Of a stretch of 32,000 bases of DNA, positions 1 through 32,000 are shown piece by piece. The translations under genes and the position numbers were made by a program. Source of the DNA: a virus. The notes beneath the pieces are model-generated. The model had not been told where the DNA came from and searched no databases. It saw nothing but the letters and a program-made list of their open reading frames with translations. The stretch is taken from IMG/VR virus record IMGVR_UViG_3300045988_140275, positions 1-32,000 of that record; one strand, given 5' to 3'. Position 1 is the first letter of the stretch. Each line of letters opens with the position of its first letter.

Positions 1-314
1 AAGATGGATACATCACATCTATTAATTCAGATATTTTCTTATCAGAAGAAGAAATTCAAGCAATGTCAAAAATCGACCAAGGTCAAGGCGATAAATACGC
101 TCATGCCCAAAGCCAATATCTAGAAAAAGGATTAGTTGATGAACAAGGAAGATATAACTACAAATATGTAGAAGGTAAAGTGATTGAAGTTGCAGAAGCA
201 GAAAAGCCAACAATTGAAGAACCAAAAGCAGTACCAACTGAGCAAGAAAAGATTAATGCACAATTAATGCTACAGATTGCACAGTTAAAAGCTCAATTGA
301 ATGGGGTGAAGTAG
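1..314 (+). CDS. C-terminal part of a phage tail-region protein (5' end outside the window)
   Basis: The frame of track ORF 63..314 stays open back to base 3, so the gene probably begins upstream of the window. It lies directly before an XkdX-like ORF. No family was recognised. Confidence 0.5.
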   Translation, partial: DGYITSINSDIFLSEEEIQAMSKIDQGQGDKYAHAQSQYLEKGLVDEQGRYNYKYVEGKVIEVAEAEKPTIEEPKAVPTEQEKINAQLMLQIAQLKAQLNGVK

Positions 315-315
315 T

Positions 316-438
316 ATGAGTTATGAATTAATTAAATCGTATTATGAATTAGGCTTATTTACAAAGAGCGACTTAGAAATGTTTGCTTCTATCGGTTGGA
401 TTAGTGTAGAACAAATTGATTCTATTATTAATAAATAG
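316..438 (+). CDS. XkdX-family small phage protein
   Basis: A 40-aa ORF below the track cutoff: MSYELIKSYYELGLFTKSDLEMFASIGWISVEQIDSIINK. Its size, the Y-x-x-G-L-F-T and I-S-x-E-Q pattern and its position after tail-fibre-region genes match PBSX XkdX-type proteins. The ATG is 2 nt after the previous stop. Confidence 0.6.
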   Translation: MSYELIKSYYELGLFTKSDLEMFASIGWISVEQIDSIINK

Positions 439-449
439 GTGATGTTTCT

Positions 450-743
450 ATGAGTGGTGAATATCTTAGTGTTATTATTTCTGCATGCATGCTTGTAATT
501 GCATTTATTACGTATAATCGTGGTACACGCAAGATGGATGGAGAACAAATATCCAATATGGCATTTTTGAAGAATGAATTGGAACATATCAAGTCGGATT
601 TAAGTGATATAAAGAATTCAATTTCAGAAATTAAAAAAGGAAGTAATTTAATGGAAGTGGAGCTTTCAGAACTAAAACAACAAATAAAAACTTTGTTTAA
701 TCGTGTAGAAGCGTTGGAGGAACGTAATAAAAATGGATATTAA
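450..743 (+). CDS. Membrane-anchored coiled-coil protein (lysis-region accessory)
   Basis: The track ORF has an N-terminal hydrophobic segment (YLSVIISACMLVIAFITY) followed by heptad-like ELEHIKSDLSDIKNSISEIK...LSELKQQIKTLFNRVEALEE. The family is not certain. Confidence 0.5.
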   Translation: MSGEYLSVIISACMLVIAFITYNRGTRKMDGEQISNMAFLKNELEHIKSDLSDIKNSISEIKKGSNLMEVELSELKQQIKTLFNRVEALEERNKNGY

Positions 744-966
744 AGATGCAAACAAGAAACTTCAGAATGTAGAAGAAAAAGTAGATAACATTTATGGTTT
801 TTGTTCAAAATTAATTGATCGAAACTATAAAACAAGTAGAACGATTATTACAGTATTGGTTTTAGTGATTATTGTTCTTTATTCTACTATTGTTTGTTGT
901 GGTTATTGGAAAGATGATCATGTGAATAATTGTTCTTGCGAAGCTAATTCAAGCCAACGAATTTAA
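733..966 (+). CDS. Small membrane protein, unknown function
   Basis: The track ORF overlaps the previous gene by 11 nt. It has one clear TM stretch (TIITVLVLVIIVLYSTIVCCGYW). Confidence 0.45.
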   Translation: MDIKDANKKLQNVEEKVDNIYGFCSKLIDRNYKTSRTIITVLVLVIIVLYSTIVCCGYWKDDHVNNCSCEANSSQRI

Positions 967-974
967 TTAAGGCG

Positions 975-1208
975 GTGGTTTATATTAACAAAGCTAACAG
1001 ATTAAAAGAGATACGTCCTAAAGATGCATTAATACTTATCAAATCTGTTGGATTAAGAAAAAAATATGAACAGGTTTTGATTATGAGATACGTATATGAC
1101 ATGTCATGTACCGAAATTGCAGATGCATTATGTGTGGAAGTACAAACCATAAGGAACAGAGTATGCAAAGCAAGAAAAATGTTCGATAAATATGTGAGCA
1201 ATCTATAA
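975..1208 (+). CDS. Stand-alone sigma-70 region-4-like HTH protein
   Basis: RKKYEQVLIMRYVYDMSCTEIADALCVEVQTIRNRVCKARKMF has the region 4.2/LuxR-type HTH pattern. The GTG start lies inside AAGGCGGTGG, so the exact start is uncertain. Confidence 0.6.
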   Translation: MVYINKANRLKEIRPKDALILIKSVGLRKKYEQVLIMRYVYDMSCTEIADALCVEVQTIRNRVCKARKMFDKYVSNL

Positions 1209-1228
1209 TGATTGCTCATTTTATTTTG

Positions 1229-1313
1229 GGTATTTTATGAGTATTATTCGAGTATTAAATTATTTGTTGCGTAACCATATAATTAAAGCGTAAAGATAAA
1301 ACGTAAAGATAAA
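1229..1313 (+). promoter_or_regulatory. Short tandem repeats upstream of the 1333 gene
   Basis: Three 11-bp-phased units are present: GGTATTTTA at 1229, AGTATTAT at 1240 and AGTATTAA at 1251. Two 13-bp units RCGTAAAGATAAA lie at 1288-1300 and 1301-1313, followed by a partial GCGTTAAG. All sit in the 1209-1332 intergenic region. Confidence 0.4.
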
Positions 1314-1332
1314 GCGTTAAGAGGTGGTTGAA

Positions 1333-1773
1333 ATGTATAACAATTATAATCCAGCACAAGCACGAATTGACAGTTTGATGCAACAAAGACAAATGATAGA
1401 TCAACAAATTCAGCAAGTACAACAGTATGCAAATATTCCACCTATCAACATTAATAGTCAGATTACACCACAACAACAAGGTAATTTTGATTTTAATGGA
1501 AAATGGGTGAACGATGAGCAGGAAGCTAGAAACTTTGCGAATGCAAATTTACCAACGATTTTATTTGATAACAATAAGTCTATTTTTTATATGAAATCTT
1601 TAGATGGAACATTTAAAAAATTTAAATTCGAAGAAATCACGGAAGATGCTTCTAACAGTATAGAAAATCGTGTAAATGGAATCGAAAAGAAATTAGATGA
1701 TTTGATATGTGCATTAAGCAAACCACCAAAACAAGCTAATGAGCAACCAAAGAAAGGAGCACAAACAAAATGA
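1333..1773 (+). CDS. Gln-rich hypothetical protein
   Basis: This is track ORF 1324..1773, but GTG 1324 sits inside the SD AAGAGGTGG. ATG 1333 follows it at about 5-nt spacing. The N-terminal Q-rich segment is QQRQMIDQQIQQVQQ. No family was recognised. Confidence 0.6.
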   Translation: MYNNYNPAQARIDSLMQQRQMIDQQIQQVQQYANIPPININSQITPQQQGNFDFNGKWVNDEQEARNFANANLPTILFDNNKSIFYMKSLDGTFKKFKFEEITEDASNSIENRVNGIEKKLDDLICALSKPPKQANEQPKKGAQTK

Positions 1774-2012
1774 ATCCTTTAAAAAGTATTATGGGAAATA
1801 TGAATCCAATGAATATGATGAATATGGGAAATCCCCAACAAATGTTAATGAATATGTTGTCACAGAAAAATCCACAAGCATTTCAACAATTTCAAATGCT
1901 TATGAACAGTGGTCAAAATCCACAAGCGATTTTAAATCAGATGATGGGTAATTTAAATCCACAACAAAAGCAACAACTGCAACAAATGGCAAAACAGTTT
2001 GGAATCAGGTAA
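1770..2012 (+). CDS. Met/Asn/Gln-rich low-complexity protein
   Basis: The ATGA overlaps the previous stop. Composition is extreme (MGNMNPMNMMNMGNPQQMLMNMLSQKNPQAFQQFQMLMNSGQNPQ...). It is coupled into the gene train. Confidence 0.55.
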   Translation: MNPLKSIMGNMNPMNMMNMGNPQQMLMNMLSQKNPQAFQQFQMLMNSGQNPQAILNQMMGNLNPQQKQQLQQMAKQFGIR

Positions 2013-2053
2013 CAACGGATAAACCGTTATTATAGAAAGAAAGGAGAACATAT

Positions 2054-2686
2054 ATGATGGAAAATGGAATGGGAATTCAACCAACTTACAACTTAGCTGA
2101 AAGAGATGACGGCTTTGGAAACGGCGGAGGTTGGTGGATTTGGATCTTGCTAATCTTCGTATTATTTGGATATGGAGGATATGGAGGATATGGCAACGGA
2201 AACCTAGCAAATGATTCTTTATTAAATGAAGAATTCATTAAACGAGACATTTTTAACACAAACACAAATGTATCTCAAACAGGTTGCCAAACTCAACGAG
2301 ACGTACTAGAAAGTCGCTATACTAATCAGTTAGGACTTCAAAACTTGCAAGCTCAGCAACAAGAATGTTGCTGCAACACTCAACGTGCAATTGACAATGT
2401 AAATGTTCAAAGTTTCAAAAACACTTGTGACATTACAACAGCAATTCATTCAGAAGGTGAAGCAACACGTGCATTGATCAATGCAAACACTATGCAAGAA
2501 TTACGTGATCGTTTAGCTGATCGTGATCGTGATTTATTAACGGCTAATTTCCAATTAAGTCAACAGGCACAATCAGCAAACATTATTAATACTTTGCAAC
2601 CAACACCAAAACCAGCTTACATTACATGTTCACCATATTACGCTTATAACAACGTATGTGGATGTAATGGCTACAACAACTTATAA
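2054..2686 (+). CDS. Gly/Tyr-rich membrane protein with a Cys-rich coiled region
   Basis: The SD AAAGGAGAA lies 5 nt upstream of the ATG. The protein has GNGGGWWIWILLIFVLFGYGGYGGYGNG (TM plus GY repeats), an internal C-x-TQR repeat (GCQTQRDV / CCNTQRAI) and a C-terminal CGCNGYNNL. A hairpin terminator follows. Confidence 0.65.
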   Translation: MMENGMGIQPTYNLAERDDGFGNGGGWWIWILLIFVLFGYGGYGGYGNGNLANDSLLNEEFIKRDIFNTNTNVSQTGCQTQRDVLESRYTNQLGLQNLQAQQQECCCNTQRAIDNVNVQSFKNTCDITTAIHSEGEATRALINANTMQELRDRLADRDRDLLTANFQLSQQAQSANIINTLQPTPKPAYITCSPYYAYNNVCGCNGYNNL

Positions 2687-2727
2687 TCTAGCACATATGT
2701 GATTAGGCAATTGCCTTTGGATTTAAC

Positions 2728-2756
2728 GGGATAGTCGAAAGGCTATCCCTATTTTT
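2728..2756 (+). terminator. Rho-independent terminator
   Basis: The stem is GGGATAG (2728-2734) / CTATCCC (2743-2749), followed by TATTTTT. Confidence 0.6.
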
Positions 2757-2774
2757 AATAGGAGGATAAAAGAA

Positions 2775-3194
2775 ATGATTAATAGTATTGCTACGGCTGT
2801 TCAGACAGTCGATAATTCAAATAATGTATTGTTTCCTACAGATCGTGTAAGAAGCAAATCATGCCAGTGTCCATGTAAAGGATGGTTGGCACATGATCTA
2901 GGAAGTGGATTGTTTACACTAACAAAGCCAGGTATCTATGAAGTAACTTATACTGCGGATATTACGAGTGCAGCGGCAGGACAAGCTTCTTTAGTGCTTG
3001 AACTAAATGGAGAAGCAATTGGTGGAACACAATCTATTTATACTGTTGCAACTGCAAGTGCGTATGGAAATGTAAATGGAGACACTCTAATTCAAGTTCC
3101 ATGTGGCGCATCTTATACAATTGCATTAGCAAATGACAGTGGTTTAGATCTATCTGTTCAAAATGCAAACATCATCATTAAAAAGATTGCGTAG
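2775..3194 (+). CDS. C1q/TNF-like (BclA C-terminal-domain-like) jelly-roll protein
   Basis: The SD is AGGAGGATAAAAGAA-ATG. The pattern GLFTLTKPGIYEVTYTADI...ASLVLELNGEAIGGT...GDTLIQVPCGASYTIALAND...NANIIIKKI resembles the beta-sandwich head of BclA/C1q-like proteins. It lacks collagen repeats. Confidence 0.5.
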   Translation: MINSIATAVQTVDNSNNVLFPTDRVRSKSCQCPCKGWLAHDLGSGLFTLTKPGIYEVTYTADITSAAAGQASLVLELNGEAIGGTQSIYTVATASAYGNVNGDTLIQVPCGASYTIALANDSGLDLSVQNANIIIKKIA

Positions 3195-3677
3195 GTGAAA
3201 TATATGCATAAAGCAATGGAAGTTAATGAAAAGATAATGCATGAATCAGTAAACATGTTAGAGAAGTATGGATATGCAGAATCTTATTTCCATGCATTAT
3301 CTCAAGCTTTAGATAATATCAAAGACATTGAAACTATAGAAGCAATGAGAAATAAATATCAAATTGAGATAGGAAAAGATGGAGTTTCAACTGTAGCTCG
3401 ATTAAAAGAAGATAATGATGGATATAATATTCATGATCCAGAAACAGAAGATATTGTTTATAAGCTTGCAGAACATCTGAAAAAATATAAAGCGTTCAAA
3501 GAAGAATATGAGCGTACAAAAGGCGAAATGGATTTAGAAAAGTCTCATCGTGAATTAGATAAGACTATGAAATGTATGCAACAAATCGTAACTATGATTC
3601 ATGAATGCGTTGATTCAGATGAAGAAAAAACAATGATTAAGACACATATACGAGACATGTTTAATATGTATCAATAA
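3195..3677 (+). CDS. Hypothetical helical acidic protein
   Basis: The track ORF has a GTG start abutting the previous stop, with an alternative ATG at 3204. No family was recognised. Confidence 0.5.
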   Translation: MKYMHKAMEVNEKIMHESVNMLEKYGYAESYFHALSQALDNIKDIETIEAMRNKYQIEIGKDGVSTVARLKEDNDGYNIHDPETEDIVYKLAEHLKKYKAFKEEYERTKGEMDLEKSHRELDKTMKCMQQIVTMIHECVDSDEEKTMIKTHIRDMFNMYQ

Positions 3678-3702
3678 GGCCGTTAAATGCGGTCTTTTAT
3701 TT
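3678..3702 (+). terminator. Weak hairpin terminator after the 3195..3677 gene
   Basis: GGCCG (3678-3682) pairs with CGGTC (3690-3694), including one G-T pair, and is followed by TTTTATTTT. Confidence 0.4.
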
Positions 3703-3735
3703 TGTACAGTGTACAAACGATTTAAATACTATCAT
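3699..3735 (+). promoter_or_regulatory. Palindrome-containing late promoter-like element (prophage A copy)
   Basis: ATTTTGTACAGTGTACAAA (3699-3717) contains the perfect palindrome TTGTACA-G-TGTACAA. TATCAT (3730-3735) follows after exactly 12 nt. The identical 19-mer and spacing occur at 25220-25256 in prophage B. Confidence 0.5.
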
Positions 3736-3756
3736 TAGGATAGGAGGTATTTGTAA

Positions 3757-3978
3757 ATGAAAAAATATAGTAAAGAATGGTGGATTCAATATGGCTATTA
3801 TGCAAGTATTAGAGCATTGAAGACAATTGCTCAAACTGCTGTTGGTGTTATTGGAGCATCTGCATTATTGGAAGCCGTTGATTGGCGAGTTGTAATTTCG
3901 TCAGCGGTTTTGTCAGGCATCGTCTCGTTGCTGACTAGTATTGGCGGATTACCTGAAATTAGTGTACCGGAGGAATAA
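3757..3978 (+). CDS. Holin
   Basis: The protein is 73 aa with two hydrophobic helices (LKTIAQTAVGVIGASALL and VVISSAVLSGIVSLLTSIGGL). The SD AGGAGG lies upstream. It sits directly before the endolysin. Confidence 0.8.
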   Translation: MKKYSKEWWIQYGYYASIRALKTIAQTAVGVIGASALLEAVDWRVVISSAVLSGIVSLLTSIGGLPEISVPEE

Positions 3979-3980
3979 TA

Positions 3981-4094
3981 ATGAATGATGAAGAAAAAGT
4001 AGTAGATTATGAGAATCTATCAGAAGAAGCAAAAGAAGAATTAAGCAATGGCAAGGAAGAAGGTGTAGATGAAGAATGTCATATTCCGGATTAG
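3981..4094 (+). CDS. Possible 37-aa highly acidic peptide between holin and endolysin
   Basis: The sequence is MNDEEKVVDYENLSEEAKEELSNGKEEGVDEECHIPD. GGAGG lies 7 nt upstream of the ATG. It overlaps the endolysin start by 19 nt and is below the track cutoff. Confidence 0.35.
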   Translation: MNDEEKVVDYENLSEEAKEELSNGKEEGVDEECHIPD

Positions 4095-5152
4095 CAACAT
4101 ATTGTAACAGAACATCACAACATTATGATGGTCGTTTTGGATATAAGGTTTGTAAAATCACTCCACACTACATGGCTGCGGCATGGAGTGGTAAACAATG
4201 TGCAGATTATTTTGCACGAAATACTCGTCAAGCATCTTCCAATTATTGTATTGGAATTAATGGAGACATTGCATGCAGTGTTGATGAAGAAAATGCTGCA
4301 TGGACAAGTTCAAATTGGTTGAATGATTCTCAATCAATTACAATTGAATGTGGAAACATTAATAACGCAACTGGAGAAATGACGGAAGCTACTTGGGATA
4401 GCTTGGTGAATCTATGTGTTGATATTTGTAAACGATATGGATTTAGATTGAACTATACAGGAAATTCTAGCGGATCATTGACTATGCACAAAATGTTTGC
4501 GGCTACATCATGCCCTGGAGCATGGTTGGAAGCACGTATGCCACAATTGGCTAATGAAGTAAATGCAAAGTTAGATGGAAAGGTTGAAACACCAAAACCT
4601 ACAACTCCAAGTGGAGAAAAATATTCAGTTAATTTACCTATCTGTACGAACACATTGAGTGTGAATTGCTACGGAACTTCTACAGTTAAAAAAGGTGATT
4701 GGTCAGGTGTCATTGGTAGAGTAATTAAAGGAACAAAATATCCATATCGTATTGATCGTAATGGGGTAGCGATTGGATGGACGAATGATGCGGGTATTGA
4801 TACAGACCCTCACACACCAGTAGGCACTACACAGTCTAGCTCGGAAGCTATCGACCAAATCTTGCATGAAGGAAGCTATGTTACATCTGTGCACATGAAA
4901 ATCGGCAATCAAGGTTTGAAGAAAATCGGCGATGATTTATGTGCATACCTATCACAATTAGGTGGTTGGTTTCCTATTCGTATGGTAGATAAAGTACCAA
5001 ATTCAGATGGATATAATGACAATGTACTGCATACCACAAATGCAGTAGTCTACGTATCTAGAATCAGAGTCGATGCAGTGAATGTTCAAAAGAATATTGT
5101 CAAGATTGGTGGTGTTTGGGTTGATCCAACACCGTTAACAGAAATTGAATAA
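4076..5152 (+). CDS. Endolysin: N-acetylmuramoyl-L-alanine amidase (Amidase_2/PGRP type) with a C-terminal wall-binding region
   Basis: N-terminal motifs are ITPHYMA, NYCIGINGDI..VDEENAAW, SITIEC and HKMFAATSCPG. A Pro/Thr linker (KVETPKPTTPSGEK) is followed by about 170 aa of probable SH3-like binding domain. The gene is adjacent to the holin. Confidence 0.9.
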   Translation: MSYSGLATYCNRTSQHYDGRFGYKVCKITPHYMAAAWSGKQCADYFARNTRQASSNYCIGINGDIACSVDEENAAWTSSNWLNDSQSITIECGNINNATGEMTEATWDSLVNLCVDICKRYGFRLNYTGNSSGSLTMHKMFAATSCPGAWLEARMPQLANEVNAKLDGKVETPKPTTPSGEKYSVNLPICTNTLSVNCYGTSTVKKGDWSGVIGRVIKGTKYPYRIDRNGVAIGWTNDAGIDTDPHTPVGTTQSSSEAIDQILHEGSYVTSVHMKIGNQGLKKIGDDLCAYLSQLGGWFPIRMVDKVPNSDGYNDNVLHTTNAVVYVSRIRVDAVNVQKNIVKIGGVWVDPTPLTEIE

Positions 5153-5174
5153 AATAAAAAATATAAAAAATTGT

Positions 5175-5203
5175 TTGACATAATATAGTTTATACTGTAT
5201 TAT
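5175..5203 (+). promoter_or_regulatory. Consensus sigma-A-type promoter at the extreme end of prophage A, reading towards the tRNAs
   Basis: TTGACA (5175-5180), a 17-nt spacer and TATTAT (5198-5203). No ORF follows; the next genes are the tRNA-Asp/tRNA-Gly pair about 150 nt downstream. Confidence 0.6.
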
Positions 5204-5321
5204 CTTTCTTGCGGAAGCAGTGAGGTACATTTTGGGGTACAAAACAACAAAGTGCTATCAAAACACGTAGATAACGATGTAAATAACATCAAATATCAAT
5301 AGATATGAGGTATTTATATAA

Positions 5322-5340
5322 TCCCCTCATCTGCTCCATT
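5322..5340 (+). repeat. att core copy (partial tRNA-Gly 3' end), putative attR of prophage A
   Basis: TCCCCTCATCTGCTCCATT is identical to 5493-5511, the T-arm 3' half, acceptor 3' strand and CCA of the tRNA-Gly. Confidence 0.75.
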
Positions 5341-5354
5341 TAAAATTAAATATT

Positions 5355-5430
5355 GGTCCAGTGGTGTAGTGGTTAACATGCCTCCCTGTCACGGAGGAGA
5401 TCGTGGGTTCGAGTCCCATCTGGACCGCCA
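5355..5430 (+). tRNA. tRNA-Asp (anticodon GTC)
   Basis: A manual cloverleaf fits: acceptor GGTCCAG/CTGGACC, D stem GTGT/ACAT, anticodon stem CCTCC/GGAGG with loop CTGTCAC, T stem GTGGG/CCCAT with loop TTCGAGT, and an encoded CCA. Confidence 0.93.
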
Positions 5431-5435
5431 TTCAT

Positions 5436-5509
5436 GCAGATGTAGTTCAATGGTAGAACACAGCCTTGCCAAGGCTGATACGGGGGTTCAATTCCCCTCA
5501 TCTGCTCCA
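5436..5509 (+). tRNA. tRNA-Gly (anticodon GCC)
   Basis: A manual cloverleaf fits: acceptor GCAGATG/CATCTGC, D stem GTTC/GAAC, anticodon stem CAGCC/GGCTG with loop TTGCCAA, T stem GGGGG/CCCCT with loop TTCAATT, and an encoded CCA. Confidence 0.93.
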
Positions 5510-5511
5510 TT
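5493..5511 (+). repeat. att core inside tRNA-Gly, putative attL of prophage B
   Basis: This is the same 19-mer as 5322-5340. An integrase gene begins 127 nt downstream. Confidence 0.7.
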
Positions 5512-5518
5512 GAAATTT

Positions 5519-5545
5519 AAGCCTTTATTTAAAGGCTTTTTTATT
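5519..5545 (+). terminator. Rho-independent terminator after tRNA-Gly
   Basis: AAGCCTTT (5519-5526), ATTT loop and AAAGGCTT (5531-5538), followed by a T-run. Confidence 0.7.
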
Positions 5546-5637
5546 TGTCCTGGGGTATATTGGGGTATAATTTGACATTAAAATATTGAATTATACCTCT
5601 TTTTTGCATATTATGGACATATAAGAGGGCACAAAAA

Positions 5638-6735
5638 ATGGCAGTGGAATTAGATAAGAAGACAGGAAAATATATGTTTGCCGGAAAAATATATAAAGAT
5701 GGTAAATGTATAAAGAGATATCGTAAGCGTGGTTTTGATTCTAAATGGGAAGCGCAAAAAGCTGAGGTTGAATTCAGGAAAGATTTCTTTATGCTTCCAT
5801 CAGACATGAATTTTGACAGACTGTATAAAGCTTTTAAAGAATATAATAAAAAGTATGTAAAAGAATCAACACTAAAATCAGATGAATATTTGTATAATGT
5901 TCTTTCTAAGGAAATGAAAGATATTGATTTTCTAGATAAAAGACAAATGCAAAAATTGATCAACAAATTTGATGAGAAATATTCAAAGGCATATGTATCA
6001 AGAATATATTTCTTTTTAAATAAGCTATATAAATTTGGTGTTACTTCTGAATACATCCAATCAAATCCAATGACATATGTGAAACGAGATCTTAGATTGA
6101 ACGAAAGAAAAGAAGAAATGACAATATGGCAGCAATATGATTTTGATTTGTTTATTGAAGAAGTAGATGAACAAATGATGAAATGCTTTTATTCTGTTTT
6201 ATTCTATATGGGATTACGAAAAGGTGAAGCAATGGCCCTACAATGGAAGGACATTGATTTTAGAAAACAGACGATAGATATTAACAAAACATATAGATAC
6301 AAAGAGAAAGATCCTAATAAATGGCTTACACCACCAAAAACAAATAATAGCTATAGAACTATCACAATGCCTAATACATTGTCTAAAATGCTTCGAGAAT
6401 GGTTTTTAGAATGTTCTAAATGGGATGATTTCACAAAAGACAAATTTGTGTTTGGATATTATAAACCAATATCACCTCAGACAGTACAAAGAAGATTTGA
6501 TGATGCATATAATAAGGCAAAAGAAAAAGATGATGGATTGCCTAAAATAAGAATTCATGATTTTAGACATTCACACGCATCATTTCTAATTAATAACATG
6601 GCAGGAGCTGGATTCTCAGATTTTGATATAGCCAAACGCTTAGGAGATACGGTTGAAACATTGCACAATACATATGCACACTGGTTTGATACAAAAGACA
6701 AGAGCATTGTAGATATGATGAATAAGTTGTTATAA
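5638..6735 (+). CDS. int: Tyrosine integrase
   Basis: Catalytic motifs are present: GLRKGEAMAL (Arg), IRIHDFRHSHASFLI (H-x-x-R) and LGDTVETLHNTYAHW (His/Tyr). It lies next to the tRNA att core. Confidence 0.92.
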   Translation: MAVELDKKTGKYMFAGKIYKDGKCIKRYRKRGFDSKWEAQKAEVEFRKDFFMLPSDMNFDRLYKAFKEYNKKYVKESTLKSDEYLYNVLSKEMKDIDFLDKRQMQKLINKFDEKYSKAYVSRIYFFLNKLYKFGVTSEYIQSNPMTYVKRDLRLNERKEEMTIWQQYDFDLFIEEVDEQMMKCFYSVLFYMGLRKGEAMALQWKDIDFRKQTIDINKTYRYKEKDPNKWLTPPKTNNSYRTITMPNTLSKMLREWFLECSKWDDFTKDKFVFGYYKPISPQTVQRRFDDAYNKAKEKDDGLPKIRIHDFRHSHASFLINNMAGAGFSDFDIAKRLGDTVETLHNTYAHWFDTKDKSIVDMMNKLL

Positions 6736-6756
6736 ATAGACATAAATAATGTCGAT

Positions 6757-7227
6757 ATGAAAATTAATATAGAGGTGCACGAGGAAATGAAAGAAGAAGA
6801 AATCAGAAAATTATTAGATGGATTTAAGAGATTACAGGAAAAACAAATTGAAATTCCAAATCCAGCTGAAAGTAATGAATATGAAGCTTATCTTATAGAA
6901 GAATTTAAACATAAATTCAAAATTATTTTGCGTAGAGGTAACAGACAACCTGATAAACTAACATATCTTGCCTTAGATAAAGAAGCAAAATTACCTTTGA
7001 TGCGATTGGATGTAGTTCCTAATAACCACGCTCATAAAAATCCGGATGGTGAAATTATTTATGGAACTCATCTACATGTATTTACCGAACAATACCAAGA
7101 TAAATATGCAACAAAGTTTGATATCAATAATCCTAACTTGGTAAACTATTGTGTAGAATTTTTAAAAAGATTTAAAGTAATTGAATTAAGCAAAAATAGC
7201 GTGGTGGAAATGCCTAGATTTTGTTAA
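6757..7227 (+). CDS. Hypothetical protein with a His cluster (VVPNNHAHKNPDGEIIYGTHLHVF)
   Basis: Track ORF. ATG 6757 has no SD; ATG 6787 is preceded by GAGGTG at 9-nt spacing and may be the real start. No family was confidently recognised. Confidence 0.6.
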   Translation: MKINIEVHEEMKEEEIRKLLDGFKRLQEKQIEIPNPAESNEYEAYLIEEFKHKFKIILRRGNRQPDKLTYLALDKEAKLPLMRLDVVPNNHAHKNPDGEIIYGTHLHVFTEQYQDKYATKFDINNPNLVNYCVEFLKRFKVIELSKNSVVEMPRFC

Positions 7228-7254
7228 AATGTTTTTGTAGGGAGGAATGTTGTT

Positions 7255-8019
7255 ATGGAAAATTTAAAAGACTTTGCAAAGAATTATTTGAATTTTTTAA
7301 AATCTAATTTATCTGTAAAAAAAATAGAAACTGCACATGAAATAGTCCTTCCTTTTGAAGATCACATAGGAGATTCAATAGTTTGCTATGTGGATGATAA
7401 AAAAGAAAACGGTATGTTTTTGGTTTCCGATGATGGATATATTATAAATAATCTTATTGATACAGGCATTAATATTAGTAAGAAATCCAGCAGAAGAAAA
7501 ACCATTGAACAAATTTGCATGTTGTCAGGGGTTGCCTTAAGTGATGATAATGAAATGACTGTTTTATCATCTGAGAAGGATTTACCGTCTAAAGTGCATC
7601 AATTAGCAATGACAATGCTTCAAATTGACGATATGTATTTAACAAATACAGTTCGTACTACATCATATTTCTTGGAAGATGTAACAAACTTTTTTATTAA
7701 AAATGATATTTATTTTTCGGATAACGTTTCATTTGTTGGAAGGTCAGGACTAACTCAAAAATTTGATCTATGCTTTCAAAGAAATAAAAATCACAACGAG
7801 CGCTTATGCAAGGCAATCAACAATCCTACTAGAGATAGTCTGACTACTACAGTATTTGCGTGGTTGGACATAGAAAAGACTAGAAACGATGCGAAATGTA
7901 TTGTAATTCTAAACGATGCTCAAACAATAAAAAGCGATATCGTGCAAGGTTTTAAACAATATGGAATAATGACAGTTCCATTCAGTGATCTTGAAAAAGA
8001 GAAAGGCTTATTTAGCTAA
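7255..8019 (+). CDS. DUF1828/DUF1829-like protein
   Basis: The SD GGGAGGAA lies 8 nt upstream. The N-terminal pattern (EIVLPFEDHIGDSIVCYV..FLVSDDGYIINNL) and C-terminal pattern (FVGRSGLTQKFDLCF...ERLCKAINNP...FAWLD) match my recollection of the two-domain DUF1828+DUF1829 architecture. This needs HMM confirmation. Confidence 0.6.
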   Translation: MENLKDFAKNYLNFLKSNLSVKKIETAHEIVLPFEDHIGDSIVCYVDDKKENGMFLVSDDGYIINNLIDTGINISKKSSRRKTIEQICMLSGVALSDDNEMTVLSSEKDLPSKVHQLAMTMLQIDDMYLTNTVRTTSYFLEDVTNFFIKNDIYFSDNVSFVGRSGLTQKFDLCFQRNKNHNERLCKAINNPTRDSLTTTVFAWLDIEKTRNDAKCIVILNDAQTIKSDIVQGFKQYGIMTVPFSDLEKEKGLFS

Positions 8020-8032
8020 TACAAAAAGAAAA

Positions 8033-8071
8033 ACAGATAGTGTATGCTGCTCAACACCACTATCTGTTTTT
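8033..8071 (+). terminator. Rho-independent terminator of the int-proximal cassette
   Basis: A 10-bp stem ACAGATAGTG (8033-8042) / CACTATCTGT (8058-8067) runs into TTTTT. Confidence 0.8.
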
Positions 8072-8336
8072 CATTCTCTGCTAATCTTTTCTTGAGGAAA
8101 TAGAAAAAAGCCTAAAATATTTATCATGTACACATGAATAATAACATCACATTTTAAAAAGAGTAATTAAAAATGCAAAATATTAATAAATATTTACAAA
8201 ACAAAATTAGTTAATAATATAACCAAAAGTACATTAAAAATTCTACCCCCCCGAAAAAAATCGAGACAGGTAATGTAATATATAACCATTTGCACTTTTT
8301 AGTATTATATTTGTACAATTTAATACTAAACAGACA

Positions 8337-8364
8337 TTGACATATAAAATTTAAGACTTATTAT
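8337..8364 (+). promoter_or_regulatory. Sigma-A-like promoter in the AT-rich gap
   Basis: TTGACA (8337-8342), a 16-nt spacer and TATTAT (8359-8364). It reads towards the small ORFs at 8429 and 8598. Confidence 0.5.
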
Positions 8365-8428
8365 ATATTATAATAAGGAAAACGTTTTTCTTTTTATTCA
8401 TAGAAAATGAATGGAAAGGGATGGTCTT

Positions 8429-8548
8429 ATGGAAAGGAATTTATGGATAAAAAAATTAATTATCCTGGCAGAAAAACTTAACGTGGATGATCTGCAAATT
8501 CTGTATAATCATGCACAAAGGCTGCTGTTATCATCTAAAAATGAATAA
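8429..8548 (+). CDS. Possible 39-aa ORF
   Basis: The sequence is MERNLWIKKLIILAEKLNVDDLQILYNHAQRLLLSSKNE. The SD is weak (AAAGGGATGG). It lies downstream of the 8337 promoter and is below the track cutoff. Confidence 0.3.
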   Translation: MERNLWIKKLIILAEKLNVDDLQILYNHAQRLLLSSKNE

Positions 8549-8597
8549 CACTAATACCTATAGGTATTTACGCGCAAATTTAAAGGAAGGATACTGA

Positions 8598-8708
8598 ATG
8601 GAAGAACAAAAGAGAATCTCAATTGCAGAACGATTTGAAGGCTATGAAGGCGAAACACAGCAAGAAGAAATTTGGTCTGATGAAGTAGTTGGCAAAGAAG
8701 AAATATAA
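8598..8708 (+). pseudogene. C-terminal fragment of a MazE/AbrB-type antitoxin (no N-terminal swapped-hairpin domain, no toxin gene)
   Basis: The 36-aa ORF is MEEQKRISIAERFEGYEGETQQEEIWSDEVVGKEEI. Its tail resembles the ...L-x-E-L-F-x-x-Y-D-G-x-Y-x-x-E-E-I-D-W-G-x-P-V-G-K-E ending of MazE/PemI-type antitoxins. The SD AAAGGAAGG is present. Confidence 0.45.
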
Positions 8709-8730
8709 GCTAGGGAATTTACCCTAGCTT
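8707..8730. terminator. Bidirectional hairpin between convergent genes
   Basis: AAGCTAGGG (8707-8715), AATTTA loop and CCCTAGCTT (8722-8730). It lies between the 8598 ORF (+) and the Ltp gene (-). Confidence 0.6.
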
Positions 8731-8736
8731 ATTCTT

Positions 8737-9738
8737 TTAATATCCGTTTCGTGTTACACCATATTCAGCTTGTTCTTGTGTAAATCCATCAAACATCAAT
8801 TGCTCAATTAATCCTTGTCTAGAAAAAGACATGACACTTAAATAATCCATCGCTTTTAACGCAGCTTCTTCATCCCAATTTGCGTTAGTGTGATCTGCAC
8901 CATATTCTGCTTCTTCTTGAGTGTACCCGTCATAAAGCAATTGGTCAATTAGTCCTTTTCTTGAAAATTCATTATAATCTAAATAATCTAAAGCTCTATT
9001 CAATGCGTTTTTCTGACCTACTGTTGGAGATGGAGTAGATGTGCTTGGAGTTGTTGTAGGTGTATCAGATGAATTGTCGGAAGAATTTGTTGTTGAATTA
9101 GAAGTATCGTTAGTTGTATCTTCTTTTTCGTCAGTGCCTTTTTTGTCAGTAACTTCAATATTCTGTATGATTTGATGTACCATGTATTCGTAATCATACT
9201 TTAGACCATCATATTGAATATACATAAATACAACAAATTTATCTTTTTTATTGTTTGATATAAAATAAAATGTTAAATCTGCGTTTAGTTTACTATTATC
9301 TTTTAAAACAATATCACCATCTGCATATGCACGAGTATAAGGTATCATTGAGATTTTTGTTTTTTCTGCTACAGAAGTGAAGTTTGTAAAATTATTAAAT
9401 GCACCATCTGATGAATTTACAAAGTCGTTGATATATTCCTCTATTGTGTCATCACTTAATGTACCGTCTCCTTTTTGCAAAGAAAGTATTGGAAGTTTTG
9501 AATTGTTATCAAAAAAATGCTTTATGTCGGGATCGTCAGTATCTTCTATATCAAAGTAATCAGGTATCTTGAATTTAATATCTGCAACTTTGTATTCTGT
9601 CGTTGAATCAATATCAAACTTTCTTTCTTCAAGATCGTCTGTAGAATTTAAATTGAGATTGTCGTTGGTATTGTTTGTACAACCTGTACATATAGAAATT
9701 GCAAGCATAGCAATTCCAATAGTTTTGAATAATTTCAT
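8737..9738 (-). CDS. ltp: Ltp-family surface lipoprotein (superinfection-exclusion type)
   Basis: It has a signal peptide with Cys (MKLFKTIGIAMLAISICTGC) and a Ser/Thr/Pro linker. Two C-terminal repeats (QKNALNRALDYLDYNEFSRKGLIDQLLYDGYTQEEAEYG and ALKAMDYLSVMSFSRQGLIEQLMFDGFTQEQAEYG) are typical of the phage TP-J34 Ltp repeat domain. It sits beside the repressor. Confidence 0.85.
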   Translation of the reverse strand: MKLFKTIGIAMLAISICTGCTNNTNDNLNLNSTDDLEERKFDIDSTTEYKVADIKFKIPDYFDIEDTDDPDIKHFFDNNSKLPILSLQKGDGTLSDDTIEEYINDFVNSSDGAFNNFTNFTSVAEKTKISMIPYTRAYADGDIVLKDNSKLNADLTFYFISNNKKDKFVVFMYIQYDGLKYDYEYMVHQIIQNIEVTDKKGTDEKEDTTNDTSNSTTNSSDNSSDTPTTTPSTSTPSPTVGQKNALNRALDYLDYNEFSRKGLIDQLLYDGYTQEEAEYGADHTNANWDEEAALKAMDYLSVMSFSRQGLIEQLMFDGFTQEQAEYGVTRNGY

Positions 9739-9824
9739 TTTTTAACCCTCGTTTGTTTACGCCAAGTAAACGCTTTCCATTTTACATGTTAATCATACAA
9801 TAAATCTAACCAAAAAAGAACAAC

Positions 9825-10226
9825 CTATTTGTTGTTCTTTTCTTTTTCTCTTTTAGCTAGTTCCCTGACAACTATTGATTGCAAATAATCTGCAACTTGC
9901 TTTTTTATATCGGGTGGTGCTTCTAGGTATCCTCGAACAAGCCATTTATCTTCTGGTTTTAATCCATAATCTTCGATTAGTTGATCTATCTTTGAATCAG
10001 GTATAGAAATGAACATATCGTCTCCAATACCTTCAGTTAACCATACATAGTCAACGTTGAATTCTCGACATATAGAATTGATGGTTTGACTTGATGGGTT
10101 GGTAGTTCCTTTTTCAATGTTATTGATTGAACCTTTTGAGATACCTATTTGTTTACCAAATTTTTCCATACTCAAATTTAAATGTTTGCGTATTTTATAT
10201 ATTCTCGACCCTATATGTTCTTCCAC
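9825..10226 (-). CDS. CI-like repressor (XRE-family HTH)
   Basis: The HTH is IYKIRKHLNLSMEKFGKQIGISKGSINNIEKG. The track start (GTG 10235) lies inside the SD AAGAGGTG; the GTG at 10226 has 6-nt spacing and is preferred. It is divergent from the early operon. Confidence 0.85.
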   Translation of the reverse strand: MEEHIGSRIYKIRKHLNLSMEKFGKQIGISKGSINNIEKGTTNPSSQTINSICREFNVDYVWLTEGIGDDMFISIPDSKIDQLIEDYGLKPEDKWLVRGYLEAPPDIKKQVADYLQSIVVRELAKREKEKNNK

Positions 10227-10271
10227 GATTTTCACCTCTTAACTGCTTACACTGTGATTATACATTAAAAA

Positions 10272-10361
10272 GTATGTCGAGTATACAAAAAAACAAATTA
10301 TTTGAATAATTTAAAGTTGACATAGTATGTTACAAATACTTATAATGTATGTGTAACATAC
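10272..10361. promoter_or_regulatory. Immunity switch: three 15-bp operators plus divergent promoters
   Basis: The operators GTATGTCGAGTATAC (10272-10286), GTATGTTACAAATAC (10325-10339) and GTATGTGTAACATAC (10347-10361) share GTATGT-N5-ATAC. The rightward promoter is TTGACA (10317-10322), 18 nt, TATAAT (10341-10346). The leftward extended -10 TGTATAAT lies on the minus strand at 10257-10264. Confidence 0.7.
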
Positions 10362-10388
10362 AAAAAGTATTTTAAAAGGAGGGATGTA

Positions 10389-10541
10389 ATGACTGATGAG
10401 GAAAATGTCACTAAAGATGCTTTGGATATGCTTGCAAAGATGGGATATGAAATCAACGAGTATGACCGAGGCTTTATCGCATGTATTTTGACTCAGAGCA
10501 ACAGAAAATGTTCAGAAGGAAAGGAGAACGAAGAAAAATGA
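10389..10541 (+). CDS. First early-operon ORF, 50 aa, unknown
   Basis: The sequence is MTDEENVTKDALDMLAKMGYEINEYDRGFIACILTQSNRKCSEGKENEEK. A strong SD AAGGAGGG lies upstream. The ATGA overlaps the next gene. It is below the track cutoff. Confidence 0.55.
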   Translation: MTDEENVTKDALDMLAKMGYEINEYDRGFIACILTQSNRKCSEGKENEEK

Positions 10542-10798
10542 AAGCATATGTGACTGTTAGAGATGTGATGCTTGTTTTACCTGTAAAAGATACACAGGCT
10601 AGAAAGATTTTACATAATCTACGCAGACAAAAAAATAAAAAGGGTGAAATATTTGAAGGATCATATCGAGACACTATGCTTGGAAAGATTCTTGCAGTTC
10701 CCACTCCAATATTTGTTGAGTATTTTCCCGAGACTAAAAGTGCGCTTAATGACATTTGGAAGGAACAAATAAAAAGCACTCTTGGACAAGAGTGCTAG
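10538..10798 (+). CDS. Small HTH DNA-binding protein (Xis/AlpA-like)
   Basis: This is the in-frame ATG at 10538 of track ORF 10481..10798, with the SD AAAGGAGAA. VTVRDVMLVLPVKDTQARKILHNL...GKILAVPTPIFVEYF resembles excisionase-type HTH proteins of Firmicutes elements. Confidence 0.5.
   Translation: MKAYVTVRDVMLVLPVKDTQARKILHNLRRQKNKKGEIFEGSYRDTMLGKILAVPTPIFVEYFPETKSALNDIWKEQIKSTLGQEC
10775..10796. repeat. Palindrome AGCACTCTTG-GA-CAAGAGTGCT at the 3' end of a gene
   Basis: It has 10-bp perfect arms, and the stop codon TAG starts at its last base. It is related to the palindrome at 11140-11157. Confidence 0.6.
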
Positions 10799-10868
10799 GG
10801 CAGTAATGCACTGCGATATAGTTTTCACAGATTCATTATATCACAGTTTCTAAAAGGAGAAATAAAAA

Positions 10869-11159
10869 ATGAATATTATTAAAGCCACTAAGCTGGCAAA
10901 GAAAAGAAAAATGGGAATGGTACGCAAGAATTCATCCCTCACAACTGTAAATGGTTATTTAGTGCCGTTTGATAATGCTATTTATGGCTATGGCGCTTAT
11001 ATTCCTTTTAAAGGATATATTGTTCGCATGGCAGGAATTACAACAAAAGATATTTTGGCTAAGGATTGGATTTTGGTGAAAAGAATAGATCATCAAGATA
11101 GAGCATATTCGATTCATGAAAGGGTAAGACAAAAAGAAAAGCACTCAAAAGAGTGCTAA
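10869..11159 (+). CDS. DUF2829/Tad2-like small protein (candidate anti-Thoeris sponge)
   Basis: The SD is AAAAGGAGAA. The N-terminal AxKLAKKxKxxxVRK and C-terminal TTKDILAKDWILV resemble the G-K-x-x-x-R...D-L-L-A-x-D-W-x-I-V signature I recall for DUF2829. Size is typical at 96 aa. Confidence 0.45.
   Translation: MNIIKATKLAKKRKMGMVRKNSSLTTVNGYLVPFDNAIYGYGAYIPFKGYIVRMAGITTKDILAKDWILVKRIDHQDRAYSIHERVRQKEKHSKEC
11140..11157. repeat. Palindrome AGCACTC-AAAA-GAGTGCT at the 3' end of a gene
   Basis: It has 7-bp arms identical to the outer arms of the 10775 palindrome, and the stop codon TAA starts at its last base. Confidence 0.6.
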
Positions 11160-11162
11160 TAC

Positions 11163-11378
11163 TTATTCTATCACACTGAATACGTAATAAATGAAGTTGT
11201 CAGCGTTCATAAAGGAACGGATGTAGCCATTATCACCTAATTCGTGAAGTGCTTTCTTGACTTGATCTTCAGAATGAGTAGGGAACGCATCTGTGACATC
11301 TTCTAAACTGCATAGTTTTTCTTCTCCACGTTTGTTTGCTAGGACAAATTTGTGGATTTGAATTGCTAAATCAGACAT
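11163..11378 (-). CDS. Small hypothetical protein (winged-helix-like), antisense-oriented within the early region
   Basis: Track ORF of 71 aa with the SD GGAGGTGAAAAG upstream on the minus strand. Only 41 bp separate it from the divergent 11420 gene. Confidence 0.5.
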   Translation of the reverse strand: MSDLAIQIHKFVLANKRGEEKLCSLEDVTDAFPTHSEDQVKKALHELGDNGYIRSFMNADNFIYYVFSVIE

Positions 11379-11419
11379 TTCTTTTCACCTCCAATCACTA
11401 TTATATAAGGAGAAATAAA

Positions 11420-11638
11420 ATGGCAAAAGAAAAAGAAAAAGAAACTTGGGAGATTCCAAATTTCGACAAGTATGACATCTATAAGTTAGATGACAAACTC
11501 GCTATTAACGAGAAACCTAAGCCAAAGAATTATGTAGTTGCATGTACATTCATTAATATTGCTTTACTTGCATTGAATGTATGCGTATTTTTATCTACTA
11601 AGGTGTTGGCTACAACAATCATCCAGGTAGTTAAGTAA
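11420..11638 (+). CDS. Small C-terminally anchored membrane protein
   Basis: This is the in-frame ATG at 11420 of track ORF 11336..11638, with the SD AAGGAGAA. The TM is VVACTFINIALLALNVCVFL. Confidence 0.55.
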   Translation: MAKEKEKETWEIPNFDKYDIYKLDDKLAINEKPKPKNYVVACTFINIALLALNVCVFLSTKVLATTIIQVVK

Positions 11639-11639
11639 T

Positions 11640-12539
11640 ATGACTAAGGATGAGTTACAAACAAAAATTGACGGGTTTATTGAAGAAGAAACAGCGGATG
11701 AGAAAAGTAAGAATACCATTCGTAAATACAAGCATGTTGCTACTTTGTTTGTTAACTCATTGCCTGATGGTGAAATTACAAAATCCGATATAGTTGGTGT
11801 TAAAGATAAACTGCTGCATGATTATAAAATCAGTACAGTAAACAACTATATTGTGATCATTAATAAATTTATTAAATATAGCGAAATCATTGATTCAGAT
11901 GATGATTTTAATTTTCTTAAGCTAAAGAAATATTATTCAAAGAATTTATTGAAGAACGTAAGAGTCCAGAAAGATGATTCTTTGGATGATATTTTAGAAC
12001 CTAATGAATTTCAAAGGCTATTGAAAAAAGCCCGAGAAATTAATCGTATTGACTTATACGAGATCATGAAGGTGTTTGGGTATACGGGCATTCGTTTGAG
12101 TGAATTACAGTTCTTCACTGTAGAAGCAGTAACGGATGACAATGTGTATGTTATGAACAAAGGAAAAGGTAGAGGAATCATTCTACGTTCAGACTTGCGC
12201 AGAGAGCTCCTTAAATACTGCAAGGACAACAAAATTGAAGAAGGGTGTATATTTACATCTTCTGATAAGAAAAGTCCTGTAAACGCTCGTGTGTTGTCTA
12301 GAGACTTAAAGATGATTGCTGGTAAATGCAGAGGGATTAAGCTTGGTAAAGTACATCCTCACGCATTCAGACATTTGTTTGCGATTCAGTATTTGATGCA
12401 GAATGGTGAAAATGCGATTGCAGAACTAGCGGATATTCTTGGACATTCTAGTTTAGAAACTACAAGAATCTATGTTCGCACAACACGGAAAATGAAAAAG
12501 CAGAATCTTGAATCATTGAGTTATGCAAAAAGGAAGTAG
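11640..12539 (+). CDS. Second tyrosine recombinase, XerC/XerD-like
   Basis: It is 299 aa with an N-terminal SAM-like core-binding region. Motifs are GIRLSEL (Arg), HPHAFRHLFA (H-x-x-R) and LGHSSLETTRIYV (His...Tyr). It is translationally coupled (TAATATG) into the early operon. Confidence 0.9.
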   Translation: MTKDELQTKIDGFIEEETADEKSKNTIRKYKHVATLFVNSLPDGEITKSDIVGVKDKLLHDYKISTVNNYIVIINKFIKYSEIIDSDDDFNFLKLKKYYSKNLLKNVRVQKDDSLDDILEPNEFQRLLKKAREINRIDLYEIMKVFGYTGIRLSELQFFTVEAVTDDNVYVMNKGKGRGIILRSDLRRELLKYCKDNKIEEGCIFTSSDKKSPVNARVLSRDLKMIAGKCRGIKLGKVHPHAFRHLFAIQYLMQNGENAIAELADILGHSSLETTRIYVRTTRKMKKQNLESLSYAKRK

Positions 12540-12544
12540 TTAAT

Positions 12545-12691
12545 ATGACAGCAACAACAATGGCGGTAATAATTATTATGGCCCTTATTTTAGCGGTTTT
12601 TAATTATTTTGTATGGGATTTTCCAAGAGTGGTTCGTTATTGGATCTACGAAATAGTGATTGTATTACTTTACAGTCTTTTGCTCGTATAA
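12545..12691 (+). CDS. 48-aa membrane peptide
   Basis: The sequence is MTATTMAVIIIMALILAVFNYFVWDFPRVVRYWIYEIVIVLLYSLLLV, with two hydrophobic helices. It starts 6 nt after the recombinase stop and is below the track cutoff. Confidence 0.45.
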   Translation: MTATTMAVIIIMALILAVFNYFVWDFPRVVRYWIYEIVIVLLYSLLLV

Positions 12692-12720
12692 GAGGCAATT
12701 ATACAAGATGGGAGAAACAA

Positions 12721-12984
12721 ATGAAAGAAGCTACTAATGTTAATACAGGTGATGTTATCCAGGTTCAAAATGCATCATATGAGGTTCTACAGGTAGTTCC
12801 TGATGCAGCTTATATGTTTGAAGAATATGGAATAACCGCTGCTCTCGTACAAAGAAAAAATGTTTCTTGTATGGGTGCAGCATATCGTTTTTATCAGGTA
12901 GATGGAAGGCTTTATGAGCTAGTGATTCTACCTAAAAGTAATACAAGGAATAGAAAGAGAATAAAGGCAATATCTTTATTTTGA
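12721..12984 (+). CDS. Hypothetical protein
   Basis: This is the in-frame ATG at 12721 of track ORF 12613..12984, with the SD GGGAGAA. No family was recognised. Confidence 0.5.
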   Translation: MKEATNVNTGDVIQVQNASYEVLQVVPDAAYMFEEYGITAALVQRKNVSCMGAAYRFYQVDGRLYELVILPKSNTRNRKRIKAISLF

Positions 12985-12991
12985 GGATAGT

Positions 12992-13792
12992 ATGAAACAT
13001 AGTTTTGATGCAGAAATTGCGAATGAATATGGAGTTGAAATAGCTATCATGTTCGATATGTTTTGTTTTTGGATCAGCAAGAACGAAGCAAATGATTATA
13101 ACTTTAAGGAGGGGAGGTATTGGACGTTCAATACATATGAAGGATTGCATAAAATGTTCCCTTATTGGAATGTTCAAAAGATAAAAAGAATCTTAAATAA
13201 AATGGTTGAACTGGGCTTGTTGGTCAAGGGAAACTATAACGAAAATCCATGGAATCATACAACTTGGTATGCGTTTGGAGAAGTAGGGCAAAAGTTAAAA
13301 AATGCTTTATCTATCGATTGGTCAAAAGTGACTAATCGAACGGTCGAAAATGGCAATTGTAGAATAGTCAAAAATGACCAATGTACAATGGTCAAAAATG
13401 ACCAATCTAAGACAGTTATATACACAGTTAGTAACACAGTTAATAAAAGAAATATAAAAGAAAGTTCCGACGACACTGATTTATCAGCATCAGAAACAAT
13501 CCCTTATGTTGAAATTATTGACTACTTGAATTCTAAATGTTCAAAGCATTACAAACATAGCAATCGAATTGCTAGAGAGAAGATTCATGCTAGATGGAAT
13601 GAGGGATTCAGATTAGAAGACTTTAAGCTTGTGATTGATGTTAAAGCTTCTGAATGGGTAAACGATACAGAGATGAACAAGTATTTAAGACCTGACACGT
13701 TGTTTGGATCTAAGTTTGAAATTTATCTGAACAGTGTAGCACCTAAACAAAAAACAAATAATTTTGTGATCACGAAAGGAATGAAGATGTAA
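12992..13792 (+). CDS. Replisome organiser / replication initiator with a conserved phage C-terminal domain
   Basis: It has an N-terminal winged-helix-like region. The C-terminal IPYVEIIDYLNSKCSKHYKHSN..AREKIHARWNEGFRLEDFKLVIDVK..W...MNKYLRPDTLFGSKFEIYLN matches the 'phage conserved C-terminus' domain of DnaD-like organisers. It contains iterons. Confidence 0.75.
   Translation: MKHSFDAEIANEYGVEIAIMFDMFCFWISKNEANDYNFKEGRYWTFNTYEGLHKMFPYWNVQKIKRILNKMVELGLLVKGNYNENPWNHTTWYAFGEVGQKLKNALSIDWSKVTNRTVENGNCRIVKNDQCTMVKNDQSKTVIYTVSNTVNKRNIKESSDDTDLSASETIPYVEIIDYLNSKCSKHYKHSNRIAREKIHARWNEGFRLEDFKLVIDVKASEWVNDTEMNKYLRPDTLFGSKFEIYLNSVAPKQKTNNFVITKGMKM
13320..13406 (+). repeat. Four tandem 22-24-bp iterons inside the organiser gene (putative ori)
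   Basis: GGTCAAAAGTGACTAAT (13320), GGTCGAAAATGGCAATT (13342), AGTCAAAAATGACCAAT (13366) and GGTCAAAAATGACCAAT (13390). The periods are 22, 24 and 24 bp. Confidence 0.7.
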
Positions 13793-14586
13793 TGCAGTCA
13801 GTTAGTGAAATAATCCAAAAACAAAATGATGCGAACAATGAGAAATATCTTAAAAGCAAACATTGCCAAAGCAATTGTGATAAATGCATGGCAGCAGGTG
13901 CATGTGGTATTTGGGAAAAGCCAGCGTATTATGACGGGAAATACCTGGTAGCTGCAACAAAGGTATTTTGTTCAAAAAGAAATGATTGTGAAAAATTATC
14001 AAGCTATCGCAGCGAATGGATTGAGAAGAACAAAAAGAACAGTGGCTTAAAAGATCTGTTGAATAAACGAATCAATGATTTCGTTGCATCTGATCCGTGG
14101 CAGGAAGCAATCAAAAAAATGGCAGTGAATTACATCCAGGATTGTAAAAACAATTTTGCAGAACATACTCCTTGCAATTGGCTGATGTTTTTAGGACAGA
14201 GCGGATGTGGTAAAACACATCTATGTTCAGGAATCAGTAATTGGCTGTTAGAACAAAATAAACGTGTTCTGTACGTCAGATACATTGAGTTAAGCAATTC
14301 TATTAGCAACTTTGATTATTCACTTCTAGAACGTGCTAAACACGCTCAAATCTTGTATCTAGATGACTTGTTTAAATCTAGTGCCAATCGGTTGGATGAT
14401 AAAGCAATCTTTGATTTGATTGATTATCGCTATAACAACAATATGCAGACGATCATATCCTGCGAAAGAACAAGCCAGGAAATGATTGATATAAATGAAG
14501 CGGTTATTGGACGAATTGTTGAAAAGTGCAATGGTTTCTTCTTTGAAATTGAGAAAGAGCCTGGAAAGAATTACAGGTTGAACTGA
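13792..14586 (+). CDS. DnaC/IstB-like AAA+ helicase loader
   Basis: Walker A is GQSGCGKTHL and Walker B is ILYLDDLF. The N-terminal region is Cys-rich. TAATG couples it to the organiser gene. Confidence 0.75.
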   Translation: MQSVSEIIQKQNDANNEKYLKSKHCQSNCDKCMAAGACGIWEKPAYYDGKYLVAATKVFCSKRNDCEKLSSYRSEWIEKNKKNSGLKDLLNKRINDFVASDPWQEAIKKMAVNYIQDCKNNFAEHTPCNWLMFLGQSGCGKTHLCSGISNWLLEQNKRVLYVRYIELSNSISNFDYSLLERAKHAQILYLDDLFKSSANRLDDKAIFDLIDYRYNNNMQTIISCERTSQEMIDINEAVIGRIVEKCNGFFFEIEKEPGKNYRLN

Positions 14587-14792
14587 TGGCACGAAAAATA
14601 TATGGAATATACAAGGATGATCTTCCTGCTTGTATTGGAACAGAAGATGAATGTGCATCGTTTTTAGAAACAACAATCAATACATTTAGATCCATGTATT
14701 CCAAACAGAAAAAAGGAAAAATAAAGCGTTCAAGGAATGGATTTATAATCGTAAAAATATGTGAAGAATTGGAATTGGAGGAAATAGAATGA
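14586..14792 (+). CDS. Hypothetical protein
   Basis: Track ORF with a TGATG overlap with the previous gene. Confidence 0.5.
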   Translation: MARKIYGIYKDDLPACIGTEDECASFLETTINTFRSMYSKQKKGKIKRSRNGFIIVKICEELELEEIE

Positions 14793-15220
14793 TTGAATCA
14801 AAAGTTATTGAAAAATTCATGGAAGAAAATGGTTTAGAACCATATGATGCATTTGATGCGGATGGTGAGCTAAAAAAATACAATCCATGTTATTTTACTG
14901 AAGAATTAGAATTACGATCAATGTATCTTGATTTTAAAGGTGTTGATAGTCCACTTTGTGCAATTTGGTTACATAGACTATTAACCGGGAAAGATCATGT
15001 AAAGCATAAAAGAACAAAAGAAAATAATTTGGAAGTTGTTGCTGAAGAAAAGAGAAATGTTGTTTGTAAGGTATCTGTTAAAGGATATGTTATGTTGGAT
15101 GAAGAATTAGATTATTTAAGAAAAGCGTGTCATTTAGCAAGCAATGTTGCGTTTGAAAACGACGAAAAAAACATTTATAGAAAATTAAATGAATATTTAA
15201 TAACAGGTGAAAGATCCTAA
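14789..15220 (+). CDS. Hypothetical protein
   Basis: Track ORF with a 4-nt overlap with the previous gene. Confidence 0.55.
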   Translation: MIESKVIEKFMEENGLEPYDAFDADGELKKYNPCYFTEELELRSMYLDFKGVDSPLCAIWLHRLLTGKDHVKHKRTKENNLEVVAEEKRNVVCKVSVKGYVMLDEELDYLRKACHLASNVAFENDEKNIYRKLNEYLITGERS

Positions 15221-15274
15221 TGTTAGAAGGAGTAAGCACCAATTTGTTAGGCGTTAGATACGCAGAGGTATAGC

Positions 15275-15733
15275 ATGATAAAGAAATGCAAAGTGTGTGG
15301 CAAAGAGTTTGAAACTAAAAGCAACAGAGCGATTTATTGTAGTGATAAATGCAAACGTGCAGCTATTAGAGAAAAAGAAAAACCTACGCTAATTAAAAGA
15401 GCAAAGGATATGTCTAGAGATAAAAATAAAGTTTACTCATTGTATCAATGCAAATGTGCGATATGTGGATGGCAGATAAGCGAAAATTTGGTCATTCGCA
15501 AAGGGAAAGCATTGCCTTCATATGGTTGTGAAATACACCACATTGTACCTGTTTCAGAAGGTGGTAGTGGAGAACTAGATAATCTGATTATGTTGTGTCC
15601 TAATTGCCATAAAAAAGCAGATTACGGAGTTATTACACGTGAACAACTTAGAAAAGCTCAAAAAAAAGAATGTGATAATGAAGATTTTAGCAATAGACCT
15701 GAGTATATGATTGCTAAATTACTAGAATTATAG
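15275..15733 (+). CDS. HNH endonuclease with an N-terminal zinc ribbon
   Basis: The zinc ribbon is CKVCGKEF...YCSDKCKR. The HNH core is CEIHHIVPVSEGGSGELDNLIMLCPNCHKKAD. Confidence 0.85.
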   Translation: MIKKCKVCGKEFETKSNRAIYCSDKCKRAAIREKEKPTLIKRAKDMSRDKNKVYSLYQCKCAICGWQISENLVIRKGKALPSYGCEIHHIVPVSEGGSGELDNLIMLCPNCHKKADYGVITREQLRKAQKKECDNEDFSNRPEYMIAKLLEL

Positions 15734-15744
15734 AAGGAGCTAAG

Positions 15745-16428
15745 ATGGAAAAATATTTATTTAAATCGAATATATTCGCTCAATTATCGGAAATCGTAGA
15801 AGCTGATTCAGAAAAAGAAGTTATGGATAAGATTAGAAAACAAGAATCTTTTGAAATTAAGCAAGAAGTTTTGAGACTTTATCCATCATCAATTGAGATT
15901 AGAAAAATCAAAGAAAAAAAGGAGAAGAAAATGACAAGTACAGAAATGATTGAAGATATGTTGGAAAGACAAAAGAGACATGATGCAGAAGTGTTCAAAA
16001 AGCACAAAATCACAAGTGTTTCTAGACAACAATTAGAAAGTGCATTATTTGATGAGCTAGGAGAATTGATGCACGCTCAGAAAGCAGATTGGTGCTGGTG
16101 GAAATTTACACAAGAACCCGTAGATGTAGACAAAGTAATTGAAGAATATATTGATGTTGTTCATTTCGCATTGATGTATGAAATTAAATTTGGTTCAGGA
16201 TGTTATACAGACAAGGATATTGAACATAATTATATAAAGCTAAAATATGATTTACGTCGTGGACAAGCGTTTGTGTATAGTTGTGTAATCTGTAGGACAA
16301 AAGACGATAACATATTAGCTTACGTAATCGCACTTGGATTGCATATGGGATTTTCATTAGAAAAAATTTATAAAGAATATATTCGCAAGAATGAGATCAA
16401 TAAAGAAAGATTAGCGAAGGGGTACTAG
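15745..16428 (+). CDS. Dimeric-dUTPase-like / all-alpha NTP pyrophosphohydrolase
   Basis: LESALFDELGELMHAQKADWCWWK...VIEEYIDVVHFALMYEI resembles the dUTPase_2 (dimeric) family. A second good SD (AAGGAGAAG) precedes the internal ATG at 15931, so the enzyme domain may start there. Confidence 0.6.
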   Translation: MEKYLFKSNIFAQLSEIVEADSEKEVMDKIRKQESFEIKQEVLRLYPSSIEIRKIKEKKEKKMTSTEMIEDMLERQKRHDAEVFKKHKITSVSRQQLESALFDELGELMHAQKADWCWWKFTQEPVDVDKVIEEYIDVVHFALMYEIKFGSGCYTDKDIEHNYIKLKYDLRRGQAFVYSCVICRTKDDNILAYVIALGLHMGFSLEKIYKEYIRKNEINKERLAKGY

Positions 16429-16431
16429 GAT

Positions 16432-16674
16432 ATGTGGATTAGAAGTCAAAATAAACAGTTATTAATGAATGTTAATACATCTGAAGGAATACGAATTAAT
16501 GAGTATCCTGATGAATGTTTGATTTGTTTAGAATATTGTAAGGCAAGCTACGATTTAGGTGGATATTCTAGCAAAGAAAAAGCTTTATTAGTATTAGATA
16601 TGATCGAAAAAGTCTCGATGTATCCAGGAAATACTTTGTTTCAAATGCCTGCGGATGATGAGGTTGAAGCATGA
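16432..16674 (+). CDS. Hypothetical phage protein
   Basis: Track ORF, tightly packed in the gene train. Confidence 0.55.
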   Translation: MWIRSQNKQLLMNVNTSEGIRINEYPDECLICLEYCKASYDLGGYSSKEKALLVLDMIEKVSMYPGNTLFQMPADDEVEA

Positions 16675-16967
16675 AATTAATAGAATTGTTTCCATTGATT
16701 GAATGGCCTAAAGTAAACGTTTATGAAAAAAGAAAATATATGCCGTCTATATTTATCGCATCGGTTAATCCAAAAAAGAATAAAGAATGTATTTCCAACG
16801 ATTTATTAGACAGAGAAATTTATTCAATTTCAATAAGTTATAATCGTGAATTCAACATTTACGTTCGCAATAAGAAAGATGATGAAGAATTAATTAAAAA
16901 AGCTGCTTCAATTGGATTGATTGAAGATGTTAACAATGATAATTCAAATGAGGATGTAGAAGTATGA
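16671..16967 (+). CDS. Hypothetical protein
   Basis: Track ORF with 4-nt overlaps on both sides. Confidence 0.55.
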   Translation: MKLIELFPLIEWPKVNVYEKRKYMPSIFIASVNPKKNKECISNDLLDREIYSISISYNREFNIYVRNKKDDEELIKKAASIGLIEDVNNDNSNEDVEV

Positions 16968-17596
16968 CAGAAAAATTAAGACCATGTCCATTTTGTGGTG
17001 GGGAAGCAAGATTACAGTTAACAGATGATGAAGGAAATTTTAAAGATGAATCCTATTTAGAAGATCCATACAGTGGAGTTGGATATGTAATTATGCACGA
17101 TACAAATAATTCAACAAGCGATTGTCCTATTGCTACTGATTCAGATAGTTCGCAAGGCAGCTACATTTACGCATCAAAGGAAGCAGCAATAAATGCCTGG
17201 AATGGAAGAACAGATGATGATTTAACCAATTATATATCTAAAATTATGAATATCTTCTATGGATCATTCATAAATCACAATAAAGAGCTAATTCTGATTC
17301 CAAAAACAAATCTATATTTCTATTTAGGTGATGTTAATACAGTTGACGAAGTGAAGTACAAATTACTTGAATGGTGCAGCAGAAGTTGTTTTAAAGCAAT
17401 GCCATACAGATATGACAAGAAGAATAAAAAGTATCAAGATAATGTTTTAAGAAAAGTGAATGAATGTCTTGATAGGGAATTTACACGAGAACAAATGGAA
17501 TTGATTTACACAAAATTAGGAAACTGTATAAATCATGAATTGACAATGAAATTTGTTAGTAGTGGTTATGACATGAAACAGTTAGAGGAAAAATAA
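16964..17596 (+). CDS. Lar-family-like (restriction alleviation) N-terminal zinc ribbon fused to an unknown C-terminal domain
   Basis: The N-terminus LRPCPFCGGEARLQ...INAWNGR matches the Lar-type pattern (PCPFCGG...W-N-x-R). About 120 extra C-terminal residues are of unknown function. Confidence 0.5.
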   Translation: MTEKLRPCPFCGGEARLQLTDDEGNFKDESYLEDPYSGVGYVIMHDTNNSTSDCPIATDSDSSQGSYIYASKEAAINAWNGRTDDDLTNYISKIMNIFYGSFINHNKELILIPKTNLYFYLGDVNTVDEVKYKLLEWCSRSCFKAMPYRYDKKNKKYQDNVLRKVNECLDREFTREQMELIYTKLGNCINHELTMKFVSSGYDMKQLEEK

Positions 17597-17619
17597 AATG
17601 ATGGATTTGAGGAGACGAA

Positions 17620-17778
17620 ATGAGAGATATTATAAGTGAATGGATTTATATATTTATCATAAGTAATTTGTGTGTCATATTGATTATCTTAGAAATTGAC
17701 ATTATCAAGCAAAATATCAGAGACTCAAAAGAAATGAGAGAAGTTGAAGAAATGGCAAAAAAGAGGGATAAAAAATGA
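17620..17778 (+). CDS. 52-aa membrane peptide
   Basis: The sequence is MRDIISEWIYIFIISNLCVILIILEIDIIKQNIRDSKEMREVEEMAKKRDKK. The SD is GAGGAG. The ATGA overlaps the next gene. It is below the track cutoff. Confidence 0.5.
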   Translation: MRDIISEWIYIFIISNLCVILIILEIDIIKQNIRDSKEMREVEEMAKKRDKK

Positions 17779-18083
17779 GTGGTGGAAGTTATTGTTATAT
17801 GTTTAACCGAATTGAAGAAGAATATGTAGGTAGAATGTTTGATTCGCAATTAAATAGCATGATGAAAGATTTAGTTGAAGTTCTACATGATTTAGAATGG
17901 TGGCAATCATGTGATTGTGATGAAAAACGTTATCGTGAAAAAGTTACTAAGTTCAAAAAGAAATGGTTCAAACAAACTAAGATCGATGTACAAAAGCAAA
18001 TTGAATCAGAGTTTGAAAGAACAAAGAATGAGTTGCTAAAAGAATTTGATTATTTGAAGGATGATGAGAATGAGCATAACTGA
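17775..18083 (+). CDS. Hypothetical protein
   Basis: Track ORF, coupled to its neighbours. Confidence 0.55.
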   Translation: MSGGSYCYMFNRIEEEYVGRMFDSQLNSMMKDLVEVLHDLEWWQSCDCDEKRYREKVTKFKKKWFKQTKIDVQKQIESEFERTKNELLKEFDYLKDDENEHN

Positions 18084-18300
18084 ATATGATATTCATGATG
18101 AATCAATTAAGAGTGGATGCATTCAATTGAAAGCTCATATTTACAGACATCCATACTCAAAGTATTTTTTTGAATCAATTGATAGTATGAATAAAATCAT
18201 TGATTACATTGTTAAATTGGAACGCGAGAATCTAGGATTGAAAGAATATAAGAAAAACCAGGAAAGAGCAAACGAAAGAAGATATCGTAGTGGTGAGTAG
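18061..18300 (+). CDS. Hypothetical protein
   Basis: Track ORF. The ATG at 18070 has better SD spacing (GAAGGA), so the start is uncertain. Confidence 0.5.
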   Translation: MMRMSITEYDIHDESIKSGCIQLKAHIYRHPYSKYFFESIDSMNKIIDYIVKLERENLGLKEYKKNQERANERRYRSGE

Positions 18301-18353
18301 TCCTGGCATAGAGGTTCTGTTGTTGAAAAAATAAATAGATTGGAGAAAGTGGA

Positions 18354-18590
18354 ATGGTTAATATGAAGGGATATCAACCAAAAGAAATTGATAGAAGCAA
18401 AATAAAAGTGCCTGAATATTTGAAAAAAAATAAAGAGCCTGAATATGAATACAAGGTAGCGTGGGCTAATGAACGTAATAAAGCGTATATCGAATATTTA
18501 TTGAATAATGGATGGAGCATTTTTAATGTACAAATTCCTTTGATTTATTTTAGAAAGGAAAAAAAGGATGTTAAAGAAATACAGGATTAA
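18354..18590 (+). CDS. Hypothetical protein
   Basis: Track ORF with the SD GGAGAAAG upstream. Confidence 0.5.
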   Translation: MVNMKGYQPKEIDRSKIKVPEYLKKNKEPEYEYKVAWANERNKAYIEYLLNNGWSIFNVQIPLIYFRKEKKDVKEIQD

Positions 18591-18714
18591 GTATATCAAA
18601 GACAATAATATTTGTGTGATGGAAGTTATGGAGGAATCAAAAAGCATGGCAATGTATAAGTTCTATATGAAATTTCCATCATGCAGCATTGAGGAAATTG
18701 AAGAAATAGCATAG
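18568..18714 (+). CDS. Possible 48-aa ORF
   Basis: The sequence is MLKKYRIKYIKDNNICVMEVMEESKSMAMYKFYMKFPSCSIEEIEEIA. It fills the 18591-18722 gap, overlaps the previous gene by 23 nt and has only a weak SD. Confidence 0.3.
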   Translation: MLKKYRIKYIKDNNICVMEVMEESKSMAMYKFYMKFPSCSIEEIEEIA

Positions 18715-18722
18715 GAGAGAAG

Positions 18723-19190
18723 ATGAGTAAAACGGATTATGAAGAATATGTAGATGTTCAGGTGGATACATTAATTAAAAAACTTGAAATGTTCAAGATC
18801 TATGAAAGAAAGTTTAAATCGTTGGATGGAATCTTAAAGGATTTGGAGGTTCGCAAAAAAGAATTTTCAGATCCAAAGTCACCATCATTTGAACAAAGAC
18901 TAGATTCAAAGAAAAACAAGGACATTACAAATGATGTTCTTGTAAAGTTTATTTCAAAAGAAAAAACACTTGAAGATGATAAGAATCTAATCTTCGGAAA
19001 GATGAGAGAAATTGAAACAATTATTGACCTTATTCCGGATGATGATATTCGTTTATATATGAAACGTCATTATATCAACGGAGAGTCATTTGAGAAGCTT
19101 TCAGGAGAAAAGTTCTGTAGCAGAATGAAAATGTATTACGCAATGAAAAAAGAGCTTAAAAAGCTCGTTATAGGGGATTTAAGTAAATAA
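18723..19190 (+). CDS. Putative late-gene transcriptional activator (sigma region-4-like, ArpU/RinA-type position)
   Basis: The C-terminal LIPDDDIRLYMKRHYINGESFEKLSGEKFCSRMKMYYAMKKELKKL resembles a region-4 HTH. It sits at the end of the early/middle region, as in many Firmicutes siphoviruses. Confidence 0.5.
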   Translation: MSKTDYEEYVDVQVDTLIKKLEMFKIYERKFKSLDGILKDLEVRKKEFSDPKSPSFEQRLDSKKNKDITNDVLVKFISKEKTLEDDKNLIFGKMREIETIIDLIPDDDIRLYMKRHYINGESFEKLSGEKFCSRMKMYYAMKKELKKLVIGDLSK

Positions 19191-19203
19191 GAGAGGACGA
19201 ACA

Positions 19204-19473
19204 ATGCAGAAAGTAATCAGATCATATATTTTTGATGGGAAAAGTTTTGAAGAATTGCAAAAAGCGTTAGATGAAGGCTATGTTGTTGTTATGGCAAATA
19301 AGGTTGGAAAATGTGATGATGCTATTGAATACATTCTTGAAAATAAAGACAAAGAAATCTCGATTGATACTATTGTTAAAGGATTAAGAGTGTATGCAAC
19401 AACAAAAACGGATTTGTTTAAGGCAGGAGTTTTACAAGCGGCAAAGTTGATTGAAACAGGTGAAGTAAGATGA
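19204..19473 (+). CDS. Hypothetical protein
   Basis: Track ORF with the SD GAGAGGA upstream. Confidence 0.5.
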   Translation: MQKVIRSYIFDGKSFEELQKALDEGYVVVMANKVGKCDDAIEYILENKDKEISIDTIVKGLRVYATTKTDLFKAGVLQAAKLIETGEVR

Positions 19474-19540
19474 GATTAATTGCATAAATACGTGGTTGAA
19501 AAATTCATAAAGTTTTTATTTTAGAAAAGTGTTACAAAGT

Positions 19541-19560
19541 AGCCTATTTACTAGGCTTTT
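19541..19560 (+). terminator. Weak hairpin terminator
   Basis: AGCCTA (19541-19546) / TAGGCT (19552-19557), followed by TTT. Confidence 0.35.
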
Positions 19561-19619
19561 AAAAGGTTTGTGGTTAGTCTGATAATATATAGTTATCGGA
19601 CATAGAAAAGAGGAATGAA

Positions 19620-19895
19620 ATGAATAAAATATACAAATTATTAATGGTTGGAATGATTGGCATTTCCTTGTTTGGATGTGCTTCTATGGATCGTTTTGGC
19701 ACTGATGTTAAGTCAGATTTGAATGGCGGATTGAATAGAATAATTAATGTGTATACAGCAGATGGAAAAATTATAGCAAGCTATGAAGGTAGAATTGATA
19801 TTGAAATAAATGATGGTGGATATGTAAAATTTGATTATGATGGAAAAAGATATGTTTATTATAATTGTTTTGTAGAAACGATTGCAGATAAATAG
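19620..19895 (+). CDS. Small lipoprotein
   Basis: It has a signal peptide with the lipobox LFGC (MNKIYKLLMVGMIGISLFGCAS). It is preceded by a hairpin and the imperfect inverted repeat GTCTGATAA/TTATCGGAC (19577-19601). Confidence 0.75.
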   Translation: MNKIYKLLMVGMIGISLFGCASMDRFGTDVKSDLNGGLNRIINVYTADGKIIASYEGRIDIEINDGGYVKFDYDGKRYVYYNCFVETIADK

Positions 19896-19905
19896 GAGTG
19901 ATAAT

Positions 19906-20478
19906 GTGGAAGATTTCATAAAAGATGTTTTACTAGCGTTTGTTGCAGCTGGTGGATGTGGATATTTAAATTATTACGTTTTAACATGCACAAATGTGAT
20001 TGAAGAACAAGACCGAGCAGATAAAGAAAGATTGTATTTGATGATCTTATCCTTGTTTAATATTCTTGTTTGCTTCTTCTTTAGTGATTATTTGAAATGG
20101 AATATTTATAAAAGTGTTTTGATTACATTTTTATTAACATTAATAAGTTCGTTTACTGTACATGCTCATGTTATTAAGCTTTTTAGAACATTAGTTAATT
20201 TGATTAGAAAAGGCAAAGGATTGTCTGAAATGACTTTTGGAACTATTCAGGAAGATGTTTTTGAAAGTGATAACATGACAATTGGATATTTCTATACTAG
20301 AGAAGGAAGTTTTATTGCGTGTGGATATATTGGAATGCATTCAGAAAGAACTGGTGAATTTACTATAGCACCAAGAAAAAGTGTATCTGAGAAAAGTTTT
20401 TCAGAAGCTTGTGCATTGCCAGGAGCAAAAGTTTTTATTAATGATGAAATGAAAATAGTCACCATCGAACAACGATAG
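19906..20478 (+). CDS. Membrane protein with a soluble C-terminal domain
   Basis: This is the in-frame GTG at 19906 of track ORF 19882..20478, with AGGAG 7 nt upstream. It has three hydrophobic helices followed by a soluble domain of about 90 aa. Confidence 0.6.
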   Translation: MEDFIKDVLLAFVAAGGCGYLNYYVLTCTNVIEEQDRADKERLYLMILSLFNILVCFFFSDYLKWNIYKSVLITFLLTLISSFTVHAHVIKLFRTLVNLIRKGKGLSEMTFGTIQEDVFESDNMTIGYFYTREGSFIACGYIGMHSERTGEFTIAPRKSVSEKSFSEACALPGAKVFINDEMKIVTIEQR

Positions 20479-20645
20479 TGACTATGGAGGTTATTTTCCG
20501 CCTTCTGATGGTATTTCTTTCTTGACTGTGCCTTTAGTTCTAGATTGAACACCATCATTACTTTTTTCATTTTCTGTCATTTTGTTATCATCCACGATAA
20601 TTATACAGAAATAAGTTTATTAGAAAAGTTTAAGGAGTAAAGAAA

Positions 20646-20999
20646 ATGAAATGTAAATTACCAAAGTTTTTAACAGAAAAACATATAAATATAGGTGATG
20701 AACTTAATAAGTTTTTTATGATCAATAATACACAAAGTTTATTTGTACAATACAAAAATCATGTTGTATGTGTTTATATGGCAGATGAAAAGTTTATTAG
20801 GTGTAATTATGATAAGAATGGTATACTCGTTATTAAGCATTATATTTGTGAACCGCAATTCAAAAGTTTATATAGAAAGTTTTTAGATAATGAAATTGAT
20901 TGCTTAAACTATGAAGACGTAATGAATGGCTGCAATAAGTTTTATCTAAATTCAGATGAAGAATATACAAAGTTTTTAAGAGCGTTGCTTGATATGTAG
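20646..20999 (+). CDS. Hypothetical protein, paralogue 1
   Basis: Track ORF with the SD AAGGAG. LFVQYKNHVVCVY...QFKSLYRKFLDNEIDC aligns with VFVRYDNVQISVV...KFSRLLEKFFDGSILC of the next ORF. Confidence 0.6.
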   Translation: MKCKLPKFLTEKHINIGDELNKFFMINNTQSLFVQYKNHVVCVYMADEKFIRCNYDKNGILVIKHYICEPQFKSLYRKFLDNEIDCLNYEDVMNGCNKFYLNSDEEYTKFLRALLDM

Positions 21000-21020
21000 A
21001 AAGTTTTTAGGAGTGATGAA

Positions 21021-21305
21021 ATGGACGAAAATAAGTTTTCTTATAAAGAAGTTTTTGTGAGATATGATAATGTACAAATTAGTGTTGTTTGTTCTAAAAT
21101 GGTTGAAAAAGTTTTTGAATATAATGCACATGATGATGAAGATGTGTCTGTGAACTATGTTTATTATGTTAAGAAAGAAAAGTTTTCTCGGTTGTTGGAA
21201 AAGTTTTTTGATGGTTCGATTCTATGCAAGCATGAAAAAGGATCTCAAAAGTTTTTTCCAACGTCTCAAGTACAATTAGAAAAAAGTTTTTCTAATCCTG
21301 GATAA
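21021..21305 (+). CDS. Hypothetical protein, paralogue 2
   Basis: Track ORF with the SD AGGAGTG. It is similar to the 20646 ORF, including the upstream TAGAAAGTTT..AGGAGT context. Confidence 0.6.
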   Translation: MDENKFSYKEVFVRYDNVQISVVCSKMVEKVFEYNAHDDEDVSVNYVYYVKKEKFSRLLEKFFDGSILCKHEKGSQKFFPTSQVQLEKSFSNPG

Positions 21306-21346
21306 ATAAGTTTTTCAAAAGAAAGTTTTTCGGATATAATGAATAC

Positions 21347-21907
21347 ATGAATGATTATATAAGTTTTCTATGCACATTATTAAATATAAAGATTCCAAAA
21401 GTTTTCTTTAAAGCAAATGATAAGGTTTATGATCTTAAACATAAACCAGTCAATAAAGAACTTTTTCAAGTAAAAGATACAAGCATATGCACATCATATC
21501 CAAAAGAGAATGTAATTTGTGTAAACCTGAATACATCCATAATAGATACTAGTGTAGTTTATATATATCTTGCGCATGAAATAAGGCATTTATATCAATA
21601 TTCATGTGTATATAATAAGAATCAAAAAGTATTTTCTATGGATGAGAGAAGTGTATCTATATGGAAAAAGGAACTTGAAAGTTATAAGGATTCAAGCAGC
21701 AAACACTATGAGAATCAGGAAATAGAAAAAGATGCAAACTTGTTTGCAAACTTTATAGCTATAGTGATATTTAAAAGAGTTTTGGATATAAAAGAAATTG
21801 ACAAAAAAGAATATGAGTTTAAAACAAAACTTTTTATGAACTTTTTCGCATCGAATCCGGTTAAAAAGCAGCTGATCCAGAAGCAAATCAAAAAAATGAA
21901 AGTATAA
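21347..21907 (+). CDS. Putative HExxH zinc metallopeptidase (ImmA/IrrE-like motif)
   Basis: VVYIYLAHEIRHLYQY contains HExxH in a hydrophobic helix context. There is no obvious SD. The family assignment is tentative. Confidence 0.45.
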   Translation: MNDYISFLCTLLNIKIPKVFFKANDKVYDLKHKPVNKELFQVKDTSICTSYPKENVICVNLNTSIIDTSVVYIYLAHEIRHLYQYSCVYNKNQKVFSMDERSVSIWKKELESYKDSSSKHYENQEIEKDANLFANFIAIVIFKRVLDIKEIDKKEYEFKTKLFMNFFASNPVKKQLIQKQIKKMKV

Positions 21908-21934
21908 AAAAAGGACTTTTTTACAAGTCCTTTT
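21906..21934. terminator. Bidirectional terminator between convergent blocks
   Basis: AAGGACTT (21911-21918) / AAGTCCTT (21925-21932), flanked by an upstream A-run and a downstream T-run. Confidence 0.75.
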
Positions 21935-22235
21935 CAATTTGTTCGAGTTCTCTTTTTGCATGGTTGAAGCGCTTTTTTTCACGTTTGCTTTTTTCTTTTT
22001 GATCCCATTTTTCTAAATGGATTTTTGCATATCTAAAAAGCCTAACATATAGATAATTTTTTGTGTAAGAATCAAAATTATAAATAGATCCATTCATAAA
22101 ATGCAAATCAACATACTTTGCATATTTTCCAATTGCAATATAACTGATATATCCATTACTAAATAAACCAGGTTCACGGCTCATATATTGCAATAAATTA
22201 CATAAATTTTTTATATCGTTAACAGTTTTCTTCAT
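21921..22235 (-). CDS. Hypothetical protein (last gene of the ArdA operon)
   Basis: Track ORF with the SD AGGAGGTAAGGAAA upstream on the minus strand. Confidence 0.55.
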   Translation of the reverse strand: MKKTVNDIKNLCNLLQYMSREPGLFSNGYISYIAIGKYAKYVDLHFMNGSIYNFDSYTKNYLYVRLFRYAKIHLEKWDQKEKSKREKKRFNHAKRELEQIEKDL

Positions 22236-22247
22236 TTTCCTTACCTC

Positions 22248-22826
22248 CTAAAATGGGAATTCAAAATCATCAATCATATTATTGATATTTTTTTGTTGTG
22301 CTGCTTTCTTCTTTTTTGGTGCAGCTTTTTCAATGCACATTTTTTCTATTTTACCATCACAATATATATAAGTATCCTGAAGCTTGTTTCTATTAAATAC
22401 GTCAATAGTTTTTGAAGTAGTGTTATAAGTTGCTAGCAAGCTTTTTGAGCCTGGTTTACAGATCTTAAAAAGATCCTTATTTAATATATCTATATAGCAT
22501 TTGTAAATTTTGAAGAAATAACAGATATCTTTTATTTCTTGAATATCTGGTGTATATAACTCTTTCTTTGCTTCAGTATTGAAAAACAATTGAATATCAT
22601 AATTGAAAAGCTTGTCAAGATCATGCGCTACAAACAACCTCAAGTCATTTGTTTGAGCAGCTGCATACATGCATTTATTATGATCGAACTTAAAACCATG
22701 ATTTTTTAAAATCTTTTCAGTTGAAACGCTTGGAGTTCCTAACGCTTCAACATAAATGTGCGGTTGTTTTCTTTCGTTTGTAACATAATAATTGAAATGA
22801 GTTCGTTCACGCTTCCACATTGTCAT
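22248..22826 (-). CDS. Hypothetical protein with an SSB-C-terminal-tip-like tail
   Basis: Track ORF. It ends ...KAAPKKKKAAQQKNINNMIDDFEFPF, a basic/Q-rich linker followed by an acidic-hydrophobic ...DD-F-E-F-P-F tip like the SSB D-D-D-[IL]-P-F tail. The N-terminal domain is not OB-fold-like by eye. Confidence 0.55.
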   Translation of the reverse strand: MTMWKRERTHFNYYVTNERKQPHIYVEALGTPSVSTEKILKNHGFKFDHNKCMYAAAQTNDLRLFVAHDLDKLFNYDIQLFFNTEAKKELYTPDIQEIKDICYFFKIYKCYIDILNKDLFKICKPGSKSLLATYNTTSKTIDVFNRNKLQDTYIYCDGKIEKMCIEKAAPKKKKAAQQKNINNMIDDFEFPF

Positions 22827-23052
22827 TTTTAAGCCCTCCTAAAATATCCAAAATACATAAAGTATTTACAAGTTGCCAAAGTTCACGCGGTTTGAGCATC
22901 CAAGCCACAACGTCAAGCCCATAATATAAGTTATATGAACCGTTTAAATGTTTAGTTATTGTGTAAGGTTTGCAGCTAGATCCATTTAGTTGATCCAACT
23001 TTTTTTCTACAAATTCAATATATTCTTTATTATTCATTTTTAAAACCTCCAT
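22807..23052 (-). CDS. Hypothetical protein
   Basis: Track ORF that overlaps its neighbours within the minus-strand operon. Confidence 0.5.
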   Translation of the reverse strand: MEVLKMNNKEYIEFVEKKLDQLNGSSCKPYTITKHLNGSYNLYYGLDVVAWMLKPRELWQLVNTLCILDILGGLKNDNVEA

Positions 23053-23312
23053 TCATTATCTTCAAAAATCTTTATAACAAGTGTATAAAGCTCATTGCTT
23101 ACATGTTTAGAATCGCTTAATAGTTGATCATAATAAATATTTTTTACTTTTTCACTATCAATATAAGCAAGATCATAAATGAATGATTCTATATGATCCA
23201 CTAAACATTCATATAAAAAGTCATACACGACAAAATCACCAGAAATAAGATCATTCATATATGATCTTATTCTTACATATTTATGCAATAATTTAATTTC
23301 TAAAAGTTCCAT
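23040..23312 (-). CDS. Hypothetical protein
   Basis: Track ORF with the SD GGAGGTTAAACA-ATG. Confidence 0.55.
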   Translation of the reverse strand: MELLEIKLLHKYVRIRSYMNDLISGDFVVYDFLYECLVDHIESFIYDLAYIDSEKVKNIYYDQLLSDSKHVSNELYTLVIKIFEDNEWRF

Positions 23313-23329
23313 TGTTTAACCTCCTGCAA

Positions 23330-23479
23330 TTAATAAATAAATGGGAGTATGATATTTAAAAGGCCCAATATTATACCCATGATCAATGTAGATGTGCACG
23401 CTGCTAAATATAATTTTAAAAATGCAAGTATGAGCACCTTGAAGGCGCTCATATTGTCAAGTTTTTTACGTGTTAGCAT
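23330..23479 (-). CDS. 49-aa membrane peptide
   Basis: The sequence is MLTRKKLDNMSAFKVLILAFLKLYLAACTSTLIMGIILGLLNIILPFIY. Its ATG overlaps the ArdA stop (ATGCTAA). It fills the gap and is below the track cutoff. Confidence 0.5.
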   Translation of the reverse strand: MLTRKKLDNMSAFKVLILAFLKLYLAACTSTLIMGIILGLLNIILPFIY

Positions 23480-23973
23480 GTGTAAATAACTCCGTTCGAA
23501 GTTTCACAATATCCATCATAGCCAAGATCACGCGCGAACGCTTTATAATCAAAATATCTTTGCGCAATTTCTGGGAGTTTATAACATTCTTCTACAATTT
23601 CATAAGCCACATCTTCCAACGTCATACCTTCGTAAAAAGTATAGTTTTCACTTTCTAAATATCTTAATGCATCCGTATAGCTGCATACTTCCATTAATGC
23701 AGTGAATTCACTTTCATTGTCTTCTAATGCTTCAGCCACTTCATTAATATCGTCAATGTTTGGATATTCACCAAATGCATCATACATATCAAACAATGAA
23801 CAATCATAATCAGTGATAAACCACTCTTCATACATTGTGTTTTCTTTCACTCCAATGCTTTCAAGTTCGCTTGTAAAATCATCCTCATCGATAGGGAAAT
23901 CAATCCATTTACCAACTAAACAACCCTCATTGTATTTACCTAAATTTGTAATATAAGCTTTCATTTCACACAT
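23473..23973 (-). CDS. ardA: Antirestriction protein ArdA
   Basis: MKAYITNLGKYNEGCLVGKWIDFPIDEDDF...YFDYKAFARDLGYDGYCETSNGVIY closely parallels Tn916 Orf18-type ArdA (YIANLGKYNEGELVG.W..FPID ... YIDYQAYGRDL). It is strongly acidic. The SD AAGGAGG is present. Confidence 0.9.
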   Translation of the reverse strand: MCEMKAYITNLGKYNEGCLVGKWIDFPIDEDDFTSELESIGVKENTMYEEWFITDYDCSLFDMYDAFGEYPNIDDINEVAEALEDNESEFTALMEVCSYTDALRYLESENYTFYEGMTLEDVAYEIVEECYKLPEIAQRYFDYKAFARDLGYDGYCETSNGVIYTC

Positions 23974-24076
23974 AATCTTTAACCTCCTTACTTTTCAATC
24001 ATTTTTTTTAAAAGATATGCATTGAATGCTAACGATAGTAATAACGCTATTTTTAGTAGTTCCATATTTTAAAACG

Positions 24077-24214
24077 TGGTATAATATAAGTACCTAAGTG
24101 ACTAAAATAAGTCACTTAGATATTTAGCAAGAAGCTTGAGGGCTTCACCAATTAAGAGCGTGTATATAATTTCGAACGTTTTGGATAGGTACGAAATCAT
24201 GCGCTCTTTTTTTT
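24077..24214 (+). ncRNA. Candidate antisense RNA opposite the 24102..24269 ORF
   Basis: A plus-strand extended -10 TGGTATAAT lies at 24077-24085. A plus-strand hairpin AAGAGCG (24154-24160) / CGCTCTT (24202-24208) is followed by six T (24209-14). There is no good -35, and the terminator loop is long. Confidence 0.3.
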
Positions 24215-24269
24215 CGCGCTTTTTTCTATCGCGACGTTTCATTGGTTTGCTACGTTTATACTTTGCCAC
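24102..24269 (-). CDS. Possible 55-aa protein: highly basic N-terminus plus amphipathic/hydrophobic C-terminus
   Basis: The GTG start has a strong SD (AAGGAGGTG, 5-nt spacer). The sequence is VAKYKRSKPMKRRDRKKREKKERMISYLSKTFEIIYTLLIGEALKLLAKYLSDLF. It is the first ORF after the 24341-24313 promoter. It is not in the track because of the GTG start. Confidence 0.45.
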   Translation of the reverse strand: MAKYKRSKPMKRRDRKKREKKERMISYLSKTFEIIYTLLIGEALKLLAKYLSDLF

Positions 24270-24312
24270 GTTTGCACCTCCTTTCGTGTGGCTTGTCTCT
24301 TAAGACGTTTAC

Positions 24313-24341
24313 ATAATAAAACGAACGTTTTACACTGTCAA
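24313..24341 (-). promoter_or_regulatory. Consensus promoter of the ArdA operon
   Basis: The minus strand reads TTGACA (24341-24336), 17 nt, TATTAT (24318-24313). The spacer contains CGAACGTTTT (24322-24331), which recurs at 24173-24182. Confidence 0.7.
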
Positions 24342-24425
24342 GTAAAAAATAAAATAAATGTTTGATTATTGAAAAATAATGTTTGATATTATAAAATAAA
24401 TATAGGACGGGAGGCATGCAGTTAT

Positions 24426-24632
24426 ATGAAAGAAAATCAAATTATAGCCGCGCTTGCTTATGCTCATAAAAGCCAGCAAGATATCGCGGATGCGTTTGGA
24501 TGCACCAAGCAAAATGTTAGCACTAGAATCAAACGCGAAAAATTCACAGATGAAGAACTTGAAAAAATGGCGCAAGCGATAGGCGCAAAATACAAATGCT
24601 ATTTTGAATTTGAAGACGGCACTAAAATATAA
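24426..24632 (+). CDS. Small HTH DNA-binding protein divergent from the ArdA operon
   Basis: KSQQDIADAFGCTKQNVSTRIKREKF is a helix-turn-helix. The SD is GGGAGG. A strong terminator follows. Confidence 0.65.
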   Translation: MKENQIIAALAYAHKSQQDIADAFGCTKQNVSTRIKREKFTDEELEKMAQAIGAKYKCYFEFEDGTKI

Positions 24633-24647
24633 AACCGTCTTTTTTTA
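24614..24647 (+). terminator. Rho-independent terminator
   Basis: AGACGG (24614-24619) / CCGTCT (24635-24640) plus TTTTTT. Confidence 0.75.
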
Positions 24648-24775
24648 TGCTCATTTTTTCAAAAAGCTTTTTGTTTTGCAAAGGTGCTTGCAAGTGCCTA
24701 TTTAAAAGGCTTTTCATTGTGTTTGCGTTTGGTCTTATAACATATAGTTAACAGACTAGTAATATATACATGTGT

Positions 24776-24799
24776 GGACGGGTTGACCGTCCTTTTTTT
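24776..24799 (+). terminator. Strong orphan rho-independent terminator (no ORF upstream)
   Basis: GGACGG (24776-24781), GTTGA loop and CCGTCC (24787-24792), followed by seven T. Confidence 0.75.
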
Positions 24800-24899
24800 G
24801 GTGGGGTTTGCTTCAGCTCCAGGAAGACAAGTGACACGCTTAAACATATGGAACGGGTGCGCATGATTCAATGTATTGGAGTGATGCAAGACTTATTGC

Positions 24900-25220
24900 A
24901 TATATAAGAACGTGCGTGCGTGTTCTATTAATGTAGTCGTGGCTATGTTATGAAACAACGCTTTCAACAATGCATGTTGAAAGATGTTTCAACACAATAA
25001 TAAATATATGAATGTCATATGATTGAAGCCGTGAGCGGTGCGATGTGGTGGTAGCTGCATGATTCAAATTTTGAACCCTGAAAGCGCCCTGGCATGGATC
25101 AGATCAGCATAGACCGCCCCTATATTTCAAAAAGTTTTTTGCGCTTTGGGGAACGGCGTGGGGAGTTAAAAAAAACCGGGTCATGAGTGCATGAGAGGGG
25201 GTAAAATCTGAATTTCTTCA
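24900..25220. other. Putative cos/packaging-recognition region
   Basis: This is non-coding and locally GC-richer DNA immediately upstream of HNH-TerS-TerL. It contains hairpins AGAAC..GTTCT (24906-24925) and CTTTCAAC..GTTGAAAG (24961-24983), TTTCAAC repeats and G/C blocks (GACCGCCCC, GGGGAACGGCGTGGGGAG). The exact cos ends cannot be determined from sequence. Confidence 0.4.
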
Positions 25221-25256
25221 TTTTGTACAGTGTACAAAGAAAAACCGTGATATTCT
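25220..25256 (+). promoter_or_regulatory. Palindrome-containing late promoter-like element (prophage B copy)
   Basis: ATTTTGTACAGTGTACAAA (25220-25238), 12 nt, then TATTCT (25251-25256). The 19-mer and spacing are the same as at 3699-3735. Confidence 0.5.
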
Positions 25257-25336
25257 GTAGTCGTGAAGATTGGAAAACATCTTCTAGAACAAACAAGGTA
25301 GTTCTTGGATTGTTTCATTATTTCGTGCCCGTTGAA

Positions 25337-25366
25337 AAAGACCTGTGGAAACATGGGTCTTTTTCA
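25337..25366 (+). terminator. Hairpin plus T-run in the leader between the late promoter-like element and the HNH gene
   Basis: AAAGACC (25337-25343) / GGTCTTT (25356-25362), followed by TTC. Confidence 0.45.
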
Positions 25367-25448
25367 TATCACTGCATTCAAAGTGTTTACTGTTTAGATT
25401 TCCGTCCTTTCCTTTAAATCTGTTAACTAAAACTTTGAATGTAGCGAT

Positions 25449-25835
25449 ATGAAAAAATATTATGGTTCAGAAGCAACAAAAACAGGTGCTAGAAATTATG
25501 CTAGAAAATTTTACTCAAGCAAGGCTTGGGAAAAGAAAAGCAAAGCGTATAGAAAGGCACATCCACTTTGTGAAAGATGTTTGAAAAAAGGTATCTATAC
25601 CAGGTCGACTTGCGTGCACCACAAAGTGCACATTGACCAGGACAACTATAGAGATGTACACATTCTATTTGGCGATTCTAATTTGGAAGCGTTGTGTGAC
25701 TTATGTCATGCAGAAGAACATTCCAAACGTAAACCATCTTTTGAATTTGATGAAAACGGAATGCTTATAGGATGTGGAAGGGAGGATGATGAATGCAAAA
25801 AGGAGCATGGAAAAAAAGAATCAATTCACAACTAG
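25449..25835 (+). CDS. Terminase-associated HNH endonuclease
   Basis: CERCLKKG...CVHHKVHI...NLEALCDLCHAEEH is an HNH core. It lies directly upstream of TerS/TerL, as in HK97-like cos phages. Confidence 0.85.
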   Translation: MKKYYGSEATKTGARNYARKFYSSKAWEKKSKAYRKAHPLCERCLKKGIYTRSTCVHHKVHIDQDNYRDVHILFGDSNLEALCDLCHAEEHSKRKPSFEFDENGMLIGCGREDDECKKEHGKKESIHN

Positions 25836-26167
25836 AGAATTTAGGCACATTTTCTCCTGAATATTCGGTTGCGGTTGATTCACTTGCAGATGCCTTGGCC
25901 CAATACGATTCGACAATGAAGCAATGGAGAGATTCAAGTAAAGCAAATGGCTACAAATCACTACAGATGGTTGTTGAATATACGAACAAGGGCGGTGCAA
26001 CGAATTTATCGCGCTCGCCATACTACATTATTACCGTTCAATTACGTGATCAAATCATGAAATACTGCAAAGAACTTGGCTTGTCACCTACTTCACTATC
26101 AAAGACAACAGAAGTATCCGGAAAAAAAGGTGATGAATTGGATGAGTTCATGAGCAGATTTAAATGA
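25793..26167 (+). CDS. terS: Terminase small subunit (P27-family-like)
   Basis: The SD GGGAGG lies 7 nt upstream. Its size, position and the pattern SPEYSVAVDSLA...YYIITVQLRDQIMKYCKELGLSP fit the family. Confidence 0.7.
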   Translation: MQKGAWKKRINSQLENLGTFSPEYSVAVDSLADALAQYDSTMKQWRDSSKANGYKSLQMVVEYTNKGGATNLSRSPYYIITVQLRDQIMKYCKELGLSPTSLSKTTEVSGKKGDELDEFMSRFK

Positions 26168-27822
26168 AATATTTAGACATTTATAAAGAACGTATTATAT
26201 CGGGTGAAGATGTAGTCGGTAAGTGGATAAAGCTTAATCTTCAATATGTTGAAAGAGGTTTAGCAAATGGAGATTTCTTCTATGATGAGAAAAAAGCAGA
26301 AATGCATATAGCGTTTATTGAAACGTTTTGTCATCACGTAGAAGGAAAAACAACAAAAGTAAAGCTTGAGCCTTGGCAAAAATATTATATTGCGTGCATA
26401 TTCGGACTTGTTGATAAGAATGGAAAAAGGCAGTTTCGTGAAATACCTACGGTCATGGGCCGAAAACAAGGAAAATCATTTCTATGTGCAGGTATTGAAC
26501 TTGATGTTGGATTTACATCGGATGAAGCAGGTATGCAGATATACAATATAGCGCCAAAGTTAAAACAAGCGCAGATCATTTACAATGTTCTGTATCAAAT
26601 GATGGAACACTCTAAAGCGTTGAGTCAAAGAGTGAAAAAACGTAGAACAGATATCTACATGAAACAGAACAACTGTAGATGGGAGCCAATTGCCTTTGCA
26701 TCTAAAAAATCAGACGGATTTAACCCATATTTGACAATCTTTGATGAGTTTGCAGCCTGGGAAGGGGAAGCGGGTATGAAAATGTACAACGTTATGTTGT
26801 CGGCAGGTGGTGCAAGACCTGATCCACTTTATATTCCTGTAAGTACCGCAAACTATATTGATGAAGGATTATATGATGAATTATTTGTTCGTGGAACATC
26901 TGTTTTACTTGGTACGTCTGATGAAAAACAAATGTTGCCTTTCTTTTATATGATTGATGATATTCAAAAATGGGATGATCCTATTGAATTAAGAAAAGCA
27001 ATGCCAAACCTTGGAATATCGGTTTCTTATGAATATTTGCAGAATGAAATTTTAAAAGCACATAGCTCACCTACATATAAGGCGGAGTTCATAACAAAGT
27101 ATGCGAATATCAAACAGAATTCAACGGAAGCGTTATTTAGTGCAGAAGATATTAACAAAGTTAAAGGTGAAGAACTTAGATTTGAAGATTTTGCACATAC
27201 ATATGCAGTTGGTGGAATTGACTTGTCACAAACAACCGATTTAACAGCCGCATCTGTAGTTATACGAATTCAAGAACAGGACTACATATTTACTCATTTT
27301 TGGCTTCCAACATTAAAAATCAAGGAGCTAGAAGAAAGAGACAAAATACCATATACAAGATTTATTCAATTGGGATATTTAAGTCCAAGTGGGGAAAATT
27401 TTGTACGGTATGAAGATGTTACGGAATGGTTTGAAATGCTACGTAAGAAATACAAGATTTATTGCGTGGTCGTTGGATATGACCGTTATTCGGCTCAGTA
27501 TCTTGTGGACGATATGAAGAAATACGGATACAAGATGGATGATGTTATTCAGGGTACTAACCTTACACCAGTTATTAATGAATTTACGGGATATGTAAGA
27601 GATGGATTTGTTCATACAGGAACAAACGGACTTTTACAAGCACATATGTCTAGTGTTGCATTAAAGAAAGTTGCAGAAGACAATCGTGTTCGCATGATTA
27701 AAACTGATCCAAGAAAACATATTGATGGGTATGCATCTGTTATTGATGCATATACAGTAAGACAAAAATGGTGGGATACATTCAAGTACCGCCTTGAAAA
27801 CAAGAAAAGGAAGGTGAATTAG
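26164..27822 (+). CDS. terL: Terminase large subunit
   Basis: It is 552 aa with Walker-A-like MGRKQGKS and Walker-B-like LTIFDEFAAW, plus a C-terminal nuclease region. The ATGA overlaps TerS. Confidence 0.9.
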   Translation: MKYLDIYKERIISGEDVVGKWIKLNLQYVERGLANGDFFYDEKKAEMHIAFIETFCHHVEGKTTKVKLEPWQKYYIACIFGLVDKNGKRQFREIPTVMGRKQGKSFLCAGIELDVGFTSDEAGMQIYNIAPKLKQAQIIYNVLYQMMEHSKALSQRVKKRRTDIYMKQNNCRWEPIAFASKKSDGFNPYLTIFDEFAAWEGEAGMKMYNVMLSAGGARPDPLYIPVSTANYIDEGLYDELFVRGTSVLLGTSDEKQMLPFFYMIDDIQKWDDPIELRKAMPNLGISVSYEYLQNEILKAHSSPTYKAEFITKYANIKQNSTEALFSAEDINKVKGEELRFEDFAHTYAVGGIDLSQTTDLTAASVVIRIQEQDYIFTHFWLPTLKIKELEERDKIPYTRFIQLGYLSPSGENFVRYEDVTEWFEMLRKKYKIYCVVVGYDRYSAQYLVDDMKKYGYKMDDVIQGTNLTPVINEFTGYVRDGFVHTGTNGLLQAHMSSVALKKVAEDNRVRMIKTDPRKHIDGYASVIDAYTVRQKWWDTFKYRLENKKRKVN

Positions 27823-29096
27823 TGGCTAAAAGCAGAAGAAAAAGATTTGGTTTGCTAGGAAGTCTATTAGGACTAAATAAGCCAGCACCTAAACAAAATC
27901 AATTACATTCAATGTTTGCAAGCTTAGGTGGATATTCACCGGTGTATTCATCCTATGATGGTGGAATATATGAGATTGGACTATGCAGAGCATGTATCAA
28001 TCGAATTGCCACGTCATGTGGAAAGGCTTCACCTGAACTGACAAACAAAGACTACAAAAGCAAGATATATAACTATTTGGTTAAGAAAAAGCCAAATCCT
28101 TATATGACAGCTAGTCAATTTTATAAAAGATTGGCAACTATCTATTTTACAGAAAACAATGCTTTCATTATTCCAATTGAAGATGAATATGGAATGGTAA
28201 AGGGATTATGGCCCGCAGTACCAAGCCAGTGTCAGTTAAAAGAAATCAATGGTGTAGTTTATATTTATTTTAATTTCATCTATGGCGAAACAAAATTGAT
28301 TGAATATAGCAAAGTAGGACATCTAAGGCAGATGCAGTATAAAAATGATTACTTTGGTGAAATTAATAATGCATTTGATACAACAGCTAAATTGATGCTT
28401 GCTCAGGAAGAAGGAGCAATCAATGCGATCAAGTCAAGTTCTATTGTTCGATTCTTGGCTAGAATTTCAACACCGATTGATGATGATGAGGATTACAAAG
28501 AACAACAGAACATGATCTTAAGAAATAACCTGAACAAAAATGAAACAGGTGTATTCCTTGTTGATAATCGTTTTGATGAAGTAAAACCGATTGAAAGTAA
28601 ACCACTATTAGTGGATGCCAAGCAGAAGCAAGCAATTGAAAATAGTGTATACAGCTATTTTGGAATTAGTGAAGCTATTTTACAAAATAAATATAAACCT
28701 GATGAATGGAATGCATTTTATGAATCAATTATTGAACCATTTTTTATTGAAGTTGGAGAAGTATTGAGTGGAATGTTATATTCCGTAAATCAGATTATGA
28801 ATGGTAGTGAAATCATTCTTACAAGTGATCGTTTACAGTATGATTCAACACAGACAAAACTGAATGTTGCGACTCAAATGTTCGATAGAGGAATGATTGA
28901 TACAAATGGGGCATTAAATATTATGAACAAAGCGCCTTTACCAGATGATGAAGGTAAGAAACGTTTTATTCGAGGTGAATATATCCAGGTAACTAAATCG
29001 AATCAAGGAGGAATTGGTTACAATGGGGAAACCGAACCACAGCAAAATCCAAATGCGCTCGATCCCGTTCCAAATGAACCCGGTGACGGAAAATAA
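27822..29096 (+). CDS. Portal protein (HK97 family)
   Basis: It is 424 aa with a GTG start overlapping the TerL stop (TAGTG). Position and size fit a portal protein. Confidence 0.85.
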   Translation: MAKSRRKRFGLLGSLLGLNKPAPKQNQLHSMFASLGGYSPVYSSYDGGIYEIGLCRACINRIATSCGKASPELTNKDYKSKIYNYLVKKKPNPYMTASQFYKRLATIYFTENNAFIIPIEDEYGMVKGLWPAVPSQCQLKEINGVVYIYFNFIYGETKLIEYSKVGHLRQMQYKNDYFGEINNAFDTTAKLMLAQEEGAINAIKSSSIVRFLARISTPIDDDEDYKEQQNMILRNNLNKNETGVFLVDNRFDEVKPIESKPLLVDAKQKQAIENSVYSYFGISEAILQNKYKPDEWNAFYESIIEPFFIEVGEVLSGMLYSVNQIMNGSEIILTSDRLQYDSTQTKLNVATQMFDRGMIDTNGALNIMNKAPLPDDEGKKRFIRGEYIQVTKSNQGGIGYNGETEPQQNPNALDPVPNEPGDGK

Positions 29097-29634
29097 ACGG
29101 ATTGATACTCAATATTATGTTGAAGGATATGCTACAACATTTGAACCTTATGTTCTTTATCGAGATTATGAAGGTAATGATGTATATGAGTTGATTGAGC
29201 GTTCAAGTTTGGACAACGCTGATATGAGTGATATCATCTTCCAATTTGATCATGGAGGAATGGTATATGCACGTACAAGCAATGGTTCATTGATTGTTGA
29301 AGTAGATGAACACGGATTGTTTGTTGCAGCAGACTTGGGAAGAACAGAAGCTGCAAAACGTTTGTACGACAGTATTCAGGCAGGAATGGTTACTCAGATG
29401 TCATGGCGATACATGGTGGATGAGGAATCATATGATAGATCTAAAAAAATGTGGACAACACGTAAAGTATCAAAAATTTATGATGTTTCGGCAGTGTCGA
29501 TTCCTGCAAATGATCAAACGTCCATTGAAGCAAGGGCAAAGTCTTTAATGGATGAAGACCGGGTTAAAAAAGAAAATGAAAAGAAACGAGAAAGACTGAG
29601 TTTGTTGTTGCAGATCAAGGAGGCTATTAATTAA
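29023..29634 (+). CDS. Prohead serine protease (HK97 family)
   Basis: This is the in-frame ATG at 29023 of track ORF 29014..29634, with AAGGAGG upstream. YVEGYATTFEPY...FQFDHGG...VTQMSWRY is typical of the family. Confidence 0.85.
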   Translation: MGKPNHSKIQMRSIPFQMNPVTENKRIDTQYYVEGYATTFEPYVLYRDYEGNDVYELIERSSLDNADMSDIIFQFDHGGMVYARTSNGSLIVEVDEHGLFVAADLGRTEAAKRLYDSIQAGMVTQMSWRYMVDEESYDRSKKMWTTRKVSKIYDVSAVSIPANDQTSIEARAKSLMDEDRVKKENEKKRERLSLLLQIKEAIN

Positions 29635-30950
29635 TGTTTACAGAGCAACAACTAGCAGCATTCAATGCAATGAATCACGAACAGATTCAAAAAAGATTTA
29701 AAGAAATTAAAGATGAGATCAACAAAAACGATCCTAATACAAACTTGGAAATGTTACAGGCAGAATTTGATATCTTGCAAAAACGTGACAAAGAGTTACA
29801 AGGCAAGGTAGCACAACGTCAAGCGTTCTTAGATACTATGGCAAAATCTATTGTAGATGAAGATGAAGCTTTTGCTACACAACAGGAACAAGCTCGTAGC
29901 AAAGCACATCCATCAATGCCTACAAACTTGTCAGAACGTAAAAAAGGAATGGAAGACGATATGGAGTATCGTAGTGCGTTCATGGAATTCGTTCAAAAAG
30001 GAAAACAGTCAGAAATTTTAAGACAACGTAGTGCAGAAGCAGGTGTGGCAGCTGATCTAGGTATTTTAATTCCTGAAACAATTGTTCAGAAAGTAATGAC
30101 TGAATTAAGTAAATCACGTGGTTACTTATACAATGCAGTATTACATACAAATTTCCGTGGTGGTGTTAAATATCCTATCGGTTCATTCAAGGCAACATTT
30201 AAACGTATTACGGAAACAACAGTATCAGATCGTCAAAAGGCCGGTTCTGTTACAGAATTTGTACAATTTGGATATCTGATTGGTGAAATCCGTTTAGCAC
30301 GTACATTATTACAGACTGTATTAACTGTAAATGCGTTTGAAACTAAATTAGCAGAAGTTATTGTAGAAGCTTATTTGGAAGCTATGGATCGTGAAATTTT
30401 AACAGGTAACTCTGCAAATAATGAATGTGAAGGTATTTTAACAGAAGCTAATAAAGTAAGTGGAGGACGTATTAAAGCTGATCACATTATTGAATTTACA
30501 GCAGAAGAAATGAAAGATTGGAAATCATGGCAAACAAAATTGTTCGCAAAGATTCCTTTATCAATGCGTAAATTAAAACCAGAGTTCGTAATGACGCCTG
30601 CTACATATGAAGCAAACATTAAAACATTGGCTGATCAAAATAATCGTCCTGTTTATGCAGAAACATTTAATCCTATTGATGGTGCAGAACGTGCAACATT
30701 CAAAGCTAGAACAGTTAATTTCGTTGAAAATGATACATTCAAAGATTTTGATGAAGCAAAAAACGGTGAATATTTTGGAATGTATTGGGTAGGAAAAGAA
30801 GCCTATGCGATCAATTCAAATATGCAGTTTGGTGTGAAGAAGTACTGGGATTATGAAAAGAATGAGGAAGTAACTCAGGCATTAGTTATCAATGATGGTA
30901 AAGTGTTAGATCCTCAATACATCTTCTTGTTAAAAAAAAAAGTAGCTTAA
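29634..30950 (+). CDS. Major capsid protein (HK97 fold) with an N-terminal coiled-coil delta domain
   Basis: It is 438 aa and follows the protease. The N-terminal scaffold-like coiled coil is followed by a capsid body. The TAATG overlaps the protease gene. Confidence 0.9.
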   Translation: MFTEQQLAAFNAMNHEQIQKRFKEIKDEINKNDPNTNLEMLQAEFDILQKRDKELQGKVAQRQAFLDTMAKSIVDEDEAFATQQEQARSKAHPSMPTNLSERKKGMEDDMEYRSAFMEFVQKGKQSEILRQRSAEAGVAADLGILIPETIVQKVMTELSKSRGYLYNAVLHTNFRGGVKYPIGSFKATFKRITETTVSDRQKAGSVTEFVQFGYLIGEIRLARTLLQTVLTVNAFETKLAEVIVEAYLEAMDREILTGNSANNECEGILTEANKVSGGRIKADHIIEFTAEEMKDWKSWQTKLFAKIPLSMRKLKPEFVMTPATYEANIKTLADQNNRPVYAETFNPIDGAERATFKARTVNFVENDTFKDFDEAKNGEYFGMYWVGKEAYAINSNMQFGVKKYWDYEKNEEVTQALVINDGKVLDPQYIFLLKKKVA

Positions 30951-31096
30951 GCAATGGAGATGTTACAAAAGATGAAAGTCAAACAGGAACACAATCATTA
31001 AATGATGAAGAACCTGTTGTAACTGATGATGAACCTATTGTATTAGATGATGAGCCTAAGAAAACCACTCGAAAAAACAGTGCGAAGAAAGCTTAG
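30932..31096 (+). other. A10 slippery run plus a start-less -1 frame extension of the capsid gene
   Basis: A10 lies at 30932-30941, 2 codons before the capsid stop. The -1 frame is open to TAG 31094-31096 and has no ATG/GTG/TTG. Confidence 0.5.
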
Positions 31097-31106
31097 GTGA
31101 TAGATA

Positions 31107-31409
31107 ATGGCGTTCAATATTCCTGAAAGCCTTCTAGAACGTGTTAGAACTGCTGCTACAAGAGCAAAATCATGCGCATATGATGATGAAATCAAAACAT
31201 ATATCAGAGCATGTTTATATGATTTGGATAGATTAAATATCTTATTTGATGAAGATGAATTAGAAGATGAAATTGTAGTAGCGGTAATAACATATGTAAA
31301 GTCAAAATTTGGTACAACGGAGGCTTCAGAAAAGGAAAAAATGGCTAAAACATATGAGGATTTACGTCAGATTCTTATGACAGATAAATCCCATAAGAAG
31401 GTGAGATAG
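31107..31409 (+). CDS. Head-tail connector (gp6-like)
   Basis: It is 100 aa, sits after the capsid gene, and has the SD AGGTGA. Size and position are typical. Confidence 0.65.
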   Translation: MAFNIPESLLERVRTAATRAKSCAYDDEIKTYIRACLYDLDRLNILFDEDELEDEIVVAVITYVKSKFGTTEASEKEKMAKTYEDLRQILMTDKSHKKVR

Positions 31410-31410
31410 T

Positions 31411-31746
31411 ATGGCATATGAATATACTCGTGAGAATAATCTTTATTATGATGTGGCATATCTGATTGAAAAAGAAAGATATGTTGATGAAGATGGTGTG
31501 GAACATGTTAATGAAACGGAGAAGGAAGTATTTTGCCGAGTTGGTGGAATTTATTCAAAAGAATTCAATGAAGCCTACCAGGCAGGCATACAGTTAGCGT
31601 ATAAGCTTGTTATTCCAAGCATTGATTACAATGATGAGACAACAGTGAAATACAACGACAAAAAGTATGCGGTTTATCGAACGTTCCCATCCGGAGATAC
31701 GATTGAACTCTATGTTCAACAGGATGCTGGAGAATGGAAACAGTAA
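31411..31746 (+). CDS. Head closure / head-tail adaptor protein
   Basis: It is 111 aa. ...EVFCRVGGI...TVKYNDKKYAVYRTFPSGDTIELYV matches the head-tail joining pattern. Confidence 0.65.
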   Translation: MAYEYTRENNLYYDVAYLIEKERYVDEDGVEHVNETEKEVFCRVGGIYSKEFNEAYQAGIQLAYKLVIPSIDYNDETTVKYNDKKYAVYRTFPSGDTIELYVQQDAGEWKQ

Positions 31747-32000
31747 GACAACAGATTGTAGCTAAATTCACTGAACTTTTAGGTGAAGGACAATTTGTAT
31801 ACGGAAGTTTCAAATCAAAACCCCATACCCCCTATGGGAATTATGCATTGGATTATACAAATAATTACTTTGCAGACAATAGAACGTATTGTAAGATTGG
31901 AACTTACATATATAGATTGGTGACTGATCAAAAAGATTTTGAATTAGAAGCTAAAATCGAAGACATGTTTGATGAATTAGAAATACCATACCAAACCATC
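31734..32000 (+). CDS. Next neck/tail-completion gene, 3' end outside the window
   Basis: ATG 31734 overlaps the previous gene by 13 nt. The frame is open for 89 codons to the window edge (METVRQQIVAKFTELLGEGQFVYGSF...). Confidence 0.6.
   Translation, partial: METVRQQIVAKFTELLGEGQFVYGSFKSKPHTPYGNYALDYTNNYFADNRTYCKIGTYIYRLVTDQKDFELEAKIEDMFDELEIPYQTI

Follow-up and report, generated by a model that had tools for sequence, protein, structure and literature searches.

Late activators of the Ltr/Alt type in Gram-positive siphophages (RinA, ArpU, LtrA, LtrB, which corresponds to DUF1492, LtrC, and Alt of TP901-1) recognize direct repeats of about 7-9 nt in a single orientation, and their canonical site has 2-4 repeats within about 60-100 bp directly upstream of the late promoter, in known cases at -107 to -32 of the late start site. 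RinA, ArpU and LtrC, as determined by EMSA and mutagenesis, have binding sites of 2-4 direct repeats, each about 7 nt long, which come after the regulator's own gene and precede terS (PMC3753634, PMC13123087). DUF1492 proteins form the Ltr family III, of which a member has been shown only to activate terS (PMC3753634, PMC13123087).

Stoperators of cluster A mycobacteriophages, which are bound by L5 gp71, are asymmetric 13-mers with the same sequence as the immunity operators. Each phage has more than 20 of them, their orientation is strictly correlated with the direction of transcription, and a monomeric protein reads them in an orientation-dependent manner. Chi (RecBCD/AddAB), KOPS (FtsK) and lambda cosQ are short asymmetric motifs whose orientation matters to the translocating enzyme that reads them. 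The G-rich Chi and KOPS sites occur throughout the genome with a replication-oriented skew, whereas cosQ is a single site. P1 incA and E. coli datA are noncoding, regularly spaced clusters of one protein-binding sequence that bind the replication initiator and soak up a regulator, and P1 incA, like plasmid centromeres, has many direct repeats of one short sequence. Among RNA-level elements, the start-associated sequences (SAS) of cluster K mycobacteriophages are conserved sense-strand 13-mers repeated near gene starts and found only just upstream of start codons, and CsrB-type sponges present many copies of a short motif in the hairpin loops of one noncoding RNA. RNase Y-type endonucleases, such as the S. 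aureus and S. pyogenes enzymes, cleave after G in A/U-rich RNA.

The locus described here is part of an integrated prophage adjoining tRNA genes, and the window analysed is the whole stretch of 32,000 nucleotides (IMG/VR record IMGVR_UViG_3300045988_140275, positions 1 to 32,000). AAGTTT occurs 24 times on the + strand and not once on the - strand in the final 1 kb of the prophage early operon, spanning genes and the gaps between them. The features of this region are:

20394..21404, + strand: core array, 24 AAGTTT copies, kept in about 55 relatives
18810..20312, + strand: upstream tail of the enrichment zone, with single copies at 18810, 18945, 19242, 19510 and 20307
18723..19190, + strand: DUF1492 / LtrB-family late regulator gene (Pfam PF07374, phrog_36)
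19882..20478, + strand: phrog_4525 membrane-protein gene, with copies at 20307, 20394 and 20429 in its 3' end
20646..20999, + strand: ORF1, a 117-aa paralogue of ORF2 that belongs to no known family, with 8 motif copies in its gene
21021..21305, + strand: ORF2, 94 aa, with neither a known family nor a fold match, 7 copies at positions homologous to those of ORF1
21308..21340, + strand: promoter-like site TTTTCA-17-TATAAT, which overlaps the copies at 21308 and 21323
21347..21907, + strand: HExxH (DUF6782-like) gene, with 2 motif copies within its first 60 nt
21909..21935, bidirectional: terminator-like hairpin at which both the early rightward operon and the convergent - strand block come to an end

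The count of 24 and its coordinates agree exactly with those of the first-pass annotation of this DNA. The copies share the consensus aA(A/T)AAGTTT(T/a)(T/c), with a core of 8-9 nt, and are separated irregularly by 13-184 bp. Nineteen of them are coding (10, 4 and 5 in phases 0, +1 and +2) and five are intergenic, the latter as listed in the first-pass annotation, which gave the frames as 11, 4 and 4; the density is equal in coding and intergenic transcribed DNA, with one copy per 41-46 nt approximately. Elsewhere in the window the + strand has 17 copies and the - strand 15, where only about a dozen had been estimated, and the background outside the array is about 0.5-0.55 per kb on each strand. 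Enrichment had been thought to start at 20394, but a weaker + strand tail begins within the DUF1492 gene, which contains the copies at 18810 and 18945; the copy at 19510 is intergenic. The interval itself is free of reverse-strand copies, as had been noticed, yet three of them (21736, 21748 and 21827) adjoin it downstream, in the 3' half of the HExxH gene.

Several simple descriptions of the array are rejected. A tandem or protein-coding repeat is ruled out by the Tandem Repeats Finder result, which gives no tandem array, and by the presence of copies in three frames and in spacers. Helical phasing is rejected too, with no significant period and no 10.5-bp phasing, and so is a promoter array, because there is neither a -10-like element nor a conserved base outside motif positions -3 to +7. 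The array does not match the CI operators, the Rfam search gives no match in its region, none of 50,697 records of cultured phages matches the region in blastn, and a literature word search for the motif returned no relevant paper.

At the background of 0.55 per kb about 0.6 copies would be expected, against the 24 seen, and when all 6- to 8-mers are compared for how strongly they cluster within 1 kb, AAGTTT is the sole outlier. The codon-shuffling control proposed in the first-pass annotation was run with three null models, and the 19 observed coding copies are reached in 0 of 2000 runs of each: the same proteins written with the codon usage of the window have 3.85 +/- 1.73 coding copies (maximum 10), synonymous codons permuted in place give 9.1 +/- 1.9 (maximum 15), and shuffled codon order gives 2.1 +/- 1.3. 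Lys-Phe pairs are written AAG-TTT in 10/10 cases in the array and in 5/29 elsewhere. The comparison of homologues, which had also been proposed, shows that motif columns are 96-98% conserved in relatives versus 84-89%, third codon positions included, that the minor synonymous Lys codon is used in 1.9% versus 5.7%, and that motif columns are better conserved than flanks at synonymous sites. The paralogues ORF1 and ORF2, which are 32% identical, share the motif at seven homologous positions, 3-4 of them in different reading frames. It is thus well supported, because of the codon nulls, the conservation of motif columns and the paralogue positions shared in different frames, that selection acts on the nucleotide sequence and not on a protein repeat, which upholds the original proposal.

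The opposite reading, in which the array is a functionless by-product of Lys-Phe-rich paralogous proteins, local codon bias, duplication and gene conversion, could draw on the paralogy of ORF1, ORF2 and a third protein, ORF3, on the duplication of an ORF-plus-spacer unit, and on natural variants, where motif copies promote deletions and frameshifts. This reading is very improbable and is largely refuted, since the codon nulls never attain the observed count, identical nucleotides recur across three frames and spacers, and the synonymous sites of motif columns are more conserved than flanks. The motif is also kept between paralogues of 32% identity, while ORF3, which has lost most motif copies, retains the hydrophobic positions of the fold.

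Phage coding DNA is usually viewed as a protein code with a few compact intergenic regulatory sites. The array is a second, strand-specific code that overlies genes along about 1 kb, in all three frames, and that has survived the divergence of the paralogues and is present in more than 50 phages. For annotators this is a caution that an overlapping nucleic-acid signal can dominate codon choice in small phage ORFs, and for experiments it is a clean target, as synonymous recoding can remove the coding motif without protein change.

About 55 related phages carry 16-25 copies on the same strand, and the array is found in every relative recovered. The membrane-protein gene at 19882..20478 is a swappable module, with other genes in its place in some relatives, and the HExxH gene is missing from some. 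The + strand enrichment profile of 30 long relatives begins at the LtrB gene and climbs toward the array. The dN/dS values are 0.07 for the LtrB gene, about 0.5-0.6 for ORF1 and 0.23 for ORF2. When IMG/VR was scanned for loci with three AAAGTTTT copies close together, many chance matches came from AT-rich or giant-virus contigs and, among the matches listed, dense irregular arrays are confined to the array's own phage family. Two other matches, L195 and L107, are long tandem repeats of an ordinary kind in which AAGTTT occurs by coincidence.

As to the protein that may read the motif, the AlphaFold2 model of ORF2 (pLDDT 77) has no PDB match at E <= 0.001, so there is no sign that ORF1 or ORF2 are motif readers. 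Neither of them had a match in PADLOC, Pfam and PHROGs profile searches. CI, a 68-aa HTH protein encoded at 24426-24632 and the initiator each have other candidate sites, which are unlike the AAGTTT motif. For CI these are palindromes at 10265-10376, and for the HTH protein the sequence AATGTTTGAT, which is present twice; the palindromic repeats in the CI-Cro gap are of the GTATGT..ACATAC type. The product of 18723-19190, which had been listed merely as one DNA-binding candidate, belongs to the Ltr family: it matches PF07374 (DUF1492) with 22.7 bits against a cut-off of 21.5, and also phrog_36, so that its gene is now assigned to a late activator. It is located downstream of the replication genes. 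Two further features concern its possible target:

24640..25448, + strand: conserved noncoding region of 809 nt, taken to hold the late promoter and cos
25131..25139, + strand: isolated copy AAGTTTTTT, within this conserved noncoding region upstream of HNH-terS-terL

The core of the isolated copy, AGTTTTTT, is invariant in 42 unique relatives, both of its flanks being variable, and a near-copy, TTTCAAAAAGCTTTTTG, is present at 24657 in the same noncoding region. The 25131 copy, which is about 12 bp to the left of an invariant G-rich block (candidate cos site), had been missed in the first-pass annotation.

The best guess, which remains tentative, is that the array is a platform of putative sites for the phage's own late regulator LtrB. 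This assignment is made because regulators of this family bind short direct repeats that follow the gene encoding them, because the enrichment starts at the LtrB gene and because an invariant copy is found upstream of HNH-terS. The array would then consist of about 24 asymmetric recognition sites of 8-9 bp on the sense strand, written by selection regardless of frame or gene border, and LtrB, encoded 1.2 kb upstream, would read them on duplex DNA, with a titration or roadblock role. Bound LtrB molecules, all co-oriented, may hinder or stop transcription of the distal accessory genes, and the bound sites may buffer free LtrB. With such buffering, the late promoter region of HNH-terS, which has the single copy at 25131, would be activated only after LtrB surpasses the capacity of the platform, and the array could act as a timer or threshold. 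If LtrB does read the array, large binding platforms within genes are open to the late activators of Gram-positive phages, and a simple titration mechanism would time the early-to-late switch.

The comparison with Ltr/Alt sites supports this reading in part. The array has short direct repeats in one orientation, and the phage has one copy upstream of the packaging genes, but only this one. The canonical site, which is a compact block of 2-4 repeats near the ltr gene and the terS promoter, argues against LtrB, as the array has 24 copies over 1 kb, mostly within ORFs and in all frames, located 1.2-2.7 kb from ltrB and separated from the terS region by about 3.7 kb that include a convergent gene block. 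Pure titration would also leave the strict polarity unexplained, and the 25131 copy has a chance of occurrence of roughly 0.1 in 809 nt, in a region that is conserved anyway. Moreover, all copies are on the mRNA strand, which an RNA reader fits equally well.

A word-indexed search with LtrB recovers relatives of at least 75% identity only, an exhaustive HMMER search gives homologues at 22-53% identity, alignment-based scans of viral and metagenome contigs for diverged LtrB return the same family again, and tblastn for diverged homologues against the phage collection was negative with three queries. One relative has an LtrB that is 75% identical overall and nearly identical in its C-terminal region, and its motif is unchanged.

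It is possible, though doubtful, that AAAGUUUUU is read on RNA, towards the 3' end of the polycistronic early transcript, either as a multi-site protein platform or as sites of an RNase Y-type endonuclease, and, with the same degree of doubt, such sites would determine how stable the mRNA of the distal early genes is or how well it is translated. The copies all follow the sense strand of genes that point the same way, the coding and intergenic transcribed densities are alike, and the enriched zone is the distal part of one transcription unit and ends before its terminator. Three intergenic copies are shortly upstream of gene starts: two directly precede the ribosome-binding sites of ORF1 and ORF2, and one precedes the start of the HExxH gene. 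On the other hand, no RNA-binding domain is found among the phage ORFs scanned, and the adjacent - strand genes do not have the motif above background on their own sense strand. The 25131 copy falls outside the early transcript, and 24 cleavage sites would be heavily redundant. Unusual RNA folding of the array region is rejected, its predicted folding being ordinary (z = -0.40). The locus resembles SAS in its conserved short sense-strand motif repeated near gene starts, and CsrB-type sponges in having one RNA with many motif copies, but differs from both in that its copies are mostly within coding sequence.

A stoperator-like roadblock, bound by a factor other than LtrB such as a host protein or one encoded in the - strand block, is an unlikely explanation of the array, as is the associated proposal that asymmetric sites co-oriented with transcription keep RNA polymerase from crossing the distal early genes and entering the convergent block. 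The array does have more than 20 asymmetric sites co-oriented with transcription, as the L5-type stoperators have (PMC9283540), and it is placed directly before a convergent transcription junction. L5-type sites, however, share their sequence with immunity operators and are dispersed genome-wide in short intergenic gaps, whereas the array sites are 8-9-mers unrelated to the CI operators and crowded into 1 kb, where 19/24 overlap codons. The CI-Cro region of this phage has palindromic repeats, and no AAGTTT is found between 9616 and 11442.

Even less probable, and in fact close to negligible, is a replication origin, a copy-control iteron set or a partition centromere. Such elements have many direct repeats of one short sequence, as the array has, and the first-pass annotation suggested an iteron- or centromere-like site. 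The origin is unlikely because classical iterons (GGTCAAAAaTGaCcAAT, several copies) are found elsewhere, at 13319-13410, inside the DnaD-like initiator gene (12992-13792). Iterons lie at regular intervals inside the initiator gene or beside it, and the array, with irregular spacing and no helical phasing, does not. Centromeres (parS, parC or tubC) have tandem regular repeats and adjacent partition genes; the array has no such arrangement, and no ParA, ParM or TubZ gene was detected among the window ORFs scanned, which are a part of all its ORFs, so the centromere is unsupported. The integrated state of the prophage also speaks against both. The array resembles incA and datA as a cluster of one sequence that could soak up a regulator, but it differs from them in being mostly coding and irregularly spaced, and the likely origin iterons of this phage have a different sequence.

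A polar DNA signal for a machine that translocates along the genome relative to its cos end is also improbable, but it can be formulated in three versions. In the first, a terminase meets the array in the last 10% or so of the genome before the terminal cos and then the copy adjacent to cos, which would be cosQ-like; in the second, the motif is Chi-like and halts an exonuclease of the AddAB type coming in from the right end; in the third, injection stops, as in T5, after a first-entering segment that contains ArdA. HNH-terS-terL and the conserved noncoding region upstream indicate rightward cos packaging, and in the relatives the array is 3.4-5.4 kb to the left of the candidate cos, next to which the isolated copy has the same orientation. 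The + strand orientation is the one that a left-to-right motor reads 5'->3', and an exonuclease from the right end would meet the copies from the 3' side. Transcription of the block between the array and cos starts at the right end and runs inward, and the first gene of this block is an ArdA-like anti-restriction gene.

Against such a signal, the cos position is inferred only, because the contig ends are scattered, and orientation alone has a prior of 50%. Known Chi sites are G-rich, the rest of the phage has no skew (16 versus 15 copies), and the 13 sense versus 5 antisense copies in 9.9 kb of host DNA are compatible with G>C composition. We know of no precedent for a sequence array that slows a terminase and, to our knowledge, no local array of 24 copies of the Chi, KOPS or cosQ kind has been described, although these systems share with the array a short asymmetric motif and the phage has a matching copy beside the candidate cos. 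The stronger proposal, that the array and the cos-side copy are together a new polar signal that marks the approach of the genome end and is read by a DNA-translocating machine, is more improbable still. The reading would be directional along the duplex, involving neither a classical operator nor an RNA site, and would serve either a packaging terminase nearing the end of the genome or DNA entry that pauses after the first 4 kb or so, with the ArdA-type block, as in the two-step transfer of T5. If RNA or a translocating motor reads the array, it would represent a new signal class.

The related phages have Solobacterium-like hosts and come from human oral or gut samples. The promoter-like site at 21308..21340 is identical in L001; its -10 element stops 6 nt ahead of the ATG of the HExxH gene, whose start is without a Shine-Dalgarno sequence.

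The window is an integrated temperate siphophage. Among named relatives a Solobacterium sp. MAG is the closest, and a further assembly has the same integrase between host housekeeping genes and the same tRNA-Gly. The genes and sites used below are:

5355-5509: tRNA-Asp and tRNA-Gly
5638-6735: integrase
9825-10235, minus strand: CI-like repressor
12992-13792: DnaD-like initiator, within a long rightward early operon
13792-14586: DnaC-like loader
18723-19190: DUF1492 regulator (LtrB)
19204-21907: accessory genes
21909-21935: bidirectional terminator
21921-24269, minus strand: convergent block with an ArdA-like gene
24426-24632: 68-aa HTH gene
24640-25448: noncoding region of 809 nt
from 25449: HNH, terS, terL and portal genes

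Besides the integrase, the early operon carries a second tyrosine recombinase (11640-12539, 299 aa, XerC/D-like), which is kept in relatives. Left of the two tRNA genes, positions 1-5354 hold small phage-like ORFs and an endolysin-like gene (4076-5152), a place that is occupied in another assembly by the host genes ThrRS, SmpB and Pst, so the host of the window may carry a second phage-derived element beside the prophage.

The hexamer AAGTTT occurs 56 times in the window, 41 times on the plus strand and 15 on the minus strand, and 24 of the plus-strand copies, with none on the minus strand, lie in 20394..21404. This array covers the 3' end of a phrog_4525 membrane-protein gene, ORF1 (20646..20999, 117 aa), ORF2 (21021..21305, 94 aa) and the first 60 nt of the HExxH gene (DUF6782-like, 21347..21907). 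ORF1 and ORF2 are paralogues of no known family, and ORF2, modelled with AlphaFold2 (pLDDT 77), matches no solved structure. ORF1, ORF2 and HExxH are real genes, as supported by dN/dS values of about 0.5-0.6, 0.23 and 0.17-0.33, respectively. The copies align to a consensus of a-A-(A/T)-A-A-G-T-T-T-(T/a)-(T/c), with no information outside positions -3..+7, and follow each other at irregular distances of 13-184 bp, with no significant periodicity (3, 10.5 or other) and no repeats reported by Tandem Repeats Finder in the region. When all 6-, 7- and 8-mers of the window are compared, none except AAGTTT and its extensions is clustered in this manner. Nineteen copies are coding, in phases 0, +1 and +2 in 10, 4 and 5 cases, and five are intergenic. 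Density is equal in spacers (5 in 229 nt) and coding DNA (19 in 786 nt). The coordinates in the first-pass annotation are exact on recount, as is its total of 24 copies, all on the plus strand and none reversed within the interval; its five intergenic copies also stand, and its tally of coding phases is off by one.

The array is more than chance and is not a protein repeat. Three codon nulls, including the synonymous shuffle proposed in the first-pass annotation, were applied to the coding copies of the four protein segments with 2000 runs each, and the observed 19 copies are never attained. The expectation is 3.85 ± 1.73 copies (maximum 10) when segment proteins are kept and codons are drawn at window-wide usage, 9.1 ± 1.9 (maximum 15) when synonymous codons are permuted inside each segment, and 2.1 ± 1.3 (maximum 7) when codon order is shuffled. 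All ten Lys-Phe dipeptides of the array are AAG-TTT, as the same annotation had noticed for the in-phase copies, against 5 of 29 in the rest of the window, two of which are within the LtrB gene. Lys-Val-Phe in the array is AAA-GTT-TTY and Lys-Ser-Phe/Leu is AAA-AGT-TTW, so the same nine nucleotides recur in the other two frames.

The strongest single result is the match of motif positions between ORF1 and ORF2, which are 32% identical as proteins and carry the motif at seven homologous positions, with a different frame at three or four of them (ORF1 QSLF in phase 2 and ORF2 KEVF in phase 1; EKF in phase 0 and EKVF in phase 1; FKSL in phase 2 and EKFS in phase 0; KKF in phase 0 and EKVF or EKSF). 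ORF3, the third paralogue of relatives, retains hydrophobic I, L and Y at the motif positions with merely 1-3 copies, so the fold does not need the motif, which has outlived the surrounding protein similarity. The unreached nulls and the differing frames uphold the earlier proposal that selection acts on nucleotides rather than on a protein repeat; a neutral by-product is largely excluded and has very little probability. Motif copies are also recombinogenic, as a side effect: they are the deletion end points of natural variants P0065, P0068 and P0070, and the frameshifts of variants P0066 and P0072 fall at a copy.

The relatives retrieved are 57 IMG/VR loci, one genome contig and several ENA/Logan contigs. 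All region-spanning loci have 16-25 plus-strand and 0-2 minus-strand copies per 1.1 kb, compared with about 0.5-1.5 copies per kb on either strand beyond the array region. Each motif site of the window is present in 57-100% of the relatives (51 unique sequences), and gains are few, although these are close relatives, with LtrB identity of 75% or more, and conservation counts do not equal independent events; diverged LtrB homologues exist beyond them. Identity to the window is 96-98% at motif columns and 84-89% at other columns, or 0.963 and 0.844 at third codon positions alone. At Lys-conserved columns the minor synonymous codon is used in 1.9% of sequences at motif lysines and in 5.7% at other lysines, counts that are non-independent in related sequences. 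The homologue alignment suggested by the first-pass annotation finds the motif better kept than other columns at third codon positions. The locus is mosaic, with a variable upstream gene, ORF3 in about half of the phages and HExxH sometimes absent, and in all cases the array fills the final ~1-1.3 kb ahead of the convergent junction.

Over 30 long relatives, plus-strand enrichment starts within the DUF1492 gene, which has two conserved copies, runs at a low level for 1.5 kb past this start, reaches a maximum of 4.6 copies per 250 bp across ORF1 and ORF2 and stops within the 5' part of HExxH, on a background of about 0.1 per 250 bp. The effect does not reach all genes of the enriched zone, as the upstream lipoprotein gene has a Lys-Phe written AAA-TTT. 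HExxH also has three copies on the reverse strand in its 3' half; they code for Asn-Leu-Phe, Asn-Phe and Lys-Leu-Phe and may be incidental.

Several identities do not apply to the array. It is very probably not a replication origin, as the initiator gene has its own GGTCAAAAaTGaCcAAT-type classical iterons inside it (several, at 13319-13410), which are the probable phage origin, and the iteron- or centromere-like option of the first-pass annotation is largely excluded, with next to no probability left for an origin or centromere. CI operators are ruled out by the CI-Cro gap, which holds palindromes and has no AAGTTT, and a row of promoters by the lack of a -10 element at a fixed offset from the copies. 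One good promoter-like site does lie under the last two spacer copies. Its -10, a consensus TATAAT, stops 6 nt short of the HExxH ATG, and HExxH has no Shine-Dalgarno (21335-21349), which suggests a leaderless transcript with a putative -35 region covered by two motif copies. The array region has no match to Rfam families or to known defence or anti-defence genes and no unusual RNA folding (z = -0.40). Among the listed loci of an IMG/VR scan for three close copies, dense irregular arrays are found only in the array's own family.

The near-palindrome A4-G-T5 is centred on an invariant G, never C, so its reader is asymmetric. Candidates are a DNA binder, monomeric or head-to-tail, a protein that reads single strands or RNA, and a tracking enzyme. 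The DUF1492 protein is the sole phage regulator without an attributed site, and belongs to family III (LtrB) of the Ltr superfamily of late activators (PMC3753634). Tested members recognise 2-4 direct repeats of about 7 nt, which lie immediately distal to the activator's own gene, ahead of the terS promoter, and are necessary and sufficient for specificity (PMC3753634); in phage Phi13 and TP901-1 Alt such repeats are at -107..-32 (PMC13123087). The array resembles this region in its short direct repeat, single orientation, enrichment beginning at the ltr gene and conserved copy upstream of HNH-terS, but differs in copy number, sites within ORFs and distance from terS, and is therefore classed as an expanded, displaced Ltr-like repeat region and not as a canonical member.

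That conserved copy, AAGTTTTTT at 25131, stands out among the copies outside the operon. Around it is the 809-nt noncoding region, which has more G+C than the adjacent DNA and shares 85-93% identity along its whole length in more than 40 relatives. The core of the copy, AGTTTTTT, does not vary among 42 unique sequences, with both flanks variable, and a near-copy, TTTCAAAAAGCTTTTTG, is at 24657. About 12 bp to the right of the 25131 copy is an invariant G-rich block, GGGGAACGGCGTGGGGAGTTAAAAAAAACC (about 25152-25181), a candidate cos site, and the region is a candidate late-promoter leader upstream of HNH-terS-terL.

A high-capacity LtrB platform is the most likely mechanism, held tentatively, as we infer all of it that goes beyond the sequence facts. 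LtrB filling the array would shut down the distal early genes, and the platform would buffer unbound LtrB and so delay firing of the single-site late promoter region. Reading of the motif in RNA is possible, if doubtful, and accounts for the sense-strand polarity and the equal density in spacers, but is without a candidate reader and leaves the 25131 copy unexplained. A polar DNA signal tied to the cos end, for terminase approach, Chi-like protection or an injection stop, fits the orientation of the copies, the distance of about 3.4-5.4 kb to the candidate cos and the inward transcription of the ArdA block; it is unlikely, given that it has no known precedent and that the cos position is itself a candidate. 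A 9.9-kb sample of host DNA has 13 sense and 5 antisense AAGTTT. Still more improbable is a stoperator-like roadblock bound by a factor other than LtrB, whose polarity logic matches that of L5 (PMC9283540), as the copies lack both operator identity and dispersal.

Other small elements lie near these sites. The membrane-protein gene and ORF1 are separated by a 167-nt gap, without a counterpart in relative L001, whose upstream gene differs. In it is a small minus-strand ORF (20455-20595; 34 aa from GTG, 29 aa from ATG) directly followed by a terminator-like hairpin with a 13-bp stem. An alternative-frame ORF of 47-49 codons within ORF1 (20743-20886, plus strand), open in many relatives despite AT-richness, may be coding or due to chance. 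ORF1 and ORF2 share a frame, one TAG and seven codons apart (20997-21023); they are fused as a single 229-aa ORF in the diverged relative L210 (11443-12132), and in many relatives the ORF2 frame is open upstream past the ORF1 stop. Fusion products may arise by read-through or frameshift. A 28-nt inverted repeat (25360-25387 and 25429-25456, 89% complementary, 41-nt loop), kept in relatives, would pair across the HNH start codon (25449), has only sub-threshold miRNA-like hairpin matches in Rfam and may regulate how the first packaging gene is translated. Adjoining the 68-aa HTH gene, 24270-24425 holds a divergent promoter-like pair (24341-24313, minus strand; 24369-24397, plus strand) with two direct repeats, AATGTTTGAT, which looks like a small switch for the minus-strand block with the ArdA-like gene (23473-23973).

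Follow-up and report, generated by a model that had tools for sequence, protein, structure and literature searches.

A probable anti-restriction-led, self-repressed accessory operon next to the cos site of a temperate siphovirus

What does a minus-strand operon that encodes ArdA among otherwise unfamiliar small proteins contribute to a phage, and does its place beside the packaging genes matter for this contribution? We addressed this question in positions 1 to 32,000 of the IMG/VR virus record IMGVR_UViG_3300045988_140275; this whole 32,000-nucleotide stretch, referred to as the window, is from a temperate, gut-associated, HK97-like cos siphovirus of human-associated Firmicutes. The operon is conserved in more than 50 related phage contigs, and the same operon is found at the same place in 22 ArdA-anchored and 56 o192-anchored contigs. 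On balance, we favor the idea that it is an accessory operon of a temperate cos siphovirus that is anti-restriction-led, self-repressed, and located next to cos. As such, it is a familiar kind of phage counter-defense locus, in which most genes besides ArdA belong to no known family. The operon and its regulatory region comprise the following features:

24426 to 24632, plus strand: gene for HTH68, a divergent 68-aa helix-turn-helix (HTH) protein (weak HTH matches)
24369 to 24397, plus strand: HTH68 promoter, TTGAAA-17-TAAAAT (promoter-like site in the scan)
24357 to 24387, plus strand: two direct repeats of AATGTTTGAT, 21 bp apart, flanking the −35 box of the HTH68 promoter (repeat count)
24313 to 24341, minus strand: operon promoter, sigma-70/SigA-type, TTGACA-17-TATTAT (11/12 match)
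24308 to 24341, unstranded: imperfect dyad centered on the promoter spacer, core AAAACG-TT-CGTTTT (inverted repeat I3)
24295 to 24306, minus strand: conserved 5'-UTR element GTCTTAAGAGAC, a small stem-loop at the transcript start (sequence reading)
24102 to 24269, minus strand: o55, 55 aa, GTG start (ORF reading)
24091 to 24122, minus strand: 13-bp hairpin over the o55 stop codon with a weak U-tract (terminator-like match)
23988 to 24065, minus strand: o25, hydrophobic 25-aa ORF, MELLKIALLLSLAFNAYLLKKMIEK (sequence reading)
23473 to 23973, minus strand: ArdA, DNA-mimic inhibitor of type I restriction-modification (R-M) enzymes (Pfam, PHROGs, PDB)
23429 to 23453, minus strand: conserved RNA hairpin within the 5' part of o49 (terminator-like match)
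23330 to 23479, minus strand: o49, 49-aa membrane peptide (GRAVY 1.34)
23040 to 23312, minus strand: o90, acidic 90-aa protein (pI 4.6)
22807 to 23037, minus strand: o81, likelier 76 aa, conserved core gene (second ATG)
22248 to 22826, minus strand: o192, conserved core gene (family and structure prediction)
21921 to 22235, minus strand: o104, last gene, variable slot (cluster and structure prediction)
21908 to 21935, both strands: bidirectional intrinsic terminator, common to the operon and the convergent gene at 21347-21907 (scan of both strands)

The genes are read from the minus strand in the order o55, o25, ArdA, o49, o90, o81 (76 aa), o192, and o104, and the ORFs are tightly spaced, being RBS-linked or overlapping. 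Because pN/pS across relatives is 0.16-0.45 for all ORFs tested (o25 was not among these), the tested ORFs behave as real genes under purifying selection. The first-pass annotation had listed all of these ORFs except o25, which it overlooked, and had given o81 81 aa; GGAGG lies 8 nt upstream of the second ATG of o81 and gene callers on related contigs give 76 aa, and we prefer this start to the longer one. The promoter that it had proposed at 24341-24313 was confirmed as the best match within 20500-26500 (11/12, near-consensus). This match alone is little proof because shuffled sequences yield more promoter-like sites than the scanned region (30 versus 24); the promoter reading is supported because the −35 box TTGACA is retained in 22/22 related loci, in which the spacer and −10 box vary with the type of regulator. 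The bidirectional terminator, previously placed at 21906-21934, was recovered on both strands at 21908-21935 (folding energy −13.9 kcal/mol, z = −4.0).

Within the close lineage, TerL is 98-100% identical (18 ArdA-anchored loci including TerL), and the cassette proteins are 55-95% identical. The membrane peptide, o81, and o192 are kept almost everywhere in relatives; in more distant cos-core phages, the same operon, likewise directed inward, combines an o192 homologue with either ArdA or the acidic 156-aa protein. The cassette of one of the related loci (L130) carries an inserted IS1595-type transposase.

The identity of ArdA, as originally claimed, is borne out by its extreme acidity and by Pfam and PDB matches that span the full length. 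The protein matches PF07275 with E = 3.8e-35 and 122 bits (cut-off 27) over model positions 1-154 of 155, phrog_2059 ("anti-restriction protein") with 3.6e-30, and the solved structure of the Tn916 Orf18 ArdA (2W82) over its full length with E = 4e-19, and has a pI of 4.1 and a net charge of −31.5. In relatives, the ArdA position is hypervariable; where ArdA is missing, it is filled by one of a set of at least five proteins that are unrelated and in many cases very acidic. In the cases examined, these alternative occupants always precede the same hairpin and membrane peptide, and a homologous o49 peptide follows whichever gene fills the slot. Because the o49 ATG overlaps the ArdA stop codon (ATGCTAA), we suggest that translation of o49 is coupled to that of ArdA. 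The pN/pS of o49 is 0.41. The hairpin in o49 has a folding energy of −17.2 kcal/mol (z = −5.2). Of 20 sequence variants, nearly all retain its stem, ATGAGC[G/A]C...GTGCTCAT, with a single mismatch in L017, whereas the peptide diverges outside this stretch; the U-tract is not always retained. Possibly, this hairpin is a partial terminator or processing signal downstream of the variable slot.

Preceding ArdA, o55 (pI 10.3, net charge +10.5, pN/pS 0.45) combines a Lys/Arg-rich N-terminal segment with an amphipathic or hydrophobic C-terminal helix; some relatives have different o55 sequences of the same architecture, and one locus (L006) is without o55. The hairpin over its stop codon (−17.2 kcal/mol, z = −5.5) has equivalents in four other variants (z = −5 to −9), which differ in sequence, with compensatory changes or an inverted loop, and is a candidate attenuator or RNA-stability element. 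o25 is kept in a divergent locus (L015) with conservative changes (MDLIKLVLFLSIALNAYLLKKIINK), and c43-type loci have a 27-aa analogue; because o25 has no obvious Shine-Dalgarno sequence, we regard it only as probably coding. o90 is optional, being present in 29 of 49 relatives, and is also found in two phages that are more distant (L130 and L143).

The HTH gene at 24426-24632 had been proposed as the regulator of the operon, and both the gene and this role found support. The Pfam HTH matches of HTH68 fall below the cut-offs (Phage_CI_repr, 2.3e-4), and its match to phrog_38278 is at 5e-9. In relatives, HTH68 is replaced by unrelated small HTH proteins and the promoter spacer changes along with them. 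Because regulator gene and spacer are swapped jointly, as a block of which at least five versions exist, all joined at the 5'-UTR element, we suggest that HTH68 probably represses the operon in an Aca-like role; alternatively, the co-variation of regulator and operator could merely reflect physical linkage in a swapped block of <150 bp. The 5'-UTR element is present as GTCTTAAGAGAC in most promoter variants and in a slightly changed form, GTCTTAAGTGAC, in others, and from its sequence appears to be the fixed junction where differing promoter/regulator modules join.

The dyad in the promoter spacer (16-nt arms, 75% complementarity, 2-nt gap), the sequence of which is specific to loci with an HTH68-type regulator, is a candidate operator for HTH68. 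AATGTTTGAT occurs four times in the window versus 0.44 expected, with two of the four copies at the HTH68 promoter; these repeats are candidate autoregulatory operators and are related to the AAAC[A/G]TT core of the operon promoter. The first-pass annotation had pointed to other repeats, and its counts hold, i.e., CGAACGTTTT is present in exactly two copies in the window (0.03 expected) and ACGTTT six times within 24176-24330, while a reading of them as operators is weakened. Two of the ACGTTT copies are Lys-Arg codons of o55, one lies in Lys-Thr-Phe codons, one overlaps the start codon, and the copy near the transcription start is absent from most relatives; the second CGAACGTTTT copy sits within o55 and is retained whatever the regulator. 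We therefore consider the ACGTTT cluster mostly a coding coincidence.

Based on these observations, we suggest a model in which the host RNA polymerase would fire the operon promoter on infection with no phage factor needed, and we infer that this timing is early. ArdA, the first large product, would act as a dimeric DNA mimic that fills the DNA-binding groove of type I R-M enzymes, and the unmodified genome would thereby be protected. HTH68 would accumulate, bind the promoter-spacer dyad and the AATGTTTGAT repeats, and shut the operon down, and would probably also keep it low in the lysogen, following the same logic as Aca at anti-CRISPR loci. The slot after the promoter would be exchanged by recombination, and the occupants of the ArdA slot would presumably be matched to differing host defenses. 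All functions beyond that of ArdA remain putative in this model.

Are the unfamiliar ORFs good candidates for new anti-defense proteins, as the first reading had it? In the searches, none of o55, o49, o90, o81, o192, and o104 reached a curated Pfam cut-off (sub-threshold matches at E = 0.08-0.09 were obtained only for o90 and o192) or had a PHROGs or PADLOC match, and no second known anti-defense gene was found in the cassette above threshold in PADLOC, Pfam, or PHROGs. Nothing ties these ORFs to plasmid leading regions because, save for a 29%-identical o192 relative, we found no homologues outside the cos-core phage group; this relative heads an operon converging on an ArpU/dUTPase module. 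Moreover, o81 (pN/pS 0.20), which is present in 54 of 56 o192-bearing contigs with the two exceptions cut by contig ends, and o192 form a core that is conserved in nearly all relatives and not variable; conservation rather than variability is unusual for counter-defense genes. The better anti-defense candidates are the alternative ArdA-slot occupants of relatives, so that the original suggestion shifts from the unknown ORFs of the window to these proteins. Other anti-restriction-type genes lie far from the genome end, namely, a Lar-like gene at 16964-17596 of the window, and methylase and Sequestin genes in the relative L187.

o192 has a basic, beta-rich body (~residues 1-165), a disordered Lys-rich linker, and a C-terminal tip, ...DDFEFPF. 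Its family has no annotation and is small, with 22 representatives in a search of 1.84 billion proteins and with 129 and 138 clusters in two other searches. Every relative ends in an acidic SSB-like ...[L/M/F]-P-F tail, in which Pro-Phe-COOH is invariant down to 21% identity, and among the 120 window ORFs of ≥50 aa, only o192 ends in PF. The AF2 model (mean pLDDT 73.7; tail <50) gave no PDB fold match. We suggest that o192 is most likely a nucleic-acid-binding protein with an SSB-like tail that may dock onto host SSB-partner proteins; it resembles a protein that binds DNA or SSB partners more than it does a classical small inhibitor. Along these lines, it is conceivable, albeit doubtful, that o81, o192, and perhaps o90 are phage DNA-handling functions co-transcribed with a variable anti-restriction gene, with o192 as a non-canonical single-strand-binding or recombination accessory protein. 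The near-ubiquity of o81 and o192, the persistence of o192 homologues in distant phages, and the o192 architecture speak for this idea, as does the fact that no canonical SSB was recognized in the window in a partial check. However, Pfam gave neither an OB-fold nor an SSB match for o192, its fold matches to PC4-type ssDNA binders are insignificant (E about 1, probability 0.13-0.16), and it lies outside the replication module on the opposite strand; also, a related phage (L155) encodes a canonical-looking SSB in addition to an o192 homologue.

The last slot is variable. In relatives, the place of o104 is either empty or taken by c22, a protein of 185-191 aa, which may be accompanied by the 156-aa protein c41; at some loci, c22 and o104 have their last residues (QIEKDL) in common. 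o104 has only 14 clusters, all within the lineage, and is predicted to have an alpha-beta3-alpha-alpha fold (AF2 pLDDT 92, pTM 0.83) with no PDB match (best E = 0.57).

For the position of the operon, two further features are relevant:

25148 to 25165, plus strand: cos core GGGGAACGGCGTGGGGAG (contig ends)
25449 to 27822, plus strand: genes for HNH endonuclease, TerS (Terminase_4), and TerL, which form an HK97-like module for cos packaging at the left virion end (Pfam and PHROGs)

The proposal that cos lies in the non-coding stretch before HNH-TerS-TerL, with the operon opposite the terminase end and reading inward, is supported by contig starts and adapters, and the three packaging genes were verified by Pfam and PHROGs; a portal gene follows TerL, as do genes for an S78 protease and an HK97-type capsid in relatives. 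The final G of the cos core is the very first nucleotide of the contigs behind L064 and L094, and those behind L074 and L082 have an Illumina adapter fused to the same G, i.e., four independent contigs start at one nucleotide. At its other end, the 44.7-kb L082 contig runs up to ...GGGGAA and then into adapter, which leaves an 11-nt gap between both ends; the right-end position comes from this single contig, and adapter remnants are also found at evident assembly-break contig ends bordering variable regions (L010, L012). The cos 18-mer is unique in the window and recurs beside HNH-TerS-TerL of other phages with otherwise different flanks. The cos overhang is likely 11 nt, 3', CGGCGTGGGGA, at 25154-25164, which would place the right virion end at 25164, the start of the left end at 25165, and the operon promoter ~823 bp from the right end. 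Because cos lies ~285 bp upstream of HNH, HNH is at the left end with the terminase genes. By analogy to lambda and SPP1, the right end would enter first; because a siphovirus ejects its whole genome quickly, the benefit of end proximity is uncertain.

The layout itself is recurrent because, among 40 deposited phage genomes sampled evenly, 36 have an inward-reading ArdA ≤6.5 kb from one end of the record; in this sample, the independent lineages are few and not all record ends are physical ends; Mycobacterium phage Dublin, with a linear record, is one checked example. We nevertheless weighed the tentative alternative that the end position is a by-product, i.e., that the junction between the late regulator (ArpU-like) and cos is a permissive recombination hotspot with no entry-order advantage. 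The highly variable content of both slots, the transposase within the L130 cassette, and the mid-genome location of other anti-restriction-type genes fit this alternative; so does Butyrivibrio phage Arawn, the closest annotated TerL relative, which has no such cassette and runs from a sigma/ArpU-like gene straight to HNH. Also, siphovirus ejection takes seconds to minutes and is followed by circularization. By contrast, the 36 of 40 records come from phages of several unrelated host groups, which is hard to explain by one hotspot, and the strong host-type promoter is nearest the end, an arrangement also seen in T7 and in the mycobacteriophage L5 right arm. Finally, it is improbable that the operon is a lysogenic-conversion moron that is expressed from the prophage to serve the host (superinfection exclusion, membrane functions) with ArdA as a passenger: its orientation against the flanking lytic genes, with a promoter and a terminator to itself, its three small hydrophobic or amphipathic peptides (o55, o25, o49), and its site between the regulatory and packaging modules, which is common for morons, would suit this, but ArdA serves incoming unmodified DNA and, if constitutive, would disarm the type I R-M system of the lysogen, the dedicated divergent repressor and candidate promoter operators argue for expression in a pulse, no protein matches a PADLOC defense model above noise, and a typical exclusion gene is already present next to cI in the prophage (Ltp lipoprotein, 8737-9738).

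The anti-restriction-led operon that we favor shares features with several known systems. ArdA resembles Tn916 Orf18 (2W82) in full-length homology, size (166 versus 165 aa), and extreme negative charge, and ArdA of Mycobacterium phage Dublin is likewise found among small unknown ORFs and read inward from the right genome end; we take the actinobacteriophage proteins annotated as "ArdA-like antirestriction proteins" to be known relatives (PF07275). ArdA of the window is only 30-40% identical to any deposited phage ArdA and, unlike known ArdA, is one among several alleles that replace one another at a defined slot and, judging from the overlap, translationally coupled to a membrane peptide. The packaging module resembles those of the HK97/phi12/phiSLT type, in which cos packaging is reportedly HNH-dependent (Kala et al. 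2014; Quiles-Puchalt et al. 2014), in its HNH, P27-family TerS, TerL, and HK97-type portal, protease, and capsid genes, and in a G+C-rich cos with a probable 3' overhang; it differs in that HNH overlaps TerS and that cos is upstream of HNH rather than between HNH and TerS. As in T7-like phages with ocr and the leftward early right arm of L5, a host-recognized promoter lies near the genome end, and as in T7, the product is an anti-type-I-restriction DNA mimic, here ArdA instead of Ocr. T7 entry is slow and driven by transcription, making position decisive; we know of no such entry for HK97-like siphoviruses. Further differences are that the phage described here is temperate and that its cassette reads against all neighboring genes. 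Early-entering anti-restriction genes near genome ends have also been considered elsewhere (PMC12455610). The leading regions of conjugative plasmids carry ardA, ssb, and psiB (Samuel et al. 2024, PMC11541004). The operon is similar in that ArdA is near the end expected to enter first and has a neighbor with an SSB-type C-terminal tip; it differs in that the genome is double-stranded phage DNA and not transferred single-stranded DNA, and Pfam revealed no ssb or psiB homologues in the cassette, i.e., only one recognized anti-defense gene. Anti-CRISPR and anti-defense loci under Aca-type HTH repressors are described in PMC13551039. We obtained no match to a known Acr or Aca family; the HTH gene is transcribed away from the operon instead of being part of it further downstream, and repression here is what we infer. 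Similar to Aca-controlled loci, the operon has a strong promoter, an adjacent small HTH gene, an inverted repeat in the promoter, and variable small downstream genes.

The locus is a genuine, conserved and probably self-repressed ArdA operon that adjoins the right cos end in the genome of a temperate phage with cos packaging. The window (~31% G+C) covers most of a temperate siphovirus genome, with the following features:

4076-5152, lysin amidase
5355-5509, tRNA-Asp and tRNA-Gly
5638-6735, integrase
next after the integrase, minus strand, Ltp-type lipoprotein and cI-type repressor
after the cI region, replication module (Phg_2220_C, DnaC-like), HNH, dUTPase and Lar-like protein
18723-19190, DUF1492/ArpU-type late regulator, with several unknown genes after it
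24341 down to 21921, minus strand, the ArdA cassette, then a divergent HTH gene and ~800 bp of non-coding DNA
after the ~800-bp non-coding stretch, HNH, TerS (Terminase_4), TerL and portal

Because the lysin, tRNA and integrase genes are contiguous (4076-6735), the contig is a circular permutation and not an integrated prophage with host flanks. The two tRNAs, which were the only Rfam matches, occupy the expected attP position. The region between the integrase and the cI-type repressor (6757-10235) encodes DUF6978, a DUF1828/DUF1829 protein and the Ltp-type surface lipoprotein (minus strand, Pfam 2e-27), and has the look of an exclusion or defence region of the kind typically expressed in lysogeny. 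Within the early region, a second tyrosine recombinase is encoded at 11640-12539 (plus strand; Phage_integrase, 2.5e-18), apart from the 5638-6735 integrase. Neither the cassette nor the cos-terminase region has a nucleotide match among 50,697 deposited phages in near or distant search mode; the best TerL identity among deposited phages is 48%, and there is no close cultured relative. The single hint to the host is one metagenome-assembled-genome contig labelled 'uncultured Solobacterium sp.'.

The first-pass annotation had described a minus-strand operon in which ArdA is accompanied by small ORFs without recognisable family, and this description holds. The best promoter match of the region is TTGACA-17-TATTAT at 24341-24313, all of the listed ORFs are present, and the bidirectional terminator was confirmed at 21908-21935. 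Two details of the ORF set changed: the 81-aa ORF (o81) more likely has 76 aa, and a conserved hydrophobic 25-aa ORF (o25; 23988-24065) between o55 and ArdA had been overlooked, giving the order o55, o25, ArdA, o49, o90, o81, o192 and o104 (numbers are aa as first listed). The ORFs are mostly preceded by a GGAGG-type ribosome-binding site or an overlapping stop/start. Across relatives, pN/pS is 0.16-0.45 for each ORF tested, arguing that these are genuine genes. Two RNA hairpins are conserved, of which one spans the o55 stop and shows compensatory changes between variants, while the other lies within the 5' part of o49 and retains the stem in almost every one of 20 variants. In one related locus (L013), the o55-terminal hairpin (at the counterpart of window 24091-24122) has an unchanged stem but a 6-nt loop that reads as the reverse complement of the one usually present; this shortens o55 by two residues and suggests a hairpin-mediated inversion. 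The convergent neighbour of the operon (21347-21907, plus strand) encodes a protein of 186 aa that contains an HExxH motif and weakly matches DUF6782, a family of putative metallopeptidases, and it is kept at the same position in the more distant phage L155.

The identity of ArdA is unambiguous. The protein matches PF07275 with 122.2 bits (cut-off 27; E = 3.8e-35) over model positions 1-154 of 155, phrog_2059 with E = 3.6e-30, and the solved Tn916 Orf18 ArdA (2W82 / 7BTO) with E = 4e-19, residues 2-162 aligning to 2-160 across all three domains. It is strongly acidic, as for a DNA-mimic surface (pI 4.1; net charge -31.5 at pH 7). The other six ORFs of the original list fall below the curated Pfam cut-offs and have no PHROGs or PADLOC match. 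No informative family emerged from Pfam, PHROGs and PADLOC searches with all window cassette ORFs other than ArdA and with 20 alternative proteins of related cassettes; the sole matches are to two PHROGs of unknown function, for the acidic 156-aa and the 144-aa occupants of the ArdA slot in relatives. PADLOC returned zero matches for eight window proteins and for c22, an alternative protein in the o104 slot of relatives, and only a noise-level PglX match (E = 0.006) for c41 from the same slot; a match to a known defence-system protein, as looked for in a prophage-encoded defence system or moron, was thus not seen for these proteins. The o104 model is confident (AF2 pLDDT 92), with an alpha-beta3-alpha-alpha fold that has no PDB match, and its family is restricted to this phage lineage.

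The proposal that the operon lies at the virion end opposite the terminase genes and reads inward fits the cos site that we mapped from contig ends. A search of IMG/VR with the HNH protein gave 63 loci of the same lineage. Based on assembled contigs and not on read pile-ups, four independent contigs start at one identical nucleotide, the G of GTT[C/T]AAAAAAAC, and in two of the four an Illumina adapter is joined directly to this G. The G corresponds to window position 25165, the last base of the 18-mer GGGGAACGGCGTGGGGAG (25148-25165), which occurs once in the window. One adapter-bearing contig of 44,713 bp ends at its other side in ...CGGGGAA followed by adapter, such that, in this one right-end example, the 11 bases CGGCGTGGGGA (25154-25164) are absent between the adapter-fused right and left ends. 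Because end repair removes 3' overhangs, this 11-nt gap fits a 3' overhang. The 18-mer also lies upstream of HNH-TerS-TerL in other phages, with otherwise different flanks. Because of the contig starts, the adapter-fused ends, the missing 11 bases and the shared 18-mer, we place cos at 25154-25164, with the right end taken from one contig and with adapter remnants occurring also at ordinary assembly breaks (L010, L012). The shared contig starts and the conserved motif thus define unique, sequence-specified termini, as in cos packaging, and GGGGAACGGCGTGGGGAG looks like the cos cleavage core common to a wider HNH-cos phage group. Exact copies lie a short way upstream of HNH-TerS-TerL in the otherwise dissimilar L130, L131, L132, L135, L143, L145 and L155, with a C-run upstream and GGGGGTA downstream. 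The adapter remnants CTCTTCCGATCT / AGATCGGAAGAGC were seen at the ends of the IMG/VR contigs L010, L012, L074, L082 and L325; those at cos are true DNA ends, and those of L010 and L012 are assembly breaks bordering the variable regulator module. A scan with the 14-mer GGATCAGATCAGCA for further right-end contigs was too unspecific and was discarded.

With cos at 25154-25164, the operon promoter lies ~823 bp inside the right virion end and points inward, the divergent HTH gene is directed outward, and the left end opens with the HNH and terminase genes. The HNH protein (Pfam 3.6e-5; phrog_144 1.1e-17) adjoins Terminase_4, the TerL ATPase and nuclease domains and Phage_portal; an HNH gene beside TerS/TerL and an HK97-type portal is the arrangement of HK97-like, HNH-assisted cos packaging. 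By analogy with lambda and SPP1, the models for which end is ejected first, the right end would be the first to leave the virion.

The cassette is found at the same place in 22 ArdA-anchored and 56 o192-anchored related contigs, and it is absent from Butyrivibrio phage Arawn, which has the closest annotated terminase. Within the close lineage, TerL is 98-100% identical, whereas the cassette proteins are 55-95% identical. Faster protein evolution does not explain this difference: synonymous divergence is also raised in the cassette (e.g., pS 0.50 for o192 versus 0.25 for TerL) and pN/pS is below 0.5 throughout, arguing for recombination of older alleles and not for positive selection. Among the 49 contigs with enough upstream sequence, the ArdA slot holds ArdA in 17, an unrelated, very acidic 156-aa protein in 11, and another occupant in 21. 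Among these other occupants are single proteins of 160 aa (acidic coiled coil in the centre) and 144 aa, one of 130 aa that comes with a partner, and pairs of 75+234 aa and 219+210 aa; the family searches were uninformative for all alternatives to ArdA. Whatever the occupant, a membrane peptide like o49, with the conserved hairpin, follows it in all cases examined. The terminal slot holds o104, or a 185-191-aa protein with or without a 156-aa protein, or nothing, and in some loci the alternative ends in QIEKDL like o104, upstream of the shared terminator. By comparison, o81 and o192 are in nearly every contig. The L130 cassette is interrupted, ~1.8-2.8 kb left of the cos motif, by a gene for a transposase-like protein with an IS1595-type zinc ribbon, which separates the membrane peptide from the o90 homologue.

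The divergent gene (24426-24632, plus strand) encodes the 68-aa helix-turn-helix protein HTH68 and sits 85 bp from the -35 box of the operon promoter. HTH68 has several matches to generic HTH families only, all below the Pfam cut-offs (best 2.3e-4), and matches phrog_38278 at 5e-9. A small HTH gene beside an anti-defence promoter is the layout of Aca loci, and a dyad at 24308-24341 overlaps the operon promoter. Among 22 loci, the spacer sequence varies with the type of regulator, and among relatives the divergent HTH gene, the promoter spacer and the -10 are exchanged together in at least five versions:

HTH68-type module, spacer AAAACGTT[C/T]GTTTT, with two AATGTTTGAT repeats over the promoter of HTH68 itself
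c32-type module (c32, an alternative regulator in relatives), TTGTAAAT repeats
third module type, palindrome TTATAACTCTAGGGTTATAA
remaining module types, two more versions

TTGACA is kept in all types, and all join at the conserved 5'-UTR element GTCTTAAG[A/T]GAC. Such exchange is consistent with cognate pairing of repressor and operator, as seen at Aca-controlled loci; however, regulator and spacer are physically linked, and because of this linkage their covariation would be expected even without an interaction. The ACGTTT cluster, which had been considered as an operator array, was set aside since most copies are accounted for by coding sequence. Downstream, the HTH68 gene has a short GACGG/CCGTC hairpin and T-run of its own after the stop (read by eye), and ~140 nt past the stop, after an ORF-free stretch, lies a strong terminator-like hairpin, GGACGGGTTGACCGTCC followed by T7 (24776-24792, plus strand). 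The hairpin region at 24640-24800 has no Rfam match; it might specify a small RNA or act as a second barrier shielding cos.

An exhaustive phmmer search among 1.84 billion proteins gave 22 representatives of the o192 family, which is tiny and unannotated; neither phmmer nor two word-seeded searches, one with a profile, identified an annotated or distant family, and the o192 profile had no relevant match to PDB sequences. The AF2 model has moderate confidence (mean pLDDT 73.7), with a beta-rich body and a disordered tail below 50. Foldseek detected no significant PDB fold match, and the model matches uncharacterised viral proteins only over domain-sized stretches, one of them labelled DUF3560. 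Structure matches to PC4-like ssDNA binders do not rise above noise and were not counted as evidence. That o192 is itself an SSB (PF00436) finds no Pfam, PDB-profile or Foldseek support for an OB-fold. Its C terminus resembles an SSB tail, with a disordered linker, an acidic tip and a terminal hydrophobic-Pro-Phe (DDD[I/L]PF). All members, down to 21-29% identity, end in acidic residues and [L/M/F]-Pro-Phe (IDDFEFPF in the window; LLEEMPF, FESIELPF, DYSCLPF and CLDLLPF in others), while the linker ranges from 0 to ~30 aa. P191 and F192 are invariant in nine members down to 21% identity and are two of only nine invariant columns in the alignment. Among the 120 window ORFs of at least 50 aa, o192 alone ends in PF, and a partial check recognised no canonical SSB in the window. 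In bacterial SSB, the C-terminal tip DDDIPF (SSB-Ct) docks onto many DNA-repair and replication proteins (PMC5872125). The o192 tail copies this tip and, by inference from sequence, may dock in a similar way. Its homologues are in the cos-proximal inward operon of the more distant phages L130, L155 and L135, and a 29%-identical homologue is the first gene of another inward operon, convergent with an ArpU/dUTPase module.

From contig ends alone, these data map a sequence-defined cos site and the virion ends in a phage lineage that is abundant, human-associated and uncultured. They also define a hypervariable slot bracketed by the conserved 5'-UTR and the conserved hairpin plus membrane peptide, as well as a small conserved family with an SSB-like tip in the same operon as ArdA. 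The slot alleles, ArdA plus five or more uncharacterised and often strongly acidic proteins, form a compact set of candidates to test as inhibitors of restriction or of other defences. A counter-defence role is less likely for o81 and o192, which are conserved, than for the exchangeable alleles that relatives carry in the slot. We regard as improbable a broader reading for HNH-cos siphoviruses with the GGGGAACGGCGTGGGGAG core, in which the last 3-4 kb before the right end would be the functional counterpart of a plasmid leading region, immediately transcribed and self-limiting, and would combine an exchangeable DNA-mimic slot (ArdA or new acidic inhibitors) with the o192 family, whose SSB-type tip would recruit or block host SSB-partner enzymes on the first-entering end. 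If true, the slot alleles and o192 would represent new classes of counter-defence or hijacking proteins. Elsewhere in the window, the early/replication region encodes a 210-aa protein (16964-17596, plus strand) whose N-terminal domain is of the Lar 'restriction alleviation' type (Pfam 1.6e-7); its gene is a second anti-restriction candidate and lies well away from the genome end. In the close relative L187, a Sequestin-domain protein (PF21825) lies beside a DNA cytosine methylase in the early region (18355-19803); thus, the other genes of counter-defence type in this phage group lie away from the cos end.

Anti-restriction by ArdA-type proteins and anti-defence loci under repressor control are both already established, and in this respect the core of our finding is not new. 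In plasmids, the leading region (ardA, ssb, psiB) is a multi-gene cluster, whereas in the cassette only ArdA is recognised, with no SSB, PsiB or other anti-defence match above curated cut-offs; the cassette therefore differs from a plasmid-type leading region with several recognised anti-defence or SOS genes. Using tblastn with this ArdA, 143 deposited phage records were matched; in an evenly spread sample of 40, which covers few independent lineages and in which record ends are not always physical ends, ArdA lies at most 6.5 kb from a record end in 37 and reads inward in 36. The sample includes phages of Mycobacterium, Rhodococcus, Gordonia, Clostridioides, Paenibacillus, Desulfovibrio and Bacillus; the Mycobacterium and Rhodococcus records of SEA-PHAGES type presumably begin at physical ends. 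In the linear record of Mycobacterium phage Dublin, the only one checked in this respect, ArdA comes eighth in a series of small uncharacterised genes that starts at the right end and is read inward. Based on this sample and Dublin, an end-proximal, inward-reading ArdA is a recurrent and already visible phage layout that is not particular to the window, which makes it directly testable whether entry order matters for siphoviruses.
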